From Alphaproteobacteria bacterium (GTDB taxonomy: Bacteria > Pseudomonadota > Alphaproteobacteria > GCA-2731375), in the NCBI GenBank assembly GCA_965232515.1, contig CBDDPY010000002.1, forward strand, positions 5,696,001 through 5,760,000: a stretch of DNA of 64,000 nt. The letters are read 5' to 3'. Numbering within the stretch: the stretch's first letter is position 1; each line of letters opens with the position of its first letter. Below, one piece after another: positions 1 to 64,000 of the stretch. Under the pieces are notes generated by a model. The model was not told where the DNA came from. It searched no databases and saw only the letters and a program-made list of their open reading frames with translations. A program made the translations under genes and the position numbers.

Positions 1-833
1 TCGTCGCGCGCCGGCGCTTCGACCAGGCAGGCAAGACCGGCATTCTGAGCGTAGACCTCGACCTCAAGCACGGCCTCGTCCGGCACCCAGCCCTGTACGG
101 CGACGATGCCGTCGACGTCGCGGGTCTGCTGATCGGCGTGCGTCAACGAGGCGCGGTTCTCGGCTTCGGCAAGATTGACGCTCAGGAGATAGATGTAGCG
201 GGTCAACGCCTCGCGCCGCGCCACCAGGTCCTCGATCCCGACCTCGGTGTCTTCGAGCTGTGCTTTCAGCTCGCTTGCGGGCAGCGCGCCGGTATGCGTG
301 CGCGGCACCGGCAGCAGATCGGCCGGCGGCTCGTCATCCGCGATGACCACGACATAGGCGAAGCGGTTGTCCCTGCGCACGATTTCCCAGGGCAGATCGA
401 CGCGGTCGAGGCTGCTCAGCATGCGCAGCGGCAGCAGGTAGAACCACAGGCGATACCCGGCCAGCTCGTCGTGCGGCGGGAATACCAGATCGCCCCAGGG
501 CACAAGCTCGCCGATGCGGTGTTGCAGGAAATCGCGCCGGTCGGTGGCGTCCCGCAGCCGCTGTTTGACCTCCAGCGCATCCTCGACCAGCTTCTCCACG
601 TCGAATGCGGGATCGCGTGTCACCTGCTTGCGCTTCTCCGCCGTATCGGTCAGGAAGCGCAGCGCCTTGTAGGCGGACTCGGCGCGCGGCGACGCCACGT
701 CCTCGACCTCGGCCGGCGCCGGCCGCAGCGGCAGCAAATGCATGCAGCCGAGTTTCTGCAGTCCCTCCAGGACGTCGCTCTTTTCCTTCAGCAGGCCGCA
801 GAGCGTGACCTTCCTGAGGGCGACGATGCTCAT
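1..833 (-). CDS. atpI: V/A-type ATP synthase subunit I, N-terminal part (runs off left edge)
   Basis: Not in ORF track. ATG at 833 overlaps the subunit D stop (ATGA) and reads [33 protein letters not shown], typical of a subunit I N-terminus; follows B and D. Confidence 0.85.
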   Translation of the reverse strand, partial: MSIVALRKVTLCGLLKEKSDVLEGLQKLGCMHLLPLRPAPAEVEDVASPRAESAYKALRFLTDTAEKRKQVTRDPAFDVEKLVEDALEVKQRLRDATDRRDFLQHRIGELVPWGDLVFPPHDELAGYRLWFYLLPLRMLSSLDRVDLPWEIVRRDNRFAYVVVIADDEPPADLLPVPRTHTGALPASELKAQLEDTEVGIEDLVARREALTRYIYLLSVNLAEAENRASLTHADQQTRDVDGIVAVQGWVPDEAVLEVEVYAQNAGLACLVEAPARD

Positions 834-1435
834 GCCGTTGCCGCCGTCGCGTGCTTGCGTTTGGCGATCTTGGAGCGCACAACAGCGGCCTTCTCCGCGT
901 CCGACAGATAGATCTGCACGCGTTTGATGTTCCGCCGGGTCTTCGGGATCAGCACCTTGTCGAACAGGTTGACGCGCTGCGTGATGGTCTTGACCGCCGC
1001 GTCGAGCAGCGCCAGGCGTTGCACTTCGACCTGGACCGCGATGCGCAGCTTCAGCATCTCGGTCAATCTCGCCGCGACGGCGTCGACCCAATGCGGCCGG
1101 CCCATCAGCGCATAGGACCTGATCTCGACATCGACCGCCTCGACCACCGGCAGCCGCGTGCCGACGATGTTCTCCGTGCCCAGCCTGACGTCCGTCACCT
1201 TGGCGAGGTCGGTGAGATCGACATCGCGGTCTGCCAGCATGCGCAAACGCCGACCGACGTTCTTCTCCAGCGCCGCGATCTCGGTGCGGGTCGCGGCCAG
1301 CGACCGCGCGGCCTTGGCCCGTTCCGCCATCAGCTGCTGGCGTTTCAAGTCCAGTGACGGCAGGAAACGCTCGAAGGTCGCCAGGCTCTTCCGCTCGCGC
1401 GCCAGCGAGGACTTACTGAGCTGCAGCCGCGCCAT
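830..1435 (-). CDS. atpD: V/A-type ATP synthase subunit D
   Basis: 201 aa; [11 protein letters not shown] and [13 protein letters not shown] motifs; lies between B and I. Confidence 0.95.
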
Positions 1436-2834
1436 GGCCAGCTTCTTCTTCTGATTCTGCCTCGGTCTCGGACGCGGCCTCGGCCGTCTCGGACGGCGAC
1501 AGGTCGGTGGGGAAGTACTTGTCGATCAGGTCCTGCTTCATCAGCAGCTGTTCCGGCCGGAAACACTCGGCGAGCGTCCGCCAGCTCAGATCGAGCGCGT
1601 CCTCCAGCGGGATCGACACGTCGATGTCCATAAATCGTTCGCGGAACAGGTCGCTGAACTTCAGGAGCTGCTCGTCGTAGTCCGACAGCTCGAAGGCCAT
1701 GGCCTGTTTCTGCTGCGCCTCGCGCCCGCCGGAATAGAACCGGATCATGGTGTTCATGATCTGGCCGTGGTCCTCGCGTGTGACCTTGCCAATCACGTTC
1801 TGCTTCAGGCGCGACAGCGAACCGAAGGGATCGATGACGCCGTCATGCAGATAGAACTGGCCCTCGGTGATGTAGCCCGTGTTGTCGGGCACGGGATGGG
1901 TGACGTCGTCGCCCGGCATGGAGGTCACCGTCAGCAGCGTCACCGAACCGCCCTTGGCGAAGTCGCAGGCCTTCTCGTAGCGCCGGGCGAGCTGCGAATA
2001 GAGATCGCCCATGTAGCCGCGGTTAGACGGCACGCGCTCCATCGAAATGCCGACCTCCTTCAGGGCATCGGCATAGGCCGTCATGTCGGTCAGAAGCACC
2101 AGCACGCGCTTGCCTTCCTCGACGGCGAAGCGTTCGGCCACGGCCAGCGCCATGTCCGGCACCAGCAGCCGCTCGACGATGGGGTCCGAGGCCTGATTGA
2201 TGAACATCACCGTGCGCGAGAACACGCCGGCGTCCTCGAAGTTCTTCCGGAAAGTGAAGTAGTCGTCGAAGATCAGCCCCAGCCCGCCGAACACGACGAT
2301 ATCGGCGTCGGCCTGAATGCCGATGCGAGCCAGGAACGGATTGAACGGCTCGCCCGAGACCGAGAAGATCGGGATCTTCTGGCTCTCCACCAGGCAGTTG
2401 AAGATGTCGATCATCGGCACGTTGGTGCGGATCATCTTGGTCGGTACGATGCGCTCGCACGGGTTCACCGACGGCCCGCCGATCTCGACCTTGGCGTCCA
2501 TCGACAGGTCGGGGCCGCCGTCGATCGGGTTGCCCTTGCCGTCGAACACGCGGCCCAGGATGTTGGGCGAATAGGTCACCTGCATGGGATGGCCCAGGAA
2601 GGTGACGGTCGCGGCCGTCGACACGCCCTTGGTGCCGTCGAACACCTGCAGCGACACGGCGTCGCGGTTGATGTTGATGACCTGCGCCAGCGACGTGCCG
2701 CCGTCGGCCTGCTCGATCATGGCCAGATCGCCGAATCTGACCGCGGCCGCGTCCCCATTGCCGGCCGGCGGCACCTGCACCTTCAGGATATCGCCGACGA
2801 TCTCCAAGACCTTGGAGTAGCGCACAAGTTCCAT
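1413..2834 (-). CDS. atpB: V/A-type ATP synthase subunit B
   Basis: 473 aa; [47 protein letters not shown] motifs. Confidence 0.96.
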
Positions 2835-2885
2835 ATTCTGCCCCGTCTGTCCCCGTTGCCCCTGTCGGTAATCGTTAGATGGATT

Positions 2886-3104
2886 TCAGTTTCGCTTTTT
2901 CGACTCCGCAGCATTGGATTGGTCGTGGTCCGGCTCGGCCGGGTCCTGCAACCGGTAAATGGTGAACTCGCCCTGCTTGGATGTCAGCAGACCCGCGCCG
3001 GGCGGTATCTCACGGCGGTTGTGCGAGGTGTCGCCGCGCTTGATCTCGACGCCGGCGCAGGCGGCAAGCAGCAGGCAGACGGCGATGGTCAGCCCAACGC
3101 GCAT
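2886..3104 (-). CDS. Small lipoprotein of unknown function
   Basis: 72 aa; signal peptide with lipobox LLAAC; start overlaps the porin stop. Confidence 0.75.
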   Translation of the reverse strand: MRVGLTIAVCLLLAACAGVEIKRGDTSHNRREIPPGAGLLTSKQGEFTIYRLQDPAEPDHDQSNAAESKKRN

Positions 3105-4522
3105 CAGAACTTCACCCGCGTGCCGACGGTGCCCACGTAGATCTCCTCGATGTCAGGATCGCTGTCCCGATCCAGGTCGAAGAAACGGAACTGGGCGTAA
3201 AGCTCGGTGCCGTAGTCCTCGATCAACTGCACGGCGGCGACGCCGAAGCTGGTGCCCTCGTCGTCCTGTTGGATGACGTTTTCGTTGTAGGTCGCATCGA
3301 TGCCGAATCCGGTCGCGCCAAAGCCGAAGAACCGGGTGTCCCAGGACAGCTTGCCATAGAGGTTAAAGGGATTGTCGCCGTCGTCGACCTCATCGGTGCC
3401 GGCCGAGACCGTCAGGCCGAGGCCGCTCGGGTTGTGAATGGCCGAGAACGAGCCGGCGAGACGCCAATCGGCCTCGGCGGTGTTCGGGTCCCGGATCGAG
3501 ACCGCGCCCAGCGTGGTGAACGGTCCGATATCGACGCCGGTCCAGTCGCCGTAGTCGCCGCCCCAGGTCAGCGCGGCATCCTGGCGATCGTCCGAGCCGG
3601 CCGAGACCGAGAGTTGCAGCCCGGGGCCGACCACGGGCGAATCGTAGCGCACCCGGTCCTGGCGGTTGCCGTCGAAATTGAAGAAGGCATCGCCGAGCGC
3701 GATGCCGGTGAGCGCGCCGCCGGCCGTCGTGAACTGAATGCCGCCGACGACGTCCGAGACGCCGGAATACATGATCGGCCCGGCGACCAGCGAGAGGTCG
3801 TACTCGGCCGTATCGTCGGCCGCGGCCGCGCCCTTGCCGAACAGGATTTGGCCATAGGCGTCATTGCGGGCCAGCGCCTCGACCTTGCGCACGTCGATGA
3901 AATCGTCGGCGCTCTGGTTGGTCTGGCTGACGTCGAACGAGTTGTTCGGGCTGAAGGCGATCTCGACCACGGTGCCCAGTGTCGTTTCGTCGGTCACCGC
4001 GGCGGTGCCGACGAAGCGCAGCCGCGAATTCGAGACGTCGTTGTCGACGAAGAAAGCGTCGGTCTCGTCGCCGTCATCGACCACGTTCACGGCCCGGTTC
4101 AACTGACCGGAGATTGCCAGCTTGATGCGGTCGCTGCCCGATGTGATCAAACGCTCGCCCTCGGGTCGGGTCTTCTGCGCCGTGTCGATCGCCTGCCGTG
4201 CGGTCGACTGCGCCTCCGAGGCAATGCTCTGGGTCTCGGTCGAGGTTTGCTCAAGCTGATCGAGACGGGTTTTCAGCGCCTGGATCGTCTGCATCTGCGT
4301 GTTGAGCTGATCGGACTGCTGTCGCAGCTGGTCCGATTGCTGCTGCAGGCGCGTTTCCTGCTGTTCGATGAGTTGCTGCAACTGCTGCAGCAGAGCGGCG
4401 TCGACAGCGACGGTCTGCGCCCGGGCCACGTCCGGCGGAGATACGGTCGCGACCACGATTGCCGCCAGCGCCCCAACGATCGTTGAACGAGATGTTCGCA
4501 TCATCGACCCCACTAATCTCAT
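3104..4522 (-). CDS. Outer-membrane porin with N-terminal Gln-rich coiled coil
   Basis: GGAGG RBS, signal peptide (VARA-Q), heptad/Gln-rich segment, ISGQLNRA and SNSRLRF porin-type strands, VRYDSP, C-terminal Phe (TRVKF). Confidence 0.85.
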   Translation of the reverse strand: MRLVGSMMRTSRSTIVGALAAIVVATVSPPDVARAQTVAVDAALLQQLQQLIEQQETRLQQQSDQLRQQSDQLNTQMQTIQALKTRLDQLEQTSTETQSIASEAQSTARQAIDTAQKTRPEGERLITSGSDRIKLAISGQLNRAVNVVDDGDETDAFFVDNDVSNSRLRFVGTAAVTDETTLGTVVEIAFSPNNSFDVSQTNQSADDFIDVRKVEALARNDAYGQILFGKGAAAADDTAEYDLSLVAGPIMYSGVSDVVGGIQFTTAGGALTGIALGDAFFNFDGNRQDRVRYDSPVVGPGLQLSVSAGSDDRQDAALTWGGDYGDWTGVDIGPFTTLGAVSIRDPNTAEADWRLAGSFSAIHNPSGLGLTVSAGTDEVDDGDNPFNLYGKLSWDTRFFGFGATGFGIDATYNENVIQQDDEGTSFGVAAVQLIEDYGTELYAQFRFFDLDRDSDPDIEEIYVGTVGTRVKF

Positions 4523-4544
4523 CGTTCCCTCCTAATCCAACTCG

Positions 4545-5483
4545 CTAATCGTGAAAGCTGATGCCGTCGAAGCTCTTGCCGATGCGCGTGCCTTTTTCGC
4601 CGCGCACGATCGCCGGCATGTCGGCGAGCGCACCGATCGCCGCGACGTTCCCTGTGGCGACGGCGAACTGGCAGGCGGCGTCGACCTTCGGGCCCATGGA
4701 TCCGGCGGGAAAGTCGTAGCTCGCCATTTCCGACGGCGTGGCCTCGAAGATGCCCTTGGCCTCGGGCGTGCCCCAATCGACGAACACGGCATCCGCGTCC
4801 GTCGCCATGATGAACAGATCGGCCTCGAGCTCGCGGGCCAGCAGCTCGGAGCAGAAATCCTTGTCGATCACCGCTTCAACGCCGGTCAGCTTGCGGTCGG
4901 CCCCGGGCGCGTACATGGTCGGCACGCCGCCGCCGCCGGCGCAGATCACCACGGTGTTGTGCTCCAGCAGCCACTTGATCGGCCGCATCTCGAAAATGCG
5001 CTTGGGCGCCGGCGACGGCACCACGCGGCGCCATTTGTCGCCGTCGGGCTTGAACACCCAGTCCTTCTGTTCGGCGATCCGGTCGGCCTCGTCCCTTTCG
5101 TAGACCGGCCCGACGAACTTCGTGGGATCCTTGAAGCCGGGATCCTCGGGATCGACCTCGACCATGGTCAGGATGGTCGCGAACGGCACCTCGAACGGCA
5201 GCAGGTTGCCCAGCTCCTGCTCGATCATGTAGCCGATCATGCCCTCGGTCTCGGCGCCCAGCACGTCCAGCGGATAGGCCTCGTCCGGCTTGTAGGCGGC
5301 GCCCTGCAGCGCCAGCAGGCCGACCTGCGGCCCGTTGCCGTGCGAGACGACGAGCTGATGCTCCTCGGCGAGCGGCGCCAGCGCCTCCGCCGCGATGCGG
5401 ATGTTCTCGCGCTGGTTCTCCGCCGTCATGGCCTGACCGCGCCGGAGCAGCGCGTTGCCGCCCAGCGCAACGACGATCCGCAT
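4545..5483 (-). CDS. arcC: Carbamate kinase
   Basis: [31 protein letters not shown] motifs. Confidence 0.97.
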
Positions 5484-5486
5484 GGC

Positions 5487-6488
5487 TCAGCTCCCGATCG
5501 CGGCGACCAGCACGGCCTTGATGGTGTGCATCCGGTTCTCGGCCTGTTCGAACTGAATGCCGGCCGCGGACTCGAAGACTTCGTCGGTCACCTCCATCTC
5601 GGCGATGCCGAACTTCTCGTGCATCTCCTCGCCGACCTTGGTCTCGCGGTTGTGGAAAGCGGGCAGGCAATGCATGAACTTGGTCGAGCCGACACCGGTC
5701 GACGCCATCAGCTCGGCATTGACCTGATACGGCGTCAGCAGCTTGATCCGCTCCTCCCAGACCTCGGCCGGCTCGCCCATCGAGACCCAGACATCGGTGT
5801 GCACGAAATCGCAGCCTTTCACCGCCTCGTGCGGATCCTCGGTGATACTGAGTTTGGCGCCGTAGGTGTCGGCCAGCCGGCGCGCCGCGCTCTCATACTC
5901 GTCGTTCGGCCAGTTCGCCTTCGGCGCGGCGATGCGCACGTCCATGCCCATCAGGCAGCCGGCGATCATCAGCGAGTGGCCCATGTTGCTGCGCGCGTCG
6001 CCGACATAGGCGTACGAGATCTCGTGCAGCGGCTTGTCGGCATGCTCGCGCATGGTCAACAGGTCGGCCAGCATCTGGGTCGGATGGAACTCGTCGGTCA
6101 GGCCGTTGAAGACCGGCACGCCGGCATAGGACGCCAGCTCCTCGACGATTTCCTGTCCGAAGCCGCGATATTCGATCGCGTCATACATGCGGCCCAGCAC
6201 CCGCGCCGTGTCCTTCATCGATTCCTTGTGGCCGATCTGCGAGCCGGACGGGCCGAGATAGGTGACGCCCGCGCCCTGATCCATCGCCGCCACCTCGAAG
6301 GCGCACATGGTCCGGGTCGAGGTCTTCTCGAAGATCAGGCAGATATTCTTGCCTTTCAGATGCTGCTGCTCCGTGCCGGCGTATTTCGCCCGCTTCAGGT
6401 CGCGCGACAGATCCAGCAGATAGCGCATCTCGCGCTGGTCGAAGTCGAGCAGCTTCAGAAAGCTGCGCCCCTTGAGATTGAAAGCCAT
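5487..6488 (-). CDS. arcB: Ornithine carbamoyltransferase (catabolic by context)
   Basis: [23 protein letters not shown] motifs; lies between arcA and arcC. Confidence 0.95.
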
Positions 6489-6532
6489 CGTATCGTCTCC
6501 CTAGGTCACCCGGGTCCGACACCCGGTCCGTG

Positions 6533-7765
6533 TCAGTAATCGACCGCGTCACGCAGAACCGGACAGGTCATGCAGTGGCCGCCGCCGCGGCCGCGGCCCA
6601 GTTCGTTGCCGGCGATGGTCACGACCTCGACGCCGGCCTTGCGCAGCAACGTGTTGGTGTAGGTATTGCGCTCGTAGGCGACGACCACGCCCGGCTCCAG
6701 GGCGACGACGTTGTTGCCGTCGTCCCACTGCTCGCGCTCGGCCTCGTAGGCGTCGCCGCCGGTATGCACCCGGCGCAGCGACGACAGGCCCAGCGCCTCG
6801 GCGACCACCGTGGGGAAGTCCTTGTTTTCCTCGGTGATCGAGAGCTCGCCCTCCTTGTCGCCGGGCCGCAGCGAGAACGGCCGGATCGTGTCCACCACGT
6901 CGGGGAACATGTTCACGAGGTCGCGGTCGCAGAAGGTGAACACGGTATCCAGATGCATGGCCGCGCGTTCTTTCGGCATCGCCGCGGCGATCACATGGCT
7001 GGCGCCGCCCTTGGCGAACAGCTGGCGCGCGATCTGCCCCACCGCCTGCGGCGTCGTCCGCTCGCCCATGCCGATCAGCACCACGCCGTTGCCGATGGGC
7101 TGGATGTCGCCGCCCTCGACGAAGGCCATGCCGTGGCCGTTCTCGACGTCGTCGCCCCACCAGAACTCGAACTCGGCCGCCTTGAACATCGGGTGGAACT
7201 TGTAGATCGCCGCCGTGTTCAGCGTTTCCTGCCGTCGCGCCGGCCAGAACATGGGATGCAGGGTCACGCCGCCATAGATCCAGGCCGACGGGTCGCGGGT
7301 GAACAGCTGGTTCGGCAGCGGCGCCAGTACGAATTCCTGCGGCTCCAGAAGCTTGGCCAGCATGCCGTTAGGCTCGAACGGCAGCTCCGCGCGGCTGATG
7401 CCGCCGATCAGATGCACCGAGAGCTGATAGGCGTCCATTTCCATTAGCCAGGCGTGCAGGTCCTGGGCGATGCCGACGCCGACCACGTTCTCGGAGATCC
7501 GCAAGTTCAGCAGCCATTCGCGCGCCGCCATGTCGCGCATGGTCTCCTCCAGCAGCTCACGGAACAGATAGACCTCGATGCCGCGATGGCGCATTTCGTC
7601 GACGAAGGCCAGATGCTCCTGGCGTGCCTGCTTGACCCATAGGACGTCGTCGAACAGCAGCTCGTGGCAGTTGGTCGGCGTCAGGCGCGAGATCGCCAGG
7701 CCCGGGCGATGCACGATCACCTTCCGCAGCTTGCCGATCTCCGAATGGACCCCAAGTTTCGTCAT
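6533..7765 (-). CDS. arcA: Arginine deiminase
   Basis: True start [16 protein letters not shown] at 7765 with AAGGAG RBS (410 aa); [24 protein letters not shown] motifs. Confidence 0.97.
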
Positions 7766-9159
7766 GTCGCGTCTCCTTGATTGACCGCCGTCCCCAAATC
7801 GGATGTGTGGTTGCGCCATTTCAGCCAGACATAGACCGGCACGCCGGCGATCAGCAGCAGGAAGCCGTAGAAGACGATCTCTCGGCCGGCCCCATAGATC
7901 GCCCAGGCGGAATAGAGGAAGCCGATCACGGCCAGCCCGAACACGGGCGCCAGACCCTTCCGGGCGACCGTGTGGCCGCGGGTGACATAGATCATCAGCT
8001 CCGCCAGCGCGCAGAACAGGTAGGGCACCAGCGTCGTCAGCGTCGCCAATAGGATGATGAAGACGAATTGGTCGACCAGGCCCTTGGTGAAGTTCATGGC
8101 GATCAGCAGGCTCGCCAGCGTGTTCGAGACGATGAGCGCGAAGACCGGCGTCCTGGCCTTGGACAGGCGGGCGAACTGGCGTGGAAACAGGTCGTCGCGG
8201 GCCGCGCCCAGCGGCACTTGGCCGGTCAGCATGGTGAAGCCGTTCAGCGTGCCGAAGGTCGAGATGCAGGCCGCGACCGCAATGAACGTGCCGCCCGCCG
8301 CGCCCCACATGACCACCGCGACGTCCGCCAGCGGCGCGCTGGAGGTCTGCAGGTCGGTCAGCGGCGCGACGCCCAGCGCGACGATTGTCACGACGATATA
8401 GACCGCGGCCGCCAGGCTGGTGCCCAGGATGGTGGCGCGCGGGATCGTGCGTTCGGGCTCGGCCACATCGCCGGCCGGCACGGTCGCGGACTCCAGGCCC
8501 AGGAAGGCCCACAGCGTCAGCGCGGCGCAGGCGGCGATCGCGGCGGCGTTGCTTTCCTGGCTGACGTTCACGGGCGTGAAGTTGCCGGGTGAAACATAGG
8601 CGAGGCCGATGACAGCGATCAGCAAAAGCGGCACGACTTTCAGGACCGTCGTCACCAGCTGGATCGTGCCGGCCTCGCGCACGCCGCGGATGTTGACCCA
8701 GGTCAGCAGCCAGATCGCGCCGAGCGCCGTCGCCAGCCCGGCGAGCGGGCTGTCGCCGATGACGGGAAACAGAAATCCGACATAGCCCGAGAAGGCCACC
8801 GCGACCGCCGCGTTGCCGGCCCACAGCGCGATCCAGTAGCCCCAGGCGATGAGAAATCCGGCGAAATCGCCGAAGCCCTCCCGCGAATAGGCGTACGGGC
8901 CGCCGGTCTTCGGCACCAGGCGGGCGAGGCGGCCGAAGATCAGCGCCAGCACAATGGCGCCGGTCGAGGTAACGAGCCAGCCGGCGATCGAGATCGGACC
9001 GTAGGCGGCGAGCGCGGCGGGCAGCAGAAAGATGCCCGATCCGATCATGTTGCCGACCACCAGGGCCGTGCACATCCACAACCCGAGCTTGCCGGCGGAC
9101 GCGGCGTCGCCGGGCGCTGGCTTCAGCGCCGCCGCGATCGCCATGTCGTCGTTCGGCAT
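7762..9159 (-). CDS. APC-family basic amino acid antiporter (ArcD/AdiC/PotE-like)
   Basis: [28 protein letters not shown] motifs; many TM segments; start 9159 (or 9144); stop overlaps arcA start. Confidence 0.9.
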
Positions 9160-9170
9160 GCCGTCCGTTC

Positions 9171-10586
9171 CTATTGCAGCAGCGTCGCGACGCTGATCGC
9201 CGCCATGATGATCACGGTCAGGATCACCAGCAGCGGCCACATGAAGCGCAGCCAGCGCTCGTACGGCACCCGGCCCAACGCCAGGCCGCCCATGACCACG
9301 GCGAAGGTCGGGTTGACCAGGTTCACCAGGCCGCTCGCCGACTGATAGGCCGTCACCACCAGAGCGCGCTGGACATCGGCAAAGTCGGCCAGCGGCGCCA
9401 TGATCGGCATGGTCAGCACGGCCAGGCCGGAGGACGAGGGCACGAAGAACGACAGCGCCACCTCGATCCCGAACATGGCGTTGATGAAGCCGATGGCGGA
9501 CAGGCCGCTGACCGCGCCCTCGGCCCAGAACAGGATGGTGTCGGTCATCTTGCCGGCGTCCATCACCACGACGATGCCGCGGGCGATGCCGATGACCAGC
9601 GCGACGCCCAGCAGATCGCGGGCGCCGTCGACGAAGGTGTTGGTGAAGTCTTCCTCGCTCATGCGGGCGATCACGCCAACGACGATCGCGGCGACGATGA
9701 ACAACCCCGACATCTCGGCCATCCACCAGCCGCCGGCCGACACGCCCCAGATCATCACCGCGAAGCTGCCGGCGAAGATCAGCAGCACGATCTTGCGCGT
9801 CAGCGTGAATTCCAGCAGATCCGAATTCTCGGACGCTTCACGACCCTTCAGGAAATGCTCCTCGTTCGACGCCCGCCGGTCGGCGACGATCGAGCGCTCG
9901 GGGTCCTGCCTTACCCGTTCCGCGTAGCGCATCACGTAGACCACGCAGGCGAGCCAGCACAGGATCAGGATGACGAAGCGGAGGATGATCCCGTCCGTGA
10001 ACGGCACGCCGGCCGCGTTCGCCGCGATCACCGTGGCGAACGGGTTGATGGTCGAGCCCAGCGTACCGACGCCGGCGCCCAGCATGATGATGGCGACGCC
10101 GGTGACGGCGTCGTAGCGGGCCGCGATCATCACCGGGATGATCAGGGTGTAGAAGGCGAGCGATTCCTCGGCCATGCCGTAGATCGTGCCGCCGGCCGCG
10201 AACAGCGCCATCAGGATCGGGATCATCCATTTTTCCCGGCCCCGCAGCCGGCTCATGGCCCGCTCGATGCCGGCGTCGATGGCGCCTGTTTTGGTGACGA
10301 TGCCCAGAAAGCCGCCGATGATCAGCACGAACAAGGCGACGTCGATGGCGCGCGCCTCATAGCTGCCGGGATCGAAGAACCCGGCGATCGGCGCGAGCAC
10401 GATATCGACGAACCCCTGCGGGTTCGGCGCGACCTCCTTATAGGTGCCGGGGACGGGCACGTCCCGGCCCAGCGCTTCGTTCAGTTGCCGGTCGTATTCG
10501 CCCGCCGGCACGAACCAAGTGGCGATGGCGACCACGACGATCAGGCCGAAAAGAATGGTGTAGGCACTCGGAAACTTGAGCTTCAT
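9171..10586 (-). CDS. YfcC-family basic amino acid antiporter
   Basis: [30 protein letters not shown] motifs; about 471 aa; hydrophobic. Confidence 0.9.
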
Positions 10587-10650
10587 GTGATGCGTCCCCC
10601 ACGGACCGGCCGCCGACATCGGCCAGCACGATTACGAAGCTGTCGTCACG

Positions 10651-11568
10651 TCACTCCGGCAGCGCGGTCATGAGAAAACGCCTCACGACGCCGCGACCCG
10701 GGCGTCCGAAGTAACGCGCAAAGATCGGCACGACCTCGAGCGTGCGGTAGACCCTGGACAGGCTCCGATCGACCAGCAATCGGAAGTCCTCGTCCCGTTT
10801 TGCCAGGGCCAGACCGTACGGCTCGTGGGTATACAGCCGCTCGCCGATCACGAATTGATCTGCATCATCGGCCGTCTCCAGCAGGCCCAGAAGGATGGCG
10901 CGATCCGCGAAATAGGCGTCGAGCGCGCCCTCGCCGACCTGTCGAAGGCCGTCGTTGTGGCTGTCGACGGTGACCAGCGTGGCGTTCGAGGCAAGGAACC
11001 TGATGCCGCCGCGCAGCCAGGTTTCCGCCGTCGTGTTGGCGCGCACGCCGAAGGTCCGGTCGGTGAAGGCCTGGAACAGGGCGGCGCGGGCCGGCAGCGT
11101 CGACCGCCGCTTCGCCAGCGTGTCCTGCAGGAACCTTGGCGCATCGGCCCGCATCACCGCCGCGACCCCGGTGCGGAAGATCGGGATCGAGAAAGAGACG
11201 AGTTCGCGCCGTTCGAGCGTCACGGTGCTGGCGCCGCACAGGATGTCGACCCGACCGTCGGCGACGGCCTGGAAACGCTCCTCGGTCGACACCGGCAGAT
11301 ATTCGACGGCCAGCTCTTCCAGTTCGAGCGTGGCCTTCACATCGAGCGCGATCTCGCGGCAGAGTTCGACGGTGTACCCGCTCGGGTCACCGGCCTCGTT
11401 CTTGAAGGAAAACGGCGCCGCGTCCTCGCGGTAGCCGATCTTGAAAACGCCGGCTTCCGCGACGCGTTCCAGCGTTTGCGCGACGGCCGGCGCCGCAACG
11501 AGTGGCAAGAGCAGCGCACTGATGAGCATCGCCGATACGCTAAGTCCGCGTCTGGATGTGACTGTCAT
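10651..11568 (-). CDS. Polar amino acid substrate-binding protein (GltI-like, orphan)
   Basis: Signal peptide; IGYREDAAPFSF, VDILCG, TLERRELVSFS, EPYGL motifs; no ABC permease or ATPase adjacent. Confidence 0.85.
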   Translation of the reverse strand: MTVTSRRGLSVSAMLISALLLPLVAAPAVAQTLERVAEAGVFKIGYREDAAPFSFKNEAGDPSGYTVELCREIALDVKATLELEELAVEYLPVSTEERFQAVADGRVDILCGASTVTLERRELVSFSIPIFRTGVAAVMRADAPRFLQDTLAKRRSTLPARAALFQAFTDRTFGVRANTTAETWLRGGIRFLASNATLVTVDSHNDGLRQVGEGALDAYFADRAILLGLLETADDADQFVIGERLYTHEPYGLALAKRDEDFRLLVDRSLSRVYRTLEVVPIFARYFGRPGRGVVRRFLMTALPE

Positions 11569-11652
11569 GTCATTCCATCCCGGTCTGCCGAGCTTCCACG
11601 AACGCGAACGGCAACAGTGCGCAACGCTTAGCACCACGACGCCGCCCGACGC

Positions 11653-11666
11653 CTGACCTATCTCAA
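11653..11666. promoter_or_regulatory. Possible CRP/FNR-type (FixK/Anr-like) site
   Basis: CTGA-CCTATC-TCAA, a 7/8 match to TTGA-N6-TCAA, in the arc/xfp divergent spacer. Confidence 0.35.
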
Positions 11667-11814
11667 AGACAGGCGCCGGATCTGCGGGCTCTCTGAAGGC
11701 ATGTGTTGTTCAGCGGACAATTGTCCTGTTCACCGTCCGATGGTCACAGAATGGTCACAACGTCTGGTTGCGGAACCGGTCGGGGTACGCTGTCGCTAAT
11801 TCTTGAGAGGGGTC

Positions 11815-14181
11815 ATGGCTGACGTTCTGTCGAACGAGGAATTCCAGGCGATCGACGCCTATTGGCGGGCGGCGAATTACCTGTCCGTCGGGCAGATCTA
11901 TCTGCTCGACAACCCGCTGCTGAAACAGCCGCTCGAGCTCGCGCACATCAAGCCGCGGCTGCTGGGGCATTGGGGCACGACGCCCGGCCTGAACTTTATC
12001 TACGTGCACCTGAACCGGCTGATCCGGAACCGGGATCTCGACATGATTTACGTGGCCGGTCCAGGACATGGTGGGCCGGGCCTGCTGGCCAACACCTATC
12101 TCGAGGGCAGCTACAGCGAGGTCTATCCCAACGTCTCACGGGACGCCGGTGGCATGCGGCGGCTGTTCAAGCAGTTCTCGTTTCCGGGCGGCGTGCCGAG
12201 CCACGTGGCGCCGGAAACGCCGGGCTCGATCCACGAGGGCGGCGAGCTCGGCTATGCGCTCTCGCACGCCTACGGCGCGGCGTTCGACAACCCCGATTTG
12301 CTCGTCGCCTGCGTCGTCGGCGACGGCGAGGCCGAGACCGGGCCGCTGGCCACGGCCTGGCATTCGAACAAGTTCCTCAATCCGGCCCGAGACGGCGCGG
12401 TGCTGCCGATCCTGCATCTGAACGGCTACAAGATCGCCAACCCGACCGTGCTCGCCCGCATCAGCGAGCAGGAGCTCGAAAGCCTGTTCGTCGGCTACGG
12501 CTACAAGCCGCATATCGTCGCCGGCGACGAACCCGAACGCATGCACCAGCAGATGGCCGCCACGCTCGACGCCGTCGCCGCCGAGATCCAGGAGATCCAG
12601 CAACAGGCGCGCAGCGGCGGCTTCACCGAACGCCCGCGTTGGCCGATGATCGTCCTACGCACGCCCAAGGGCTGGACCGGGCCGAAAGAAGTCGAGGGCA
12701 AGAAGGCCGAAGGCTCCTGGCGGTCGCATCAAGTGCCGCTGTCCAGTATGGCGGCGAAGCCCGCTAACGTCGGCCTGCTGGAAGACTGGCTGAAAAGCTA
12801 CCGGCCCGACGAACTGTTCGACGAAGCCGGCAGTCTGAAACCCGAGCTCGCGGCGCTCGCGCCCGAGGGCAACCGCCGCATGGGCGCCAATCCGCACGCG
12901 AACGGCGGCGTGCTGCTGAAAGATCTGCGGCTGCCGGACTTCCGCGACTACGCCGTTGCGGTCGACCAACCCGGCGCGGCCAGGGCCGAGGCGACTCGCG
13001 TGATGGGCCAGTTGCTGCGCGACGTCATGGCCGGCAACGAAGATCACAGCAATTTCCGCGTGTTCGGCCCGGACGAGACCGCATCTAACCGCCTAAGCGC
13101 CGTGTTCGAGGTGACGGATCGCGCCTGGACCGCCGAGACCGTCGACGGCGACGATCATCTGTCGCCGGACGGCCGGGTCATGGAGATCCTCAGCGAACAT
13201 ACCTGCCAGGGCTGGCTCGAGGGTTATCTGCTGACCGGCCGGCACGGCCTGTTCTCGACCTACGAGGCCTTCGTGCACGTCATCGACTCCATGTTCAACC
13301 AGCACGCCAAATGGCTGAAGTCGACCAGCCAGGAAATCCCCTGGCGCCGCCCGATCGCGTCCTTGAATTACCTCCTGACCTCGCACGTCTGGCGCCAGGA
13401 CCATAACGGCTTCAGCCACCAGGACCCCGGCTTCATCGATCATGTCGTCAACAAGAAGGCCGACGTGATCCGGGTCTACTTCCCGCCCGACGCCAACACG
13501 CTGCTGCACGTTACAGACGACTGCCTGCGCAGCCGCAACAAGGTCAACGTCATCGTCGCCGGCAAGCAGCCGCAGCCGCAATGGCTGGACATGGACGCCG
13601 CCGTCAAGCACTGCGCCGCCGGCATCGGCATCTGGGCCTGGGCCAGCAACGACCAGGGCGCCGAGCCGGACGTGGTCATGGCCTGCTGCGGCGACGTGCC
13701 GACCATCGAAACGCTGGCCGCGGTCCAGATCCTGCGCGAGCAGGCGCCCGAGCTGAAGGTCCGTGTCATCAACGTGGTCGACCTGATGCGGCTGCAGCCG
13801 CGCGAGGAGCATCCGCACGGCCTCTCCGACAAGGCGTTCGACGTGCTCTTCACCACGGACAAGCCGATCATCTTCGCCTATCACGGCTATCCCTGGCTGA
13901 TCCACCGGCTGACCTACCGGCGCACCAACCACGACAATCTGCACGTCCGCGGCTACAAGGAGGAGGGCACCACCACCACCCCTTTCGACATGGCCGTGCG
14001 CAACGACATCGATCGCTTCCATCTGGTCGAGGACGTCATCGACCGGGTGCCCAAGCTCGGCCCCCGCGCGGCCTACGCCAAGCAGGCCGTCCGCGACAAG
14101 CTGATCGAGCACAAGCAGTACATCCGCACCCACGGCGAGGACATGCCGGAAATCCGCGACTGGAAATGGTCGCTGTCGTAG
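11815..14181 (+). CDS. xfp: Phosphoketolase (xylulose-5-P/fructose-6-P)
   Basis: [36 protein letters not shown] motifs; ATG at 11815 after GAGAGGGG. Confidence 0.97.
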
Positions 14182-14197
14182 GCCGCGCTGGCGGCCG

Positions 14198-14608
14198 TCA
14201 GCCTTCGCGGTCGCAGTTCACCATCCAGGGGATACCGAACCTGTCGGTCAGCATGCCGAAGCGGATCGCCCAGAACGTCTCCTCGATGGGCATGCGCACG
14301 GTCCCGCCGTCCGCCAGCGCGTGGAACACGCGTTCGGCGTCCTCGGCGCTCTCCATCTGCAGCGAGATGGAAAACCCGGTCGGCGTCTGCCGGCGGTCGG
14401 GCGGCGTGTCCGAGCCCATCAGCACCTGATCGCCGATGACGAGGCGGGCGTGCATGATCTTCTCGCCCCATTCCTTCGGCGCGAAGTCCTCGGCGGGCGA
14501 GCCCGCGAACGGCAGCATGGCCTCGATCTCGCCGCCCAACACCTCTTCGTAGAACCGGAACGCCGCCGCGCAGTCGCCGCCAAACTCCAGGTAAGGATTA
14601 ATCCGCAT
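14198..14608 (-). CDS. VOC/PhnB-family protein
   Basis: INPYLEF, IMHARL, ETFWA, DRFGIPW motifs; AAGGAGG RBS. Confidence 0.9.
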   Translation of the reverse strand: MRINPYLEFGGDCAAAFRFYEEVLGGEIEAMLPFAGSPAEDFAPKEWGEKIMHARLVIGDQVLMGSDTPPDRRQTPTGFSISLQMESAEDAERVFHALADGGTVRMPIEETFWAIRFGMLTDRFGIPWMVNCDREG

Positions 14609-14727
14609 CTGCATTGCCTCCTTCACGACCACCGCGAGCAGTCGATGTTGCGACACAGTTCCGAACCCGTGGTCTCGAATCCTACCAGCTTTACCTTTGA
14701 GTTAGCGCGGTCATGGAAACTGTGTCC

Positions 14728-15630
14728 TTAGTCGATCCGTCTTGCATCGTCGACGGCGAAGGCTTCGACGATGCGGGCATAGCGTTCGCCGTCTCGGAAG
14801 CCACCGTGACTGACCAGGTAGTAGCCGCGCTCCGATGTCAGCGGCTGATCGAAGACGGTCACCAGCACGCCGCTCCGCAGCAGATCGGCGATCACCTCGG
14901 TCCAGCCCAGGGCGACGCCCAGGCCCTGGATCGCCTGATGGATGGCGATGCCGTGGTTGGTCAACAGCGCGCTGTGATCGACAGCGTCGGCGTCGGGCGC
15001 GAACCGGGCCTGCCAATCGTCCCAGGTGAACCAGCGGTTCTCCGGATCCTCGAGATGGATCAGCGGCCCGTTGCGCAGCAGCTCCGCCGGGGTGAGGTCG
15101 CCGAGCCGGGCCCGCAGTGCCGGCGCGCAGACCGGCACCACCGATTCATGAAACAGCAGTTCCGCCCTGACGCCCGGCCAGCTGCCGTCGCCGAATAGGA
15201 TTGCGCAGTCCACATCGTGCGGCGAGATCTCCGCGTCGAGCTCGCTGGTGACGATGCGAACGCTGAGATCCGGACGGTTCGCCCGCAGGCGGGCGAGGCG
15301 CGGCAGGACCCAATACGATGCGATCCCGGGATAGGTGGCGAGCGTGATCGGTCCCGTGTTCCGGCGGTCGCGCAGCCGCGCGCTGGCCCGGGCCAACTCG
15401 TCCAGCGCGGTTGAGACCGTGGGATAGAGCTCGTTGGCCTCCGACGTCGGCACCACGTTGTTGGCTTGCTTGCGGAACAGCCGGGTTCCCAGATCTTTTT
15501 CCAGCGCCCGGATCTGGTGGCTGATGGCGGGCTGCTTGACGTTGAGTTCGCCCGCGGCCTTGGTGAAGCTGCCGAGCCGGTAGCAGGCTTCAAACGCCCG
15601 GACAGCTTTCAAAGGCGGAAGATCCCGCAT
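14728..15630 (-). CDS. LysR regulator, GcvA-like, divergent from dmdA
   Basis: LPPLKAVRAFEA, SFTKAA, AISHQIRALE HTH; WVLPRL; QGLGVAL. Confidence 0.93.
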   Translation of the reverse strand: MRDLPPLKAVRAFEACYRLGSFTKAAGELNVKQPAISHQIRALEKDLGTRLFRKQANNVVPTSEANELYPTVSTALDELARASARLRDRRNTGPITLATYPGIASYWVLPRLARLRANRPDLSVRIVTSELDAEISPHDVDCAILFGDGSWPGVRAELLFHESVVPVCAPALRARLGDLTPAELLRNGPLIHLEDPENRWFTWDDWQARFAPDADAVDHSALLTNHGIAIHQAIQGLGVALGWTEVIADLLRSGVLVTVFDQPLTSERGYYLVSHGGFRDGERYARIVEAFAVDDARRID

Positions 15631-15638
15631 GTCGGCTC

Positions 15639-15653
15639 ATCGATTTTTTCGAT
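15639..15653. promoter_or_regulatory. LysR recognition site (T-N11-A palindrome)
   Basis: ATCGA-TTTTT-TCGAT just upstream of the LysR start. Confidence 0.55.
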
Positions 15654-15899
15654 AATGGCATGAAGTTTATCGACGTTTATCCGCTAAGCAAGTCCTGTTG
15701 GAATCGGGATCTGGAACGATCGATTCCAATTAGAAAAATAATAGACCCAGGGGACCGCTCCGGTGAGGAGCCATGGCGGTAATGCGCAAGCGATGAGTGG
15801 GTATCGGCACCGCGCGGAGATCTTCCGGATCTGCCCGTGAGCGCGGAATCGGGTGTGCACGACGTCATCGCGTCGGCGCCAGGCTTCGGACCCGATCCG

Positions 15900-17021
15900 A
15901 TGTCGGTGCCGACGATTGCCATATCGCGCCGGACGCGCGCCACGCCATTCACGGACCGGGTGAAGGCCGCCGGCGTCAAGTCGTACACCGTTTATAACCA
16001 TATGCTGCTGGCGACCGTCTTCCGGTCGCTGGAGGAAGACTACTGGCACCTCTGCCAGCACGTTCAGGTCTGGGACGTGAGCTGTCAGCGCCAGATCGAA
16101 CTGCACGGACCGGACGCCGCCCGGCTGGTACAGCTGATGACGCCGCGCGATCTCAGTCGGGCCGTGATCGGGCAATGCCTTTATGCGCCGATCGTCGACG
16201 ACGCGGGCGGTCTGCTCAATGATCCCGTGGTCCTGAAGCTGGACGACGACCGCTACTGGCTGTCGATCGCCGACAGCGACCTGCTGTTTTGGGCCAAGGG
16301 GCTGGCGCTGGGCTTCGCGCTCGACGTCGAGGTCACGGAAGCGGACGTGTTTCCGCTCGCGGTTCAGGGACCGAGGGCGGACGACCTGATGGTCCGGGTG
16401 TTCGGCGAGGCGGTGCGCGAGATCGGCTTCTTCCGCTTCGCCCGGCTATCGTTTCAGGCGCACCCACTGGTGATATCGCGCTCCGGCTGGAGCAAGCAGG
16501 GCGGTTTCGAGATTTATCTCGATGCACCCTCGCTCGGCCCCGAATTGTGGGATGCCCTCATGCAGGCCGGCGCCGACCTCGATGTCGGGCCGGGCTGTCC
16601 CAACCTGATCGAGCGGGTCGAAAGCGGTCTCTTGTCCTACGGCAACGAGATGACGCGCCAGAACAATCCATACGAGGTCGGCCTGGACCGCTACTGCAAG
16701 CTCGACGGCCCCTGGTTTATCGGCAAGCCGGCGCTGCAACGGATCAAGGCCGCCGGACCGGCCCGTCGGCTGCGCGGTATGCGTTTCGAGGGCGCGCCGA
16801 CGCGCGTGTCCACGACGTCCTGGGCGATCCGGTCCGGCGGCGCTCTGGTCGGGCGGCTGCCGACGGCCGTGTGGTCGCCGCGCTTCGGCGCCAACATCGG
16901 TTTCGCCATGATGGAACGGGGTTGGTGGGATGCCGGCACAGAGGTCGAGATTGACGTGGCCGACGGCAGCCTTCGCCGAGGCCGGGTTTGCGATTTGCCG
17001 TTTGCGGAGACCACTGGCTGA
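15900..17021 (+). CDS. dmdA: Dimethylsulfoniopropionate demethylase (GcvT-family)
   Basis: SRR..TPF, YTVYNHMLL, HVQVWDV, LAVQGPRADDLM.RVFGEAVR, RSGWSKQGGFEIY, GCPN.IERVESGLLSYGN closely match roseobacter DmdA as I recall it. Confidence 0.88.
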   Translation: MSVPTIAISRRTRATPFTDRVKAAGVKSYTVYNHMLLATVFRSLEEDYWHLCQHVQVWDVSCQRQIELHGPDAARLVQLMTPRDLSRAVIGQCLYAPIVDDAGGLLNDPVVLKLDDDRYWLSIADSDLLFWAKGLALGFALDVEVTEADVFPLAVQGPRADDLMVRVFGEAVREIGFFRFARLSFQAHPLVISRSGWSKQGGFEIYLDAPSLGPELWDALMQAGADLDVGPGCPNLIERVESGLLSYGNEMTRQNNPYEVGLDRYCKLDGPWFIGKPALQRIKAAGPARRLRGMRFEGAPTRVSTTSWAIRSGGALVGRLPTAVWSPRFGANIGFAMMERGWWDAGTEVEIDVADGSLRRGRVCDLPFAETTG

Positions 17022-17144
17022 ACGGGGTGGCCTCGTGCTGTGCGGTTGGACGGAGAGGAAACGGTAGCGCGTTCATCAAGTTAACGGGGCACCGGCGTGT
17101 CTGAGGGCCGCGTCGGCCCGACAACAACATATGGGAGGTTGCGC

Positions 17145-18812
17145 ATGTCAGATGATCGACAAGGCCCGAACGGCTTGGTCGCCGAAACCGGCGTCTTCAA
17201 GGGCCTGCATGCCGGCATGGGGCTGGCGGCCAAGGGCATGGTGGTCGCCTTCGTGGTCTTCACCGTGCTCAACGTCGATTTCGCCAGCGGCATCTATTCG
17301 CAGATCCGCGGCTGGATTGAGGCGTCGCTGAACTGGTACTACATCAGCGCCGTCACCATCATGCTGTTCGTCTGCTTCTACCTGATGTTCAGCCGTTTCG
17401 GGAACATCCGGCTGGGCGACGACGACTCGCGGCCGGAGTTCAGCAACTTCTCCTGGTTCGCCATGTTGTTCTCGGCCGGCGTCGGCATCGGGCTGCTGTT
17501 CTTCGGCATTGCCGAGCCGATGTTCTATTTCGACAACACCCAGCCCTGGGGCTATCCGAATAATCCATTCGCCGACCATCAGGGCGCGACCGCGATGGAC
17601 GAGCAACGCGCCGTCGCGGCGATGCGGGTGACTTATTTCCATTGGGGCTTTCACGGCTGGGCCGTCTACGTGATGATCGGCCTGTGCCTGGCCTATTTCG
17701 GCTTCCGCAAAAAGCTGCCATTGACCCTGCGCTCGGCGCTCTATCCGGTGATCGGCGACAAGATCTACGGCCCGATCGGCCACGCCGTCGATCTGCTGGC
17801 CGTGTTCGGCACGGTTTTTGGCGTCGCCACCTCGCTCGGTCTCGGCGTCAGTCAGATGGCCACCGGCCTCAACGTGCTGTTCGGCGTCGATCCGGGCATC
17901 GTCACGCAGATCGTCCTGATCGTGGTCATATCGATCGTCGCCACGCTGTCGGCCGTTTCGGGCGTCGGCAACGGCATCCGGATCATCTCCGAATGGAACA
18001 TCTATCTCAGCATCGTGCTGCTGGCCTATTTCCTGTTCGGTGGACCGTTCCAGTGGCTGATGGGCTTCTTCGTCACCACCTTGGGCGACTATCTGTGGAA
18101 CGTGATCCCGATGGGATTCCAGACCTTCAACGCGCCGGGTGAGTCGGCCTGGCAGGGCGGCTGGACGATCTTCTATTGGGGCTGGTGGATTTCCTGGGCG
18201 CCGTTCGTCGGCATGTTCATCGCCCGCATCAGCCGCGGTCGGACGATCCGCGAGTTCATGATCGGCGTCATGTTCGTGCCGACCACGATCGCCTTCTTCT
18301 GGCTCTGCATCTTCGGCGGCAACGCCATGTTCCTCGAGCTGAACGCCGAGGCCGGTGTCGGCACCGCCGGTGTCGCCCAGCTCGTGCGGGACTGGAACCT
18401 GCCAGCGGCGCTCTTCGGCACCATAGAGCGGTTGACCGACATCGCCTGGCTGAACTGGATCATGGCCGCGTTGGCGACGTTCCTGCTGGCGACCTGGTTC
18501 ATCACCTCGTCGGACTCCGGGACGCTGGTCATCACGACCATGCTGTCCATGGGCGACGACAGTCCGCCACAGCGGTTCCGTATTGTCTGGGGCTTGGGCG
18601 AGGGCTTCGTCGCCGCCGTGCTGCTCATGGCCGGCGGCCTCAAGGCGCTGCAAACGGCGTCGATCGCCGCCGCACTGCCGGTCAGCGTGATCATGCTGTT
18701 GATGACCTACGGCATCGTCAAGTCGTTGCACGAGGACGCCGCCGCCGTGCCCGACGAGGGCTTGGCGCTGGCGCCCGACGGCACCAGCATGCGGCGCGAC
18801 CTCCGCGCCTGA
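17145..18812 (+). CDS. BCCT transporter (probable DMSP/betaine uptake)
   Basis: SWFAMLFSAGVGIG, FHWG, WTIFYWGWWISWAPFVGMFIARISRGRT, TSSDSG motifs; GGGAGG RBS. Confidence 0.93.
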   Translation: MSDDRQGPNGLVAETGVFKGLHAGMGLAAKGMVVAFVVFTVLNVDFASGIYSQIRGWIEASLNWYYISAVTIMLFVCFYLMFSRFGNIRLGDDDSRPEFSNFSWFAMLFSAGVGIGLLFFGIAEPMFYFDNTQPWGYPNNPFADHQGATAMDEQRAVAAMRVTYFHWGFHGWAVYVMIGLCLAYFGFRKKLPLTLRSALYPVIGDKIYGPIGHAVDLLAVFGTVFGVATSLGLGVSQMATGLNVLFGVDPGIVTQIVLIVVISIVATLSAVSGVGNGIRIISEWNIYLSIVLLAYFLFGGPFQWLMGFFVTTLGDYLWNVIPMGFQTFNAPGESAWQGGWTIFYWGWWISWAPFVGMFIARISRGRTIREFMIGVMFVPTTIAFFWLCIFGGNAMFLELNAEAGVGTAGVAQLVRDWNLPAALFGTIERLTDIAWLNWIMAALATFLLATWFITSSDSGTLVITTMLSMGDDSPPQRFRIVWGLGEGFVAAVLLMAGGLKALQTASIAAALPVSVIMLLMTYGIVKSLHEDAAAVPDEGLALAPDGTSMRRDLRA

Positions 18813-18856
18813 CGGTTACGGCCCGGTCGCCCGCAAGTGCGGCCGGGCCGCCCCGT

Positions 18857-20077
18857 TCACGCCAGCTCGCAGATCTCCAGGATGGCGATCAGGTAGAGGC
18901 GTACGGCGTCGAGATAGTCGCGCAGCTCGACCCGCTCGTCGGGCATGGTGTTGTACTTACCGCCGGGCCCGCAGACGATGCCCTCCATGCCCAGCATGCG
19001 GTAGAAATGCGCCGCGTCGGTGCCGTAGAAGGCCGGCGGCCGGATCGCGCCCGTGGGCTGGGCCTCGCCGCGCAGATCGCGATAGGCGTCGTTCACGGTG
19101 CGTACGATGCGCGCGTCGGTATCCACCTCGAACGGCGACATCGACGGCTTCTCGGTCTCGACTTCCTGCGCCCGCACGCTGGCCCTGAGGCCGGGAAACT
19201 CGGCCTCCAGCTCGTCCAGCAACTTGCGCATGTCGGCCAGCACCGTTTCCTGGCTCTGTGACGGTGCGTAGCGGGCGGTGCCCGAGAGATAGGCGAAGTC
19301 GGCGATCTGCGGCGGCCGCCATTCGTGGAACTCGCGCGACAGCGCGCCGCGCAGCACGCCGACATTGGCGCGGTTGACCGAGCGGTGCAGGTCGCTCGCC
19401 GCGCCCGAGAAGGTGATGCCGTTGATACGCGGCACCAGGGCCGCGGCCGCGGCGATGGCGTCGGCCGCGTCCTCGCGTTTCGAGATATGGCGGGTGATAC
19501 CTTCCAGTTCGATCACGAAATTGAAGGCGCCGGCATGCAGCGTTAGCGCGCCCAGATCGGTCGGCTCGCAATTGATGAAATAGTCCGCCGTCACCCCCTG
19601 CTCGATGGCCTTGACGGTGCCGACGCCACCCTGCAGTTCGCCCACCACGAACGTCAGCACCACGTCGCCCTTCAGCTTGATGCCGGCCTCGGCCAGCGTG
19701 CGCACGGCGCAAAAGAAAGCGGCGTCGCCCGCCTTCATGTTCGAGACGCCGATGCCGTAGATGCAGTCGTTCTCGACCAGCCCGCCCCAGGGATCGACGG
19801 TCCAGCCCTCGGTCACCGGGTTGGTGTCGAGATGGCCGTTGAACAATAGGCTGCTGCCGCCGCCTATGCCGCGATAGGTGCCGATGGCGTTGACGCGCCG
19901 GTCGACCACCGGCTGCAGTTCCGCGTCGATGCCGAGCCCCGTCATGGCGTCGCGCATGAACACGGCCAGCTCCCGCTCGCCCTCGGTCTCGGTGTAGCTC
20001 TTGTGCCGCACCATCCGGGCCAGGAAGTCGATGCAGGCCTGGTCGTCGATCTTTTCCAGGATCTCGGCGTGTTTCAT
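18857..20077 (-). CDS. M20/ArgE-DapE-like amidohydrolase with atypical metal ligands
   Basis: Start MKHAEIL at 20077; FNGHLDT, DPWGG, CEP, GTDA motifs; several ligands substituted. Confidence 0.85.
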   Translation of the reverse strand: MKHAEILEKIDDQACIDFLARMVRHKSYTETEGERELAVFMRDAMTGLGIDAELQPVVDRRVNAIGTYRGIGGGSSLLFNGHLDTNPVTEGWTVDPWGGLVENDCIYGIGVSNMKAGDAAFFCAVRTLAEAGIKLKGDVVLTFVVGELQGGVGTVKAIEQGVTADYFINCEPTDLGALTLHAGAFNFVIELEGITRHISKREDAADAIAAAAALVPRINGITFSGAASDLHRSVNRANVGVLRGALSREFHEWRPPQIADFAYLSGTARYAPSQSQETVLADMRKLLDELEAEFPGLRASVRAQEVETEKPSMSPFEVDTDARIVRTVNDAYRDLRGEAQPTGAIRPPAFYGTDAAHFYRMLGMEGIVCGPGGKYNTMPDERVELRDYLDAVRLYLIAILEICELA

Positions 20078-22170
20078 GGGCTCGCGTCCTCCATCTTGCC
20101 GGCCTCGGCCGGCGCGGCCGCCGTCCATATCGGCGGCTCGGTTTGCAGTTCGTTGTCGCTCAGGTGGCACCGCAGCCAGTGGCCGGGGCGCGGTTCGCGT
20201 GTCGGCGGGTCCTCGTTCCGGCAGATATCGCCGATGCGCCGCGGACAGCGGCTTTCGAACGGACAGCCGACGGTCTCGGCCGTGCGCGTCGGCAGCGCGC
20301 CGCTCAGTCGGATGCGGCGCACGTCGATCTCCGGATCGAGCGCCGGCGCCGAGCTCAGCAGCGCCTCGGTATAGGGGTGGTAGGGCGGCATCGCCAGGCC
20401 GTCGGCGTCGCGCAGCTCGACGATGCGGCCGAGATACATGACCGCGACCCGGTCGGCCACGTAGCGCAGCAGATTGAGATCGTGCGTGATGAAAAGGTAG
20501 GCGATGCCCAACCGCGCCTGGATCTCGCGCAACAGGTTGACGACCGAGGCCTGCACCGAGGCATCGAGGCCAGAGGTGATCTCGTCGCAGATCATCACCG
20601 CCGGCTCGGCCGCGACGGCGCGCGCGATCGCCACCCGCTGCTTCTCGCCGCCCGACAGCGCGTGCGGATAGCGCCCGGCATGGTCGCTCGGCAGTCGCAC
20701 CTGCGCCAGCAGGTCCTGCACCGCATCGGCCAGCGCCCGGCCGCTGAGACCGCGGTAGAGCCGCAACGGCCGGCTCAGGATGGTGCCGATGGTCTGCCGC
20801 GGATTGAGCGAGGAGTCCGGATTCTGAAAGACCATCTGCACCCGGCTGCGGTAGCGCCGGTCCATATCGGCCGGCCCCGTGATTTCCCGATCGTCGAAAC
20901 GGATACGGCCCTCGAACAGCCGCAGGCCCGAAAGCGCCCGGGCCAGCGTCGACTTGCCGCAGCCGGACTCGCCGACCAGCCCCAGCGTCTCGCCGGACCG
21001 GACCTCGAGGTCGACATTGCTGACCGCGTGTACGATGCGCGCCTCGCCGCCCAGCAGCCGGCTGACGAAGCCGTGCCGGCCGATGCGCACGGACAGGTCT
21101 TCGACCGCCAGAACCGGCGCGGTCGCCCCCGGCGCCGCGCGCGTCACGGCCGCATCGTCGTCCGGCGCGCGCATCGGCTGGTGCAGCATCTCGCGCCAAC
21201 GGACGCAGGCCGTGGCGTGCACGCCGTCCGTCGTCAACGGCACCTCGGCGCGCCGGCAAACCTCGGCTGCGAACGGGCAGCGCGCGTCGAACACGCAAGT
21301 CGGGCGCGGCCCCAGCCGGTCGGGCACCTCGCCGGGAAAGGTTAGCAGCGTGGCATCGCGTCCCGCCCGCGACGGCCGCGGCAGGCTCGCCAGCAGCGCC
21401 CGCGTGTAGGGGTGCCGCGGTTCCTGGAACAGCGCGTCGACCGGGCTGTCCTCGACGATGCGGCCGGCGTAGATCACGGCAACGCGGTGCGCGATCTCGG
21501 CCACCGTGCCCAGATCGTGCGAGATGAACAGCGCCGCCACGCCGGTCCGCGCCTGCAGCCGGCGGAACAGGTCCAGGATGTTGACGGCGGTGGTCGCGTC
21601 CAGCGCCGTGGTCGGCTCGTCGAACAGGATCAGATCGGGATCGCAGGCGAAGGCGATGGCGATGACGATGCGCTGCTTCTCGCCGCCCGAAACCTCGTGC
21701 GGATACTTCTCCAGCATCAGGTCGGCGTCCGGCAGCCCGACCATGTCCAGCAGACGCCGCGCTTCCTCGGCCGCCGCCGCGCCTTCCAGGTCACGATGCC
21801 GGCGCAGCACCTCGGCGATATGCGCGCCCAGCGTCATGGTCGGATTCAGCGACGCGCCGGGGTCCTGAAACACCAGCGCGATCCGGTTGCCGCGGAGTGC
21901 CTGCAAAGCGTCCGGCGTCTGCGCCATCAAATCGTCGCCGACAAACCGGATCGCGCCGCGCTCGTCGGCGATCTCGCCGAACAGGCTGCGCATGACGGCA
22001 TAGGCAAGCGAGCTCTTGCCGGAACCGGACTCGCCGACCAGGCCAACGACCTCGCCGCGCGCGATTCTCAGGTCGACCCCGTCGAGCACCCGGAATGGCC
22101 CTGCCGCCGTCGCGTAGGACAGCGCGTAGTCGGCGACCTCCAACACCGGTTGTGCGGGCGCGGCGGTCAT
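20074..22170 (-). CDS. Peptide/nickel-type ABC ATPase, fused double domain
   Basis: Two Walker A motifs (GESGSGKS, GESGCGKS), two SGGEKQR signatures, HPYT and Cys-rich C-terminal segments. Confidence 0.95.
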   Translation of the reverse strand: MTAAPAQPVLEVADYALSYATAAGPFRVLDGVDLRIARGEVVGLVGESGSGKSSLAYAVMRSLFGEIADERGAIRFVGDDLMAQTPDALQALRGNRIALVFQDPGASLNPTMTLGAHIAEVLRRHRDLEGAAAAEEARRLLDMVGLPDADLMLEKYPHEVSGGEKQRIVIAIAFACDPDLILFDEPTTALDATTAVNILDLFRRLQARTGVAALFISHDLGTVAEIAHRVAVIYAGRIVEDSPVDALFQEPRHPYTRALLASLPRPSRAGRDATLLTFPGEVPDRLGPRPTCVFDARCPFAAEVCRRAEVPLTTDGVHATACVRWREMLHQPMRAPDDDAAVTRAAPGATAPVLAVEDLSVRIGRHGFVSRLLGGEARIVHAVSNVDLEVRSGETLGLVGESGCGKSTLARALSGLRLFEGRIRFDDREITGPADMDRRYRSRVQMVFQNPDSSLNPRQTIGTILSRPLRLYRGLSGRALADAVQDLLAQVRLPSDHAGRYPHALSGGEKQRVAIARAVAAEPAVMICDEITSGLDASVQASVVNLLREIQARLGIAYLFITHDLNLLRYVADRVAVMYLGRIVELRDADGLAMPPYHPYTEALLSSAPALDPEIDVRRIRLSGALPTRTAETVGCPFESRCPRRIGDICRNEDPPTREPRPGHWLRCHLSDNELQTEPPIWTAAAPAEAGKMEDASP

Positions 22171-22994
22171 CGCGTTCGCGGGTTCAGAACGTCGCGCAAG
22201 CCGTCGCCCAGCAGGTTGAAGGCGATGGCGACGGTCGCGATGGCGAGACCCGGCCAGAGGATGGTCCAGGCGCTGCGGAACATGAAGCCGCGCGCCTCGG
22301 CGATCATCAGGCCCCATTCCGGCGCCGGCGGCTGCGCCCCGAGGCCGAGGAAGCTCAGGGTCGCCAGCAGCATGATGGCGAAGGCGACGCGGATAGTGCC
22401 TTCGACGATCACCGGCGCCACCATGTTCGGCAAAATCTCCCGTCCCATGATGTAGGCGGCGCTCTCGCCGCGCGCAACGGCGGCCGCGACATAATCGTGG
22501 TTGCGGGCGGCGAGCGTGACGCTGCGGGCGATGCGGGCCATGCCCGGCGCGAAGGCGATACCGATGGCGATCACGGCGTTGACGCCGCTCGGCCCCAGCA
22601 CGGTGACGATCAGCAACGCGAACAGCAGGTTGGGGATTGCCATGGTCGCATCGACCACGCGCATGATGGCCTCGTCCGTGCGGCCGCCGATGAAGCCCGA
22701 GAAAATGCCGATGGCGGCGCCCAGACCTGTGCCGATCAGCGTCGCGGTCAGGCCTAGCAGGACGGTCGAGCGCGCGCCCCAGAGCAGGCGGCTCAGGATA
22801 TCGCGGCCGAACTGATCCGTCCCCAGCCAGAAGTCGGCCGACGGCGGTGCCAGCCGGGCCAGGAAGTGGAACTCCTCCGGATCGTAGGGCGCGATCCAGG
22901 GACCGAGCACGATCGCGAGCAGGAGGATCGTCGCCAGGCCGAGGCCGATGGCGCCCTGCGGATGACGAACCAGGCGCTTCAGCAGCTCAGTCAT
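22167..22994 (-). CDS. Peptide-type ABC permease (DppC-like)
   Basis: LGTDQFGRDILSR, LSFLGLG, FNLLGDGLRD motifs. Confidence 0.95.
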   Translation of the reverse strand: MTELLKRLVRHPQGAIGLGLATILLLAIVLGPWIAPYDPEEFHFLARLAPPSADFWLGTDQFGRDILSRLLWGARSTVLLGLTATLIGTGLGAAIGIFSGFIGGRTDEAIMRVVDATMAIPNLLFALLIVTVLGPSGVNAVIAIGIAFAPGMARIARSVTLAARNHDYVAAAVARGESAAYIMGREILPNMVAPVIVEGTIRVAFAIMLLATLSFLGLGAQPPAPEWGLMIAEARGFMFRSAWTILWPGLAIATVAIAFNLLGDGLRDVLNPRTR

Positions 22995-23937
22995 ACTGGA
23001 TCCGCCGGTCCAGATAGGCATAGGCCATGTCGGCCAGCAGGTTCGCCACCGCGTAGGTCATGGCCATGATCAGCGCGCCGGCCTGGATCATCGGCAGGTC
23101 GCGCTGCTGAATGGCGACGATCAGCATGCGGCCGACGCCGGGGAAGGCGAAGATCTCCTCGACGACGATGATGCCGCCGATCAGATAGCCGACGTCGAGT
23201 GCCAGCACGGTGATCGTCGGCAGCAGCGAGTTCCGCAGGGCATGCTGGAACAGCACGACGCCGCGCGAGAGGCCGCGCAGGGTCGCGGCGCGCACGTAAT
23301 CGCTGTGCAACACATCGACCATCTCCGAGCGCACCATGCGCATGACATGCGCCGTCAGGATCACGGTCAGCGTCAACACCGGCAGCGCCAGATGCCAGAG
23401 CGCCCGCAGCGGGTCGTCGCCGAACGGCACATAGCCGCTGGCCGGGAACAGCCCGACATCGGGATGGGTCAGCGCCACCAGCAGCATGGTCGCCAGCACG
23501 AATTCCGGCAGCGAGACGCCGATATAGGAAACGAAGCTGACGCCGACATCGACCGGCCGGCCGCGATAGACCGCCGCGACGACGCCCAACGGAATGGCGA
23601 CGATGGTCACCATCAACAGAGCGAGGCCGGCCAACCCCAACGAGCGGCCAAGAGCGTCCAGCACCGTCGGGCCGACCGGCAGCCCGGTGCGCAACGAGGT
23701 GCCGAAGTCGCCGCTCAGCACGCCGCCGATCCAGCTCAGGTACTGCGCATAAGCCGGCCGGTCGAGCCCGAGCTGGGCCTCGATCGCGGCCAGCGCTTCC
23801 GGCGTCGCGTATTCGCCCAGCAGCATCTGCGCCGCGTTCGCCGGCAGGATCTGGGTGATGCCGAACACCAGCAGCGACACCACCAGCGTCGTCACCAGCA
23901 GATAGAACAGCCGCTTTACCAGATAGGCCAGGGACAT
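22987..23937 (-). CDS. Peptide-type ABC permease (DppB-like)
   Basis: LGLDRP, GDFGTS, HALRN, DLPMIQ motifs. Confidence 0.95.
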   Translation of the reverse strand: MSLAYLVKRLFYLLVTTLVVSLLVFGITQILPANAAQMLLGEYATPEALAAIEAQLGLDRPAYAQYLSWIGGVLSGDFGTSLRTGLPVGPTVLDALGRSLGLAGLALLMVTIVAIPLGVVAAVYRGRPVDVGVSFVSYIGVSLPEFVLATMLLVALTHPDVGLFPASGYVPFGDDPLRALWHLALPVLTLTVILTAHVMRMVRSEMVDVLHSDYVRAATLRGLSRGVVLFQHALRNSLLPTITVLALDVGYLIGGIIVVEEIFAFPGVGRMLIVAIQQRDLPMIQAGALIMAMTYAVANLLADMAYAYLDRRIQYD

Positions 23938-24012
23938 GGCCGCCTTCCGCCGCCCGTGTCAGCAAGAGAAGCAGGCAGGCCGGCGATGCCGCCGGCCCAC
24001 CCGGTCGTGTCG

Positions 24013-25575
24013 TCAGCCGCGCTTCGGCGCGCCGGCGCCCAGCGAGACCTTCTCCAGGCTGAAGGTAGCGCCGCGCGGATGCAGCTGATAGCCCTCGACA
24101 TAGTCGCGGTGCGCCGCCAACAGGTCGAAGAACACCGGCACCAGCGCCGGCACCTCGGCTCGCATCAGCGCCTGCGCCTCGCTATAAAGCTCGGCCCGCG
24201 CCTTGGTGTCGACCGTGGTCCGCGCCCGTTGCACGAGGTCGTCGAAGCCCTTGTTGTTCCAGCGCGTCTCGTTCCAGGCCGCATCCGAGGTGAACAGCAG
24301 CTTGAAGATCGCGTCTTCGGTCGGCTGCATGTTGTAGAAGCCGACATAGAAGTCGCCCTTCTTCCAGACCTGGTCCAGATAGGTGCTGTGCGCCATGGTT
24401 TGGACCTCGATGTTGAAGCCCGCGGCCTTGGCCATCTCGCGCACCACCACGGCCAGCGTCTGCCGGTAGCCGGGCTTGACCGAGGCGACCAGTGTCACGT
24501 CCAGGCCGTTCGGATGCCCGGCGTCGGCCAGCAACTGCTTCGCCCTGGCGATGTCCGGCCGCTTCAGCGGCGCGTCGGCGTAATAGCGGTACGCCACATT
24601 GATCGGTGAATCGTTGCCGGGCGTGCCGTAGCCCTCGGCCACCAGTTCGATCATCGCCTCGCGGTCGATGCTCAAGGAAAGCGCCTCGCGCACGCGCGCG
24701 TCGTTGAACGGCGGCCGGTCGTTCGCCATGACGATATCGATGAACCGGCCCGACGCCGTGCGCAGGCCGGTGACGCCCGTGGCCCCGCTGACCCGCTTGA
24801 AATCGGCCGGCGGCACCTCCAGCGCCAGGTCGACCTCGCCGGCGATCAGCGCCGCCATCTCGGCCGTGGCGTCGGGAAAGACCATCAGGTTCAGCTTGTC
24901 GAGATAGGGCAGGCCGTCGAGGAAATAGTCCGGGTTGCGCTCGACCACGGTCAGCCGGTCGGGCTCGTAGCTCACCAGCTTGAACGGCCCGGTGCCGATC
25001 GCCTGTCGATCGAGCGGCGCCAGGTCGCCCGACGCAATGTTGGCCGGCACCACCTTGGCGGTCGAATAAGCCAGCGCCACCGGCAGGTCGCCATAGGGCA
25101 GGCTGGTCTTGATCATCACCTTGTCGGCCGACGGCGCGGTGACGGACTCGATGGGGCCGAGGTTGCGCCGGCCGGGCGAGCCGGTCTTCTTGTCCAGCAC
25201 GCGGGTCAACGAGGCCGCCACGTCGTTCGCCGTCACCGCCTGGCCGTTATGGAACGTGACGCCAGCGCGCAACGTGAACGTCCAGACCGTCAGATCGTCG
25301 TTCGGCGCCCACGACTGCGCCAGATCGGGCACGGGCGACATGTCCTGGCCGAGGCGCGTGAGGCCGCTGTAGAGCAGCTCGCCCAGCAGGTATTCCGAGT
25401 TCAGCCGGTGCAGGAACGGGTTCAGCTTACCGGGCGCGCGGCCGATGCTGACGTTCATCGTGCCGCCCTTGTTGGCGGCGAAAGCCGGCCAGCCGGCGGT
25501 GGCGCCCAGCACCGGCAGCGCGGCGGACGCCTTCAGGAACAGACGGCGGTCGAACTGGTTCTTGTCGGTCTTCAT
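24013..25575 (-). CDS. Peptide-type ABC substrate-binding protein (Tat-exported)
   Basis: DRRLFLK twin-arginine signal; PDLAQSW, FTLRAGVTFHNG, IGTGPF motifs. Confidence 0.93.
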   Translation of the reverse strand: MKTDKNQFDRRLFLKASAALPVLGATAGWPAFAANKGGTMNVSIGRAPGKLNPFLHRLNSEYLLGELLYSGLTRLGQDMSPVPDLAQSWAPNDDLTVWTFTLRAGVTFHNGQAVTANDVAASLTRVLDKKTGSPGRRNLGPIESVTAPSADKVMIKTSLPYGDLPVALAYSTAKVVPANIASGDLAPLDRQAIGTGPFKLVSYEPDRLTVVERNPDYFLDGLPYLDKLNLMVFPDATAEMAALIAGEVDLALEVPPADFKRVSGATGVTGLRTASGRFIDIVMANDRPPFNDARVREALSLSIDREAMIELVAEGYGTPGNDSPINVAYRYYADAPLKRPDIARAKQLLADAGHPNGLDVTLVASVKPGYRQTLAVVVREMAKAAGFNIEVQTMAHSTYLDQVWKKGDFYVGFYNMQPTEDAIFKLLFTSDAAWNETRWNNKGFDDLVQRARTTVDTKARAELYSEAQALMRAEVPALVPVFFDLLAAHRDYVEGYQLHPRGATFSLEKVSLGAGAPKRG

Positions 25576-25603
25576 TACGGCCTCCTTGGTTTCTTATCGG
25601 TCG

Positions 25604-26869
25604 TCAGGTCTCGGGTTCGAAGTCGCGGGCGAGGTAGAGCAGCATCGATCGCGCCAGGCCCATCAGATCGGTCATGGTCGTGTGCTCGTCGGCGGCATGC
25701 ACGTTGCGGTCGGGCCGCGCCAGACCGCCCAGCAGGATCTCGCGCACGCCGCCCTGCTGCTGCACCCAGCCCAGGTCCGAGCTGGTCGACGAGCCGTAGG
25801 CCCGGAATGCTTCAGGGTCCCAGCCGAAGCCCTCGGCCAGCGCCCGCTGCCAGCGCGGCCAATGCGGCCCGCCGGGATCGGCGACCGGCGCCAGATGGCC
25901 GACCAGCGTGATCTCGTGACCCAGCAGACCGGTGCCGGCCACGGCGTCGTCGACCGCGCGCCGGATCTCGACCTCGACGTCGGCGGCCGTTTCATCCGGC
26001 GCGTAGCGGCGGTTGACGACGACGTCGAACTGTCCCGGCAGGGCCGAGCCCTTGGCCCCGGCGTGGGCGGCCGTGATGGTCAGACGCGAGCGCAGGGGTG
26101 CGCCGTCATAGTGCGGCGGCGCCGGCATCGGCCAGGCCCGCGTTTCGACCTCGGCCTTGAGGTCGGCGAGCGCGTTCAGTACCGGCAGCGCTTCCTCCAA
26201 CGCGTTGACGCCGCCGACGGGATCGCCGGAATGCGCCGTGCGGCCGTGGAACCGCAGCCGAAAGTCCATGCTGCCGAAGCTGCCGGCATAGATCCGCGGC
26301 ACCGCGCCGCCGTTCAGACAAATCAGGTGGCCCGACAAGTGACCCTCTTCGGCGAGATAGCGGATGCCCGGATAAAGCCCGCCTTCCTCGTCGGTGCAGA
26401 ACAGCAGGCAGGGGTCGTAAGCGAGCGGCAGGTCGACGGCCGCCGCCGCGCGCATGGCCGCCAGCACGGCCGCGATCGTGCCTTTCATGTCCGCCGTGCC
26501 GCGCCCGTAGAGCTTGTCGCCGTCGCGCGTCAGTTCCAGCGGCGGCCGTGTCCAGCCGTCGCCGGGCGGCACCGTGTCGACGTGAAAATAGATATCCAGA
26601 GCCGGCTGACCGGTCGGCCGCCGCGCGATCAGGTTGATTCGCGCGCCGTCTGCGCCCGGCGCCTGCCACAGCGCCTCCGGCACGGTCACGCGTTCGCAGC
26701 CGAAGCCCAGCGGCGTCACGAGCTCTTCCGCCAGATCGGCGAAGGCGCCATAGCCGCGGCCCGGGGGAAAGCTGGTATTGCTCGCGATCATGCGCGCGAG
26801 ATCGGCCGCGATGGTCGTTTCCATCTGCGCCAGGGATTCGAGCGCGGCTGCGATCGCCGTGTCGGTCAT
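25604..26869 (-). CDS. M20/DapE-like amidohydrolase
   Basis: HVDTVP, GRGTADMKG, DEE, VHAADE motifs. Confidence 0.88.
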   Translation of the reverse strand: MTDTAIAAALESLAQMETTIAADLARMIASNTSFPPGRGYGAFADLAEELVTPLGFGCERVTVPEALWQAPGADGARINLIARRPTGQPALDIYFHVDTVPPGDGWTRPPLELTRDGDKLYGRGTADMKGTIAAVLAAMRAAAAVDLPLAYDPCLLFCTDEEGGLYPGIRYLAEEGHLSGHLICLNGGAVPRIYAGSFGSMDFRLRFHGRTAHSGDPVGGVNALEEALPVLNALADLKAEVETRAWPMPAPPHYDGAPLRSRLTITAAHAGAKGSALPGQFDVVVNRRYAPDETAADVEVEIRRAVDDAVAGTGLLGHEITLVGHLAPVADPGGPHWPRWQRALAEGFGWDPEAFRAYGSSTSSDLGWVQQQGGVREILLGGLARPDRNVHAADEHTTMTDLMGLARSMLLYLARDFEPET

Positions 26870-26917
26870 GCCGACCACCCCCTCTCGGACCTGAGGTCCC
26901 AACCGATAAGCTTGATC

Positions 26918-26932
26918 CTATAAACTTTATAG
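26918..26932. promoter_or_regulatory. Probable GntR operator
   Basis: Perfect palindrome CTATAAA-C-TTTATAG in the divergent spacer. Confidence 0.6.
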
Positions 26933-26964
26933 AAATATGTCGAATCGCCGCGTAGAGTGACGAC

Positions 26965-27738
26965 ATGGGGACCGGATCGAAAAACCCTTCCGTGGGCGCG
27001 AGAGCCGACGCCACATTGCCCGAGCTCAAGGCCGTGCCGCTCTACGAGCAGGTCAAACGGCACATCTCCGAGCTGATCCTGCTCGGCGACTGGCCGCCCG
27101 GTACGGTGCTGCCCAGCGAGACCGAGCTTGCCCGCCGGTTCGGCGTCGCCGTCGGCACGGCCCGGCGCGCGCTGTCGGACCTGGCGGCCGAAGGCCTGCT
27201 GACCCGTCGGCGCAAGACCGGCACCGTCGTCACCGGCCGCTCCCCGCACCACTCGCTGCGGTTCTTCTTCCAGTATTTCCGCCTGCACGGCCTCGACGGC
27301 AGCCTGCTGAACTCGACCGTCACGACGCACGCCGCCGAGCGCGGCCCGGCCGACGACGAGGCGGCGCGGCGGCTTGAGCTCGAGCCCAACGCGCCCGTAG
27401 TCCGCATCGGCCGTGTGCGCAAGGTCGCGGGCAGGACGGTCATGCACGACGCCATCGTCATCCCATCGGCGCGCGTCCCGGACCTGCCGCTCAATGCGGT
27501 GCCGGACCGCCTCTACATCTATCTGCTCGAGGAATACGGCATCCGGGTCTCGGCCGCGCGCGAGGTGCTGTCGGCCGAGCTGGCGACCGAGACCGACCGG
27601 CGGCTGATCGACGTGCCGACGCCCGGCGCCGTGCTGGTCATCGACGAGATCGCCTTCGATCAGAACGGCGCGCCGCTGATCTGGGTCGTTCACCGCGCCA
27701 TCACCGACCGCTACCGCTACGTCAACGAGGTGAGCTGA
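26965..27738 (+). CDS. GntR regulator, HutC/UTRA subfamily
   Basis: PLYEQVK, LPSETELA, GTARRAL HTH with a UTRA-like C-terminus. Confidence 0.93.
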   Translation: MGTGSKNPSVGARADATLPELKAVPLYEQVKRHISELILLGDWPPGTVLPSETELARRFGVAVGTARRALSDLAAEGLLTRRRKTGTVVTGRSPHHSLRFFFQYFRLHGLDGSLLNSTVTTHAAERGPADDEAARRLELEPNAPVVRIGRVRKVAGRTVMHDAIVIPSARVPDLPLNAVPDRLYIYLLEEYGIRVSAAREVLSAELATETDRRLIDVPTPGAVLVIDEIAFDQNGAPLIWVVHRAITDRYRYVNEVS

Positions 27739-27783
27739 CCGGCGCACGGACAGGGCGACGTTCAATTTTCTGCATTGAATTAC

Positions 27784-27806
27784 ATAGGACTCCTATTTAT
27801 ATAAAT
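27784..27806. promoter_or_regulatory. Probable MarR operator overlapping promoter
   Basis: ATAGGA-C-TCCTAT and ATTTATATAAAT palindromes between a TTGAAT -35 (27775) and the ATG. Confidence 0.5.
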
Positions 27807-27809
27807 CGC

Positions 27810-28451
27810 ATGACCAATTCGAACGATCATCCCGGCGAACAGATCGCCACCGGCATCGCCAGGCTCGGACAGTACATCCGCACCGAAAGCTGGCGCAGCG
27901 GCCAGGATCTCGGGCTCACGCCGACCCAGATGCGCATTTTGCGCGAGCTGGCCGCGCACGGGCCCATGCGGGTCGGCGCACTGGCCAAGGCCGTCGGCGT
28001 CTCGCAACCCACCGCCACGGACGCCTTCGAGGCGCTGCGCCGCAAGGGCCTGGCCGAGAAGCGGCCCGATCCCAACGACGGCCGCGCCGTCGCGGCCACC
28101 ATCACGGCGGCCGGTCGGCGCCGGCTTTCGCGTGCGGGCGACCTGCCCGACGCCCTGCTGGACGCCATTGCCGAGGTCGACGACGCCGACCGTGGCGCAT
28201 TCGCGCGCGGCCTGACAACGATCGTTCGCGCGCTGCAACGCCGTGAGGCGATCCCGGTTCAGCGCATGTGCGTCACCTGCCGCTACTTCCGACCACACGC
28301 GCATGACGATCCCGCCGCACCGCATCACTGCGCCTTCGTGGACGCCGCCTTTGGCGATGCCCAGTTGCGGCTCGATTGCGGCGAGCACGTTGAGGCCGAT
28401 ACCGCCGACAGGGAACGGAACTGGAGGCGGTTTTCCGAACCGGCCGAATAG
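27810..28451 (+). CDS. MarR regulator with C-terminal Cys/His cluster domain
   Basis: GLTPTQMRIL, VSQPTAT, DGR wing; C-terminal MCVTCRYF, HHCAF, LDCGEH. Confidence 0.88.
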   Translation: MTNSNDHPGEQIATGIARLGQYIRTESWRSGQDLGLTPTQMRILRELAAHGPMRVGALAKAVGVSQPTATDAFEALRRKGLAEKRPDPNDGRAVAATITAAGRRRLSRAGDLPDALLDAIAEVDDADRGAFARGLTTIVRALQRREAIPVQRMCVTCRYFRPHAHDDPAAPHHCAFVDAAFGDAQLRLDCGEHVEADTADRERNWRRFSEPAE

Positions 28452-28529
28452 GCGAGCGCCTCGCTCGCGGCCACGAACGAGGCGCTCTTGTTGTCACTCT
28501 CTCTTCGCAAAGAAAGGACGAAACGCATC

Positions 28530-29318
28530 ATGTCACAGAGAAACAATTTCGACCAAGTTGGCAACCGTCCATTGCGGCGGCTGTCGATCGTCGCGGCGCT
28601 CGCAGCCGGTCTCGTATTGCCGGCGGTCGCGCATGACGGCAAGACGCATACCGGCGGCATCCAGGCCGAAAGCGGTAACGCGGCGCTGGCGCCGTTCGAC
28701 GTGATCCACGCCAAGATCTCGACCGAGGGCAATGCCGCCATCTTCCATATGGCCGTCAGCGGGCAGGCCGGCGAGACCAAGCCGACGCCGGTCGGCAAGG
28801 TCGCCAATTCCGACGTCTTCGCCTATGTCTGGCCCACCAGCATTGACCCTTCCGAAGTCGGATTCGAGCCCAAGGCCGGCATCCTGGCGCTCGCCGTCAC
28901 GTCGCATCCCGATTTCGACGACACGCCGCTCTTCGACGAGAACGGCGACGGCGATCTTGGGAACGACGGCGACCTCTGGCACAGCCACTGGGTTGTGTTA
29001 GGACCGGACGCCGCCTGCGGCCCGGGCGCGCTCAAGGTCATCGACATTCCGGAAGGCGCGACGCCCCGCCTGCCGAAGACCTGGCCCGGCTTGCCGCTGC
29101 TGATCGACAGCCCCGGCTGGAGCCCCGTGTTCGACGGCGACACGGTCGAGGTCCGGGTGCCCTTCGACAACATCGCCGTCGTCACCGACGCCTCTTTCGA
29201 CGGCGTCACCTCGGGCCTGCGCGTCAACGCCAACATCCACGCGCCGCTGTTGTGCGTGGTCGATGTGTTCGACGTCGCCTCGGGCGATCTCAGCCTGCCC
29301 GGGAAGGTCAATCACTAA
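28530..29318 (+). CDS. Secreted protein of unknown function
   Basis: AAGGA RBS; signal peptide (AVA-H); HPDFDDTPLFDENGDGD and WHSHWVVL motifs. Confidence 0.8.
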   Translation: MSQRNNFDQVGNRPLRRLSIVAALAAGLVLPAVAHDGKTHTGGIQAESGNAALAPFDVIHAKISTEGNAAIFHMAVSGQAGETKPTPVGKVANSDVFAYVWPTSIDPSEVGFEPKAGILALAVTSHPDFDDTPLFDENGDGDLGNDGDLWHSHWVVLGPDAACGPGALKVIDIPEGATPRLPKTWPGLPLLIDSPGWSPVFDGDTVEVRVPFDNIAVVTDASFDGVTSGLRVNANIHAPLLCVVDVFDVASGDLSLPGKVNH

Positions 29319-29374
29319 CGAATGGACAAGGCCGGCGGCGCGCCAAAGCCGCCGGCCGGCAATGGAGAGAAACG

Positions 29375-29602
29375 ATGCAAACCTGGCTGCCGAGCCTGCG
29401 GACAGAAAACCCCGAACAGGGCTACGAACTCGCCATCAAGCTCGCCCGCGTGGCCGTTAAGAAGATGCAACCCGACGACGACGTCAGGGCCGCGCTGCGG
29501 CAAGATTATGCCAACAACGCCGACAGCCTGACCGCCGCCAGTCACGTCGTCGCGACTCACTTCCAGACGGTCGCGGCCGCGAACGACTATTGGCGGGAGT
29601 AG
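29375..29602 (+). CDS. Hexameric tyrosine-coordinated heme protein (HTHP)
   Basis: 75 aa after a GGAGA RBS; WLPSL.T..P..GYELAIKLAR, QPD, conserved Tyr, VVATHFQT.AAANDYW match the Ruegeria pomeroyi HTHP as I recall it. Confidence 0.88.
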   Translation: MQTWLPSLRTENPEQGYELAIKLARVAVKKMQPDDDVRAALRQDYANNADSLTAASHVVATHFQTVAAANDYWRE

Positions 29603-29617
29603 CAACAGGGCAGGGAC

Positions 29618-30343
29618 ATGAAAACCGCTGTAGCCATCCGCCATGTCGGCTTCGAGGACCTCGGCGGCTTTGCGGGGCCGCTGGCGTCAGGCGGTTTCGA
29701 CGTCAGGTACATCGACGCCGGCGAGTACGATCTGACGGCATTGGCGCCGGCCGAGGACGACCTGGTTGTCGTCCTCGGCGGCCCGATCGGCGCCTACGAA
29801 GAGGCGGCGTATCCGTTCCTTAAGCACGAGCTCGGCTTCGTCGATCGGCGCCTGGCGATCGGCCGGCCGATCATGGGCATTTGCCTCGGCGCCCAGCTCA
29901 TCGCCCGCGCCGCCGGCGCCCGTGTCTATCCGAGCGGCGGCAAGGAGATCGGCTTCGGTCCCATCGACCTGACCGAGGCCGGTCATCAGAGCTGCCTCGC
30001 GCCGTTTGCCGCGGCGCCGACCACACTGCATTGGCACGGCGATACCTTCGATCTACCGTCGGGCGCGGTGCGCCTCGCCTCGACCGATCTCTGCGAAAAC
30101 CAGGCCTTCGCCATCGGCGCCAACGTCATCGGCTTTCAGTTCCATCCCGAGGCAACGGGCCGGGACATCGAACGCTGGCTGATCGGCCACGCTGTCGAGC
30201 TCGCTACCGCCGGCATCGACGTCCCGCAAGTGCGGCGCGACGCGACGACGTATGGCGATGAGCTGACGCGAAAGGCCTCCGACGTCGTCTCGGGCTGGCT
30301 CGCTCAGCTCGAGGACGTCAGGTCAGCGTCCGCAGGCGGATGA
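29618..30343 (+). CDS. Class I glutamine amidotransferase-like protein
   Basis: VLGGP, GICLGAQ, HWHGD, QFHPE (Cys-His-Glu triad). Confidence 0.9.
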   Translation: MKTAVAIRHVGFEDLGGFAGPLASGGFDVRYIDAGEYDLTALAPAEDDLVVVLGGPIGAYEEAAYPFLKHELGFVDRRLAIGRPIMGICLGAQLIARAAGARVYPSGGKEIGFGPIDLTEAGHQSCLAPFAAAPTTLHWHGDTFDLPSGAVRLASTDLCENQAFAIGANVIGFQFHPEATGRDIERWLIGHAVELATAGIDVPQVRRDATTYGDELTRKASDVVSGWLAQLEDVRSASAGG

Positions 30344-30800
30344 GCGCGATGCGGTGAACTTGGTCGAGGGCCGCGCGGAACTCGGCCGCGGTGTCGTTGG
30401 CGACCCGTGCTTCCAGGGCCGCGAGGATCTGTTGGCGGTCGAGCCCGGCGACGGCGATGATGAACGGAAACCCGTGACGTTCGCGGTAGGCGCGGTTCAG
30501 GCGCTGGAAGGCCGCGAACTCTTCTTCCGTGCACTGGTCGAGCCCGGCGCCGCGCTGCTCGGCCTTGGACGCGTCGGCCATGTCGCCGGCCAGCCGCACC
30601 CGGTCGGCCAGCTCCGGATGCGCCCGCAACAGGGCAAGCTGTTTTTCCTCGCCGGCCGCTTCGACGATCCCTCGCATCAACCCGGCCAGCCCATCGACAT
30701 CGTCATGGGCCGCGCCGAGTGACTCGTAAGCGGCTTCGGCGATCCAAGGCGAATCTTCGTAGATGGCGCTGTACGTCGCGACGAAGGCGGCGCGGTCCAT
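30318..30800 (-). CDS. uraD: OHCU decarboxylase
   Basis: IYEDSPWIAE, LRAHPEL, EQRGAGL, GFPFIIAV, IALIRL motifs; start could be slightly upstream. Confidence 0.92.
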   Translation of the reverse strand: MDRAAFVATYSAIYEDSPWIAEAAYESLGAAHDDVDGLAGLMRGIVEAAGEEKQLALLRAHPELADRVRLAGDMADASKAEQRGAGLDQCTEEEFAAFQRLNRAYRERHGFPFIIAVAGLDRQQILAALEARVANDTAAEFRAALDQVHRIALIRLRTLT

Positions 30801-30888
30801 ACTCGACGGTGAATTGCTTACGGTCACGATGGCGCCAGCATACGCCGTCGCCATGGCCGGCGCCACGATCCGGCGTTACGATGGCCGC

Positions 30889-31371
30889 ATGAGCGGAGAC
30901 GACGACCACCAGGCCTATCTGCAACGGGCCATCGACCTGGCGCGGCGGCATATGGACGCCGGCGCGGGCGGTCCGTTCGGCGCCGTCATCGTGCGCGACG
31001 GCCAGGTGCTGGGCGAGGGCTGGAACGTCGTCACCTCGGCGAACGATCCAACCGGCCATGCCGAGGTGCAGGCGATTCGCGCCGCCTGCCGCGCGGTGGA
31101 CGACTTCCAGCTCAAGGGCGCGGTGCTCTACACCAGTTGCGAGCCGTGCCCGATGTGCCTCGCCGCCGCGTACTGGGCCCGCATCGACCGTATCTACTAC
31201 GCCAACACGCGGGCGGAGGCGGCGGCAATCGGCTTCGACGACGCCTTCATCTACGACGAGGTGCCGCTGGCGCCTGATGCCCGCAGCCTGCCCGCCATCG
31301 CGCTGCCCAGCGTCGCCGGCCGCGACCTGTTCGCCGCCTGGGACGCCAAGGAAGACAAGATCCCCTATTAG
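30889..31371 (+). CDS. guaD: CDA-fold nucleobase deaminase, probable guanine deaminase
   Basis: GGPFGAV, HAE, EPCPMC, IGFDD motifs and C-terminal Tyr as in B. subtilis GuaD; purine-catabolic context. Confidence 0.8.
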   Translation: MSGDDDHQAYLQRAIDLARRHMDAGAGGPFGAVIVRDGQVLGEGWNVVTSANDPTGHAEVQAIRAACRAVDDFQLKGAVLYTSCEPCPMCLAAAYWARIDRIYYANTRAEAAAIGFDDAFIYDEVPLAPDARSLPAIALPSVAGRDLFAAWDAKEDKIPY

Positions 31372-31397
31372 CCGATGCCGTCCAGCCCTTCCCAGCT

Positions 31398-31482
31398 GTC
31401 ATGCTGGCGCAGGCCAGCATCCAGCGGCCGCGCAACCTGTTAAGGCGAAACAAACCTGAATCCTGGCCTGCGCCAGGATGAC
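31398..31482. repeat. Inverted pair of REP-like palindromes (GTCAT...ATCCA class)
   Basis: GTCATGCTGGCGCAGGCCAGCATCCA (31398-31423) and an inverted near-copy (31457-31482); the same unit recurs at 36966. Confidence 0.8.
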
Positions 31483-31544
31483 GGGGGTGGCTGCAGGCGC
31501 GCATCCGTATTGCGTCAGCCCGGCCGCTGCGCTTTGTTAGCGGC

Positions 31545-32735
31545 ATGGAAACGGTGCTCTACGAATGGCTCAGCCTGCTCCTGCGCTGGGCGCATTTCGC
31601 CATCGGCGTCGCCTGGATCGGCACGTCGTTCTTCTTCGTCTGGCTCGATCTCAGCCTGAAACCGAACGGCCGCGACGGCGTCAAGGGCGAGAGCTGGATG
31701 GTGCATGGCGGCGGCTTCTACCACGCGCAGAAATACATGGTGGCGCCGGAACGCCTGCCCGAGCCGCTGCACTGGTTCAAATACGAGGCCTATGGCACCT
31801 GGATCACCGGCATGCTGCTGCTGTTCGTGATCTATTACTGGCAGGCGGACGCCTTCCTGCTCGATCCCGAGAAGGCCGATATCGGCGTGCCGGCCGGCAT
31901 CGCCATCAGCCTGATCGCGATCCTCGGCGGCTTCGCCGTTTACCACCTGCTCTGCAAGTCGCCGCTGCGCCACCGCACCGGCCTGTTGGCGTTCCTCGTG
32001 TTCCTGCTGATCGTGTTCGCCGCCTGGGCGCTGAACTTGGTGTTCTCCGGCCGCGCCGCCTTCCTGCACGTCGGCGCGCTGGTCGGCACCATGATGGCCG
32101 CCAACGTCTTCGCCGTGATCATCCCGAACCAGCGCAAAACCGTCGACGCCCTGATCGCCGGCCAGGACCCCGATCCGGCGCTCGGCGCCGAGGCCGGCAC
32201 CCGCTCGCTGCACAACAACTATCTGACCCTGCCGGTGCTGGCGATGATGATCGGCAGCCACTATCCCTTGCTCTACGACCACCCGCAGAGCTGGCTCATC
32301 GTCGCCCTGCTGCTGGTCGGTAGCGGCGCCTTCAAACACTTCCTCAACCGCCTCGACGAGGGCGCCCGCTTCGCCCAGGCCGCCTGGTTGCTGCCGGCCA
32401 CCGCCGCGGCGCTGATCGTCGCCGTCATCCTCACCGCCCACCGCCCGGAACTCGACGACGACATAGCCGAAACGATCAGCGACGAGGAAGCCTTCGAGAT
32501 CGTCGAGTCCCGCTGCTCCGTCTGCCACGCCCCCGAACCGGTCTGGGAGGGCTATCTCGCCGCCCCGGCGGGCGTGAAACTACACACCCCCGAGCAGCTA
32601 ACCCGCCTCGAACACGCCATCGAAGTGCAAGCCGTCCTCAGCCGCGCCATGCCCCCCGGCAACCTCACTGGCATAACCCCGGAAGAACGCGCCGCCCTCG
32701 GAAATTGGCTCAACGCGCAACGCGTTGATCAGTAG
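31545..32735 (+). CDS. puuD: Urate hydroxylase, membrane protein with cytochrome c domain
   Basis: LRWAH, AWIGTSF, HGGGFY, HWFKYEAY, RSLHNNYLTLPV motifs; C-terminal CSVCH heme motif and MPPGN. Confidence 0.9.
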   Translation: METVLYEWLSLLLRWAHFAIGVAWIGTSFFFVWLDLSLKPNGRDGVKGESWMVHGGGFYHAQKYMVAPERLPEPLHWFKYEAYGTWITGMLLLFVIYYWQADAFLLDPEKADIGVPAGIAISLIAILGGFAVYHLLCKSPLRHRTGLLAFLVFLLIVFAAWALNLVFSGRAAFLHVGALVGTMMAANVFAVIIPNQRKTVDALIAGQDPDPALGAEAGTRSLHNNYLTLPVLAMMIGSHYPLLYDHPQSWLIVALLLVGSGAFKHFLNRLDEGARFAQAAWLLPATAAALIVAVILTAHRPELDDDIAETISDEEAFEIVESRCSVCHAPEPVWEGYLAAPAGVKLHTPEQLTRLEHAIEVQAVLSRAMPPGNLTGITPEERAALGNWLNAQRVDQ

Positions 32736-32740
32736 CTAAA

Positions 32741-32798
32741 AGTTTCGGTGACAGTAACCTTAATTCGTTCGCGAATTAAGGTTACTGTCACCGAAACT
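32741..32798. repeat. Perfect 27-bp inverted repeat with TTCG loop
   Basis: AGTTTCGGTGACAGTAACCTTAATTCG-TTCG-CGAATTAAGGTTACTGTCACCGAAACT between convergent puuD and uraH. Confidence 0.9.
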
Positions 32799-32829
32799 AC
32801 TTGCCGCAGGATTCCTTGCGATGGGTAAT

Positions 32830-33183
32830 CTAACTCCCGCGATACGTCGAATAGCTCCAGGGCGAGACCAGGAGCGGCACGTGGTAGTTCTGGGCGGCGT
32901 CAAAGATGGCGAAGCGGATCGGCACGACGTCGAGGAACGGCGGGTCGGGCAGAGCGAGCCCCTGGGCGCGGAAATAGGCCGCGACCTGGAAGGCGATCTC
33001 GTAGGCGCCGACCTGCACCGTCTCGTCGCTCAGCAGCGGCGCGTCGGTGCGGCCGTCGGCGTTGGTGACGCCGGCACTCAAGACCTCCCAGTCCTCGCCG
33101 TCGCGCTGCGACAGCGTGAAATGCATGCCGGCCGCCGGCTTGCCCTGCGCCGTATCCAGCACGTGTGTCGATAGCCGTCCCAT
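32830..33183 (-). CDS. uraH: 5-hydroxyisourate hydrolase (transthyretin-like)
   Basis: [19 protein letters not shown] motifs and C-terminal YRGS; 117 aa. Confidence 0.96.
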
Positions 33184-35498
33184 CAGTCTCCCCCCTGCAA
33201 GGCCTCGACGGCGGCGAGCACCGCCGCCGGCGTCGCCGGCGCGTCGAGCGGCACCGGCCTGTTCCCGTCGCCCGCCGCCGCCACCGCGTCGCGCAGCGCC
33301 AGCCAGACGCTGATCGCCAGCATCAGCGGCGGCTCGCCGATCGCTTTCGACTTGAAGATCGTGTCCTCCCGGTTCGGCGCGTCCTCCAGGATATGCACCC
33401 GGAAGTCGGGTGGCACGTCGCGGCTGCCGGGGATCTTGTAGGTCGACGGCCCGTGCGTCCTGAGGCGCCCGTCCGCGTCCCAATAGAGTTCCTCGCAGGT
33501 CAGCCAGCCCATGCCCTGCACGAAGCCGCCCTCGATCTGGCCCAGATCCACCGCCGGGTTCAGCGACGCCCCGCAATCCTGTAGCAGGTCGGCGCGCAGC
33601 ACGCGCATCTCGCCGGTCAGCGTGTCGACCGCCACCTCGGCGACCGCCGCGCCGTAGCTGAAATAGAAAAACGGCCGGCCGGTGTTCGTGCCCATGTCCC
33701 AGTGGATCTTCGGCGTCTTGTAGAACCCGGCCTGCGACAGTGAGACTCGCCCGCGCCAGCACATCTCGGCCAGTTCCTCGAAGGCCAGCGACTCGTTGCC
33801 GGCATGCACCCGGTTCTCGCGGAACTGAATGGCGTCCGCCGCGACGCCGAAATGCTCGGCCGCCATCGCCGCCATGCGCCCCCGGATTGCTGCCGCGGCG
33901 TTGTGCGCCGCCATGCCGTTCAGGTCGCTCCCCGTCGAAGCCGCGGTCGGGCTGGTGTTCGGCACCTTCTCGGTCGAGGTCTCCGACAGTTTGATCCGGT
34001 CGGCGTCGATCTGGAAGGTCTCGGCCACGACCTGCGCCACCTTCATGAACAGGCCCTGGCCCATCTCGATGCCGCCGTGGTTGAGATGCACCGAGCCGTC
34101 CGAATAGACATGCACCAGCGCGCCGGCCTGGTTCATCTGCGGGAGGTTGAAGGAGATGCCGAACTTGATCGGCATCATCGCCAGCCCGCGCTTGATAATC
34201 GGGCTCGCGCGATTGAAGGCGTCGATCGCGGCGCGGCGGCTGTCGAAGTCCGCCTGCCGCATCACCTCCGGCACGATTTGGTCCAGTAAATTGTCCTCGA
34301 CCACCTGCCCATAGGGCGTCTTCTGCGCGGTGCCGGCATAGAGGTTCACCGCGCGCACGGCCTCGGGCGGCTTGCCGAGCCGGCGCGCCACGTCGTCCAG
34401 CAGCGCCTCGATCGCCAGCATGCCCTGCGGCCCGCCGAAGCCGCGAAACGCCGTATTCGACACCGTGTTGGTGCGACAGAGGAAGCCGCGAAAGCGCGCG
34501 CGCGGCAGGAAATAGGCGTTGTCCGCGTGGCACAGCGCCCGGGTCAGCACCGGCGGCGACAGGTCGGCGTTATGGCCGCAATGGGCATAGAGGTCGATGC
34601 GCACGCCCGCCAGCCGGCCGTCGTCGTCGAACCCGGCGTCGTAGCGGACCAGGAACCCGTGCCGCTTACCGGTGACGATCATGTCGGCGTCGCGCGGCAG
34701 CCGCAGCTTCGCCGGCCGTTTCGTTCTGTCGGCGACCAGCGCGGCCAGCGCGGCGATGATCGTCGCCTGGCTCTCTTTGCCGCCGAAGCCGCCGCCGAGC
34801 CGCCGCACGCGCACCGTCACGTCGTGCATCTTCAGGCCGAGCAGGCGCGCCGTCGCCTCCTGCACCTCGGTCGGGTGCTGCGTCGAGGAATAGACCAGTA
34901 GATCGCGGTCTTCCTGCGGCAGGGCCAGCGCCACCTGGCCCTCGAGATAGAAATGGTCCTGCCCGCCCATGCGCAGCTCGCCCGACAGCCTGTGCGGCGC
35001 CGCGTCAATGGCCGCGTCCGCGTCGCCCACGGCCATCACCGAGGGCGGCCGCAGATAGCTCTCGGCCGCGATGGCATCGTCCAGCGTCAGCACCGCCGGC
35101 AGTTCCTCGTAGGTCACGGCGACGGCCTGCGCGGCGTGAAACGCCGCGGCCTCGGTCTCTGTGGCGACGACGGCGACGGGCGCGCCGATATAGTCGGCGG
35201 TCTCGGCGAACAGGGCCGGCTCGTCGTGCTCGATCGGCCCGACGGCGTTTGCGCCCGGAATGTCGGCCGCGGTCAGCACGGCGACGACGCCGGGCAACGC
35301 CAGCGCCGGCCCGGCATCGATGCCGACGATCCGCGCGTGCGGATGCGGACTCGTCACGACGGCGCAATGCAGCAGGTCCGGCGGCGCCGGCATGTCGTCC
35401 ACATAGACCGCGGCGCCGGTGACGTGCTTCTCGGCGCTGTCGTGCGGCGGCGACTGGCGCACGCCGCCCTTGATGCCCGACGGCAGTGGCCCGCTCAC
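33183..35498 (-). CDS. xdhB: Xanthine dehydrogenase molybdopterin subunit
   Basis: [41 protein letters not shown] motifs; probable GTG start overlapping the xdhA stop. Confidence 0.95.
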
Positions 35499-36901
35499 AG
35501 GTCCTGCACCGTCACTGGGGCGCTGCCCGTGGTCTCGTGCCACAGCCGCAGTAGCAGGTTGCGCCCGGCCGACCGGCGGTAGCCGGCGCTGCCGCGCATG
35601 TCCGTCATCGGCGACAGCGTCTTGTCCAACGCGCCGCTCGCCGCCCGCGCCGTTTCGAGCGTCCAGGCCTTGCCGCGCAAGGCGTCTTCCACCGCCGCGA
35701 CGCGCACGGGCGTCGCCGCCATGCCGCCATAAGCGACGCGGATGTCCGCGACTTGGCCATCCTTGAGCGTCAGCCGAAACGCGCCGCAGACCGTCGAAAT
35801 GTCCTGGTCATAACGCTTCGACAGCTTGTAGATCCGGAAAACCTCGTCGGGCTTCGGCCGCGGCAGGGTCACATGCTCGATCAACTCGCCCGGCTGCAAG
35901 ACCGTCTGGCGATAGCCGCTGAACATCTCGGCGGCCGGCACGGTGCGGCGCCCGCTCTTGCTGACAATGCCGATCCCGGCGTCGAGCGCGATTAGCGCCG
36001 GTAGGCTGTCGCCGATCGGCGAGGCCGTGCCGATATTGCCACCCAGCGTCGCCCGATTGCGGATCTGTGGCGAGCCGAAGCGCCGGAACAGCACGGCGAG
36101 CGAGGGATAATCCGCCTCGATCACCGGGATCAGACGTTCCAGCGACACCGTCGCGCCGATCAGATAGTGGTCGTCACGCACTTCCAGACGCTGCAGCTCG
36201 GCCACCCGGTCGAGCGCCACCAGCGGCACCTCCGAACCTTTCTCCTTCGAGATCGCCACGCCCAGATCGGTGGCGCCGCAGACCGGCTTGGCATCGGGCT
36301 CGGCGGCGAGGGCATCGAACACCTCGGCGAGACTTTGAGGATTGAGTTCGAGCTGTCCAAGCTGGGTTCGATCAATCTCAGCGACCGCGTCCATCTGCGG
36401 CGCGGCCTCGCGGGCCGCGGCCAGCGCGGCATCGACGATCGGGCGATAGCCGGTGCAGCGGCAGAGGTTGCCGGCGAGCGCGTCGTGGACGGCGTCCGCG
36501 TCGGTGAGCCGGCCGGCCTGGTGCGCGCCCACCAGCGCCACGACGAAGCCCGGCGTGCAATAGCCGCACTGGCTGCCGCCGGTTTCGATCAGCGCCCGCT
36601 GCACCGGATGCAGCGCGCCGTCCGGCGCGGCGATGCCCTCGACCGTGCGGATCGCGGTGCCGTCGAGCTGGCCCAGCAGCAGCAGGCAGGCGTTCACCGC
36701 CTCGTAGGCGAGGTCGCCGCCATTCGCCGGCGGCCGCGCCAGCAGTACCGTGCAGGCCCCGCAATCGCCCTCGGCGCAACCCTCCTTGGTGCCGGTCAGC
36801 CGGCGATGCAGCCGCAGATAGTCGAGCAGCGTCACCGTCGGCGGCACGTCGCTGGCGTCGACGGCCTCGCCGTTCAGAACGAAACGTCCGGATTCCCTCA
36901 T
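35495..36901 (-). CDS. xdhA: Xanthine dehydrogenase Fe-S/FAD subunit
   Basis: GTKEGCAEGDCGAC, QCGYCTPG, GNLCRCTGY, QIRNRATLGGN, KLSKRYDQDIS motifs. Confidence 0.95.
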   Translation of the reverse strand: MRESGRFVLNGEAVDASDVPPTVTLLDYLRLHRRLTGTKEGCAEGDCGACTVLLARPPANGGDLAYEAVNACLLLLGQLDGTAIRTVEGIAAPDGALHPVQRALIETGGSQCGYCTPGFVVALVGAHQAGRLTDADAVHDALAGNLCRCTGYRPIVDAALAAAREAAPQMDAVAEIDRTQLGQLELNPQSLAEVFDALAAEPDAKPVCGATDLGVAISKEKGSEVPLVALDRVAELQRLEVRDDHYLIGATVSLERLIPVIEADYPSLAVLFRRFGSPQIRNRATLGGNIGTASPIGDSLPALIALDAGIGIVSKSGRRTVPAAEMFSGYRQTVLQPGELIEHVTLPRPKPDEVFRIYKLSKRYDQDISTVCGAFRLTLKDGQVADIRVAYGGMAATPVRVAAVEDALRGKAWTLETARAASGALDKTLSPMTDMRGSAGYRRSAGRNLLLRLWHETTGSAPVTVQDL

Positions 36902-36965
36902 AACCGCGCAGGTTAGCCCGCATTTTCACGGCGGTCACAGGGTTTTGTACAGCTTGCTCGTTGTG

Positions 36966-37051
36966 GTCATCCTGGCGCAGGCCAGGATCCATGGACAGGG
37001 CAACCTATTGAAGTGAAAAGAAAAATGGATCCTGGCCTGCGCCAGGATGAC
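36966..37051. repeat. Inverted pair of REP-like palindromes
   Basis: GTCATCCTGGCGCAGGCCAGGATCCAT (36966-36992) and its exact reverse complement (37025-37051). Confidence 0.85.
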
Positions 37052-37096
37052 GTCAAGTTCGGTGGAGTGCGGTCCGTCTCATGGGTCTCGACAACA

Positions 37097-37136
37097 TTGA
37101 CTCTTGGCAAGGAAATTTTTAGAACAAAATAAGAAC
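37097..37136 (+). promoter_or_regulatory. Sigma70-like promoter with alphaproteobacterial LexA (SOS) box
   Basis: TTGACT-N17-TAGAAC overlapped by GAAC-AAAATAA-GAAC (37122-37136), a match to GAAC-N7-GAAC, upstream of imuA. Confidence 0.88.
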
Positions 37137-37147
37137 ATAGGCATGAT

Positions 37148-37972
37148 ATGCAGACCTACGGCAAACCCAATCCCCGCGTGACAGTGATCCGCGACCTGCA
37201 GGCGGCGATTGCGGCGTTGGAGAAGCGGCCATTGTCGCTCTCGGCCCCGGATGAGGGCGCGGCCATCGCGCCGGTCTGGAGCTTGGGCGCGTCCGGTGTC
37301 GACGCGGCCCTGCCGGGCGGCGGGCTGCCGCTGCCGGCCCTGCATGAGGTCGCGGCCGAGGCCTACAACGACGGCCCGGCCGCTGCCGGCTTCGCCGCGG
37401 CGCTCGCGGTGCGCCGGCACGAGGCCGCGCCGCTGCTCTGGTGCAGCGCCGCCACGGCGACGGCGGCGTTCGGCGCGCTGCACGGGCCGGGGCTGCTGAA
37501 TTTCGGCCTGCCGCCGGACCGGCTGCTGCTGGTCGCCGCGCGCAAGGACATCGATGTCTTGTGGGCGATGGAGGAGGGACTGCGGTCGGGCGTGCTGTCG
37601 CTGGTCGTCGGCGAGGTGATGACGGCGGATCTCACCGCCACGCGCCGGCTGGCCCTGGCGGCGCAGGCTGCCGGCGTGCCGGCGCTCCTGCTGCGCAACC
37701 CGCGCGGCCTCTGCGCCAGCGCCGCTTACAGCCGCTGGCGCATCGCCGCCCGGCCCAGCACCAGCCGTGCCTTCGCGGCGCACGCCCCCGGCCGGCCGCG
37801 CTGGCAGGTCCGGCTCGAGCGCTGCCGCGGCGGCCGGCCGAAGACCTGGACGATGGAATGGGAGCATGAAACGGGTCGTCTCGCTGTGGCTGCCCCGCTG
37901 GCCGACCGACCGGCTGCGGCTGGCCGGCCGTCGCGGTGCGCCGAAATCGTCGGCCTGCGCCGCGCCGGCTGA
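37148..37972 (+). CDS. imuA: ImuA (RecA/SulA-like accessory protein)
   Basis: DAALPGGGL..ALHEV, LWAMEEGLR, TATRRLALAA, SAAYSRWRI, LERCRGG motifs. Confidence 0.9.
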   Translation: MQTYGKPNPRVTVIRDLQAAIAALEKRPLSLSAPDEGAAIAPVWSLGASGVDAALPGGGLPLPALHEVAAEAYNDGPAAAGFAAALAVRRHEAAPLLWCSAATATAAFGALHGPGLLNFGLPPDRLLLVAARKDIDVLWAMEEGLRSGVLSLVVGEVMTADLTATRRLALAAQAAGVPALLLRNPRGLCASAAYSRWRIAARPSTSRAFAAHAPGRPRWQVRLERCRGGRPKTWTMEWEHETGRLAVAAPLADRPAAAGRPSRCAEIVGLRRAG

Positions 37973-39461
37973 GCCGCTGGCGCTGACCGCCTCGGGTCGC
38001 AAGGGCCTGGTGGTGACGGCGCTGAACGCGGCCGGCGAGGCCGCCGGGCTTTATGTGGGCATGGCGCTCACCGACGCGCGCGCCATCCTGCCGGCCCTGC
38101 GGACCCGTCCGGCCGAGCCCGAAAACGACGCCCGGGCACTGGCGGCGCTCGCCGACTGGTGCACCCGCTACACGCCCTGGGTCAATATCGACGGCGCCGA
38201 CGGCCTCTGGCTCGACGTCACCGGCTGCGCGCACCTGTTCGGCGGCGAGGCGGGCCTGCTGGCCGACATCGTTCGGCGGCTGCAGGATCTCGGCGTCTTC
38301 GTGCGTCTTGGCCTCGCCGACACGCCGGGTGCGGCCTGGGCGGCGGCGCGGCAGATCCGTTCGGCCGATGTCGCCGACGGCATCGTGCCGCCGGACGGCG
38401 CGCGCGACGCGCTGGCGCCGCTGTCGGTCGAAGGGCTGCGGCTGACGCCGGAGACGGTGGCGACGCTGAAACGCCTCGGCCTCACCCGCATCGGCCAGCT
38501 CTACGATCTGCCGCGCGCCGGCCTCAAGCGCCGCTTCGCGTCCGCCGAAGAGCCGGAAGCCGTGCTGCGCCGGCTCGACCAGGCCTTCGGCGTGCATGAC
38601 GAGCCGGTGGCGCCATTGCGGCCGGCCCCGGCCTATCGCGCCCGTCTCGGCTTCGCCGAGCCGCTGACCGAGGTGCTGGCCATCGAGACCCTACTGCCGG
38701 ATCTCGTCGTCGATCTCTGCCGGGCGCTGGCCCAGGACCATCAGGGCGCCCGACGGCTGACGCTCGCGGCTTACCGGGTCGACGGCCGGGTCGAGCGGTT
38801 GACCGTCGCCGCCAGCCGGCCGACGCGGGATACCCGGCACCTGCAGCGGCTGTTCCGCGAGCGTGTCGAGCAGATCGATGTCGGCTTCGGCATCGACGGA
38901 TTGATCCTGTCGGCCGACCGGGTTGACGAACTGGCGCCCGACCAGCCGTCGTTCGCCGCCGGCGCGCGCTTCGCGGCGGATGGCCTTTCGCAGGACGCGG
39001 CGGTCGGCCGTCTGGTCGACCGGCTGGCGAACAAGCTTGGGCCCGCCTGCGTCATGCAGACCGCGCCCCATGCCAGTCACCTGCCGGAGAAGGCGGCGCG
39101 GCGCATCGGCGCGCTCGGCGCCGCGCCGGCCTGGCCCGAGGCGCCGCGCGATGGGCCGCCGCGGCCGTTCCGCATGTTCGACCGGCCGGAGCCCATCGAA
39201 GTGACCGCCGAGGTGCCGGAAGGCCCGCCGATCAGCTTCCGCTGGCGGCGGCTGGTACACCGCATCGCGCGGGCCGAGGGCCCCGAGCGCATCGCGCCTG
39301 AGTGGTGGCTGACGCAGGACCTCGACGATGACCGCATCCGCGACTACTACCAGGTCGAGGATGCCGAGGGCCGGCGCTTCTGGCTCTATCGCGAAGGCTT
39401 GTTCGGCGCGCCCGGCCGCGACGGCCCGCCGCGCTGGTACATGCACGGCCTGTTCGCATGA
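37866..39461 (+). CDS. imuB: ImuB (inactive Y-family polymerase)
   Basis: MKRVVSLWLPRW, RYTPWV, LDVTGCAHLFGGE, GPERIAPEWW, RDYY, WYMHGLFA motifs. Confidence 0.93.
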   Translation: MKRVVSLWLPRWPTDRLRLAGRRGAPKSSACAAPAEPLALTASGRKGLVVTALNAAGEAAGLYVGMALTDARAILPALRTRPAEPENDARALAALADWCTRYTPWVNIDGADGLWLDVTGCAHLFGGEAGLLADIVRRLQDLGVFVRLGLADTPGAAWAAARQIRSADVADGIVPPDGARDALAPLSVEGLRLTPETVATLKRLGLTRIGQLYDLPRAGLKRRFASAEEPEAVLRRLDQAFGVHDEPVAPLRPAPAYRARLGFAEPLTEVLAIETLLPDLVVDLCRALAQDHQGARRLTLAAYRVDGRVERLTVAASRPTRDTRHLQRLFRERVEQIDVGFGIDGLILSADRVDELAPDQPSFAAGARFAADGLSQDAAVGRLVDRLANKLGPACVMQTAPHASHLPEKAARRIGALGAAPAWPEAPRDGPPRPFRMFDRPEPIEVTAEVPEGPPISFRWRRLVHRIARAEGPERIAPEWWLTQDLDDDRIRDYYQVEDAEGRRFWLYREGLFGAPGRDGPPRWYMHGLFA

Positions 39462-42400
39462 CCGCCCGCGATCCCGCCTACGCCGAGCTGCAGGTGACGA
39501 CCAACTTCAGCTTCCTGCGCGGCGGCTCCCATCCCGACGAGCTGGTGCGGACCGCCAAGGCGCTGGGCCTCGCCGCCATCGCCGTCACCGACCGCAATTC
39601 CTTTGCCGGCGTCGTGCGCGCCCATGTCGCCGCGAAAGAGCACGACATGCGCCTCATCGTCGGCGTGCGGCTCGATCTGCAGGACGCGCCCAGCCTGCTG
39701 GCCTATCCCACCGACCGCGCCGCCTATGGCCGGCTCAGCCGCCTGCTGACGCACGGCAAGCGTCGCGCCGACAAGGGCGAGTGCGAGCTTTATTTCGACG
39801 ACGTCTGCGACCATGCCGAGGGCCAGGTCTTCGTGCTGCTGCCGCCCGAGACCTGGGAGCAGGACGCATTGGCCGCCGAAACCCGCGATATCGCCCACCG
39901 GCTCCAGGCGCCGCTCTATCTCGCCGCGCATTATTGTTACCGCGGCGACGACCGCCGACGCATCGCCCGCCTCGCCGCCGTCGCCGAGGCCGCCGGCGTC
40001 AAGCTGCTGGCGACCAACGACGTGCACTATCACGACCCCGACCGCCGGCCGCTGCAGGACGTCGTCACCTGCATCCGCGAGGGCTGCAGCATCGCGGACG
40101 CCGGCTATCGCCTCGCCGCCAATGCCGAGCGCTATTTGAAGCCCCCGGCCGAGATGGCGCGCCTGTTCGCCGGCCACGAAGACGCCGTCGCACGCACGCG
40201 CGAGATCGCCGAGGCCTGCACCTTCTCGCTCGACGAACTGCGCTACAACTATCCCGACGAGCCGGTGCCGGCCGGCAAGACGCCGCAGCAGCATCTGGAG
40301 GACATCACCTGGCGCGGCGCGGCCTCGCGCTATCCCGACGGCGTGCCGCCCAAGGTCGAGGCGGTGCTGAAAAAGGAGCTGGCGCTGATCGCCGAGCTGC
40401 GCTACGCGCCTTATTTCCTCACGGTCTACGACATCGTGCACTGGGCCCGCGGCCAGAACATCCTCTGCCAGGGCCGCGGCTCGGCCGCCAATTCCGCGGT
40501 CTGCTACTGCCTCTACATCACCTCGGTCGATCCGATCGAGATCGACCTGCTGTTCGAACGCTTCATCTCGGCCGAGCGCAAGGAGCCGCCCGATATCGAT
40601 GTCGACTTCGAGCACGAGCGCCGCGAGGAGGTGATGCAGTACATCTACCGCCGCTACACGCGCGAGCGCGCCGGCATCGCCGCCACCGTCATCACCTACC
40701 GCGCCCGCTCGGCCGTGCGCGAGGTCGGCAAGGTCATGGGCCTGTCGGAGGACGTGACGGCGGCGCTCGCCGGCACGGTCTGGGGCTGGTCGGAAGAGGG
40801 CGTGCCGGACGAACGCGTGCGCGAGGTCGGCCTCGATCCGACGGACCCCGTGCTGCGCCAGGCATTGGTCCTGTCGGCCGAACTGATCGGCTTTCCCCGG
40901 CATCTGTCGCAGCATGTCGGCGGCTTCGTGCTGACCCGCGATCCGCTGTCCGAAGTCATCCCCATCGGCAACGCCGCCATGGCCGACCGCACCTTTGTCG
41001 AGTGGGACAAGGACGATCTCGACGCGCTGGGCATCTTGAAGATCGACGTGCTGGCGCTCGGCATGCTGACCTGCATCCGCAAATGCTTCGAGCTGCTTGA
41101 GATGCATTACGGCGAGAGCCGCAACCTCGCCAGCTTCTTCCCCGCCACCGACACCGCCACTTACGACATGCTCTGCCGGGCCGACTCGCTCGGCGTGTTC
41201 CAGGTCGAGAGCCGGGCGCAGATGAACATGCTGCCGCGCCTGAGGCCGCGCAATTTCTACGACCTCGTCATCGAGGTGGCGATCGTGCGGCCCGGCCCGA
41301 TCCAGGGCGACATGGTGCATCCCTATCTCCGGCGCCGCGACGGCATCGAGCCGGTCGAGTTTCCCTCGCCCGATCCGGCGCACGGGCCGCCCGACGAGCT
41401 GCGCCGCGTGCTCGGCAAGACCAAGGGCGTGCCGTTGTTCCAGGAACAGGCCATGCGCATCGCCATCGAGGCGGCGAAGTTCACGCCCGAGGAAGCCAAC
41501 AAGCTGCGCCATGCCATGGCCACGTTCCGCCGCCGCGGCACCATCGAGACGCTGGAGAAGAAGATGGTCAGCCGCATGATCTCGCGCGGCTACGAGCCCG
41601 ACTTCGCGCAGCGCTGCTTCGACCAGATCAAGGGCTTCGGCGAATACGGCTTCCCGGAATCGCACGCCGCCAGCTTCGCGCTGCTGGTTTACGTGTCGTC
41701 CTGGCTGAAGTGCCACCATCCGGCCGTGTTCGCCTGCAGCCTGCTGAACGCCCAACCCATGGGCTTCTACGCGCCGGCGCAGATCGTCCGCGACGCGCGC
41801 GAGCATGGCGTCGTCGTCCGCCCGGTCGACATCAACATGAGTCGCTGGGACAACACGCTCGAACCCTGCGCCGACAGCACCCGCGGCATGGCGCTACGTC
41901 TCGGTTTCCGCCAGATCAAGGGCGCCGGCGAGGACGCTATGGCCGCCATCGTCGACCAACGCGGCGACGGTTATGCTGATGTCGAGGACATCTTCCGCCG
42001 CGCGAACGTGCCGGCGGCGGCTTTGGAAAAGCTGGCCGCGGCCGACGCCTTTCACGCGCTCGGCCTCGACCGGCGGCAGGCACTCTGGCAGGTCAAGGCG
42101 CTGCCGCGGACCGTGCCGCTGCCGCTGTTCGCCGCGGCCGACGCGCGCGAGACCGGGGCCGAGCCGGCCGTGGCGCTGCCGCCACTGTCTCTATCGGAAC
42201 AGGTGGTCGACGATTATCAAACCCTGCGGCTGTCACTGAAGGCGCATCCCGTGCAGTTCCTGCGCGCCCGCCTTACGGCCGACGGCGTCGTGCCGACGGC
42301 GAAGCTGTCCGAGATGCGCCACGGCCAGCGGGTCACCGTCGCCGGCATCGTGCTGGTGCGCCAGCGCCCGGGCAGCGCCAAGGGCGTGATCTTCATGACG

Positions 42401-42769
42401 CTCGAAGACGAAACCGGCATCGCCAACGCCGTGGTCTGGCCGAAGACGATGGAGCGTTACCGCCGCCAGGTCATGGGCAGCCGGCTGGTGATCATCCGCG
42501 GCCAGATCCAGCGCCACGAGGACATTATCCACGTCGTCGCCGACCATATCGTCGACGCCTCGGAAGAGCTGCTGCTGCTGTCGGAAGCGGCCGGCGACAT
42601 GGAGGCGCCGCTCGCCCGCGCCGACGAGGTCAAGCGCCCCGGCAAGGACCCCTTCGAGCAGACCGCCGACGCGGCGCCGGCCGCGCGCAGCAGCCTGCCG
42701 CCCCTCAGCCCGTCCCGCCACCCCCGCAACGTCCGCGACCTGGTGCCGCGTTCCCGCGACTTCCACTGA
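39458..42769 (+). CDS. dnaE2: Error-prone DNA polymerase DnaE2 (ImuC)
   Basis: PHP domain, GRGSAANS, PPDIDVDFEH, GFPESHA motifs and C-terminal SRDFH. Confidence 0.97.
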   Translation: MTARDPAYAELQVTTNFSFLRGGSHPDELVRTAKALGLAAIAVTDRNSFAGVVRAHVAAKEHDMRLIVGVRLDLQDAPSLLAYPTDRAAYGRLSRLLTHGKRRADKGECELYFDDVCDHAEGQVFVLLPPETWEQDALAAETRDIAHRLQAPLYLAAHYCYRGDDRRRIARLAAVAEAAGVKLLATNDVHYHDPDRRPLQDVVTCIREGCSIADAGYRLAANAERYLKPPAEMARLFAGHEDAVARTREIAEACTFSLDELRYNYPDEPVPAGKTPQQHLEDITWRGAASRYPDGVPPKVEAVLKKELALIAELRYAPYFLTVYDIVHWARGQNILCQGRGSAANSAVCYCLYITSVDPIEIDLLFERFISAERKEPPDIDVDFEHERREEVMQYIYRRYTRERAGIAATVITYRARSAVREVGKVMGLSEDVTAALAGTVWGWSEEGVPDERVREVGLDPTDPVLRQALVLSAELIGFPRHLSQHVGGFVLTRDPLSEVIPIGNAAMADRTFVEWDKDDLDALGILKIDVLALGMLTCIRKCFELLEMHYGESRNLASFFPATDTATYDMLCRADSLGVFQVESRAQMNMLPRLRPRNFYDLVIEVAIVRPGPIQGDMVHPYLRRRDGIEPVEFPSPDPAHGPPDELRRVLGKTKGVPLFQEQAMRIAIEAAKFTPEEANKLRHAMATFRRRGTIETLEKKMVSRMISRGYEPDFAQRCFDQIKGFGEYGFPESHAASFALLVYVSSWLKCHHPAVFACSLLNAQPMGFYAPAQIVRDAREHGVVVRPVDINMSRWDNTLEPCADSTRGMALRLGFRQIKGAGEDAMAAIVDQRGDGYADVEDIFRRANVPAAALEKLAAADAFHALGLDRRQALWQVKALPRTVPLPLFAAADARETGAEPAVALPPLSLSEQVVDDYQTLRLSLKAHPVQFLRARLTADGVVPTAKLSEMRHGQRVTVAGIVLVRQRPGSAKGVIFMTLEDETGIANAVVWPKTMERYRRQVMGSRLVIIRGQIQRHEDIIHVVADHIVDASEELLLLSEAAGDMEAPLARADEVKRPGKDPFEQTADAAPAARSSLPPLSPSRHPRNVRDLVPRSRDFH

Positions 42770-42777
42770 TCGCAGAA

Positions 42778-43869
42778 CTACGGCAGCCGGTTGTAGCGCA
42801 AGAACGCCGAGACGCAGTGCTGGGTGAAGTCGATGCGCGTCGACGGGCGCTTGCGGCCGGCGACGAAGGCGCCGGTGAACCGGTCCAGCGCGGGCGAGGT
42901 CAGCGTGATGCCGTCGCCCAGATCGAGTCCGGTCTGGCCGGGCAGGATCTGAAAGCTCCGGACCTTGGTCATCTCGGCCTCGATCCGCGCCCGCAGGCGG
43001 GGCTTCAGCTCATCGTCCGGCGCCACCAGCGTCAGCGCCGGGATCAACCCCTCCAACGCATAGCAGGTGTTGGCGTGGGGCTTCACCTGTGGCCGCATCT
43101 CGTCGATGTAATGCCGGGCCTGGGCCGTGGCGAATTCGGCGAAGCGCGGGTCCTTGGTCGCCGCGTAGCGTTTCGCCGACGCTGTCGCGCCCCAATGGAA
43201 GAAGCCGATATGCGGCGACGCGCCATAGGCCGCCATCATGTAGTCGTCGACCTGCGGCAGGACGGCCGCGACGTCGGGATCGGCGAAAGTCTGCGCATGG
43301 AACGCCAGCGCCAGCCAGATCTCGCCGTTGTAGTAGTGCGATTCCTTCTCCGACAGCGGTCCCCGCCGAAAACCCGCGCCGGGTTGGTAGAGCGACAACA
43401 GGCCGCGCAGCCAGTCGCCGCGCGCTGGCTCGAAGCGGCCATCGCCGCTGGTGCGGTAGTAGTAGAGCTCGGCCAGGAGGGTCAGCGCCGTGGTGCCGCC
43501 CTTTACGCCGTTCAGCTTGCCGTTGCGCGAGACCAGCCTGCCGCGGCCGTACTCTATCGACAGCAGCGACAGGGCGTTGAGCGCCCGGCGCAACGGTTCG
43601 CGCAGATCGGGATCGTGGCTGTCGGCATAATACTCGCCCAGCGCAAAGGCCGCGCCGGCCTGGCGCACGATATTGTTCTCGCCGGTCGCGCCGTTGCGCA
43701 CGAAATCGAAATCGTAAGCGAACAGGCCGTCCTCGCGCTGGGCCGCCAGCATATGGTCGATGGCCAGCGCCACCGGCGTGCCGGTCGATGGAGACGGCTG
43801 CGCCGCCTGGCCGGCGCCGGCAAGCGGCGCCAGACAGGCGAGCAGCAGGGGCAGTAGGCGGCCGATCAT
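42778..43869 (-). CDS. Secreted helical protein of unknown function (possible alpha/alpha barrel)
   Basis: Signal peptide; QREDGLF.Y, NIVRQAG, YYNGE, RIDFTQH motifs; starts 4 bp after the lipoprotein stop. Confidence 0.7.
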   Translation of the reverse strand: MIGRLLPLLLACLAPLAGAGQAAQPSPSTGTPVALAIDHMLAAQREDGLFAYDFDFVRNGATGENNIVRQAGAAFALGEYYADSHDPDLREPLRRALNALSLLSIEYGRGRLVSRNGKLNGVKGGTTALTLLAELYYYRTSGDGRFEPARGDWLRGLLSLYQPGAGFRRGPLSEKESHYYNGEIWLALAFHAQTFADPDVAAVLPQVDDYMMAAYGASPHIGFFHWGATASAKRYAATKDPRFAEFATAQARHYIDEMRPQVKPHANTCYALEGLIPALTLVAPDDELKPRLRARIEAEMTKVRSFQILPGQTGLDLGDGITLTSPALDRFTGAFVAGRKRPSTRIDFTQHCVSAFLRYNRLP

Positions 43870-43873
43870 TGCG

Positions 43874-44632
43874 TCAGGACCGGACCCGGTATTTCGCCAA
43901 CTCTTTCACCTCGCGCCGTCCGTCGCTCGCATACTGGGTGTCGCGGCGGACATAATGACCGATCCGCGGGGCGTAATACCAGGTTTCCGTCGACACGATC
44001 CGGCTGGCGCGTGCGTTGTAGCGCACGCAGCGGATGCGGTAGGTGGCGAAAGTGCCGGCTTTCACCGAGACCTTTTCCGAACCGTCGACGTTGCATTCGT
44101 ATTTCCGCATGGACGCGTCAACCTCGCCGCTGTCCTTTTGCGTCATCCGTCGTTCGGCGCGCAGCCGCGCGTTGTTGCCGATCTCCAGCGGCCACAGCGC
44201 ATCCTGGTTGCCCCAAACGCGGTGTTGGCCGGTGCGGCTCTTCGTCTCCCAGGCCAGGCGCGGGACGACAAAGTTGCGGTCGCGGGTGAAGCGGCGGCCG
44301 TTCTCGCGCTCGAACGTAACCTCGCTGCCGTTCACGGCGACCACGCGCTCGACGCGACCGTTGGCATAGGTAAAGGTCTCGCCGCGCTTGTAGGTCGGCA
44401 TCGGCGCGTTCGTCCATTTGCCCATCGGATAGTCCGGCTTCTTCTCGCCGCCGAGTGCCGGCAGACCCTGGCTCACGCGCTCCGGAATGGCGCTGATCTT
44501 GTCGGACAGCCGGCTGAAGTCGTCGCTGAAATCCTCCTTGACGGTCTGGCAGGCGCCCAGCGCCAGCGCCGCGGCGGCGATCAGCACCACCTTGGCCGCG
44601 TTCCGCGGGCGGGTCTGGTTCGGTCGGATCAT
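43874..44632 (-). CDS. Lipoprotein of unknown function (beta-rich)
   Basis: Lipobox ALGAC; LWPL.IG, VKAGTF, WYYAP motifs; GAAAGG RBS. Confidence 0.78.
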   Translation of the reverse strand: MIRPNQTRPRNAAKVVLIAAAALALGACQTVKEDFSDDFSRLSDKISAIPERVSQGLPALGGEKKPDYPMGKWTNAPMPTYKRGETFTYANGRVERVVAVNGSEVTFERENGRRFTRDRNFVVPRLAWETKSRTGQHRVWGNQDALWPLEIGNNARLRAERRMTQKDSGEVDASMRKYECNVDGSEKVSVKAGTFATYRIRCVRYNARASRIVSTETWYYAPRIGHYVRRDTQYASDGRREVKELAKYRVRS

Positions 44633-44674
44633 GGTCGGGTCCTTTCGGATCGAGGTTGTTCACATCGTTGCCTC

Positions 44675-44702
44675 GACAACGGCCCGCGCCTCGGTTTCTT
44701 CC
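44675..44702 (-). promoter_or_regulatory. ECF promoter copy 3 (lipoprotein operon)
   Basis: Minus strand reads GGAAGAA-accGAGGcgcggg-CCGTTGT, with the same spacing as copies 1 and 2. Confidence 0.7.
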
Positions 44703-44757
44703 CTGCCGTGTTGGAAAAATGTAGGTATCGTGTCCCGATATACGAGGATCCAAAACG

Positions 44758-44788
44758 CCAAATGCCCGCAAAGGTCGCGGGCATTTGG
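44758..44788 (-). terminator. Probable terminator after the anti-sigma gene
   Basis: 12-bp stem CCAAATGCCCGC/GCGGGCATTTGG, followed by CGTTTT on the minus strand. Confidence 0.5.
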
Positions 44789-44815
44789 TTAACGTATTGA
44801 ATTTTAGACGATTTC

Positions 44816-44844
44816 GTCATTGCCGGGCTTGACCCGGCAATCCA
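44816..44844. repeat. REP-like palindrome
   Basis: GTCATTGCCGGGCTTGACCCGGCAATCCA; related copies at 63398 and 63456. Confidence 0.75.
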
Positions 44845-44883
44845 GGTCTGTCCCCGACACGTCGAAAGCAGCGCCGAGGCCGG

Positions 44884-45651
44884 CTATTTCCAGCCGCCCG
44901 CCAGCGCCGCCGCCTCGGCCTCGGCGTCGAGCGGCATGTCGGCCATCAGCTCGTCGATAAAGGTCTCCAGGCTTTCCATGCCCCCGCTCGCCGGCTGGAA
45001 GTTGCCGCCGCTGGAGGCCTGGGCGGCAATGGCGAACTGTGCCTGCCATTGCCCGTCGCCGCGGCAGGCGATGCCGATGCTGCCCTGGCTGCCCGTGGAT
45101 CCGCTCGCCTGGAACTCGCGGCAGAACCGGCCGTCGGTGTCGCGGAATGTCAGCAACGGCGTGATCGCGCCGCCGTCCCAGGCCAGGGCCTGACCGCTCG
45201 GCGTGCCCTCGAGCGCCGCATGCAGCCGCGATTCCGTCGAAATGCCGCCGAGCAGCATGCCCGAATCTTCCGGCGTCACGGTCTGGCTCGACAGCGTCCA
45301 GCCACCGGCGATGCCGACGGCCAGCGCGATCGACGCCGCCAGCGGCAGAGCGAAGCGGCGAACCGGTCCGGCCGTGCGCGCGGCGCGCCGGGCGGCGAAG
45401 TCGACGACATCGCCCGACGCCGCCGGTTCTGCGCTCTGGTCATCGAACGGCGCCAGCAGGTGCGGCGGAACTTGCTCATCCATCGGTGCGGCGAAGGCGT
45501 CCTGGGCAAGTCTCGTGGACTCTCGGAACATCCGGACCGTCTCGCTGGCCGCGGGATCGTTGGCCAGCATGGCCTCGACCTCGGACGCCGTCGCGGCGTC
45601 AAGTTCGCCGTCGACATAGGCCATCAGCGTTTCGTCGTTAAGCAGCACCAT
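44884..45651 (-). CDS. Transmembrane anti-sigma factor
   Basis: LMAYVDGEL N-terminal anti-sigma domain, one TM segment, periplasmic FCREF...IACR Cys pair; overlaps the sigma gene. Confidence 0.85.
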   Translation of the reverse strand: MVLLNDETLMAYVDGELDAATASEVEAMLANDPAASETVRMFRESTRLAQDAFAAPMDEQVPPHLLAPFDDQSAEPAASGDVVDFAARRAARTAGPVRRFALPLAASIALAVGIAGGWTLSSQTVTPEDSGMLLGGISTESRLHAALEGTPSGQALAWDGGAITPLLTFRDTDGRFCREFQASGSTGSQGSIGIACRGDGQWQAQFAIAAQASSGGNFQPASGGMESLETFIDELMADMPLDAEAEAAALAGGWK

Positions 45652-46177
45652 TGCCGATCTCCGTTATTGTCGTGGCGGCCGTCGCCTCGCTGCCGTAGGC
45701 AGCCTCGTACAGCCGGCGCCGGGCCCGAGCGAGACGGCTGGTCACCGTGCCCATAGGCAGGCCCAGCGTCTCGGCCGTTTCCTTGTAGGAACGGCCATCG
45801 ATGGAGACCATGGTCAGCACGATCCGCTGATCCTCCGGCAGATCGGCCATGGCGCGGCGCACCTTGTCCAGCGTCAGGCGTGATTCCACCGTCCGCCGCC
45901 CGTCGTCGCCGGCGATATGCGTGGCGGCGTCCAGGTCGGACTGATGTCCCCTGACTTTCTGGGCCCTCAGCCGGTCGATCCGGATCGTCTGAATGATGCG
46001 GAACATCCAGCTGTCGAGCCGTGTGCCTTCCTGCCACTGATCGAGGCGGGCGAGCGCACGTTCGCAGGCGGCTTGCACCAGATCGTCTCCTTCGTCGATC
46101 GATCCCGTTAAGGAATAAGCGAACCGGCGCAATCGTGGAAGTAGCGCAACCATTTGCTGTTTCGTGTGATCTGACAC
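45638..46177 (-). CDS. ECF sigma factor
   Basis: LPRLRRFA, DDLVQ, SWMFRI (region 2); SYKETAETLGLPMGTVTSRLARAR (region 4). Confidence 0.95.
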   Translation of the reverse strand: MSDHTKQQMVALLPRLRRFAYSLTGSIDEGDDLVQAACERALARLDQWQEGTRLDSWMFRIIQTIRIDRLRAQKVRGHQSDLDAATHIAGDDGRRTVESRLTLDKVRRAMADLPEDQRIVLTMVSIDGRSYKETAETLGLPMGTVTSRLARARRRLYEAAYGSEATAATTITEIGNGAA

Positions 46178-46202
46178 CGGTCCTCATCCCTTCGCGCACC
46201 AC

Positions 46203-46230
46203 AACAACGGATTGGTCCACGACTTCTTCC
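46203..46230 (-). promoter_or_regulatory. ECF promoter copy 2 (autoregulatory)
   Basis: Minus strand reads GGAAGAA-gtcGTGGaccaat-CCGTTGT upstream of the sigma gene. Confidence 0.75.
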
Positions 46231-46320
46231 CGCCGGAATCAAAAAAACTTTTCCGGGCCGGATCTCGCGCCCGCAAGATCCGGGGTAATCGGGACTTGTG
46301 CCAATAATTTTTTGGCGCCC

Positions 46321-46347
46321 GGAAGAAACTGTGGATAGCGCCGTTAT
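46321..46347 (+). promoter_or_regulatory. ECF promoter copy 1 (subtilase)
   Basis: GGAAGAA-actGTGGatagcg-CCGTTAT upstream of the S8 gene. Confidence 0.75.
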
Positions 46348-46407
46348 ATTTAGCAGTGTGGCGGCCTGACAGTGAAGCTGCTCACCCGATGACGGGCTGA
46401 ATTAACC

Positions 46408-47903
<1,496 letters not shown>

Positions 47904-47907
<4 letters not shown>

Positions 47908-50900
47908 AACAGTTCGAGCTGATTGTCCGCGGCCGGTTTGCGGCGGGCCTTTGTTTTGGTGTGCTCCAGCAATTCGGCCTCGATGTCGAGTAGGAACGGC
48001 GAGAGGGCCAGGTTCTGGACGCGGCCGCGCCACTGCCGTTGCTCCGCCCGGCTCAGCAGCAGCCGGTCCTGCGCCCGGGTCATGCCGACATAGAACAGCC
48101 GCCGTTCTTCAGCCAATGCCGCGGCGTCGGGCCGGCCCCAGTAGAGCGGCAGCACGCCGTCCTCAAGCCCGGTGATGAAGACCACCGGGAACTCCAGGCC
48201 CTTGGCGGCGTGCAGCGTGAGCAGCGAGATCCTATCGGCGCGCGGGTCCCAGAGATCGGCCTCGGTGGCGAGCGCCACGGCTTCGGCGAAGCGTTCCGGA
48301 TCGCCATCGCAGGTTTCCGCCAGCGCTTTGAGCTGTTGCAGCGCCGTGTCGGCGTCGTCAAGACCGGCGGCCGCTTGCTCCAGCTTGCGCGCCAGCGACG
48401 GCGCGTCGACCTCGTCGAGCCGGTGCAGCAGCGCTTGCACCGCTGGCCGCTCGACCAGACGGTCGTGGCCATGCTTCTGGTAGGGCATGCCCGAGCGCGC
48501 CAGCGCCTCGACCAGCACGTCCGCCTGGGCATCCGTGCGGTACAGCACCGCGAAGTCGGCGAAGGACAGGTCGGCGGCCATGCCGTCCGAGGTGCGGCCG
48601 CTGTCGATCGAGAAGAAGCTGTGGCCGCCGATCATCTGCTCGATGCTGTGCACGACGAACTCGGCCTCGGCCCGTTCGCTGCGCGTGGTGTGGATGGTGA
48701 TGTGGTCGGCCATCTCGCGCACCGCCTCCGAGACCGGCGATATCTCATTGGCCGTGGCGATGATCTGGGCCGAGGCCGTGACGATAGTGCCGCTGGAGCG
48801 GTAGTTGCGCGTCAGGTGAACGGTGCGGGCGGCCGGATAGTCGGTCGCGAAGCGCCGGAAGCAGCTGGCGTCGGCGCCCCGGAAACCGTAGATCGCCTGG
48901 TTCGGATCGCCGATGACGCAGAGGTTCGCCTCCGCCGGCGCCAGCAGCTTGATCAGGCGGTATTGCTGTTCGTCCACGTCCTGGAACTCGTCGACCGAGA
49001 TCCAGCGATAGCGGTCGCAATACTGCGCCGCCAGGCCCGGATCGGCTTTGAGCGTCCGCAACGCCACGCCCACGAGATCGTCGAAGTCGAGCCAGTTGCG
49101 CACCGACATGGCCTCGGCATAGGCCGCCATCGCCGCCGCCACATCGTCATCCGCCACGGCCTGCGTGCGTTTCGCCGTCGAGATCGCCCGCAGCAGCGAT
49201 GCGGCCTTGCGCTCCGACACCTCTAGGCTTTCGGCCAGCAGCGTCCGCCGTTCGTCGTCGTCGGCGATCCGGAAGCCACGGTGCAGCCCGGCGGCGTTTG
49301 TCTGCTCGCGCAGGATCGACAGCCCCAGCGAATGGAACGTGTGCACCGGCAGGCGCGCGCCGTCGGCCGGCAACAGGTCCGCCAGCCGTTCGGTCATCTC
49401 CGCCGCCGCCCGGCGCGTGAAGGTGATCGCCAGGCACTGCGCCGCCGGCACGCCGTGTTCGGCGATCAGGTGAGCGATACGCCGGGTCAGCGTGCGGGTC
49501 TTGCCCGAGCCCGGTCCGGCCGCGATCAACAACGGGCCGTGCACGATCTCGGCGGCCGCGCGCTGATCCGCGTCCAGCCCGGCCAACAAGCCGGTATCGG
49601 TCGCGATGGGTGTCGGCTCGGGCGTCGGTTCCGGTGTTGGCGCTTTCGGCAGGGGCTCGGGCGTCGCCGGCGCCGGCTTGTCGAACAGCGACTCCGGCAG
49701 ATCGAACAACAGGCCGCCGGCCGTATGCCGGCGCAGCTCGGCTTTGTCGAACAAACGGATCACGCCGTATTCACCGTCATAGCCGGCATCGCGGATCACC
49801 TTGCCCGCGCGCAACCGGGTGATGGCTTCGGCCAGCAGTGACGAATCGGCCCGGGCAATGTCCTCGACCGGCACGGTTTCCAAGAGCGGCAGTTCCGCCC
49901 CCAACCGGCCCAGCAGCCGCTCGTAGCTGCGGCCGACTTTCTGGCTGTTCGGTCCGGCGCCGACGATCTCGGACAGGATCTCCGGCAGCGGCACCAGGCT
50001 CGCGACGTCGCCCGCCGTCGCCGGCGGCGGCGCCTCGGCTTCGCTACGGTCAGCCAGGGCGTCGACCCGGTGCATGACGCCCACCGTCACCGGCTGGCCG
50101 CAGACGGGACAGCGGCCGTCGTTCGCCTTGGTCTCCTCGGGCGTCAGGCGGATGCCGCATTTGCGGTGGCCGTCCATGTGGTACTTGCCTTCCTCGGGGA
50201 AGAACTCGACGGTGCCGACATAGCCCTCGCCCGTCTCCAGCGCCCGGCGCAGCGCGAAGTAATCGAGGTCGGTGTCGAACAGCGTCGCCTCGCGGCCCAG
50301 CTTCGCCGGCGAATGCGCGTCCGAGTTCGAGACCAGGCGGTACTTGTCGAGGAACGAGATCCGCCAGTTCATCGCCGGGTCCGACGACAGCCCGGTCTCG
50401 ACCGCGAAGATGTGGTCGGCGAGATCGCCGTAGCATTCGGTGATCGAATCGAAGCCCGAACGCGAACCCAGCACCGCGAACCAGGGCGTCCAGATATGCG
50501 CCGGCACCAGATAGGCGTCCGGGCTCGAGGCAAGCGTGATCTCGAGCAGATGCCGCGAATCCAGGCCCAGGATCGGCCGTCCGTCCGATGCGATGTTGCC
50601 GATGCGCCCGAGCTGCGCCACCACCCGGTCGGCGGCCTCGAAGTCCGGCACGTAGATCAGGTGATGGATCTTCCGCGTCAGCTCGCCCTTCTTGTAGATC
50701 GTCGAGATCTCGACCGACAGCATGAACCGGGTCGGCCCCTGGCACGCCGCCGGCAGCCGCGCCGCCACCGCCTGTTCCAGATCCGGCCGCAGCCGGAACA
50801 GGCCCGGTTCGGCCGGCACCAGCTTTTCCTTCAGCTCGGCGAGCCAGACGGGATGCGTGAAGTCGCCGGTGGCGACGACGGCGATGCCCTTCTTGCGCGC

Positions 50901-50987
50901 CCAGTAGGCGAGGTTTTCCAGATCGCAGTTCTTGCTGGTGGCGCGGGAATGCTTCGAATGGATGTGCAGATCGGCGTGATAGCGCAT
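47904..50987 (-). CDS. EndoQ-like PHP nuclease fused to a UvrD/Rep-family helicase
   Basis: N-terminal HADLHIHS, TGD, PAH, SDAHS, HRKC..CPVC; Pro/Thr linker; AGPGSGKT, DEFQD, GDPNQAIYGFRG, NYRS, TLHAAKGLEF, EERRLFYVGMTRA. Confidence 0.9.
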
Positions 50988-51119
50988 GCGCTGTCGTCCC
51001 AAGGCTCGGGCCAGAAGGCACCGTCCCCGGCGAATCGGTGCGCGTCGCCAATTATCGCATGCCGTGCATGGCGCGATGTGTCAGCCTTGTGGCAACGGCA
51101 CGGAGAAGGAGGTCCCGCC

Positions 51120-51599
51120 ATGGTGACACCCGTCGCATCCAGCCTGTCGCTGAGCGACGCCGCCCTCATTGTCGACGAGGTGCTGGCCGCGGCGCGCGCC
51201 GAGGCCATGCTGCCGCTCGCCGTCGCCGTGCTCGACGCCGGCGGTCATCTCGTGGCCTTCAAACGGGAGGACGGCTGCGGCATCCTGCGCGTCGACATTG
51301 CCTGCGGCAAGGCCTGGGGCGCCATCGGCATGGGCGTATCGGGCCGCCTGTTGCGCGAGCGCCTCGGCGACCGGCCGGCCTTCCAGAACGCGCTCGCCGC
51401 CGCCAGCGACGGCAGGTTCGTGCCCGTCCCGGGCGGCGTGCTGGTCCGCGACGCCGGCGGTCAGGTCATTGGCGCCGTCGGCATCAGCGGCGATACGTCG
51501 GACCGCGACGAATACTGCGCGATCGTCGGCATCCGCGCCGCCGGCTTGTCGCCCGATCCGGAGGAACCGGACCCCAACTGGCGCGGCTCCGGACTCTAA
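51120..51599 (+). CDS. GlcG/HbpS-family heme-binding protein
   Basis: VAVLDAGG, REDG, IACGKAW, PGGVLV, IGAVGISG..SDRDE motifs; AAGGAGG RBS. Confidence 0.88.
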   Translation: MVTPVASSLSLSDAALIVDEVLAAARAEAMLPLAVAVLDAGGHLVAFKREDGCGILRVDIACGKAWGAIGMGVSGRLLRERLGDRPAFQNALAAASDGRFVPVPGGVLVRDAGGQVIGAVGISGDTSDRDEYCAIVGIRAAGLSPDPEEPDPNWRGSGL

Positions 51600-51602
51600 C
51601 CA

Positions 51603-51727
51603 GCCCTCATCCTCCCACGAACTGGCGTCCGCGGGTCCCTCCCTCTCCCGTAAACGGGAGAGGTGCCGACAAACCGCAGCGGTGACAGCCCCCTCTCCCG
51701 CTTGCGGGAGAGGGAAGGGGTGAGGGC
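51603..51727. repeat. CCCTCTCCC...GGGAGAGGG-type palindromic element (paired)
   Basis: Hairpins at 51641-51663 and 51691-51714 inside GCCCTCA...TGAGGGC ends, between convergent genes. Confidence 0.75.
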
Positions 51728-51755
51728 AGCGGAATTCGAGATTGAAAATGTGTGC

Positions 51756-53411
51756 CTACTTGGCATCCCCCCGACGCAAGGCCGCGATCGCGTTCGCCAG
51801 CCCGTTCGTCGAACAATCATGACCGCCGACCTCCGCGCCCGCCTGCAACTCCGCCAGCAGTGGCGCGGCGAGCTGCTTGCCCAGCTCCACCCCCCACTGG
51901 TCGAACGAGTTCACGCCCCAGACCGCGCCCTGCACGAAGATCTTGTGCTCGTAGAGCGCCACCAGCGCGCCGAGCACTTCCGGCGTCAGCTTGGCGGAGA
52001 GAATGGAGTTGCTCGGCCGGTTGCCGGGAAACACCTTGTGCGGCAGCAACGCCTCCATCGCCGCGCCGCTCAGGCCCTGGGCCGCAAGCTCGGCCCGGGC
52101 CTCGTCGGCCGTCTTACCGCGCATCAGCGCCTCGGTCTGGGCCAGGAAGTTCGCCAGCAGCTTGTCGTCGTGATCGCGCCAGGGCGTGTGGCTTGTCGCC
52201 GCGGCGATGAAATCCGTCGGCACGAATTCACTGCCCTGGTGCAGCAGCTGGAAGAACGCGTGCTGACCGTTGGTGCCGGGCTCGCCCCAGATCACAGGCG
52301 CCGTGGCGTAATCGACCGGCCGGCCGTCGCGGGTCACGAACTTGCCGTTGCTCTCCATATCGGCCTGCTGCAGGTGCGCCGACAGGCGGTGCAGATGCTG
52401 GTCGTAGGGCAGCACCGCATGGCTCGCGGCGTGAAAGAAGTTCCGGTACCAGATCCCCAGCAGCCCAAGGATCATCGGCATGTTCTTCTCCGCCGGCGCG
52501 GTACGGAAATGTTCGTCCATGGCGTACGCGCCCGCCAGCAATTTCTCGAACCGGTCCATGCCGACGGCGACCGTGATCGGCAGGCCGATCGCCGACCACA
52601 GCGAATAGCGGCCGCCGACCCAGTCCCAGAACACGAACATGTTGGCCGGATCGATGCCGAAGGCCGCGACCGCGTCCGGGTTCGCCGACAGCGCGACGAA
52701 ATGCTTCGCCACGGCCGCCTCGTCGCCAAGATGCTCGACCAGCCAGGCCCGCGCGCTGCCGGCGTTGGTCATGGTCTCCTGCGTCGTGAAGGTCTTGGAG
52801 GCGACGATGAACAGCGTCCGCGCCGGATCGAGCCCCTGCAGCCGGTCGTAGAGATCGGCGCCGTCCACATTGGCGACGAAATGCACCCGAAGATCAGACC
52901 GCTGATAGGGCTTCAGCGCCTCCACCACCATGCGCGGCCCCAGGTCGGAGCCGCCGATACCGATATTGACCACGTCCGTGATCGTCTCGCCGGTATGGCC
53001 GCGCCAGCTGCCGTCGCGCACCGCCGTGCTGAAGCCCCGCATCTGCGCCAGCACGGCGTTCACCGCGGGCATCACATCGGCGCCGTCGACCAGAATCGGC
53101 CGGTTCGAGCGGTTGCGCAGCGCCACGTGCAGGACCGCCCGGTCCTCGCTGCTGTTGATCCGTTCGCCCGCGAACATGGCGTCGCGCCGTCCCGCCACGT
53201 CGGCCGCGTCGGCGAGCCGCAACAGCAGCGGCAGCGTCGCATCGGTGATGCGGTTCTTCGAATAGTCCAGCAGCAGCCCGGCCGCCGACAGCGAGAAGCG
53301 CGGGAACCGGTCCGGCTCGGCCGCGAACAGGTCGCGCATGTGCAGCGGCGCGACCTCGGCCTGATGCGCTTCCAGATCTTTCCAAGCCGACGAATTGGTC
53401 AGGTCCGACAT
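51756..53411 (-). CDS. pgi: Glucose-6-phosphate isomerase
   Basis: [49 protein letters not shown] motifs. Confidence 0.98.
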
Positions 53412-53423
53412 GCAAGCATTCCT

Positions 53424-55283
53424 TTACGCGACAGGAGCGGGCACGGCGGTTGACGTTGCCGGCAGCGCGCCCAGCACCGAGGCGCCGTCCTCGGCCCGGC
53501 CGACCTGCGCCCGTAGGCCGGCGAACAGTTCGCGCCCCAGCCCGGCGGCATAGCGGTCGAGATCGCCGACAACGGCCGACCGCCCGGCCCAGTCGGCGGC
53601 GTCGATCAAGGCCTCCAGCCGGCCGGCCTCGGCGTCGAGGCGCAGCATGTCGCCGTCGCGCAGCTTCGCCAGCGGCCCGCCCTCGGCCGCTTCCGGCGTC
53701 ACGTGGATCGCCGCCGGCACCTTGCCCGAGGCGCCGGACATGCGGCCGTCGGTGACCAGCGCCACCTTCTGCCCGCGGTCCTGCAGCACGCCCAGCACCG
53801 GCGTCAGCTTGTGCAGCTCCGGCATGCCGTTCGCCTTCGGCCCCTGGAACCGCACCACGGCGACGAAATCGCCCTTCAGGTCGCCGCGCTGGAACGCGGC
53901 TTGTAGTGCACCCTGGTCGTCGAAGATGCGCGCGGGCGCCTCGACCAGCCGATGCTCCGGCTTCACGGCCGAGATCTTGATCACGCCGCGGCCGAGATTG
54001 CCGTCCAGCAGCTTCAGCCCGCCGTTGGTGCTGAACGGCCGCGCTGCCGTCGCCAGCACGTCCGCATCGCCGCTTTCCGTCGGCCCGTCGCGCCAGGTCA
54101 GCGCGCCGTCGCTCAGCACTGGTTCCTGCCGGTAGCGTGTCAGCCCGCCCGGTCCGGCGATTGTTCTGACGTCGGGATGCAGCAGACCGGCGTCCAGCAG
54201 TTCGCCGATCAGGAAGCCCATGCCGCCCGCTGCATGGAAATGATTCACATCGGCGAGACCGTTCGGATAGATCCGCGTCAGCAACGGCACCACGTCGGAC
54301 AGGTCAGCGAAATCGTCCCAGGTCAGCTGGATGCCGGCGGCGCGCGCCATGGCGATCAGGTGAATGGTGTGATTGGTCGAGCCGCCGGTCGCGTGCAGGC
54401 CGACAACGCCGTTGACCACGGCCCGCTCGTCGATCACCTCGCCGACCGGCGTGGGCGCGTCGCCGAGGCCCGAAATCTCGACGGCGCGCTTGGCGGCGGC
54501 TGCGGTCAGTGCGTCGCGCAACGGCGTGTCCGGATTGACGAATGACGTGCCCGGCAGGTGCAGGCCCATCACCTCCATCAGCATCTGGTTCGAGTTCGCC
54601 GTGCCGTAGAAGGTGCAGGTGCCGGGGCTGTGATAGGACTTCGCTTCCGCCGCCAGCAGCTCGTCACGCCCGACCTTGCCTTCGGCGAACAACTGCCGGA
54701 TGCGCGCCTTCTCGGCGTTCGGCAGGCCCGACGGCATCGGCCCCGCCGGCGCGAACACGGCCGGCAGGTGCCCGAAGCTCAGCGCCGCGATCAGCAGGCC
54801 CGGCACGATCTTGTCACAGACGCCGAGGTAAATCGCCGCGTCGAACATGTCGTGCGACAGCGCCACCGCGGTCGACAGCGCGATCACGTCGCGCGAGAAC
54901 AGCGACAGCTCCATGCCGGCCTGGCCTTGCGTGACGCCATCGCACATCGCCGGCACGCCGCCCGCCACCTGGGCGACGCCACCGGCCTCGCGCACGGCGT
55001 CCTTGATCAGTTGCGGAAAACGCTCGAACGGCTGATGCGCCGACAGCATGTCGTTATAGGCGGTGACGATGGCGACGTTGGGCTTGGTCTCGCCCGACAG
55101 CGCCGTCTTGTCGTCGAGGCCGCAGGCCGCGAAGCCGTGCGCCAGGTTGCCGCAGGACAGCGACGCCCGCTGCGGGCCGCGGCTGGCGGCGGCGCGGATG
55201 TGCGCGAGATAGCGCGCCCGTGTCTCCTGGCTGCGCGCGGCGATGCGTTCGGTTACGTCATGGATGCGTGGATTGAGGGTCAT
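53424..55283 (-). CDS. edd: 6-phosphogluconate dehydratase
   Basis: [44 protein letters not shown] motifs. Confidence 0.97.
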
Positions 55284-55359
55284 GGGCCGAGTCCCCGCTC
55301 GCAAGCCGTTCCTACCAAGCAAATGGTGCCCGTGTCGTTCGACGCAAGCCGTGCAGCCG

Positions 55360-56835
55360 TCAGTCCACGTCGTCGTGCCAGCTGCGGCCGTCACGTTCGA
55401 TCAGCGCGATGGCCGCCGTTGGTCCCCAGCCGCCGGCGCGATAAGGCTTCGGCTCCTGGCTCTTGGCGTGCCAGCCGTCGAGAATCGGCTCGACCCAGCC
55501 CCAGGCGGCCTCGACCTCGTCGCGGCGCATGAACAGCGTCGGATTGCCGCGCACCACATCCATCAACAGACGCTCGTAGGCGTCGGGATAGCGTACCTTG
55601 AAGGCTTCCGCGAAGCTCAGGTTTAGCGGCCCGGCCCTGAGCCGCATGCCGCCCGGTCCCGGGTCCTTGGTCATCAGCGTCAGCTTCACGCCCTCGTCCG
55701 GCTGCAGGCGCACGACCAGGCTGTTGGCCTGGATCTCGCCGGTATCGGACGGAAAGATCGAATGCGGGATCTCGCGGAAATGGATGACGATCTCGGACTT
55801 GCGCGCCGGCAGCCGCTTGCCCGTGCGCAGATAGAACGGCGTGCCGGCCCAACGCCAGTTCTCGACCTCGGCCTTGAGCACCACGAAGGTCTCGGTGTCG
55901 CTCGCCTCGGCCTCGATCTCTTCCAGATAACCGGGCGCGATCGCCCCATCGACGGCGCCGTCGCGATACTGGCCGCGCACGGTCTTCGCCGCCACGTCGT
56001 CGGCCAGGATCGGCTTCAACGCCCTGAGCACCTTCAGCTTCTCGTCGCGCACGGCGTCGGCTTCGAACTCGGTCGGCGGCTCCATCGCCACCAAACAGAG
56101 CAGCTGCAGGATATGGTTCTGCACCATGTCGCGCAGCGCGCCGGCCTTGTCGTAATAGCCGGCCCGGCCCTCGGCGCCGATGCTTTCGGCGACGGTGATC
56201 TGCACATGATCGATCGCGGCGTGGCTCCAGAGTGGCTCGAACAGCGAATTGGCGAAGCGAAGCGCCATCAGGTTCTGGACCGTCTCCTTGCCGAGATAGT
56301 GGTCGATGCGGAAGATCTGATGTTCGTCGAATACGGCGCCGACCGCGTCGTTGATCGCGCGCGCCGATTCCAGATCGTGGCCGATCGGCTTCTCCAGCAC
56401 GATGCGGGTGTTGGGGCCCGCCAGCTTGACCTTGGCCAGGTTGCGGCAGATCGGCCCAAACAGATCGGGCGCCGTCGCCAGGTAGAACACCCGGATGCGG
56501 TCGCCGTCGGCGAGCGTCTTCGTCAGACCGTCCCAGCCGTCGTCCGACGCCGCGTCCAGCGCCGCATAGTCCAGCCGCGCCAAGAACCGTTTCAGGCAGT
56601 CGCCGTCGATGTCGGCCGCCGGCACATAGTCGCGCAGCGCCTTGGTGACCGTCTCGACATAGGCGTCGCGCCCGAGGTCCTTGCGCGAGACGGCGACGAT
56701 GCGGCTCTCGGGCGGCATCTGTTCGTCGCGGTCGCGGTAATAGAGCGCCGGCAGCAGCTTGCGCAGCGTCAGGTCGCCGGTGCCGCCGAAGACAACCAGG
56801 TCGAAGATCTCGACGGGGATAATTTGCGCGGTCAA
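55360..56835 (-). CDS. zwf: Glucose-6-phosphate 1-dehydrogenase
   Basis: [31 protein letters not shown] motifs; TTG start with GGAG RBS. Confidence 0.97.
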
Positions 56836-56890
56836 AAGACAGACTCCAATTCGGCCGCCGATGGGCCGAGGTCAAGCCGACCGGGGTTTG

Positions 56891-58198
56891 TTACATCCAA
56901 CCGAGCGTCGTCGGCAACCACAGCGCCACCGGCGGAAAGAACGTGATCAACATCAGCCGGCCGATATCGGCGATGAAGAACGGCATGATGCCGCGAAAAA
57001 TGGTGTTCAACGGCAGGTCCTTGGCCATGCCGTGCAGCACGAACACGTTGATCCCGATCGGCGGCGTGATCATGCCGATTTCCATCACCATGACATTGAC
57101 CACGCCCCACCAGATCGGATCGAAGCCCAGCGAGGTTACCAGCGGGTAAACGAACGGCAGCGTGATGACCATGGCGGCGACGGTGTCGAAGATGCTGCCC
57201 AGGATCAGGAACATCACCTGCAGCAGCAGAATCACGACGATCGGCGGCAGGTTCAGCGACTGGATGCCGTCGACGATGGCGCCCGGCAGGCCCGACAGCG
57301 TCACGAAATAGCTGAAGATCGAGGCGCCGATGATGATTAGGAAGATCAGCCCGGTATTCGCTGCGGTCTCGCCCAGGCAGTTCAAGAACGTGCGTGGCGT
57401 CAGCCGGCCGCGCGCCAGCGCCAGGAAGAAGGCAAAGCTGGCGCCGACGGACGCCGCCTCCGTGACCGTGAAGACACCGGTATAGATCCCGGCCGAGACC
57501 ACCACGGCCAGCAGCACCACGGCCCAGCATTCGGCCAGCACGCGCCAGCGCGCGGCCCAGCTCTCGCGCGGGCCGGTCGGCGCGGCCTCGGGGTTCAGCC
57601 GGGCGTAGATTGTGATGGCGCAGAAATAGAACAGCACCGTCAGCAGGCCAGGGATCACCGCCGCCGCGAACAGCGCGATGACGAACTCCTCGGTCAGCAC
57701 GCCATAGAGGATCATCACGACGGACGGCGGGATCAGCATGCCCAGCGTGCCGCCGGCGGCGATGCTGCCGCTGGCGAGCGTCGGCTTGTAGCCGCGTTCC
57801 AGCATTTCCGGCAGGGCGATGCGGGCCATCGTCGCCGTCGTCGCCACCGACGAGCCGCAGACCGCGCCGAAGCCGGCGCAGCCGCCGATGGTGGCCATGG
57901 CGAGCCCCCCGCGCCGGTGACCGAGGAACGCGTAGGCCAGGCGATAGATCTCGCTCGACAGGCCGCCGGCGCCGGCGAAGCTGCCCATCAGCAGGAACAT
58001 GGCCAGCACCGCCAGGCCTTCGTTCGAGATTGCCGCCGACGGTTCCGTGCCCAGGAGCGAGACCGCCGGCCCCCAACCGATCATCAGGCCGACGCAGACG
58101 AAGCCGGTCAGCCCCATGGCGATGCCGATCGGCACGTGCAGCAGGATCGCCACGAACATGGCGCCGATGCCCAACAGACCTGTGGTCAACGGGTCCAT
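56891..58198 (-). CDS. TRAP transporter large permease (DctM)
   Basis: GGTLGMLIPPS, FTVTEAA, GMITPPIG motifs. Confidence 0.94.
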   Translation of the reverse strand: MDPLTTGLLGIGAMFVAILLHVPIGIAMGLTGFVCVGLMIGWGPAVSLLGTEPSAAISNEGLAVLAMFLLMGSFAGAGGLSSEIYRLAYAFLGHRRGGLAMATIGGCAGFGAVCGSSVATTATMARIALPEMLERGYKPTLASGSIAAGGTLGMLIPPSVVMILYGVLTEEFVIALFAAAVIPGLLTVLFYFCAITIYARLNPEAAPTGPRESWAARWRVLAECWAVVLLAVVVSAGIYTGVFTVTEAASVGASFAFFLALARGRLTPRTFLNCLGETAANTGLIFLIIIGASIFSYFVTLSGLPGAIVDGIQSLNLPPIVVILLLQVMFLILGSIFDTVAAMVITLPFVYPLVTSLGFDPIWWGVVNVMVMEIGMITPPIGINVFVLHGMAKDLPLNTIFRGIMPFFIADIGRLMLITFFPPVALWLPTTLGWM

Positions 58199-58749
58199 CA
58201 GCCGCCGCCGTCGCCGACCGTCTCGGAGGTCATCTGTTCCTGCACCCGCGGGCCGCGGCCGCGGATCGCGTCGTCCAGCCGCGACAGCAGCACCCAGGCT
58301 TGCACCGGCACGCACAACGCCATGATCGCTGTCGCGATCCACCACCACGGCGCCAGCGGCATCTCAATCGTGCCCGTCGTGCGGTTGTTCGCCTGCAGGT
58401 CCAGCGTCAGATAGAAGAACTGCCAGACCAGCAGCGCGAAGAAGGCGAGCGTCGCCGCCGCGCCGATGGTTTCCAGCCAGGCCGCGGCGCGCGGGCCGGC
58501 GGCGCGGCCGGCGAATCGGATGGTGATGTTGTGCCCCTGCAGCAGGCCTGCCGGAAAGCAGGTGCTGATGACGATGGCATAGACCACCTGGCCGAAGTCG
58601 CTGAAGCCCGACAGTCGCGGCAGGCCGAGCCAACGGGCGCTGCCGTCATAGAGCGTCAGCAGCGCCATCACCACCAGACCCGTGAACCCGGCGATGGCGA
58701 TCAGCCGGGTCCAACGCTGCAGCGACGCGTCGATCGCCGTCGCGGCCAC
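58198..58749 (-). CDS. TRAP transporter small permease (DctQ)
   Basis: About 4 TM segments, GHNITI motif, lies between DctP and DctM. Confidence 0.85.
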   Translation of the reverse strand: MAATAIDASLQRWTRLIAIAGFTGLVVMALLTLYDGSARWLGLPRLSGFSDFGQVVYAIVISTCFPAGLLQGHNITIRFAGRAAGPRAAAWLETIGAAATLAFFALLVWQFFYLTLDLQANNRTTGTIEMPLAPWWWIATAIMALCVPVQAWVLLSRLDDAIRGRGPRVQEQMTSETVGDGGG

Positions 58750-58772
58750 GTCGTTTCAGCCGGACTTAAGCG

Positions 58773-59780
58773 TCAGCCGCCGCTGCGCGCTTCCTCCAGC
58801 GCCTTGGCGTAGGCATCGAACACGGACCTGCCGTTCTTGGACTTGGCGATCCACCAATCGTGTACCTGGCCTGCGCCCTTGGCGTAGCGTGCGCGGTCGG
58901 CGTCGGCGACCGGCAGCAGCCGCGGCTGGCCGTCGGCCCTGGCCTTGCCTTCGATCTCGGCCGAGATCGCGTCGTAGGCGGCACCTCCGGCCTTGGCCAT
59001 GGCCAGGCCGCCATGCTTGGTCATCGCGGCCTGCACGTCGGCCGGCAGCTTCTCCCAGGTGTTCTTGTTCATCAGCAGCAGGAACGGAATGACGCCGATC
59101 GGCACGTTGTAGGAATCGGCGACCAGCGGCATGGTCTTGAAGGTGCGCATGCCGGTCCAGCCCTGGATCACGCCGTCCAGCGTGCCGCGGTTCAGCGCCT
59201 CGTTCATCTCCGACGAGCTCATGGTCTGCGGCGCCGCGCCGATACTTTCCAGCCAGGCCGCGTGCACGGCGCCGACCGAGCGGATGCGCTTGTTCTTCAG
59301 ATCGGCAAGCCCGGTTATCGGCTCGCGCGTGAACACGATCGACGGCGCGCTCGCCCAGAAGCCGATCAGATGCGTGTCGTTCAGGCCGGTCAGCAGGCCC
59401 TGCTCGTAGAGCCGCCAGCCGGCCACCGAAGCCTCCAGCGCCGTCTCGGCCATGAACGGCAGCTCCAAGATCTGCAGCTCGGGGAACTGGCCGGCCGTGT
59501 AGCCCGGCAGCACCCAGGTCACGTCGGCGACGCCGTTCTTCACCAGTTCGTACTGCTTGAACGGGCTTTTGCCCAGCGTGCCGCCCCAGAACGCCTGCAG
59601 CCTGACCTTGTCGCCGACCTCGGCCTGGACCGCTTCCATCCACGGCTTGATCACCTTCGAGACGCCGACGCTCTTCTCCGGCACGAAGGTCGCCACCTTC
59701 ACCGTCACGGTATCGGCCGCCGCCGCACCCAGGCCCAGTCCCCATACGGCCACACCGGCCGCCAGCCACATCGAACGCAT
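58773..59780 (-). CDS. TRAP substrate-binding protein (DctP)
   Basis: Signal peptide; GGTLG, GVADV, ELPF, DLKNKRIR, ALNRGTLDG motifs. Confidence 0.9.
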   Translation of the reverse strand: MRSMWLAAGVAVWGLGLGAAAADTVTVKVATFVPEKSVGVSKVIKPWMEAVQAEVGDKVRLQAFWGGTLGKSPFKQYELVKNGVADVTWVLPGYTAGQFPELQILELPFMAETALEASVAGWRLYEQGLLTGLNDTHLIGFWASAPSIVFTREPITGLADLKNKRIRSVGAVHAAWLESIGAAPQTMSSSEMNEALNRGTLDGVIQGWTGMRTFKTMPLVADSYNVPIGVIPFLLLMNKNTWEKLPADVQAAMTKHGGLAMAKAGGAAYDAISAEIEGKARADGQPRLLPVADADRARYAKGAGQVHDWWIAKSKNGRSVFDAYAKALEEARSGG

Positions 59781-59841
59781 ATCCTGCCTCTCCTTTGTCT
59801 TGCCTCCCCGCGGATGCGGGTTTGTCGTTGTTATCCAACCG

Positions 59842-60615
59842 TCAGTTCATGAACACGCCGCCGTTCACATGCAGCGTCTGGCCGGTGACATAGCCGGCCG
59901 CGTCGCTCAGCAGAAACAGCGTCGGCCCGACCACGTCGTCCGCCTCGGCGATCCGGCCCAGCGGTATGGCCTTCGCATAGGTCTCGATATCCAGGTTCGT
60001 CGTGCCGTCCTCGTCCGAGCGTCCGGTGCCGCCGCGCAGAAAGGCCGTGTCGACCGCGCTCGGCGCCACCGCGTTGACGCGGATATCCGGCGCCCATTCC
60101 AGCGCCAGCGTCTTGGTCATGGCGATGACGCCGGCCTTGGCCGCGCCGTAGGGGCCATAGCCCGGCGCCGGCTTGGCGCCAAGCCCGGAAGCCATGTTCA
60201 CCAGCGCCGGCCGCTGTCCACGTTGCAGGCAGCGGCGGGCGGCCCGGGCCACCAGGTAGGCCGCTTTCAGGTTGCCGGCGATGACGGCGTCCCAGTCGGC
60301 TTCGCCGATGCCGTCGAGCGGCTGGGTCTCGGCGGTGAAGCCGCACAGATTGATCAGCCCGTCGAGCCCGTCCCAGCGCCGCATCAGCATGGTGAAGGCG
60401 CCGTCGACCTGGCCCGCGTCGGTCGCGTCCAACGGAATGGCGGCAAAAACGTGCTCCGGCGGATGCCGGTTCAGCGAGGCCGGCAGGTCCACCACCGCCA
60501 CCCGCGCGTCGTCGGCCAGCAGCGCCGTCACCACGGCGCGGCCGATGCCGCCGCAGCCGCCGACCACGGCGATACGCCGGCCGGCCAGCGTGGTGCTGTC
60601 CCGCCAGGATGTCAT
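59842..60615 (-). CDS. Short-chain dehydrogenase/reductase
   Basis: GGCGGIG, YGAAK, IRVNAVAP, YVTGQTLHVNGG motifs. Confidence 0.93.
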   Translation of the reverse strand: MTSWRDSTTLAGRRIAVVGGCGGIGRAVVTALLADDARVAVVDLPASLNRHPPEHVFAAIPLDATDAGQVDGAFTMLMRRWDGLDGLINLCGFTAETQPLDGIGEADWDAVIAGNLKAAYLVARAARRCLQRGQRPALVNMASGLGAKPAPGYGPYGAAKAGVIAMTKTLALEWAPDIRVNAVAPSAVDTAFLRGGTGRSDEDGTTNLDIETYAKAIPLGRIAEADDVVGPTLFLLSDAAGYVTGQTLHVNGGVFMN

Positions 60616-61316
60616 GCCAGCGCCGGTTCCCGGCCGAAGGGCGCCAGCACGGTCTCCGCCAGGCAGAGATTCGACGACAGGATCGGGATGTTGGATTGCG
60701 GCTGCGCCCGGGCGATCGTCGCCAGCGTCGGCAGGCCGGTGCCGGTCAGCAACACGGCGTCGGCGGTCGACAGGTCGGCTTCGGCCAGCGCCCGGCAGGC
60801 GCTGTCGCCCGCGAGTCCATAAATGGCCGCCGTGTCGTCGCCGCCGATCTCGACCCGCGTGACGCCGACGATGTCGTAGCCGGCGTCGGTCCAATAGCTG
60901 ATCGACGCTTCCGTCAGCCAATCGGGATAGGGCGAGACCAGCGCCAGTCGTTTGACGCCGCGGCGGTCGAGCGCCGCCGAGATGGCTGCGGTCGCCGTCA
61001 CGATCGGATAGCCGACCTCGGCGCCGACCTGGGTGGCGATCTGATTCTCCCACGCGGCGCCCACCATGTAGGACGAGCCGGTGCAGGCGAAGGCGAAACC
61101 ATCGAGTTGCAGGCTGCCGTAAGCCGACAGATAGGCTGGCAGGTCCTCGATATACTCGATCAGGCGCTGCCGGGCGTCGGTTGCCCTGCTGGTCAACCGG
61201 GTCACGTAGTAATCGATATCGGCCGGCAACAGCCGCCGGAATTCAGGCTCGACGGTCGGATTGGCTTGCGGCGTGCCGACGCCGATACGGATCTGTTTTT
61301 GCGGGCCTTCTGTCAT
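60612..61316 (-). CDS. Maleate isomerase/arylmalonate decarboxylase-family protein, single Cys
   Basis: PQANPTVEPE, FACTGSS, VSPY, LLTGTGLPT, PILSSN motifs. Confidence 0.82.
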   Translation of the reverse strand: MTEGPQKQIRIGVGTPQANPTVEPEFRRLLPADIDYYVTRLTSRATDARQRLIEYIEDLPAYLSAYGSLQLDGFAFACTGSSYMVGAAWENQIATQVGAEVGYPIVTATAAISAALDRRGVKRLALVSPYPDWLTEASISYWTDAGYDIVGVTRVEIGGDDTAAIYGLAGDSACRALAEADLSTADAVLLTGTGLPTLATIARAQPQSNIPILSSNLCLAETVLAPFGREPALA

Positions 61317-62533
61317 GGAATTGCGGCTGCTTCGCGCAGCCCCTCGATCATCGATGTTTTCAGCAGGTAGGGCCTGGCTTTTGCCGGATTTTCAGCCGTT
61401 TTCTGCAGTTCCGCCAGCGCCGCGCGGCGTTTCGCTGGGTCCTTTTCCGTCATCCGGCGCCGGTTGCCGTCGGCCTGCTGCAAGATCTGACGCTCGGCGA
61501 TGGGCTTTCGCTGGCGGGTATAGCGGTCGAGTAGGGCCGGATCGCCGCCGCGCCAGACCTCGGCCAGCTTCTCCGTCAGATTGAAGGCGTCGTGGATGCC
61601 GCCGTTCATGCCCATGCCGCCACTGGGACTGTTCAGGTGCGCGGCGTCGCCGGCCAGCAGCACCCGACCGGCCCGGTAGTCGGCGACGATGCGCTGATGC
61701 ACCCGGTAGGGCCGTTTGTCGACGATATCGAACGGTTCCTCCGACGGATAAATGTCGTGGAGCTGGGCCTGGATTCGGTCGTCGGCCAGCGCTTGTTCCG
61801 TCGGCAGGCCGGGTGGGTAGTACAGGCTGCAGCGCCACAGGTTCGGCAGCCTGAGCAGCGCGAAATTGCCGTCCGCCGCCCAGCAATAGTTGACGTTCGA
61901 TAGGCCGTCGATGTGGTCGTGAAACCGGAAGCGGGTCGAGGCCAGAACCGTCGTCTCCGGGTAGGTTGCGCCTTCCATGGCCAGGCCCAAGAGCGTCCGG
62001 GTCGCGCTGGCCGCGCCGTCGGCGCCGATCAGGTAGGGCCCCCGCACACGGTCTTCCGCGCCGTCTCGCCTCAGCATGGCGGTTACGCCGTCGGCATCCT
62101 GGCTCAGCCCGGTCAGTTCGGCGCCGAAGCGGAAGTCGACCAATGGGTCGCCCGCCAGCAGATCGGCCAGCAGCCGCACCAGATTGCCCTGCTCACATTG
62201 CAGCCTGTAGGGATGGTCCGTTTCGTCGGCGATCAGGCTCAGGTCGAATTCCGCCTTCTCGCCGGTGGCATGCATGCGCACCTGCCACGTCGGCGCCAGC
62301 AGGCCCATGGGAATCAGCTCGGATGTGACGCCATAGGGCGCCAGCATGTCCAGCGTCGGCGGATGGAATGTCGAGGCCCGGAGATCGCGGCTGACGTCCG
62401 CCTCGCGCTCGATCACCGTCACCGGGATTCCGTACCCGGCCAGCCGCAGCGCCGCCACCAGACCGACCGGTCCGGCGCCGACCACGATAATCCTTGCCTC
62501 GGACGCCCCCAATGCTTTCCCCAAGTGGCCCAC
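61313..62533 (-). CDS. FAD-dependent monooxygenase (aromatic hydroxylase family)
   Basis: GAGPVG, GADGAAS, LAGDAAHLNSPSGGMGMNGGIHD motifs; start uncertain. Confidence 0.9.
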   Translation of the reverse strand: MGHLGKALGASEARIIVVGAGPVGLVAALRLAGYGIPVTVIEREADVSRDLRASTFHPPTLDMLAPYGVTSELIPMGLLAPTWQVRMHATGEKAEFDLSLIADETDHPYRLQCEQGNLVRLLADLLAGDPLVDFRFGAELTGLSQDADGVTAMLRRDGAEDRVRGPYLIGADGAASATRTLLGLAMEGATYPETTVLASTRFRFHDHIDGLSNVNYCWAADGNFALLRLPNLWRCSLYYPPGLPTEQALADDRIQAQLHDIYPSEEPFDIVDKRPYRVHQRIVADYRAGRVLLAGDAAHLNSPSGGMGMNGGIHDAFNLTEKLAEVWRGGDPALLDRYTRQRKPIAERQILQQADGNRRRMTEKDPAKRRAALAELQKTAENPAKARPYLLKTSMIEGLREAAAIP

Positions 62534-62595
62534 CCGGCTCGTAACGATAAACCGGTTTCTTGCACTTGTCTGCTTTTACGGACAACCTGTGTCGC

Positions 62596-63378
62596 ATGAC
62601 CGATGCGGCACATCCTATCCCGGCGGTGGAGGCCGGTCAGGGCCTGACGCTCTATCACCGCATCTATGTGCGTTTGCGCCAGATGATCCGCGACGGCGTG
62701 TTCGAACCGATGACGCCCATGCCCAGCGAACCGTCGCTCGCGCATGCGCTCGACGTTTCGCGCGCCACGGTGCGTCGGGCGCTGGGTATGCTGGTCGACG
62801 AAGGTCTGGTCGAGCGTCGACACGGTATCGGCACGTTTGCGGTGCCGAACCCCGCGCCAGCGACGCCGATCGGCGGTCTCGTCGAGAACCTGATCACCAT
62901 CGGGCTCGAGACCGAGGCCCGCGTTCTGTCCGCGGGGCCCGCCCAACCGCCCGCCGCCGTCGCCCGGCTGCTCGGCTTGCCGTCGGCGACAGCGGCGTTC
63001 CGCCTCGTCCGCCTGCGCAGCCATGCCGGCCAGCCGTTCTCGTATTCGACCGTCTACGTACCACTCGCCATCGCCGCCGCCATCGACTTCGATACACTCG
63101 GCAGCGATCCGGTCGTGCGGGCCCTGGAGGCGGCCGGCCAACGCCCGGCGCGAGCGGAGCAGTCGTTAAGCGCGACTCTGGCCGAGGCCGACATCGGCGC
63201 GCACCTGGGCGTCCCGGCGGGGGCGCCGCTCACCGTAATGCGCCGCGTCGTCTACGCCGCCGACGACACGCCAATTCTGCATCAGCAAAGCCACTACCGG
63301 CCCGATCTCTACGAATACCGCATGACGCTGACCCGCCAACGCCACAACGCCGGCCCGCGCTGGACCCCGGTGGGTTAG
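62596..63378 (+). CDS. GntR regulator, HutC/UTRA subfamily
   Basis: LYHRI, MPSEPSLA, VSRATVRRAL, GIGTF motifs; C-terminal YRPDLY. Confidence 0.92.
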   Translation: MTDAAHPIPAVEAGQGLTLYHRIYVRLRQMIRDGVFEPMTPMPSEPSLAHALDVSRATVRRALGMLVDEGLVERRHGIGTFAVPNPAPATPIGGLVENLITIGLETEARVLSAGPAQPPAAVARLLGLPSATAAFRLVRLRSHAGQPFSYSTVYVPLAIAAAIDFDTLGSDPVVRALEAAGQRPARAEQSLSATLAEADIGAHLGVPAGAPLTVMRRVVYAADDTPILHQQSHYRPDLYEYRMTLTRQRHNAGPRWTPVG

Positions 63379-63397
63379 GCGGGGCGTCGCCAATCTC

Positions 63398-63484
63398 TGG
63401 GTTGCCGGGTCGAGCCCGGCAACGACGGAAGGGCGGTGATTTCGCCACAACAGCCGTCATGCCCGGACTTGATCCGGGCATCCA
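63398..63484. repeat. Pair of REP-like palindromes
   Basis: 63398-63426 (inverted relative of 44816) and GTCATGCCCGGACTTGATCCGGGCATCCA at 63456-63484. Confidence 0.75.
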
Positions 63485-63536
63485 TCGGCGTCGATGACGT
63501 TCGCAATCCGTTGGAACGGCCGGCGCCAACGGCGCC

Positions 63537-64000
63537 TTAGCCAGGCGCGGTGCCGTCGCCCTCCGTAGCGGGTTTGGCGTGCGCGGCGAGGCGGGCCTGC
63601 TCCTCGACCCAGCCGCGGATGTATTCCTCGACGTGGGCGTCGCCGGAATCGGTCAGCTTCTCGGTCGGGCCGGTCCAGCAGATCGCGCCGGCGTGCAGCA
63701 TGGCGACGTGGTCCGAGATCACGTGGGCGCTGTCGATATCGTTGGTGATCGAGATCACTGTCGTATTCAGGTCGCGCACGATCTCGGCGATCATGTCGCT
63801 GATGCCGTTGCTGAGGATCGGGTCCAGGCCGGCCGTCGGCTCGTCCAGCAGCAGGATCTCCGGCTCACCGGCAATCGCGCGGGCCAGGGCCACCCGCTTC
63901 TGCATGCCGCCCGACAGCTCGGCCGGCAGCAGGTCGGCGACATCCGTGCCCATATGCACCAGCGCCAGCTTCTGGATGGCGATGTCGCGGGCCTCGTCGC
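63537..64000 (-). CDS. ABC ATPase, MlaF/Ttg2A-like, C-terminal part (runs off right edge)
   Basis: [17 protein letters not shown] and [10 protein letters not shown] motifs; the H-loop reads ITND rather than ITHD. Confidence 0.85.

Follow-up and report, generated by a model that had tools for sequence, protein, structure and literature searches.

Arginine deiminase genes running into a V-type ATPase operon in an alphaproteobacterium: a candidate arginine-powered ion-pumping module

In the 64,000-nucleotide stretch of alphaproteobacterial DNA analysed here (the window), an arginine deiminase (ADI) gene cluster runs directly into a V-type ATPase operon. We propose, with a probability of roughly 0.6, that the genes seen here make up the first two thirds of a horizontally acquired supra-operon of ~20 kb, in which arginine fermentation is coupled to a second rotary ATPase. 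The V-ATPase would act as an ATP-driven pump, probably for H+, fuelled by non-respiratory ATP. An earlier note on this DNA had read the region as an arginine-powered ion-pumping module; our analysis supports that reading, and we infer from the sequence the pump mode, the ion and the physiology of anoxia or acid stress. The earlier note knew of no description of the linkage, and our literature search found none published.

Eleven co-directional genes lie on the minus strand, as the earlier note had stated (Table 1). From the gene of the solute-binding protein (SBP) to atpI, the successive gaps (+) and overlaps (-) are +31, +11, -4, +44, +3, +22, -4, +51, -23 and -4 bp; the tight packing claimed before holds, with four overlaps, but the widest gap is 51 bp (2835-2885) rather than 64 bp. 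The ATG of atpI at 833 overlaps the atpD stop and atpD overlaps atpB by 23 nt, and the V-ATPase genes are predicted to be translationally coupled. A consensus scan of positions 1..12500 gave 0 promoter-like sites and 8 terminator-like sites (6.2 +/- 3.4 in shuffles); all three minus-strand terminator-like sites fall within genes, none is intergenic, and predicted folds of the four intergenic stretches are no more stable than those of shuffled sequence, in agreement with the previous impression that there is no clear terminator. The spacer before atpB, singled out earlier as the place where a separate promoter or terminator might lie, contains neither a terminator-like nor a sigma-70-like site by the same kind of scan. 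Whereas Pseudomonas uses anaerobic (ANR/FNR) or arginine (ArgR) control, no FNR-like box with up to 2 mismatches is present here in the 300 nt upstream of the SBP gene or of atpB; a box with 1 mismatch occurs 249 nt upstream of the YfcC gene, within the SBP gene, and an FNR-like box precedes atpB in only 4 of 76 loci. For a relative with 95-99% identity, contigs from RNA-Seq libraries reach 29 of the 30 bins of the region, a weak indication that comes with no DNA-carry-over control; a contig from an RNA library that spans two genes does not prove a single transcript, and the 0 reads obtained from two poly(A) raw-read runs do not bear on expression. From the sequence we infer co-transcription of the arc and atp genes.

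Table 1. Features of the arc/V-ATPase region, with bit scores or E-values and family cut-offs
Feature	Position	Strand	Evidence
SBP_bac_3, periplasmic family-3 solute-binding protein	10651..11568	-	PF00497 E=1e-22
YfcC/DcuC-family carrier	9171..10619	-	PF03606 E=5e-125
APC-family basic amino acid/polyamine antiporter	7762..9159	-	PF13520 E=4e-55
arcA, arginine deiminase	6533..7765	-	TIGR01078 496.5 bits (cut-off 489.1); PF02274 E=5e-127
arcB, ornithine carbamoyltransferase	5487..6488	-	NF002470 550.5 bits (cut-off 545)
arcC, carbamate kinase	4545..5483	-	TIGR00746 395.3 bits (cut-off 358.25)
Outer-membrane porin	3104..4522	-	signal peptide, N-terminal coiled coil, 16-strand-type beta-barrel, C-terminal Phe
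Small lipoprotein, 73 aa	2886..3107	-	lipobox LLAAC, read from sequence
Lipoprotein-atpB spacer, 51 nt	2835..2885	-	less stable fold than shuffles, z = +1.64
atpB, V-type ATPase subunit B	1413..2834	-	NF002555 725.1 bits (cut-off 431); PF00006, PF22919, PF02874
atpD, subunit D (rotor)	830..1435	-	NF002565 196.4 bits (cut-off 189); PF01813 E=2e-37
atpI, subunit I/a, 599 aa in all	1..833 (5' part; rest off-window)	-	PF01496 34.3 (cut-off 30.7)
Continuation: atpK, atpE, DUF2764, atpA	off-window, L009:14833..9345		
atpK	off-window		NF007200 173.6 (cut-off 108)
atpE	off-window		NF002424 85.8 (under cut-off 241); E = 3e-24
DUF2764 gene	off-window		23.9 bits (cut-off 24.1)
atpA	off-window		NF003220 753 (cut-off 470); PF16886, PF22919

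The products of arcA, arcB and arcC all score at equivalog level and would together constitute the ADI pathway. The arcA start overlaps the stop of the APC antiporter gene by 4 nt, and arcC is the sole carbamate kinase gene in the genome (a single match in a whole-genome search). Since the genome carries a second ornithine carbamoyltransferase (OTC; C2:3570321-3571229, 357.5 bits, above cut-off), arcB presumably encodes the catabolic one. Two proteins are candidate arginine/ornithine exchangers. The first is the YfcC-type carrier (308.8 bits on NF008611, 'putative basic amino acid antiporter YfcC', under the cut-off of 500), which is present in every arc-linked locus whose sequence extends far enough upstream and precedes arcA in L011, L013, L045, L047, L055, L056, L057, L061, L083 and L090. 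The second is the APC antiporter (337.8 on TIGR00905, under the cut-off of 409, and 235 on the arginine/ornithine antiporter family TIGR03810, under 591), whose gene is missing from the arc-linked loci L055, L057, L061 and L090. The SBP, with 99 bits on TIGR01096 (Lys/Arg/Orn binding; under the cut-off of 256), is an accessory part of the arginine module and an orphan, having no ABC permease or ATPase alongside. It has no homologue among the 80 genome loci examined; homologues occur in 4 of 80 metagenome contigs, namely the arc-linked L126 and L150 (67% and 48%) and, weakly (33-35%) and about 6 kb upstream, the non-arc L178 and L182.

Between arcC and atpB lies a gene that had been called a porin, and this call is borne out. 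The protein itself, which ends in ...VKF, has no Pfam match, and many of its 362 homologues at E<=1e-10 carry PF13609 (Porin_4); the Atlas label is 'porin' at 0.98. Its AlphaFold model has a mean pLDDT of 77.7; in the barrel, 10-residue blocks range from 72 to 95 and most reach 80-95. The model resembles OmpT, BpsOmp38, Omp32 and OmpF with probability 1.00 and TM(target) of 0.6-0.68; for the 16-stranded porins OmpT, Omp32 and OmpF, TM(target) is about 0.67 and E about 1e-14. Homologues and model together confirm a porin of the OmpF/Omp32 fold type. Porin homologues are found within arc modules in L011, L055, L056, L057, L115, L148, L150 and L163. The adjoining lipoprotein has no Pfam or NCBIfam match; homologues of 49-52% identity directly follow the porin gene in L055, L011, L056 and L057, and the two genes form a conserved cassette.

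The earlier view that the arc block runs into a V-ATPase was correct, but the V-ATPase is incomplete in the window, the rest of atpI together with atpK, atpE, a DUF2764 gene and atpA lying beyond base 1. The operon thus reads B-D-I-K-E-DUF2764-A, seven genes of which atpB is the first. By profile matches, subunits A and B carry the V/A-specific C-terminal domain and A also carries the A-subunit insertion, while subunits I and E are divergent and score under their NCBIfam cut-offs (for I, 226 bits on NF004429 with a cut-off of 799). Profile searches recognised no F, G/H or C genes in the operon, and the DUF2764 protein may stand for C/d. The order with B first and A last is found in 80/80 genome loci and in six of the eight loci fetched from a sample of the class, the exceptions being L094, which is split, and L096, which belongs to another family.

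We propose that arginine would enter through the porin and then be taken up by arginine/ornithine exchange, and that the ADI pathway would yield 1 ATP per arginine, at carbamate kinase, along with 2 NH3. The V-ATPase would spend this ATP to expel ions, most likely H+, and ion expulsion would sustain the membrane potential, transport and the pH or ammonium balance when the respiratory chain and the F-type synthase are out of action, as in anoxia and possibly acid stress. Subunit K is consistent with such a pump: it has four helices and a single carboxylate, the first-hairpin Glu of Thermus subunit K being aligned with Ser here. It is established in bioenergetics, as Cross and Mueller reportedly argued in 2004, that a rotor with this carboxylate count moves half as many ions per ATP, which favours pumping. 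The earlier note had left the ion as proton or sodium and pointed to the Na+ ligands of subunit K, which in Enterococcus hirae are T64, Q65, Q110 and E139. In an alignment to the K-ring structure 2BL2, Q110 and E139 are kept while T64 is replaced by Ser and Q65 by Met, so that the ligand set is incomplete and the complete Na+ site of the E. hirae Ntp type is not found; H+ is the probable ion. Of 81 relatives, 18 have Q at the Q65 position and 63 have M, F, L or some other residue there; in 12/12 arc-linked loci it is M or F.

V/A-ATPases are reversible in principle. The two systems might be linked and co-selected without the V-ATPase being a pump that holds a proton motive force: it could run reversibly or as a synthase, bacterial and archaeal A/V-type enzymes such as that of Thermus being able to make ATP, or its main task could be to handle pH and ammonium for the ADI pathway, whose 2 NH3 per arginine alkalinise the cytoplasm, with expelled H+ trapping escaping NH3 outside as NH4+. 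In one locus (L060), the gene after atpA, co-directional with it, encodes a Na+/H+ exchanger that has a TrkA-N domain, which suggests that ion homeostasis is part of the V-ATPase role. We nevertheless consider this alternative unlikely: the module contains no gradient-forming step and no decarboxylase, arginine/ornithine exchange being close to electroneutral, subunit K has a single carboxylate for its four helices, an F1 beta subunit (830 bits) shows that an F-type synthase is already present, and the neighbours of the operon produce ATP, not gradients.

Neither atpB nor arcA was found in any of 60 relatives, 32 of them from the same family, and both genes therefore look acquired. An even sample of the class contains atpB in 9 of 400 genomes, bearing out the statement that V/A-ATPases are uncommon in Alphaproteobacteria, and arcA in 11 of 400; G102 is the only sampled genome with both, and there the two are adjacent. 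At 68-90% identity, the V-ATPase operon turns up in Alphaproteobacteria, Gammaproteobacteria, cyanobacteria and Planctomycetota.

The arc/V-ATPase pairing recurs in many unrelated hosts. We examined a genome set of 80 loci and a metagenome set of 80 contigs, each comprising the 80 closest relatives of the window atpB out of roughly 650 detected in all, so that the fractions given here are not prevalences. Conservation of the linkage elsewhere, on which the earlier proposal depended, is seen in 11/80 species-genome loci (10 upstream and 1, L083, downstream of atpA), in 1/8 loci obtained among the nine further genomes of the class sample that have atpB, and in 17/80 metagenome contigs, in two of which just the porin of the module is visible. 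Fixed queries were used for the metagenome replicate, but its independence is incomplete: L140 and L046 are one organism, L138 and L139 are similar to L045, and a single project series supplied many of the contigs. Arrangements vary, with arcC directly before atpB, arcC-porin-lipoprotein-atpB, the porin between arcB and arcC, or arc downstream of atpA; the arcC-porin-atpB order of the window recurs in L057 and L115, and the porin directly precedes atpB in L116 and L176. L045 and L047 have about 21 nt between the arcC stop and the atpB ATG, and L061 has about 28 nt; in these three lineages, which are not that of the window, the short spacers imply one transcript; in L011 and L056, the closest V-ATPase relatives, the distance of 155-290 nt leaves room for a separate promoter. 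Sixteen V-ATPase genomes have arcA (adjacent in 12, unlinked in 2, undeterminable in 2), G472 and G467 carry both systems unlinked, and 39 of the 43 non-linked V-ATPase genomes tested have no arcA at all.

It could be argued that the arc cluster and the V-ATPase operon merely share a mobile segment, with no energetic or regulatory coupling. The absence of both systems from all 60 relatives means that they probably arrived together, the operon moves widely between the groups named above, and the neighbours at most loci are unrelated (MatE, RTX and ABC transporters, for example). Mere hitch-hiking seems improbable to us, however. Linked arcA genes fall into at least three clades interleaved with unlinked arcA (4 changes needed), and a single clade of linked V-ATPases is rejected (AU p = 4e-55; at least 8 changes needed); by these sequence comparisons the linkage is not one inherited block, and a single co-transferred block fails to explain it or its several arrangements. 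The short arcC-atpB spacers also speak against hitch-hiking, as do two other ATP-yielding modules found at the same position, and a non-systematic look at the borders here noticed no transposase, integrase or tRNA.

These other modules are Pta-AckA, which adjoins the V-ATPase operon in 5/80 genome and 4/80 metagenome loci, and PPK2, which does so in 5/80 and 8/80, respectively, and in the cyanobacterial loci lies inside the operon, between atpB and atpD; the 'ATP-source' category was defined after the first 80 loci had been viewed. Both identities score above NCBIfam cut-offs, and the Pta-acetate kinase neighbours are accompanied by a 3-oxoacid CoA-transferase and a PhaC-like DUF3141 protein. 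In 59/80 genome loci the operon has no ATP module of these three kinds beside it, linkage being the minority state. Because it is also joined to Pta-acetate kinase and PPK2, the V-ATPase family has the look of a mobile, ATP-driven device for energising membranes that is connected in each host to the non-respiratory ATP source in use there. The PPK2 neighbours could also be taken to mean that the membrane energised by the V-ATPase is not that of the cell but that of an internal compartment, such as an acidocalcisome-like polyphosphate body, with the arc link being secondary; a Thiomargarita genome paper (PMC4853749) speculates that a V-ATPase acidifies a polyphosphate compartment. We regard this as very improbable here, as the window gives no hint of a compartment, an outer-membrane porin and exchangers of the envelope belong to the arc module, and PPK2-linked and arc-linked operons mostly belong to separate subclades. 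The recurrent pairing suggests a plug-in unit that would energise the membrane upon respiratory failure, here in a marine-type alphaproteobacterium.

Members of this operon family have probably been seen before. The available part of one paper (PMC3187577) describes a six-gene V-type ATPase operon of unknown role in Cyanothece 8801/8802, Cyanobium and Synechococcus WH 5701, which is probably the same mobile V-ATPase family; that part does not mention the PPK2 that we find between atpB and atpD, and reports no tie to ATP-yielding pathways. Crocosphaera, Dapis, Synechococcus and a unicellular cyanobacterium are among our loci, with atpB identities of 75-80%.

The arcDABC operon of Pseudomonas aeruginosa serves anaerobic arginine fermentation. 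The arginine module resembles it in having an antiporter gene followed by arcA, arcB and arcC on one strand, a second, presumably catabolic OTC and a carbamate kinase that yields ATP. It differs in that the conserved exchanger is of the YfcC/DcuC type and the APC type is optional, in the porin-lipoprotein cassette, and in the continuation of the operon into a V-ATPase. The V-type Na+-ATPase of E. hirae (ntp; 2BL2) is likewise bacterial, V-type and believed to be an ATP-driven pump, and its K subunit shares with ours the four-helix duplicated proteolipid with a single carboxylate and the Q110 and E139 equivalents, but not the full Na+ ligand set. Its gene order is F-I-K-E-C-G-A-B-D, unlike the seven genes found here. 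The subunit set is that of the seven-gene DUF2764 V-ATPases, with B, D and K above equivalog cut-offs (NF002555, NF002565, NF007200). In the Chlamydia/Bacteroides-type V-ATPase the order is E-DUF2764-A-B-D-I-K, whereas here it is circularly permuted, with atpB first and atpA last, and joined to ATP-yielding modules; in L096 of the class sample (58% identical), A directly precedes B and D.

The closest physiological parallels are oral streptococci, with ADI and an F-ATPase, and arginine-fermenting Halobacterium, in which arginine-derived ATP drives a rotary ATPase in the reverse direction and the pH rises through NH3. For this parallel see Marquis 1987, which PMC9287336 lists as its reference 27. 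The physiological idea is the same, but in those organisms the loci are separate and the ATPase is the only rotary enzyme of the cell, whereas here the ATPase is a second, dedicated one, which is fused physically to the pathway genes and moves along with them.

The genes for arginine catabolism and for the V-ATPase lie on one strand as a co-directional block of eleven (see table), as the earlier note had described. The block is tightly packed, with spacings from the solute-binding protein (SBP) gene to atpI of, in order, +31, +11, -4, +44, +3, +22, -4, +51, -23 and -4 nt; the widest gap is 51 nt and not 64. A consensus scan found no promoter-like site in the block and eight terminator-like sites, compared with 6.2 +/- 3.4 in shuffled sequence, with the three on the minus strand all intragenic, while the four longer spacers showed no stable folding beyond that of shuffled sequence. 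The impression that the block contains no clear terminator therefore holds at the level of chance expectation, and positions 2835-2885, between the lipoprotein gene and atpB, were likewise empty of promoter or terminator signals in the scan and the folding. No Rfam family was matched in window positions 1-16000 or in the 18-kb extension beyond base 1 (L009).

Genes of the arginine deiminase (ADI)-V-ATPase block, in order of transcription
Gene	Position in window	Strand	Basis
Family-3 solute-binding protein (SBP)	11568..10651	-	ORF listing + profile searches
YfcC/DcuC-family carrier	10619..9171	-	ORF listing + profile searches
APC-family basic amino acid antiporter	9159..7762	-	ORF listing + profile searches
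arcA	7765..6533	-	above NCBIfam equivalog cut-off
arcB	6488..5487	-	above NCBIfam equivalog cut-off
arcC	5483..4545	-	above NCBIfam equivalog cut-off
Outer-membrane protein (porin)	4522..3104	-	ORF listing + profile searches
73-aa lipoprotein	3107..2886	-	ORF listing + profile searches
atpB	2834..1413	-	above NCBIfam equivalog cut-off
atpD	1435..830	-	above NCBIfam equivalog cut-off
atpI	833 to beyond window	-	ORF listing + profile searches

The window corresponds to C2:5696001-5760000 in a 7.39-Mb assembly. Directly past its first base, atpI is completed and is followed by atpK, with four helices, by atpE, which is divergent, and by a DUF2764 gene and atpA, overlapping or at most 14 nt apart, so that the completed order is B-D-I-K-E-DUF2764-A. 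Compared with the seven-gene V-ATPase of the Chlamydia/Bacteroides type, whose order is E-DUF2764-A-B-D-I-K, this operon is a circular permutation. Six or more genes for glycosyltransferases (of GT4, GT10 fucosyltransferase-like and DXD-motif types) come next, clustered at L009:1-8300 (C2:5682001-5690300). As a normal F1 beta subunit (830 bits) is encoded in the window genome too, the V-ATPase is a second rotary enzyme.

Both halves of the block appear to be acquired. Searches of 60 relatives, one from the genus itself, 31 others from the family and 28 from the class (completeness 71-100%), found neither atpB (E<=1e-80) nor arcA (E<=1e-40). In an even sample of 400 genomes from the class, 9 have atpB (E<=1e-100), which bears out the statement that V-ATPases are uncommon in Alphaproteobacteria, and 11 have arcA (E<=1e-60). 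The only sampled genome with both genes (G102) has its arc genes immediately upstream of atpB; this single co-occurrence, where 0.25 was expected, is too few for a test. The window genome encodes a second ornithine carbamoyltransferase (OTC) and a single carbamate kinase, as would be expected if arcB and arcC act in catabolism.

A one-genome-per-species scan returned 342 relatives of atpB, and we studied the best 80, at 68-90% identity; besides a Planctomycetota MAG and Legionella longbeachae, these represent cyanobacteria and marine Alpha- and Gammaproteobacteria. The permuted order is kept in all 80, as far as the sequence extends. Two loci from the class sample may be mentioned here: in L094 (genome G189) the operon is split, with B-D-I-K-E on one strand and DUF2764-A divergent on the other, and in L096 (G076, a 1.1-Mb genome; atpB 58% identity) atpA lies immediately before atpB and atpD. 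The linkage proposed by the earlier note proved to be conserved elsewhere: arc genes adjoin the operon in 11 of the 80 genome loci, and ADI is found on 17 of 80 metagenome contigs (the best 80 of roughly 310 relatives), two of them by the porin alone, although both sets are the nearest relatives of the window atpB and these fractions are not prevalences. The earlier note's reading stands against two of the refuting conditions that it had named, a promoter or terminator at 2835-2885 and a lack of linkage in other genomes. In ten genome loci the arc genes are immediately upstream of atpB (L011, L012, L013, L045, L047, L055, L056, L057, L061 and, as decayed remnants, L023) and in one, L083, immediately downstream of atpA. 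The arcC stop precedes the atpB start by about 21 nt in L045 and L047 and by about 28 nt in L061. When a V-ATPase genome has both systems, they are adjacent in 12 of 16 cases; 43 further V-ATPase genomes have no adjacent arc genes, and of these 39 lack arcA, two carry it on another large contig and two are too fragmented for a decision. A survey downstream of atpA (87 ORFs at 49 loci, omitting 13 near-identical Ruegeria loci and five with <1.5 kb downstream) found heterogeneous neighbours, with arc genes in L083 only. An Arg-rich 205-aa ORF between arcC and atpB in L012 and L013 has no family match and is probably a shadow frame.

Is the pairing one inherited block? In a quick-search tree of B and A (LG+G4, 68 rows), the linked loci are dispersed within one 48-row clade and the linkage needs at least eight changes; a tree constrained to unite the 11 linked rows is worse by 857 log-likelihood units (AU p = 4e-55). 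In a more careful search with 21 arcA rows, the linked genes fall into three or more groups, with arcA of V-ATPase-free genomes interspersed between them, and the starred branches force four changes: the window gene groups with those of L055, L057, L090 and L056; L012, L013, L083, L045 and L047 form another group; and L061 groups with two unlinked genes. Judged by these trees, the pairing is not one inherited block; it either arose several times or was retained while its parts were exchanged, and both alternatives point to selection for adjacency. Loss by decay also occurs, as indicated by remnants in Pelagibius litoralis DSM 21314 (L023:8148-9913), where a truncated YfcC gene, arcB residues 254-333 only and arcC residues 1-202 stand immediately before an intact atpB, and the module appears to have been caught during loss. 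In Ruegeria lacuscaerulensis (L083:17737-19139) the YfcC match is divided between two reading frames, by either a frameshift or an assembly error, and the antiporter gene behind it is intact.

Neighbours of the non-arc loci were annotated and then searched by tblastn with fixed queries, with identities above NCBIfam cut-offs. Two further ATP-yielding modules, Pta-AckA and PPK2, occupy the position of the arc genes. Immediately before atpB, L029, L030 and L065 carry a bifunctional enoyl-CoA hydratase/phosphate acetyltransferase, acetate kinase and 3-oxoacid CoA-transferase A/B, and L046 carries AckA-PduL with a DUF3141 protein (weakly PhaC-like); in L014 the Pta-AckA-CoA-transferase genes are convergent, after atpA. 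PPK2 precedes atpB in L060, and in four cyanobacterial loci it lies between atpB and atpD (L017:11395-12078, L018:1784-2467, L020:11405-12079 and L021:2011-2685), as it also does in L117, L119, L122, L123 and L146. These intra-operon proteins, from Crocosphaera, Dapis and a unicellular cyanobacterium, have one domain (TIGR03707, 353 bits; cut-off 301.8). A six-gene V-type operon has been noted in a few cyanobacteria in a Cyanothece paper, which gives it no role (PMC3187577). In L060 a polyphosphate:AMP phosphotransferase precedes the operon, and atpA is followed, in the same orientation, by the gene for a Na+/H+ exchanger that carries a TrkA-N domain (17658-19376). The DUF3141 protein (PF11339) recurs by the V-ATPase or its Pta-Ack module (L030:3896-5335, L046:3136-5172, L083:7409-9799, L129, L179, L151 and L155), and its weak match to class III PHA synthase PhaC (35.9 bits) hints at PHA mobilisation as a possible carbon source for acetyl phosphate.

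Overall, 21 of the 80 genome loci have a module (11 ADI, 5 Ack, 5 PPK2) and 59 have none, L040, with the module porin alone downstream of atpA, being counted among the latter. In L022, the Planctomycetota locus, a PFK gene stands immediately before atpB; the enzyme scores as ATP-dependent, and was excluded from the count of ATP sources because it consumes ATP. It should be noted that the ATP-source category was formed post hoc on the genome loci; the recount on the metagenome contigs used queries fixed beforehand. Besides ADI, it found Pta-Ack on 4 of the 80 contigs and PPK2 on 8, one together with ADI; 52 have no module, 29 of them with <1 kb upstream, and half of the 46 contigs that extend 1 kb or more upstream (23) are positive. 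The recount is partly dependent on the genome set (L140 equals L046; L138 and L139 are similar to L045), and several of its contigs belong to a single series.

The residues of subunit K bear on the direction of pumping and on the ion. The 150-aa protein, encoded just beyond the window, can be aligned both to Enterococcus hirae NtpK (2BL2) and to subunit K of Thermus; from the latter it differs by a Ser at the Glu position of the first hairpin, which leaves one carboxylate per four helices, an arrangement with a reduced ion/ATP ratio, as befits a pump. The earlier note had suggested inspecting this subunit for Na+ ligands, and two of the four in NtpK are retained (Q110 and E139), with Ser at T64 and Met at Q65. 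At the Q65 position, 18 of 81 relatives have Gln, most of them rows of the more distant Gammaproteobacteria, Roseibium, Legionella and Planctomycetota; the other 63 have Met, Phe, Leu or a different residue, and include 12/12 arc-linked, 4/4 Ack-linked and the PPK2-linked L060 loci. We infer that the clade carrying the links moves H+ rather than Na+, and the loss of Gln in it suggests a switch from Na+ to H+.

An outer-membrane channel is a recurrent part of the arc module, as a porin-lipoprotein cassette or another barrel protein is found in several loci. The cassette lies before YfcC in L011, L055 and L056 and between arcC and atpB in the window, L057 and metagenome contig L115; G102 has a different porin of the same architecture between arcB and arcC, and L045 a Gcw_chp barrel protein ahead of YfcC. 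The small lipoprotein is conserved (49-52% identity), always with the porin gene immediately upstream. The 472-aa protein itself has no Pfam match; its homologues have PF13609 and are called porins in some sources, and the Atlas places it among porins (0.98). In its model (44 sequences; mean pLDDT 77.7, most 10-residue barrel blocks 80-95) the barrel is preceded by a long helix as well as the signal-peptide region; the model resembles OmpT, Omp32, OmpF and PorB (E about 1e-14). If our reading is right, the cassette would be a candidate arginine-specific outer-membrane channel.

Two RNA-Seq libraries labelled as another organism contain contigs 95-99% identical to the block; 29 of 30 bins are covered by one library and 24 by the other, evenly and at low depth, with pieces that bridge the atpI/atpD/atpB and arcC/porin junctions. 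These lend weak support to expression of the block, and contigs cannot establish a single transcript; two poly(A) raw-read runs (X21, X24) gave 0 reads, which says nothing either way. Metagenome runs labelled coral, marine or sediment contained at most 0.16 of the words and offer no basis for a habitat. Neighbouring regulators vary (AraC-type in L055, LysR in L090 and the window). An FNR/ANR box as a shared anaerobic signal was rejected, occurring with at most one mismatch within 300 nt upstream of atpB in only 4 of 76 loci; L060 has a perfect FNR-type palindrome at -107. In the window no FNR-like box was found before the SBP gene or atpB, and one with 1 mismatch lies 249 nt before YfcC, within the SBP gene. 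That gene is rarely conserved across V-ATPase loci. Divergent from it is a phosphoketolase gene (XFP; 11803-14181, plus strand), whose product yields acetyl phosphate; with 0 homologues near the V-ATPase in 168 other loci, it was rejected as part of the ATP theme and is probably a local coincidence. Between the two genes (11700-11770, minus-strand reading), a 9-nt word directly repeated at 11 nt spacing, followed by a perfect 12-nt palindrome, may provide regulator binding sites.

Based on these findings, we propose, with a probability of about 0.45, slightly short of even, that a mobile, permuted V-ATPase serves as a plug-in ATP-driven membrane energiser, repeatedly hard-wired, often in one transcript, to the host's respiration-independent ATP source, with a switch from Na+ to H+. 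Carbamate kinase would draw ATP from arginine; Pta-acetate kinase, with the 3-oxoacid CoA-transferase and the PhaC-like DUF3141 protein, would draw it from acetyl phosphate that PHA breakdown may supply; and PPK2, inside the operon in cyanobacteria, would draw it from polyphosphate; each would feed the V-ATPase. If true, this would be a concrete and genetically tractable explanation of how strictly respiratory bacteria of the sea, many of them living with algae or corals or in sediment, hold their membrane potential through anoxic spells, and the 'orphan' V-ATPases scattered among Proteobacteria and cyanobacteria would gain a role. The three natural operon fusions (ADI, Pta-Ack and PPK2) would then allow testing of how a rotary enzyme's ion/ATP ratio and ion choice are tuned to pumping.

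The full texts searched, which take in few subscription journals, yielded no report of arc-V-ATPase, Ack-V-ATPase or PPK2-V-ATPase gene linkage, nor of a dedicated second ATPase fused to an ATP-making pathway and travelling between bacterial phyla, and to that extent the earlier note's remark that it knew of no description of the linkage stands. The ADI pathway and the V-ATPase are both textbook systems, as is the idea of arginine-derived ATP driving a rotary ATPase backwards. The individual parts are thus known; what seems to be undescribed is that a dedicated V-ATPase, mobile and of permuted order, is fused in a conserved way to modules that yield ATP.
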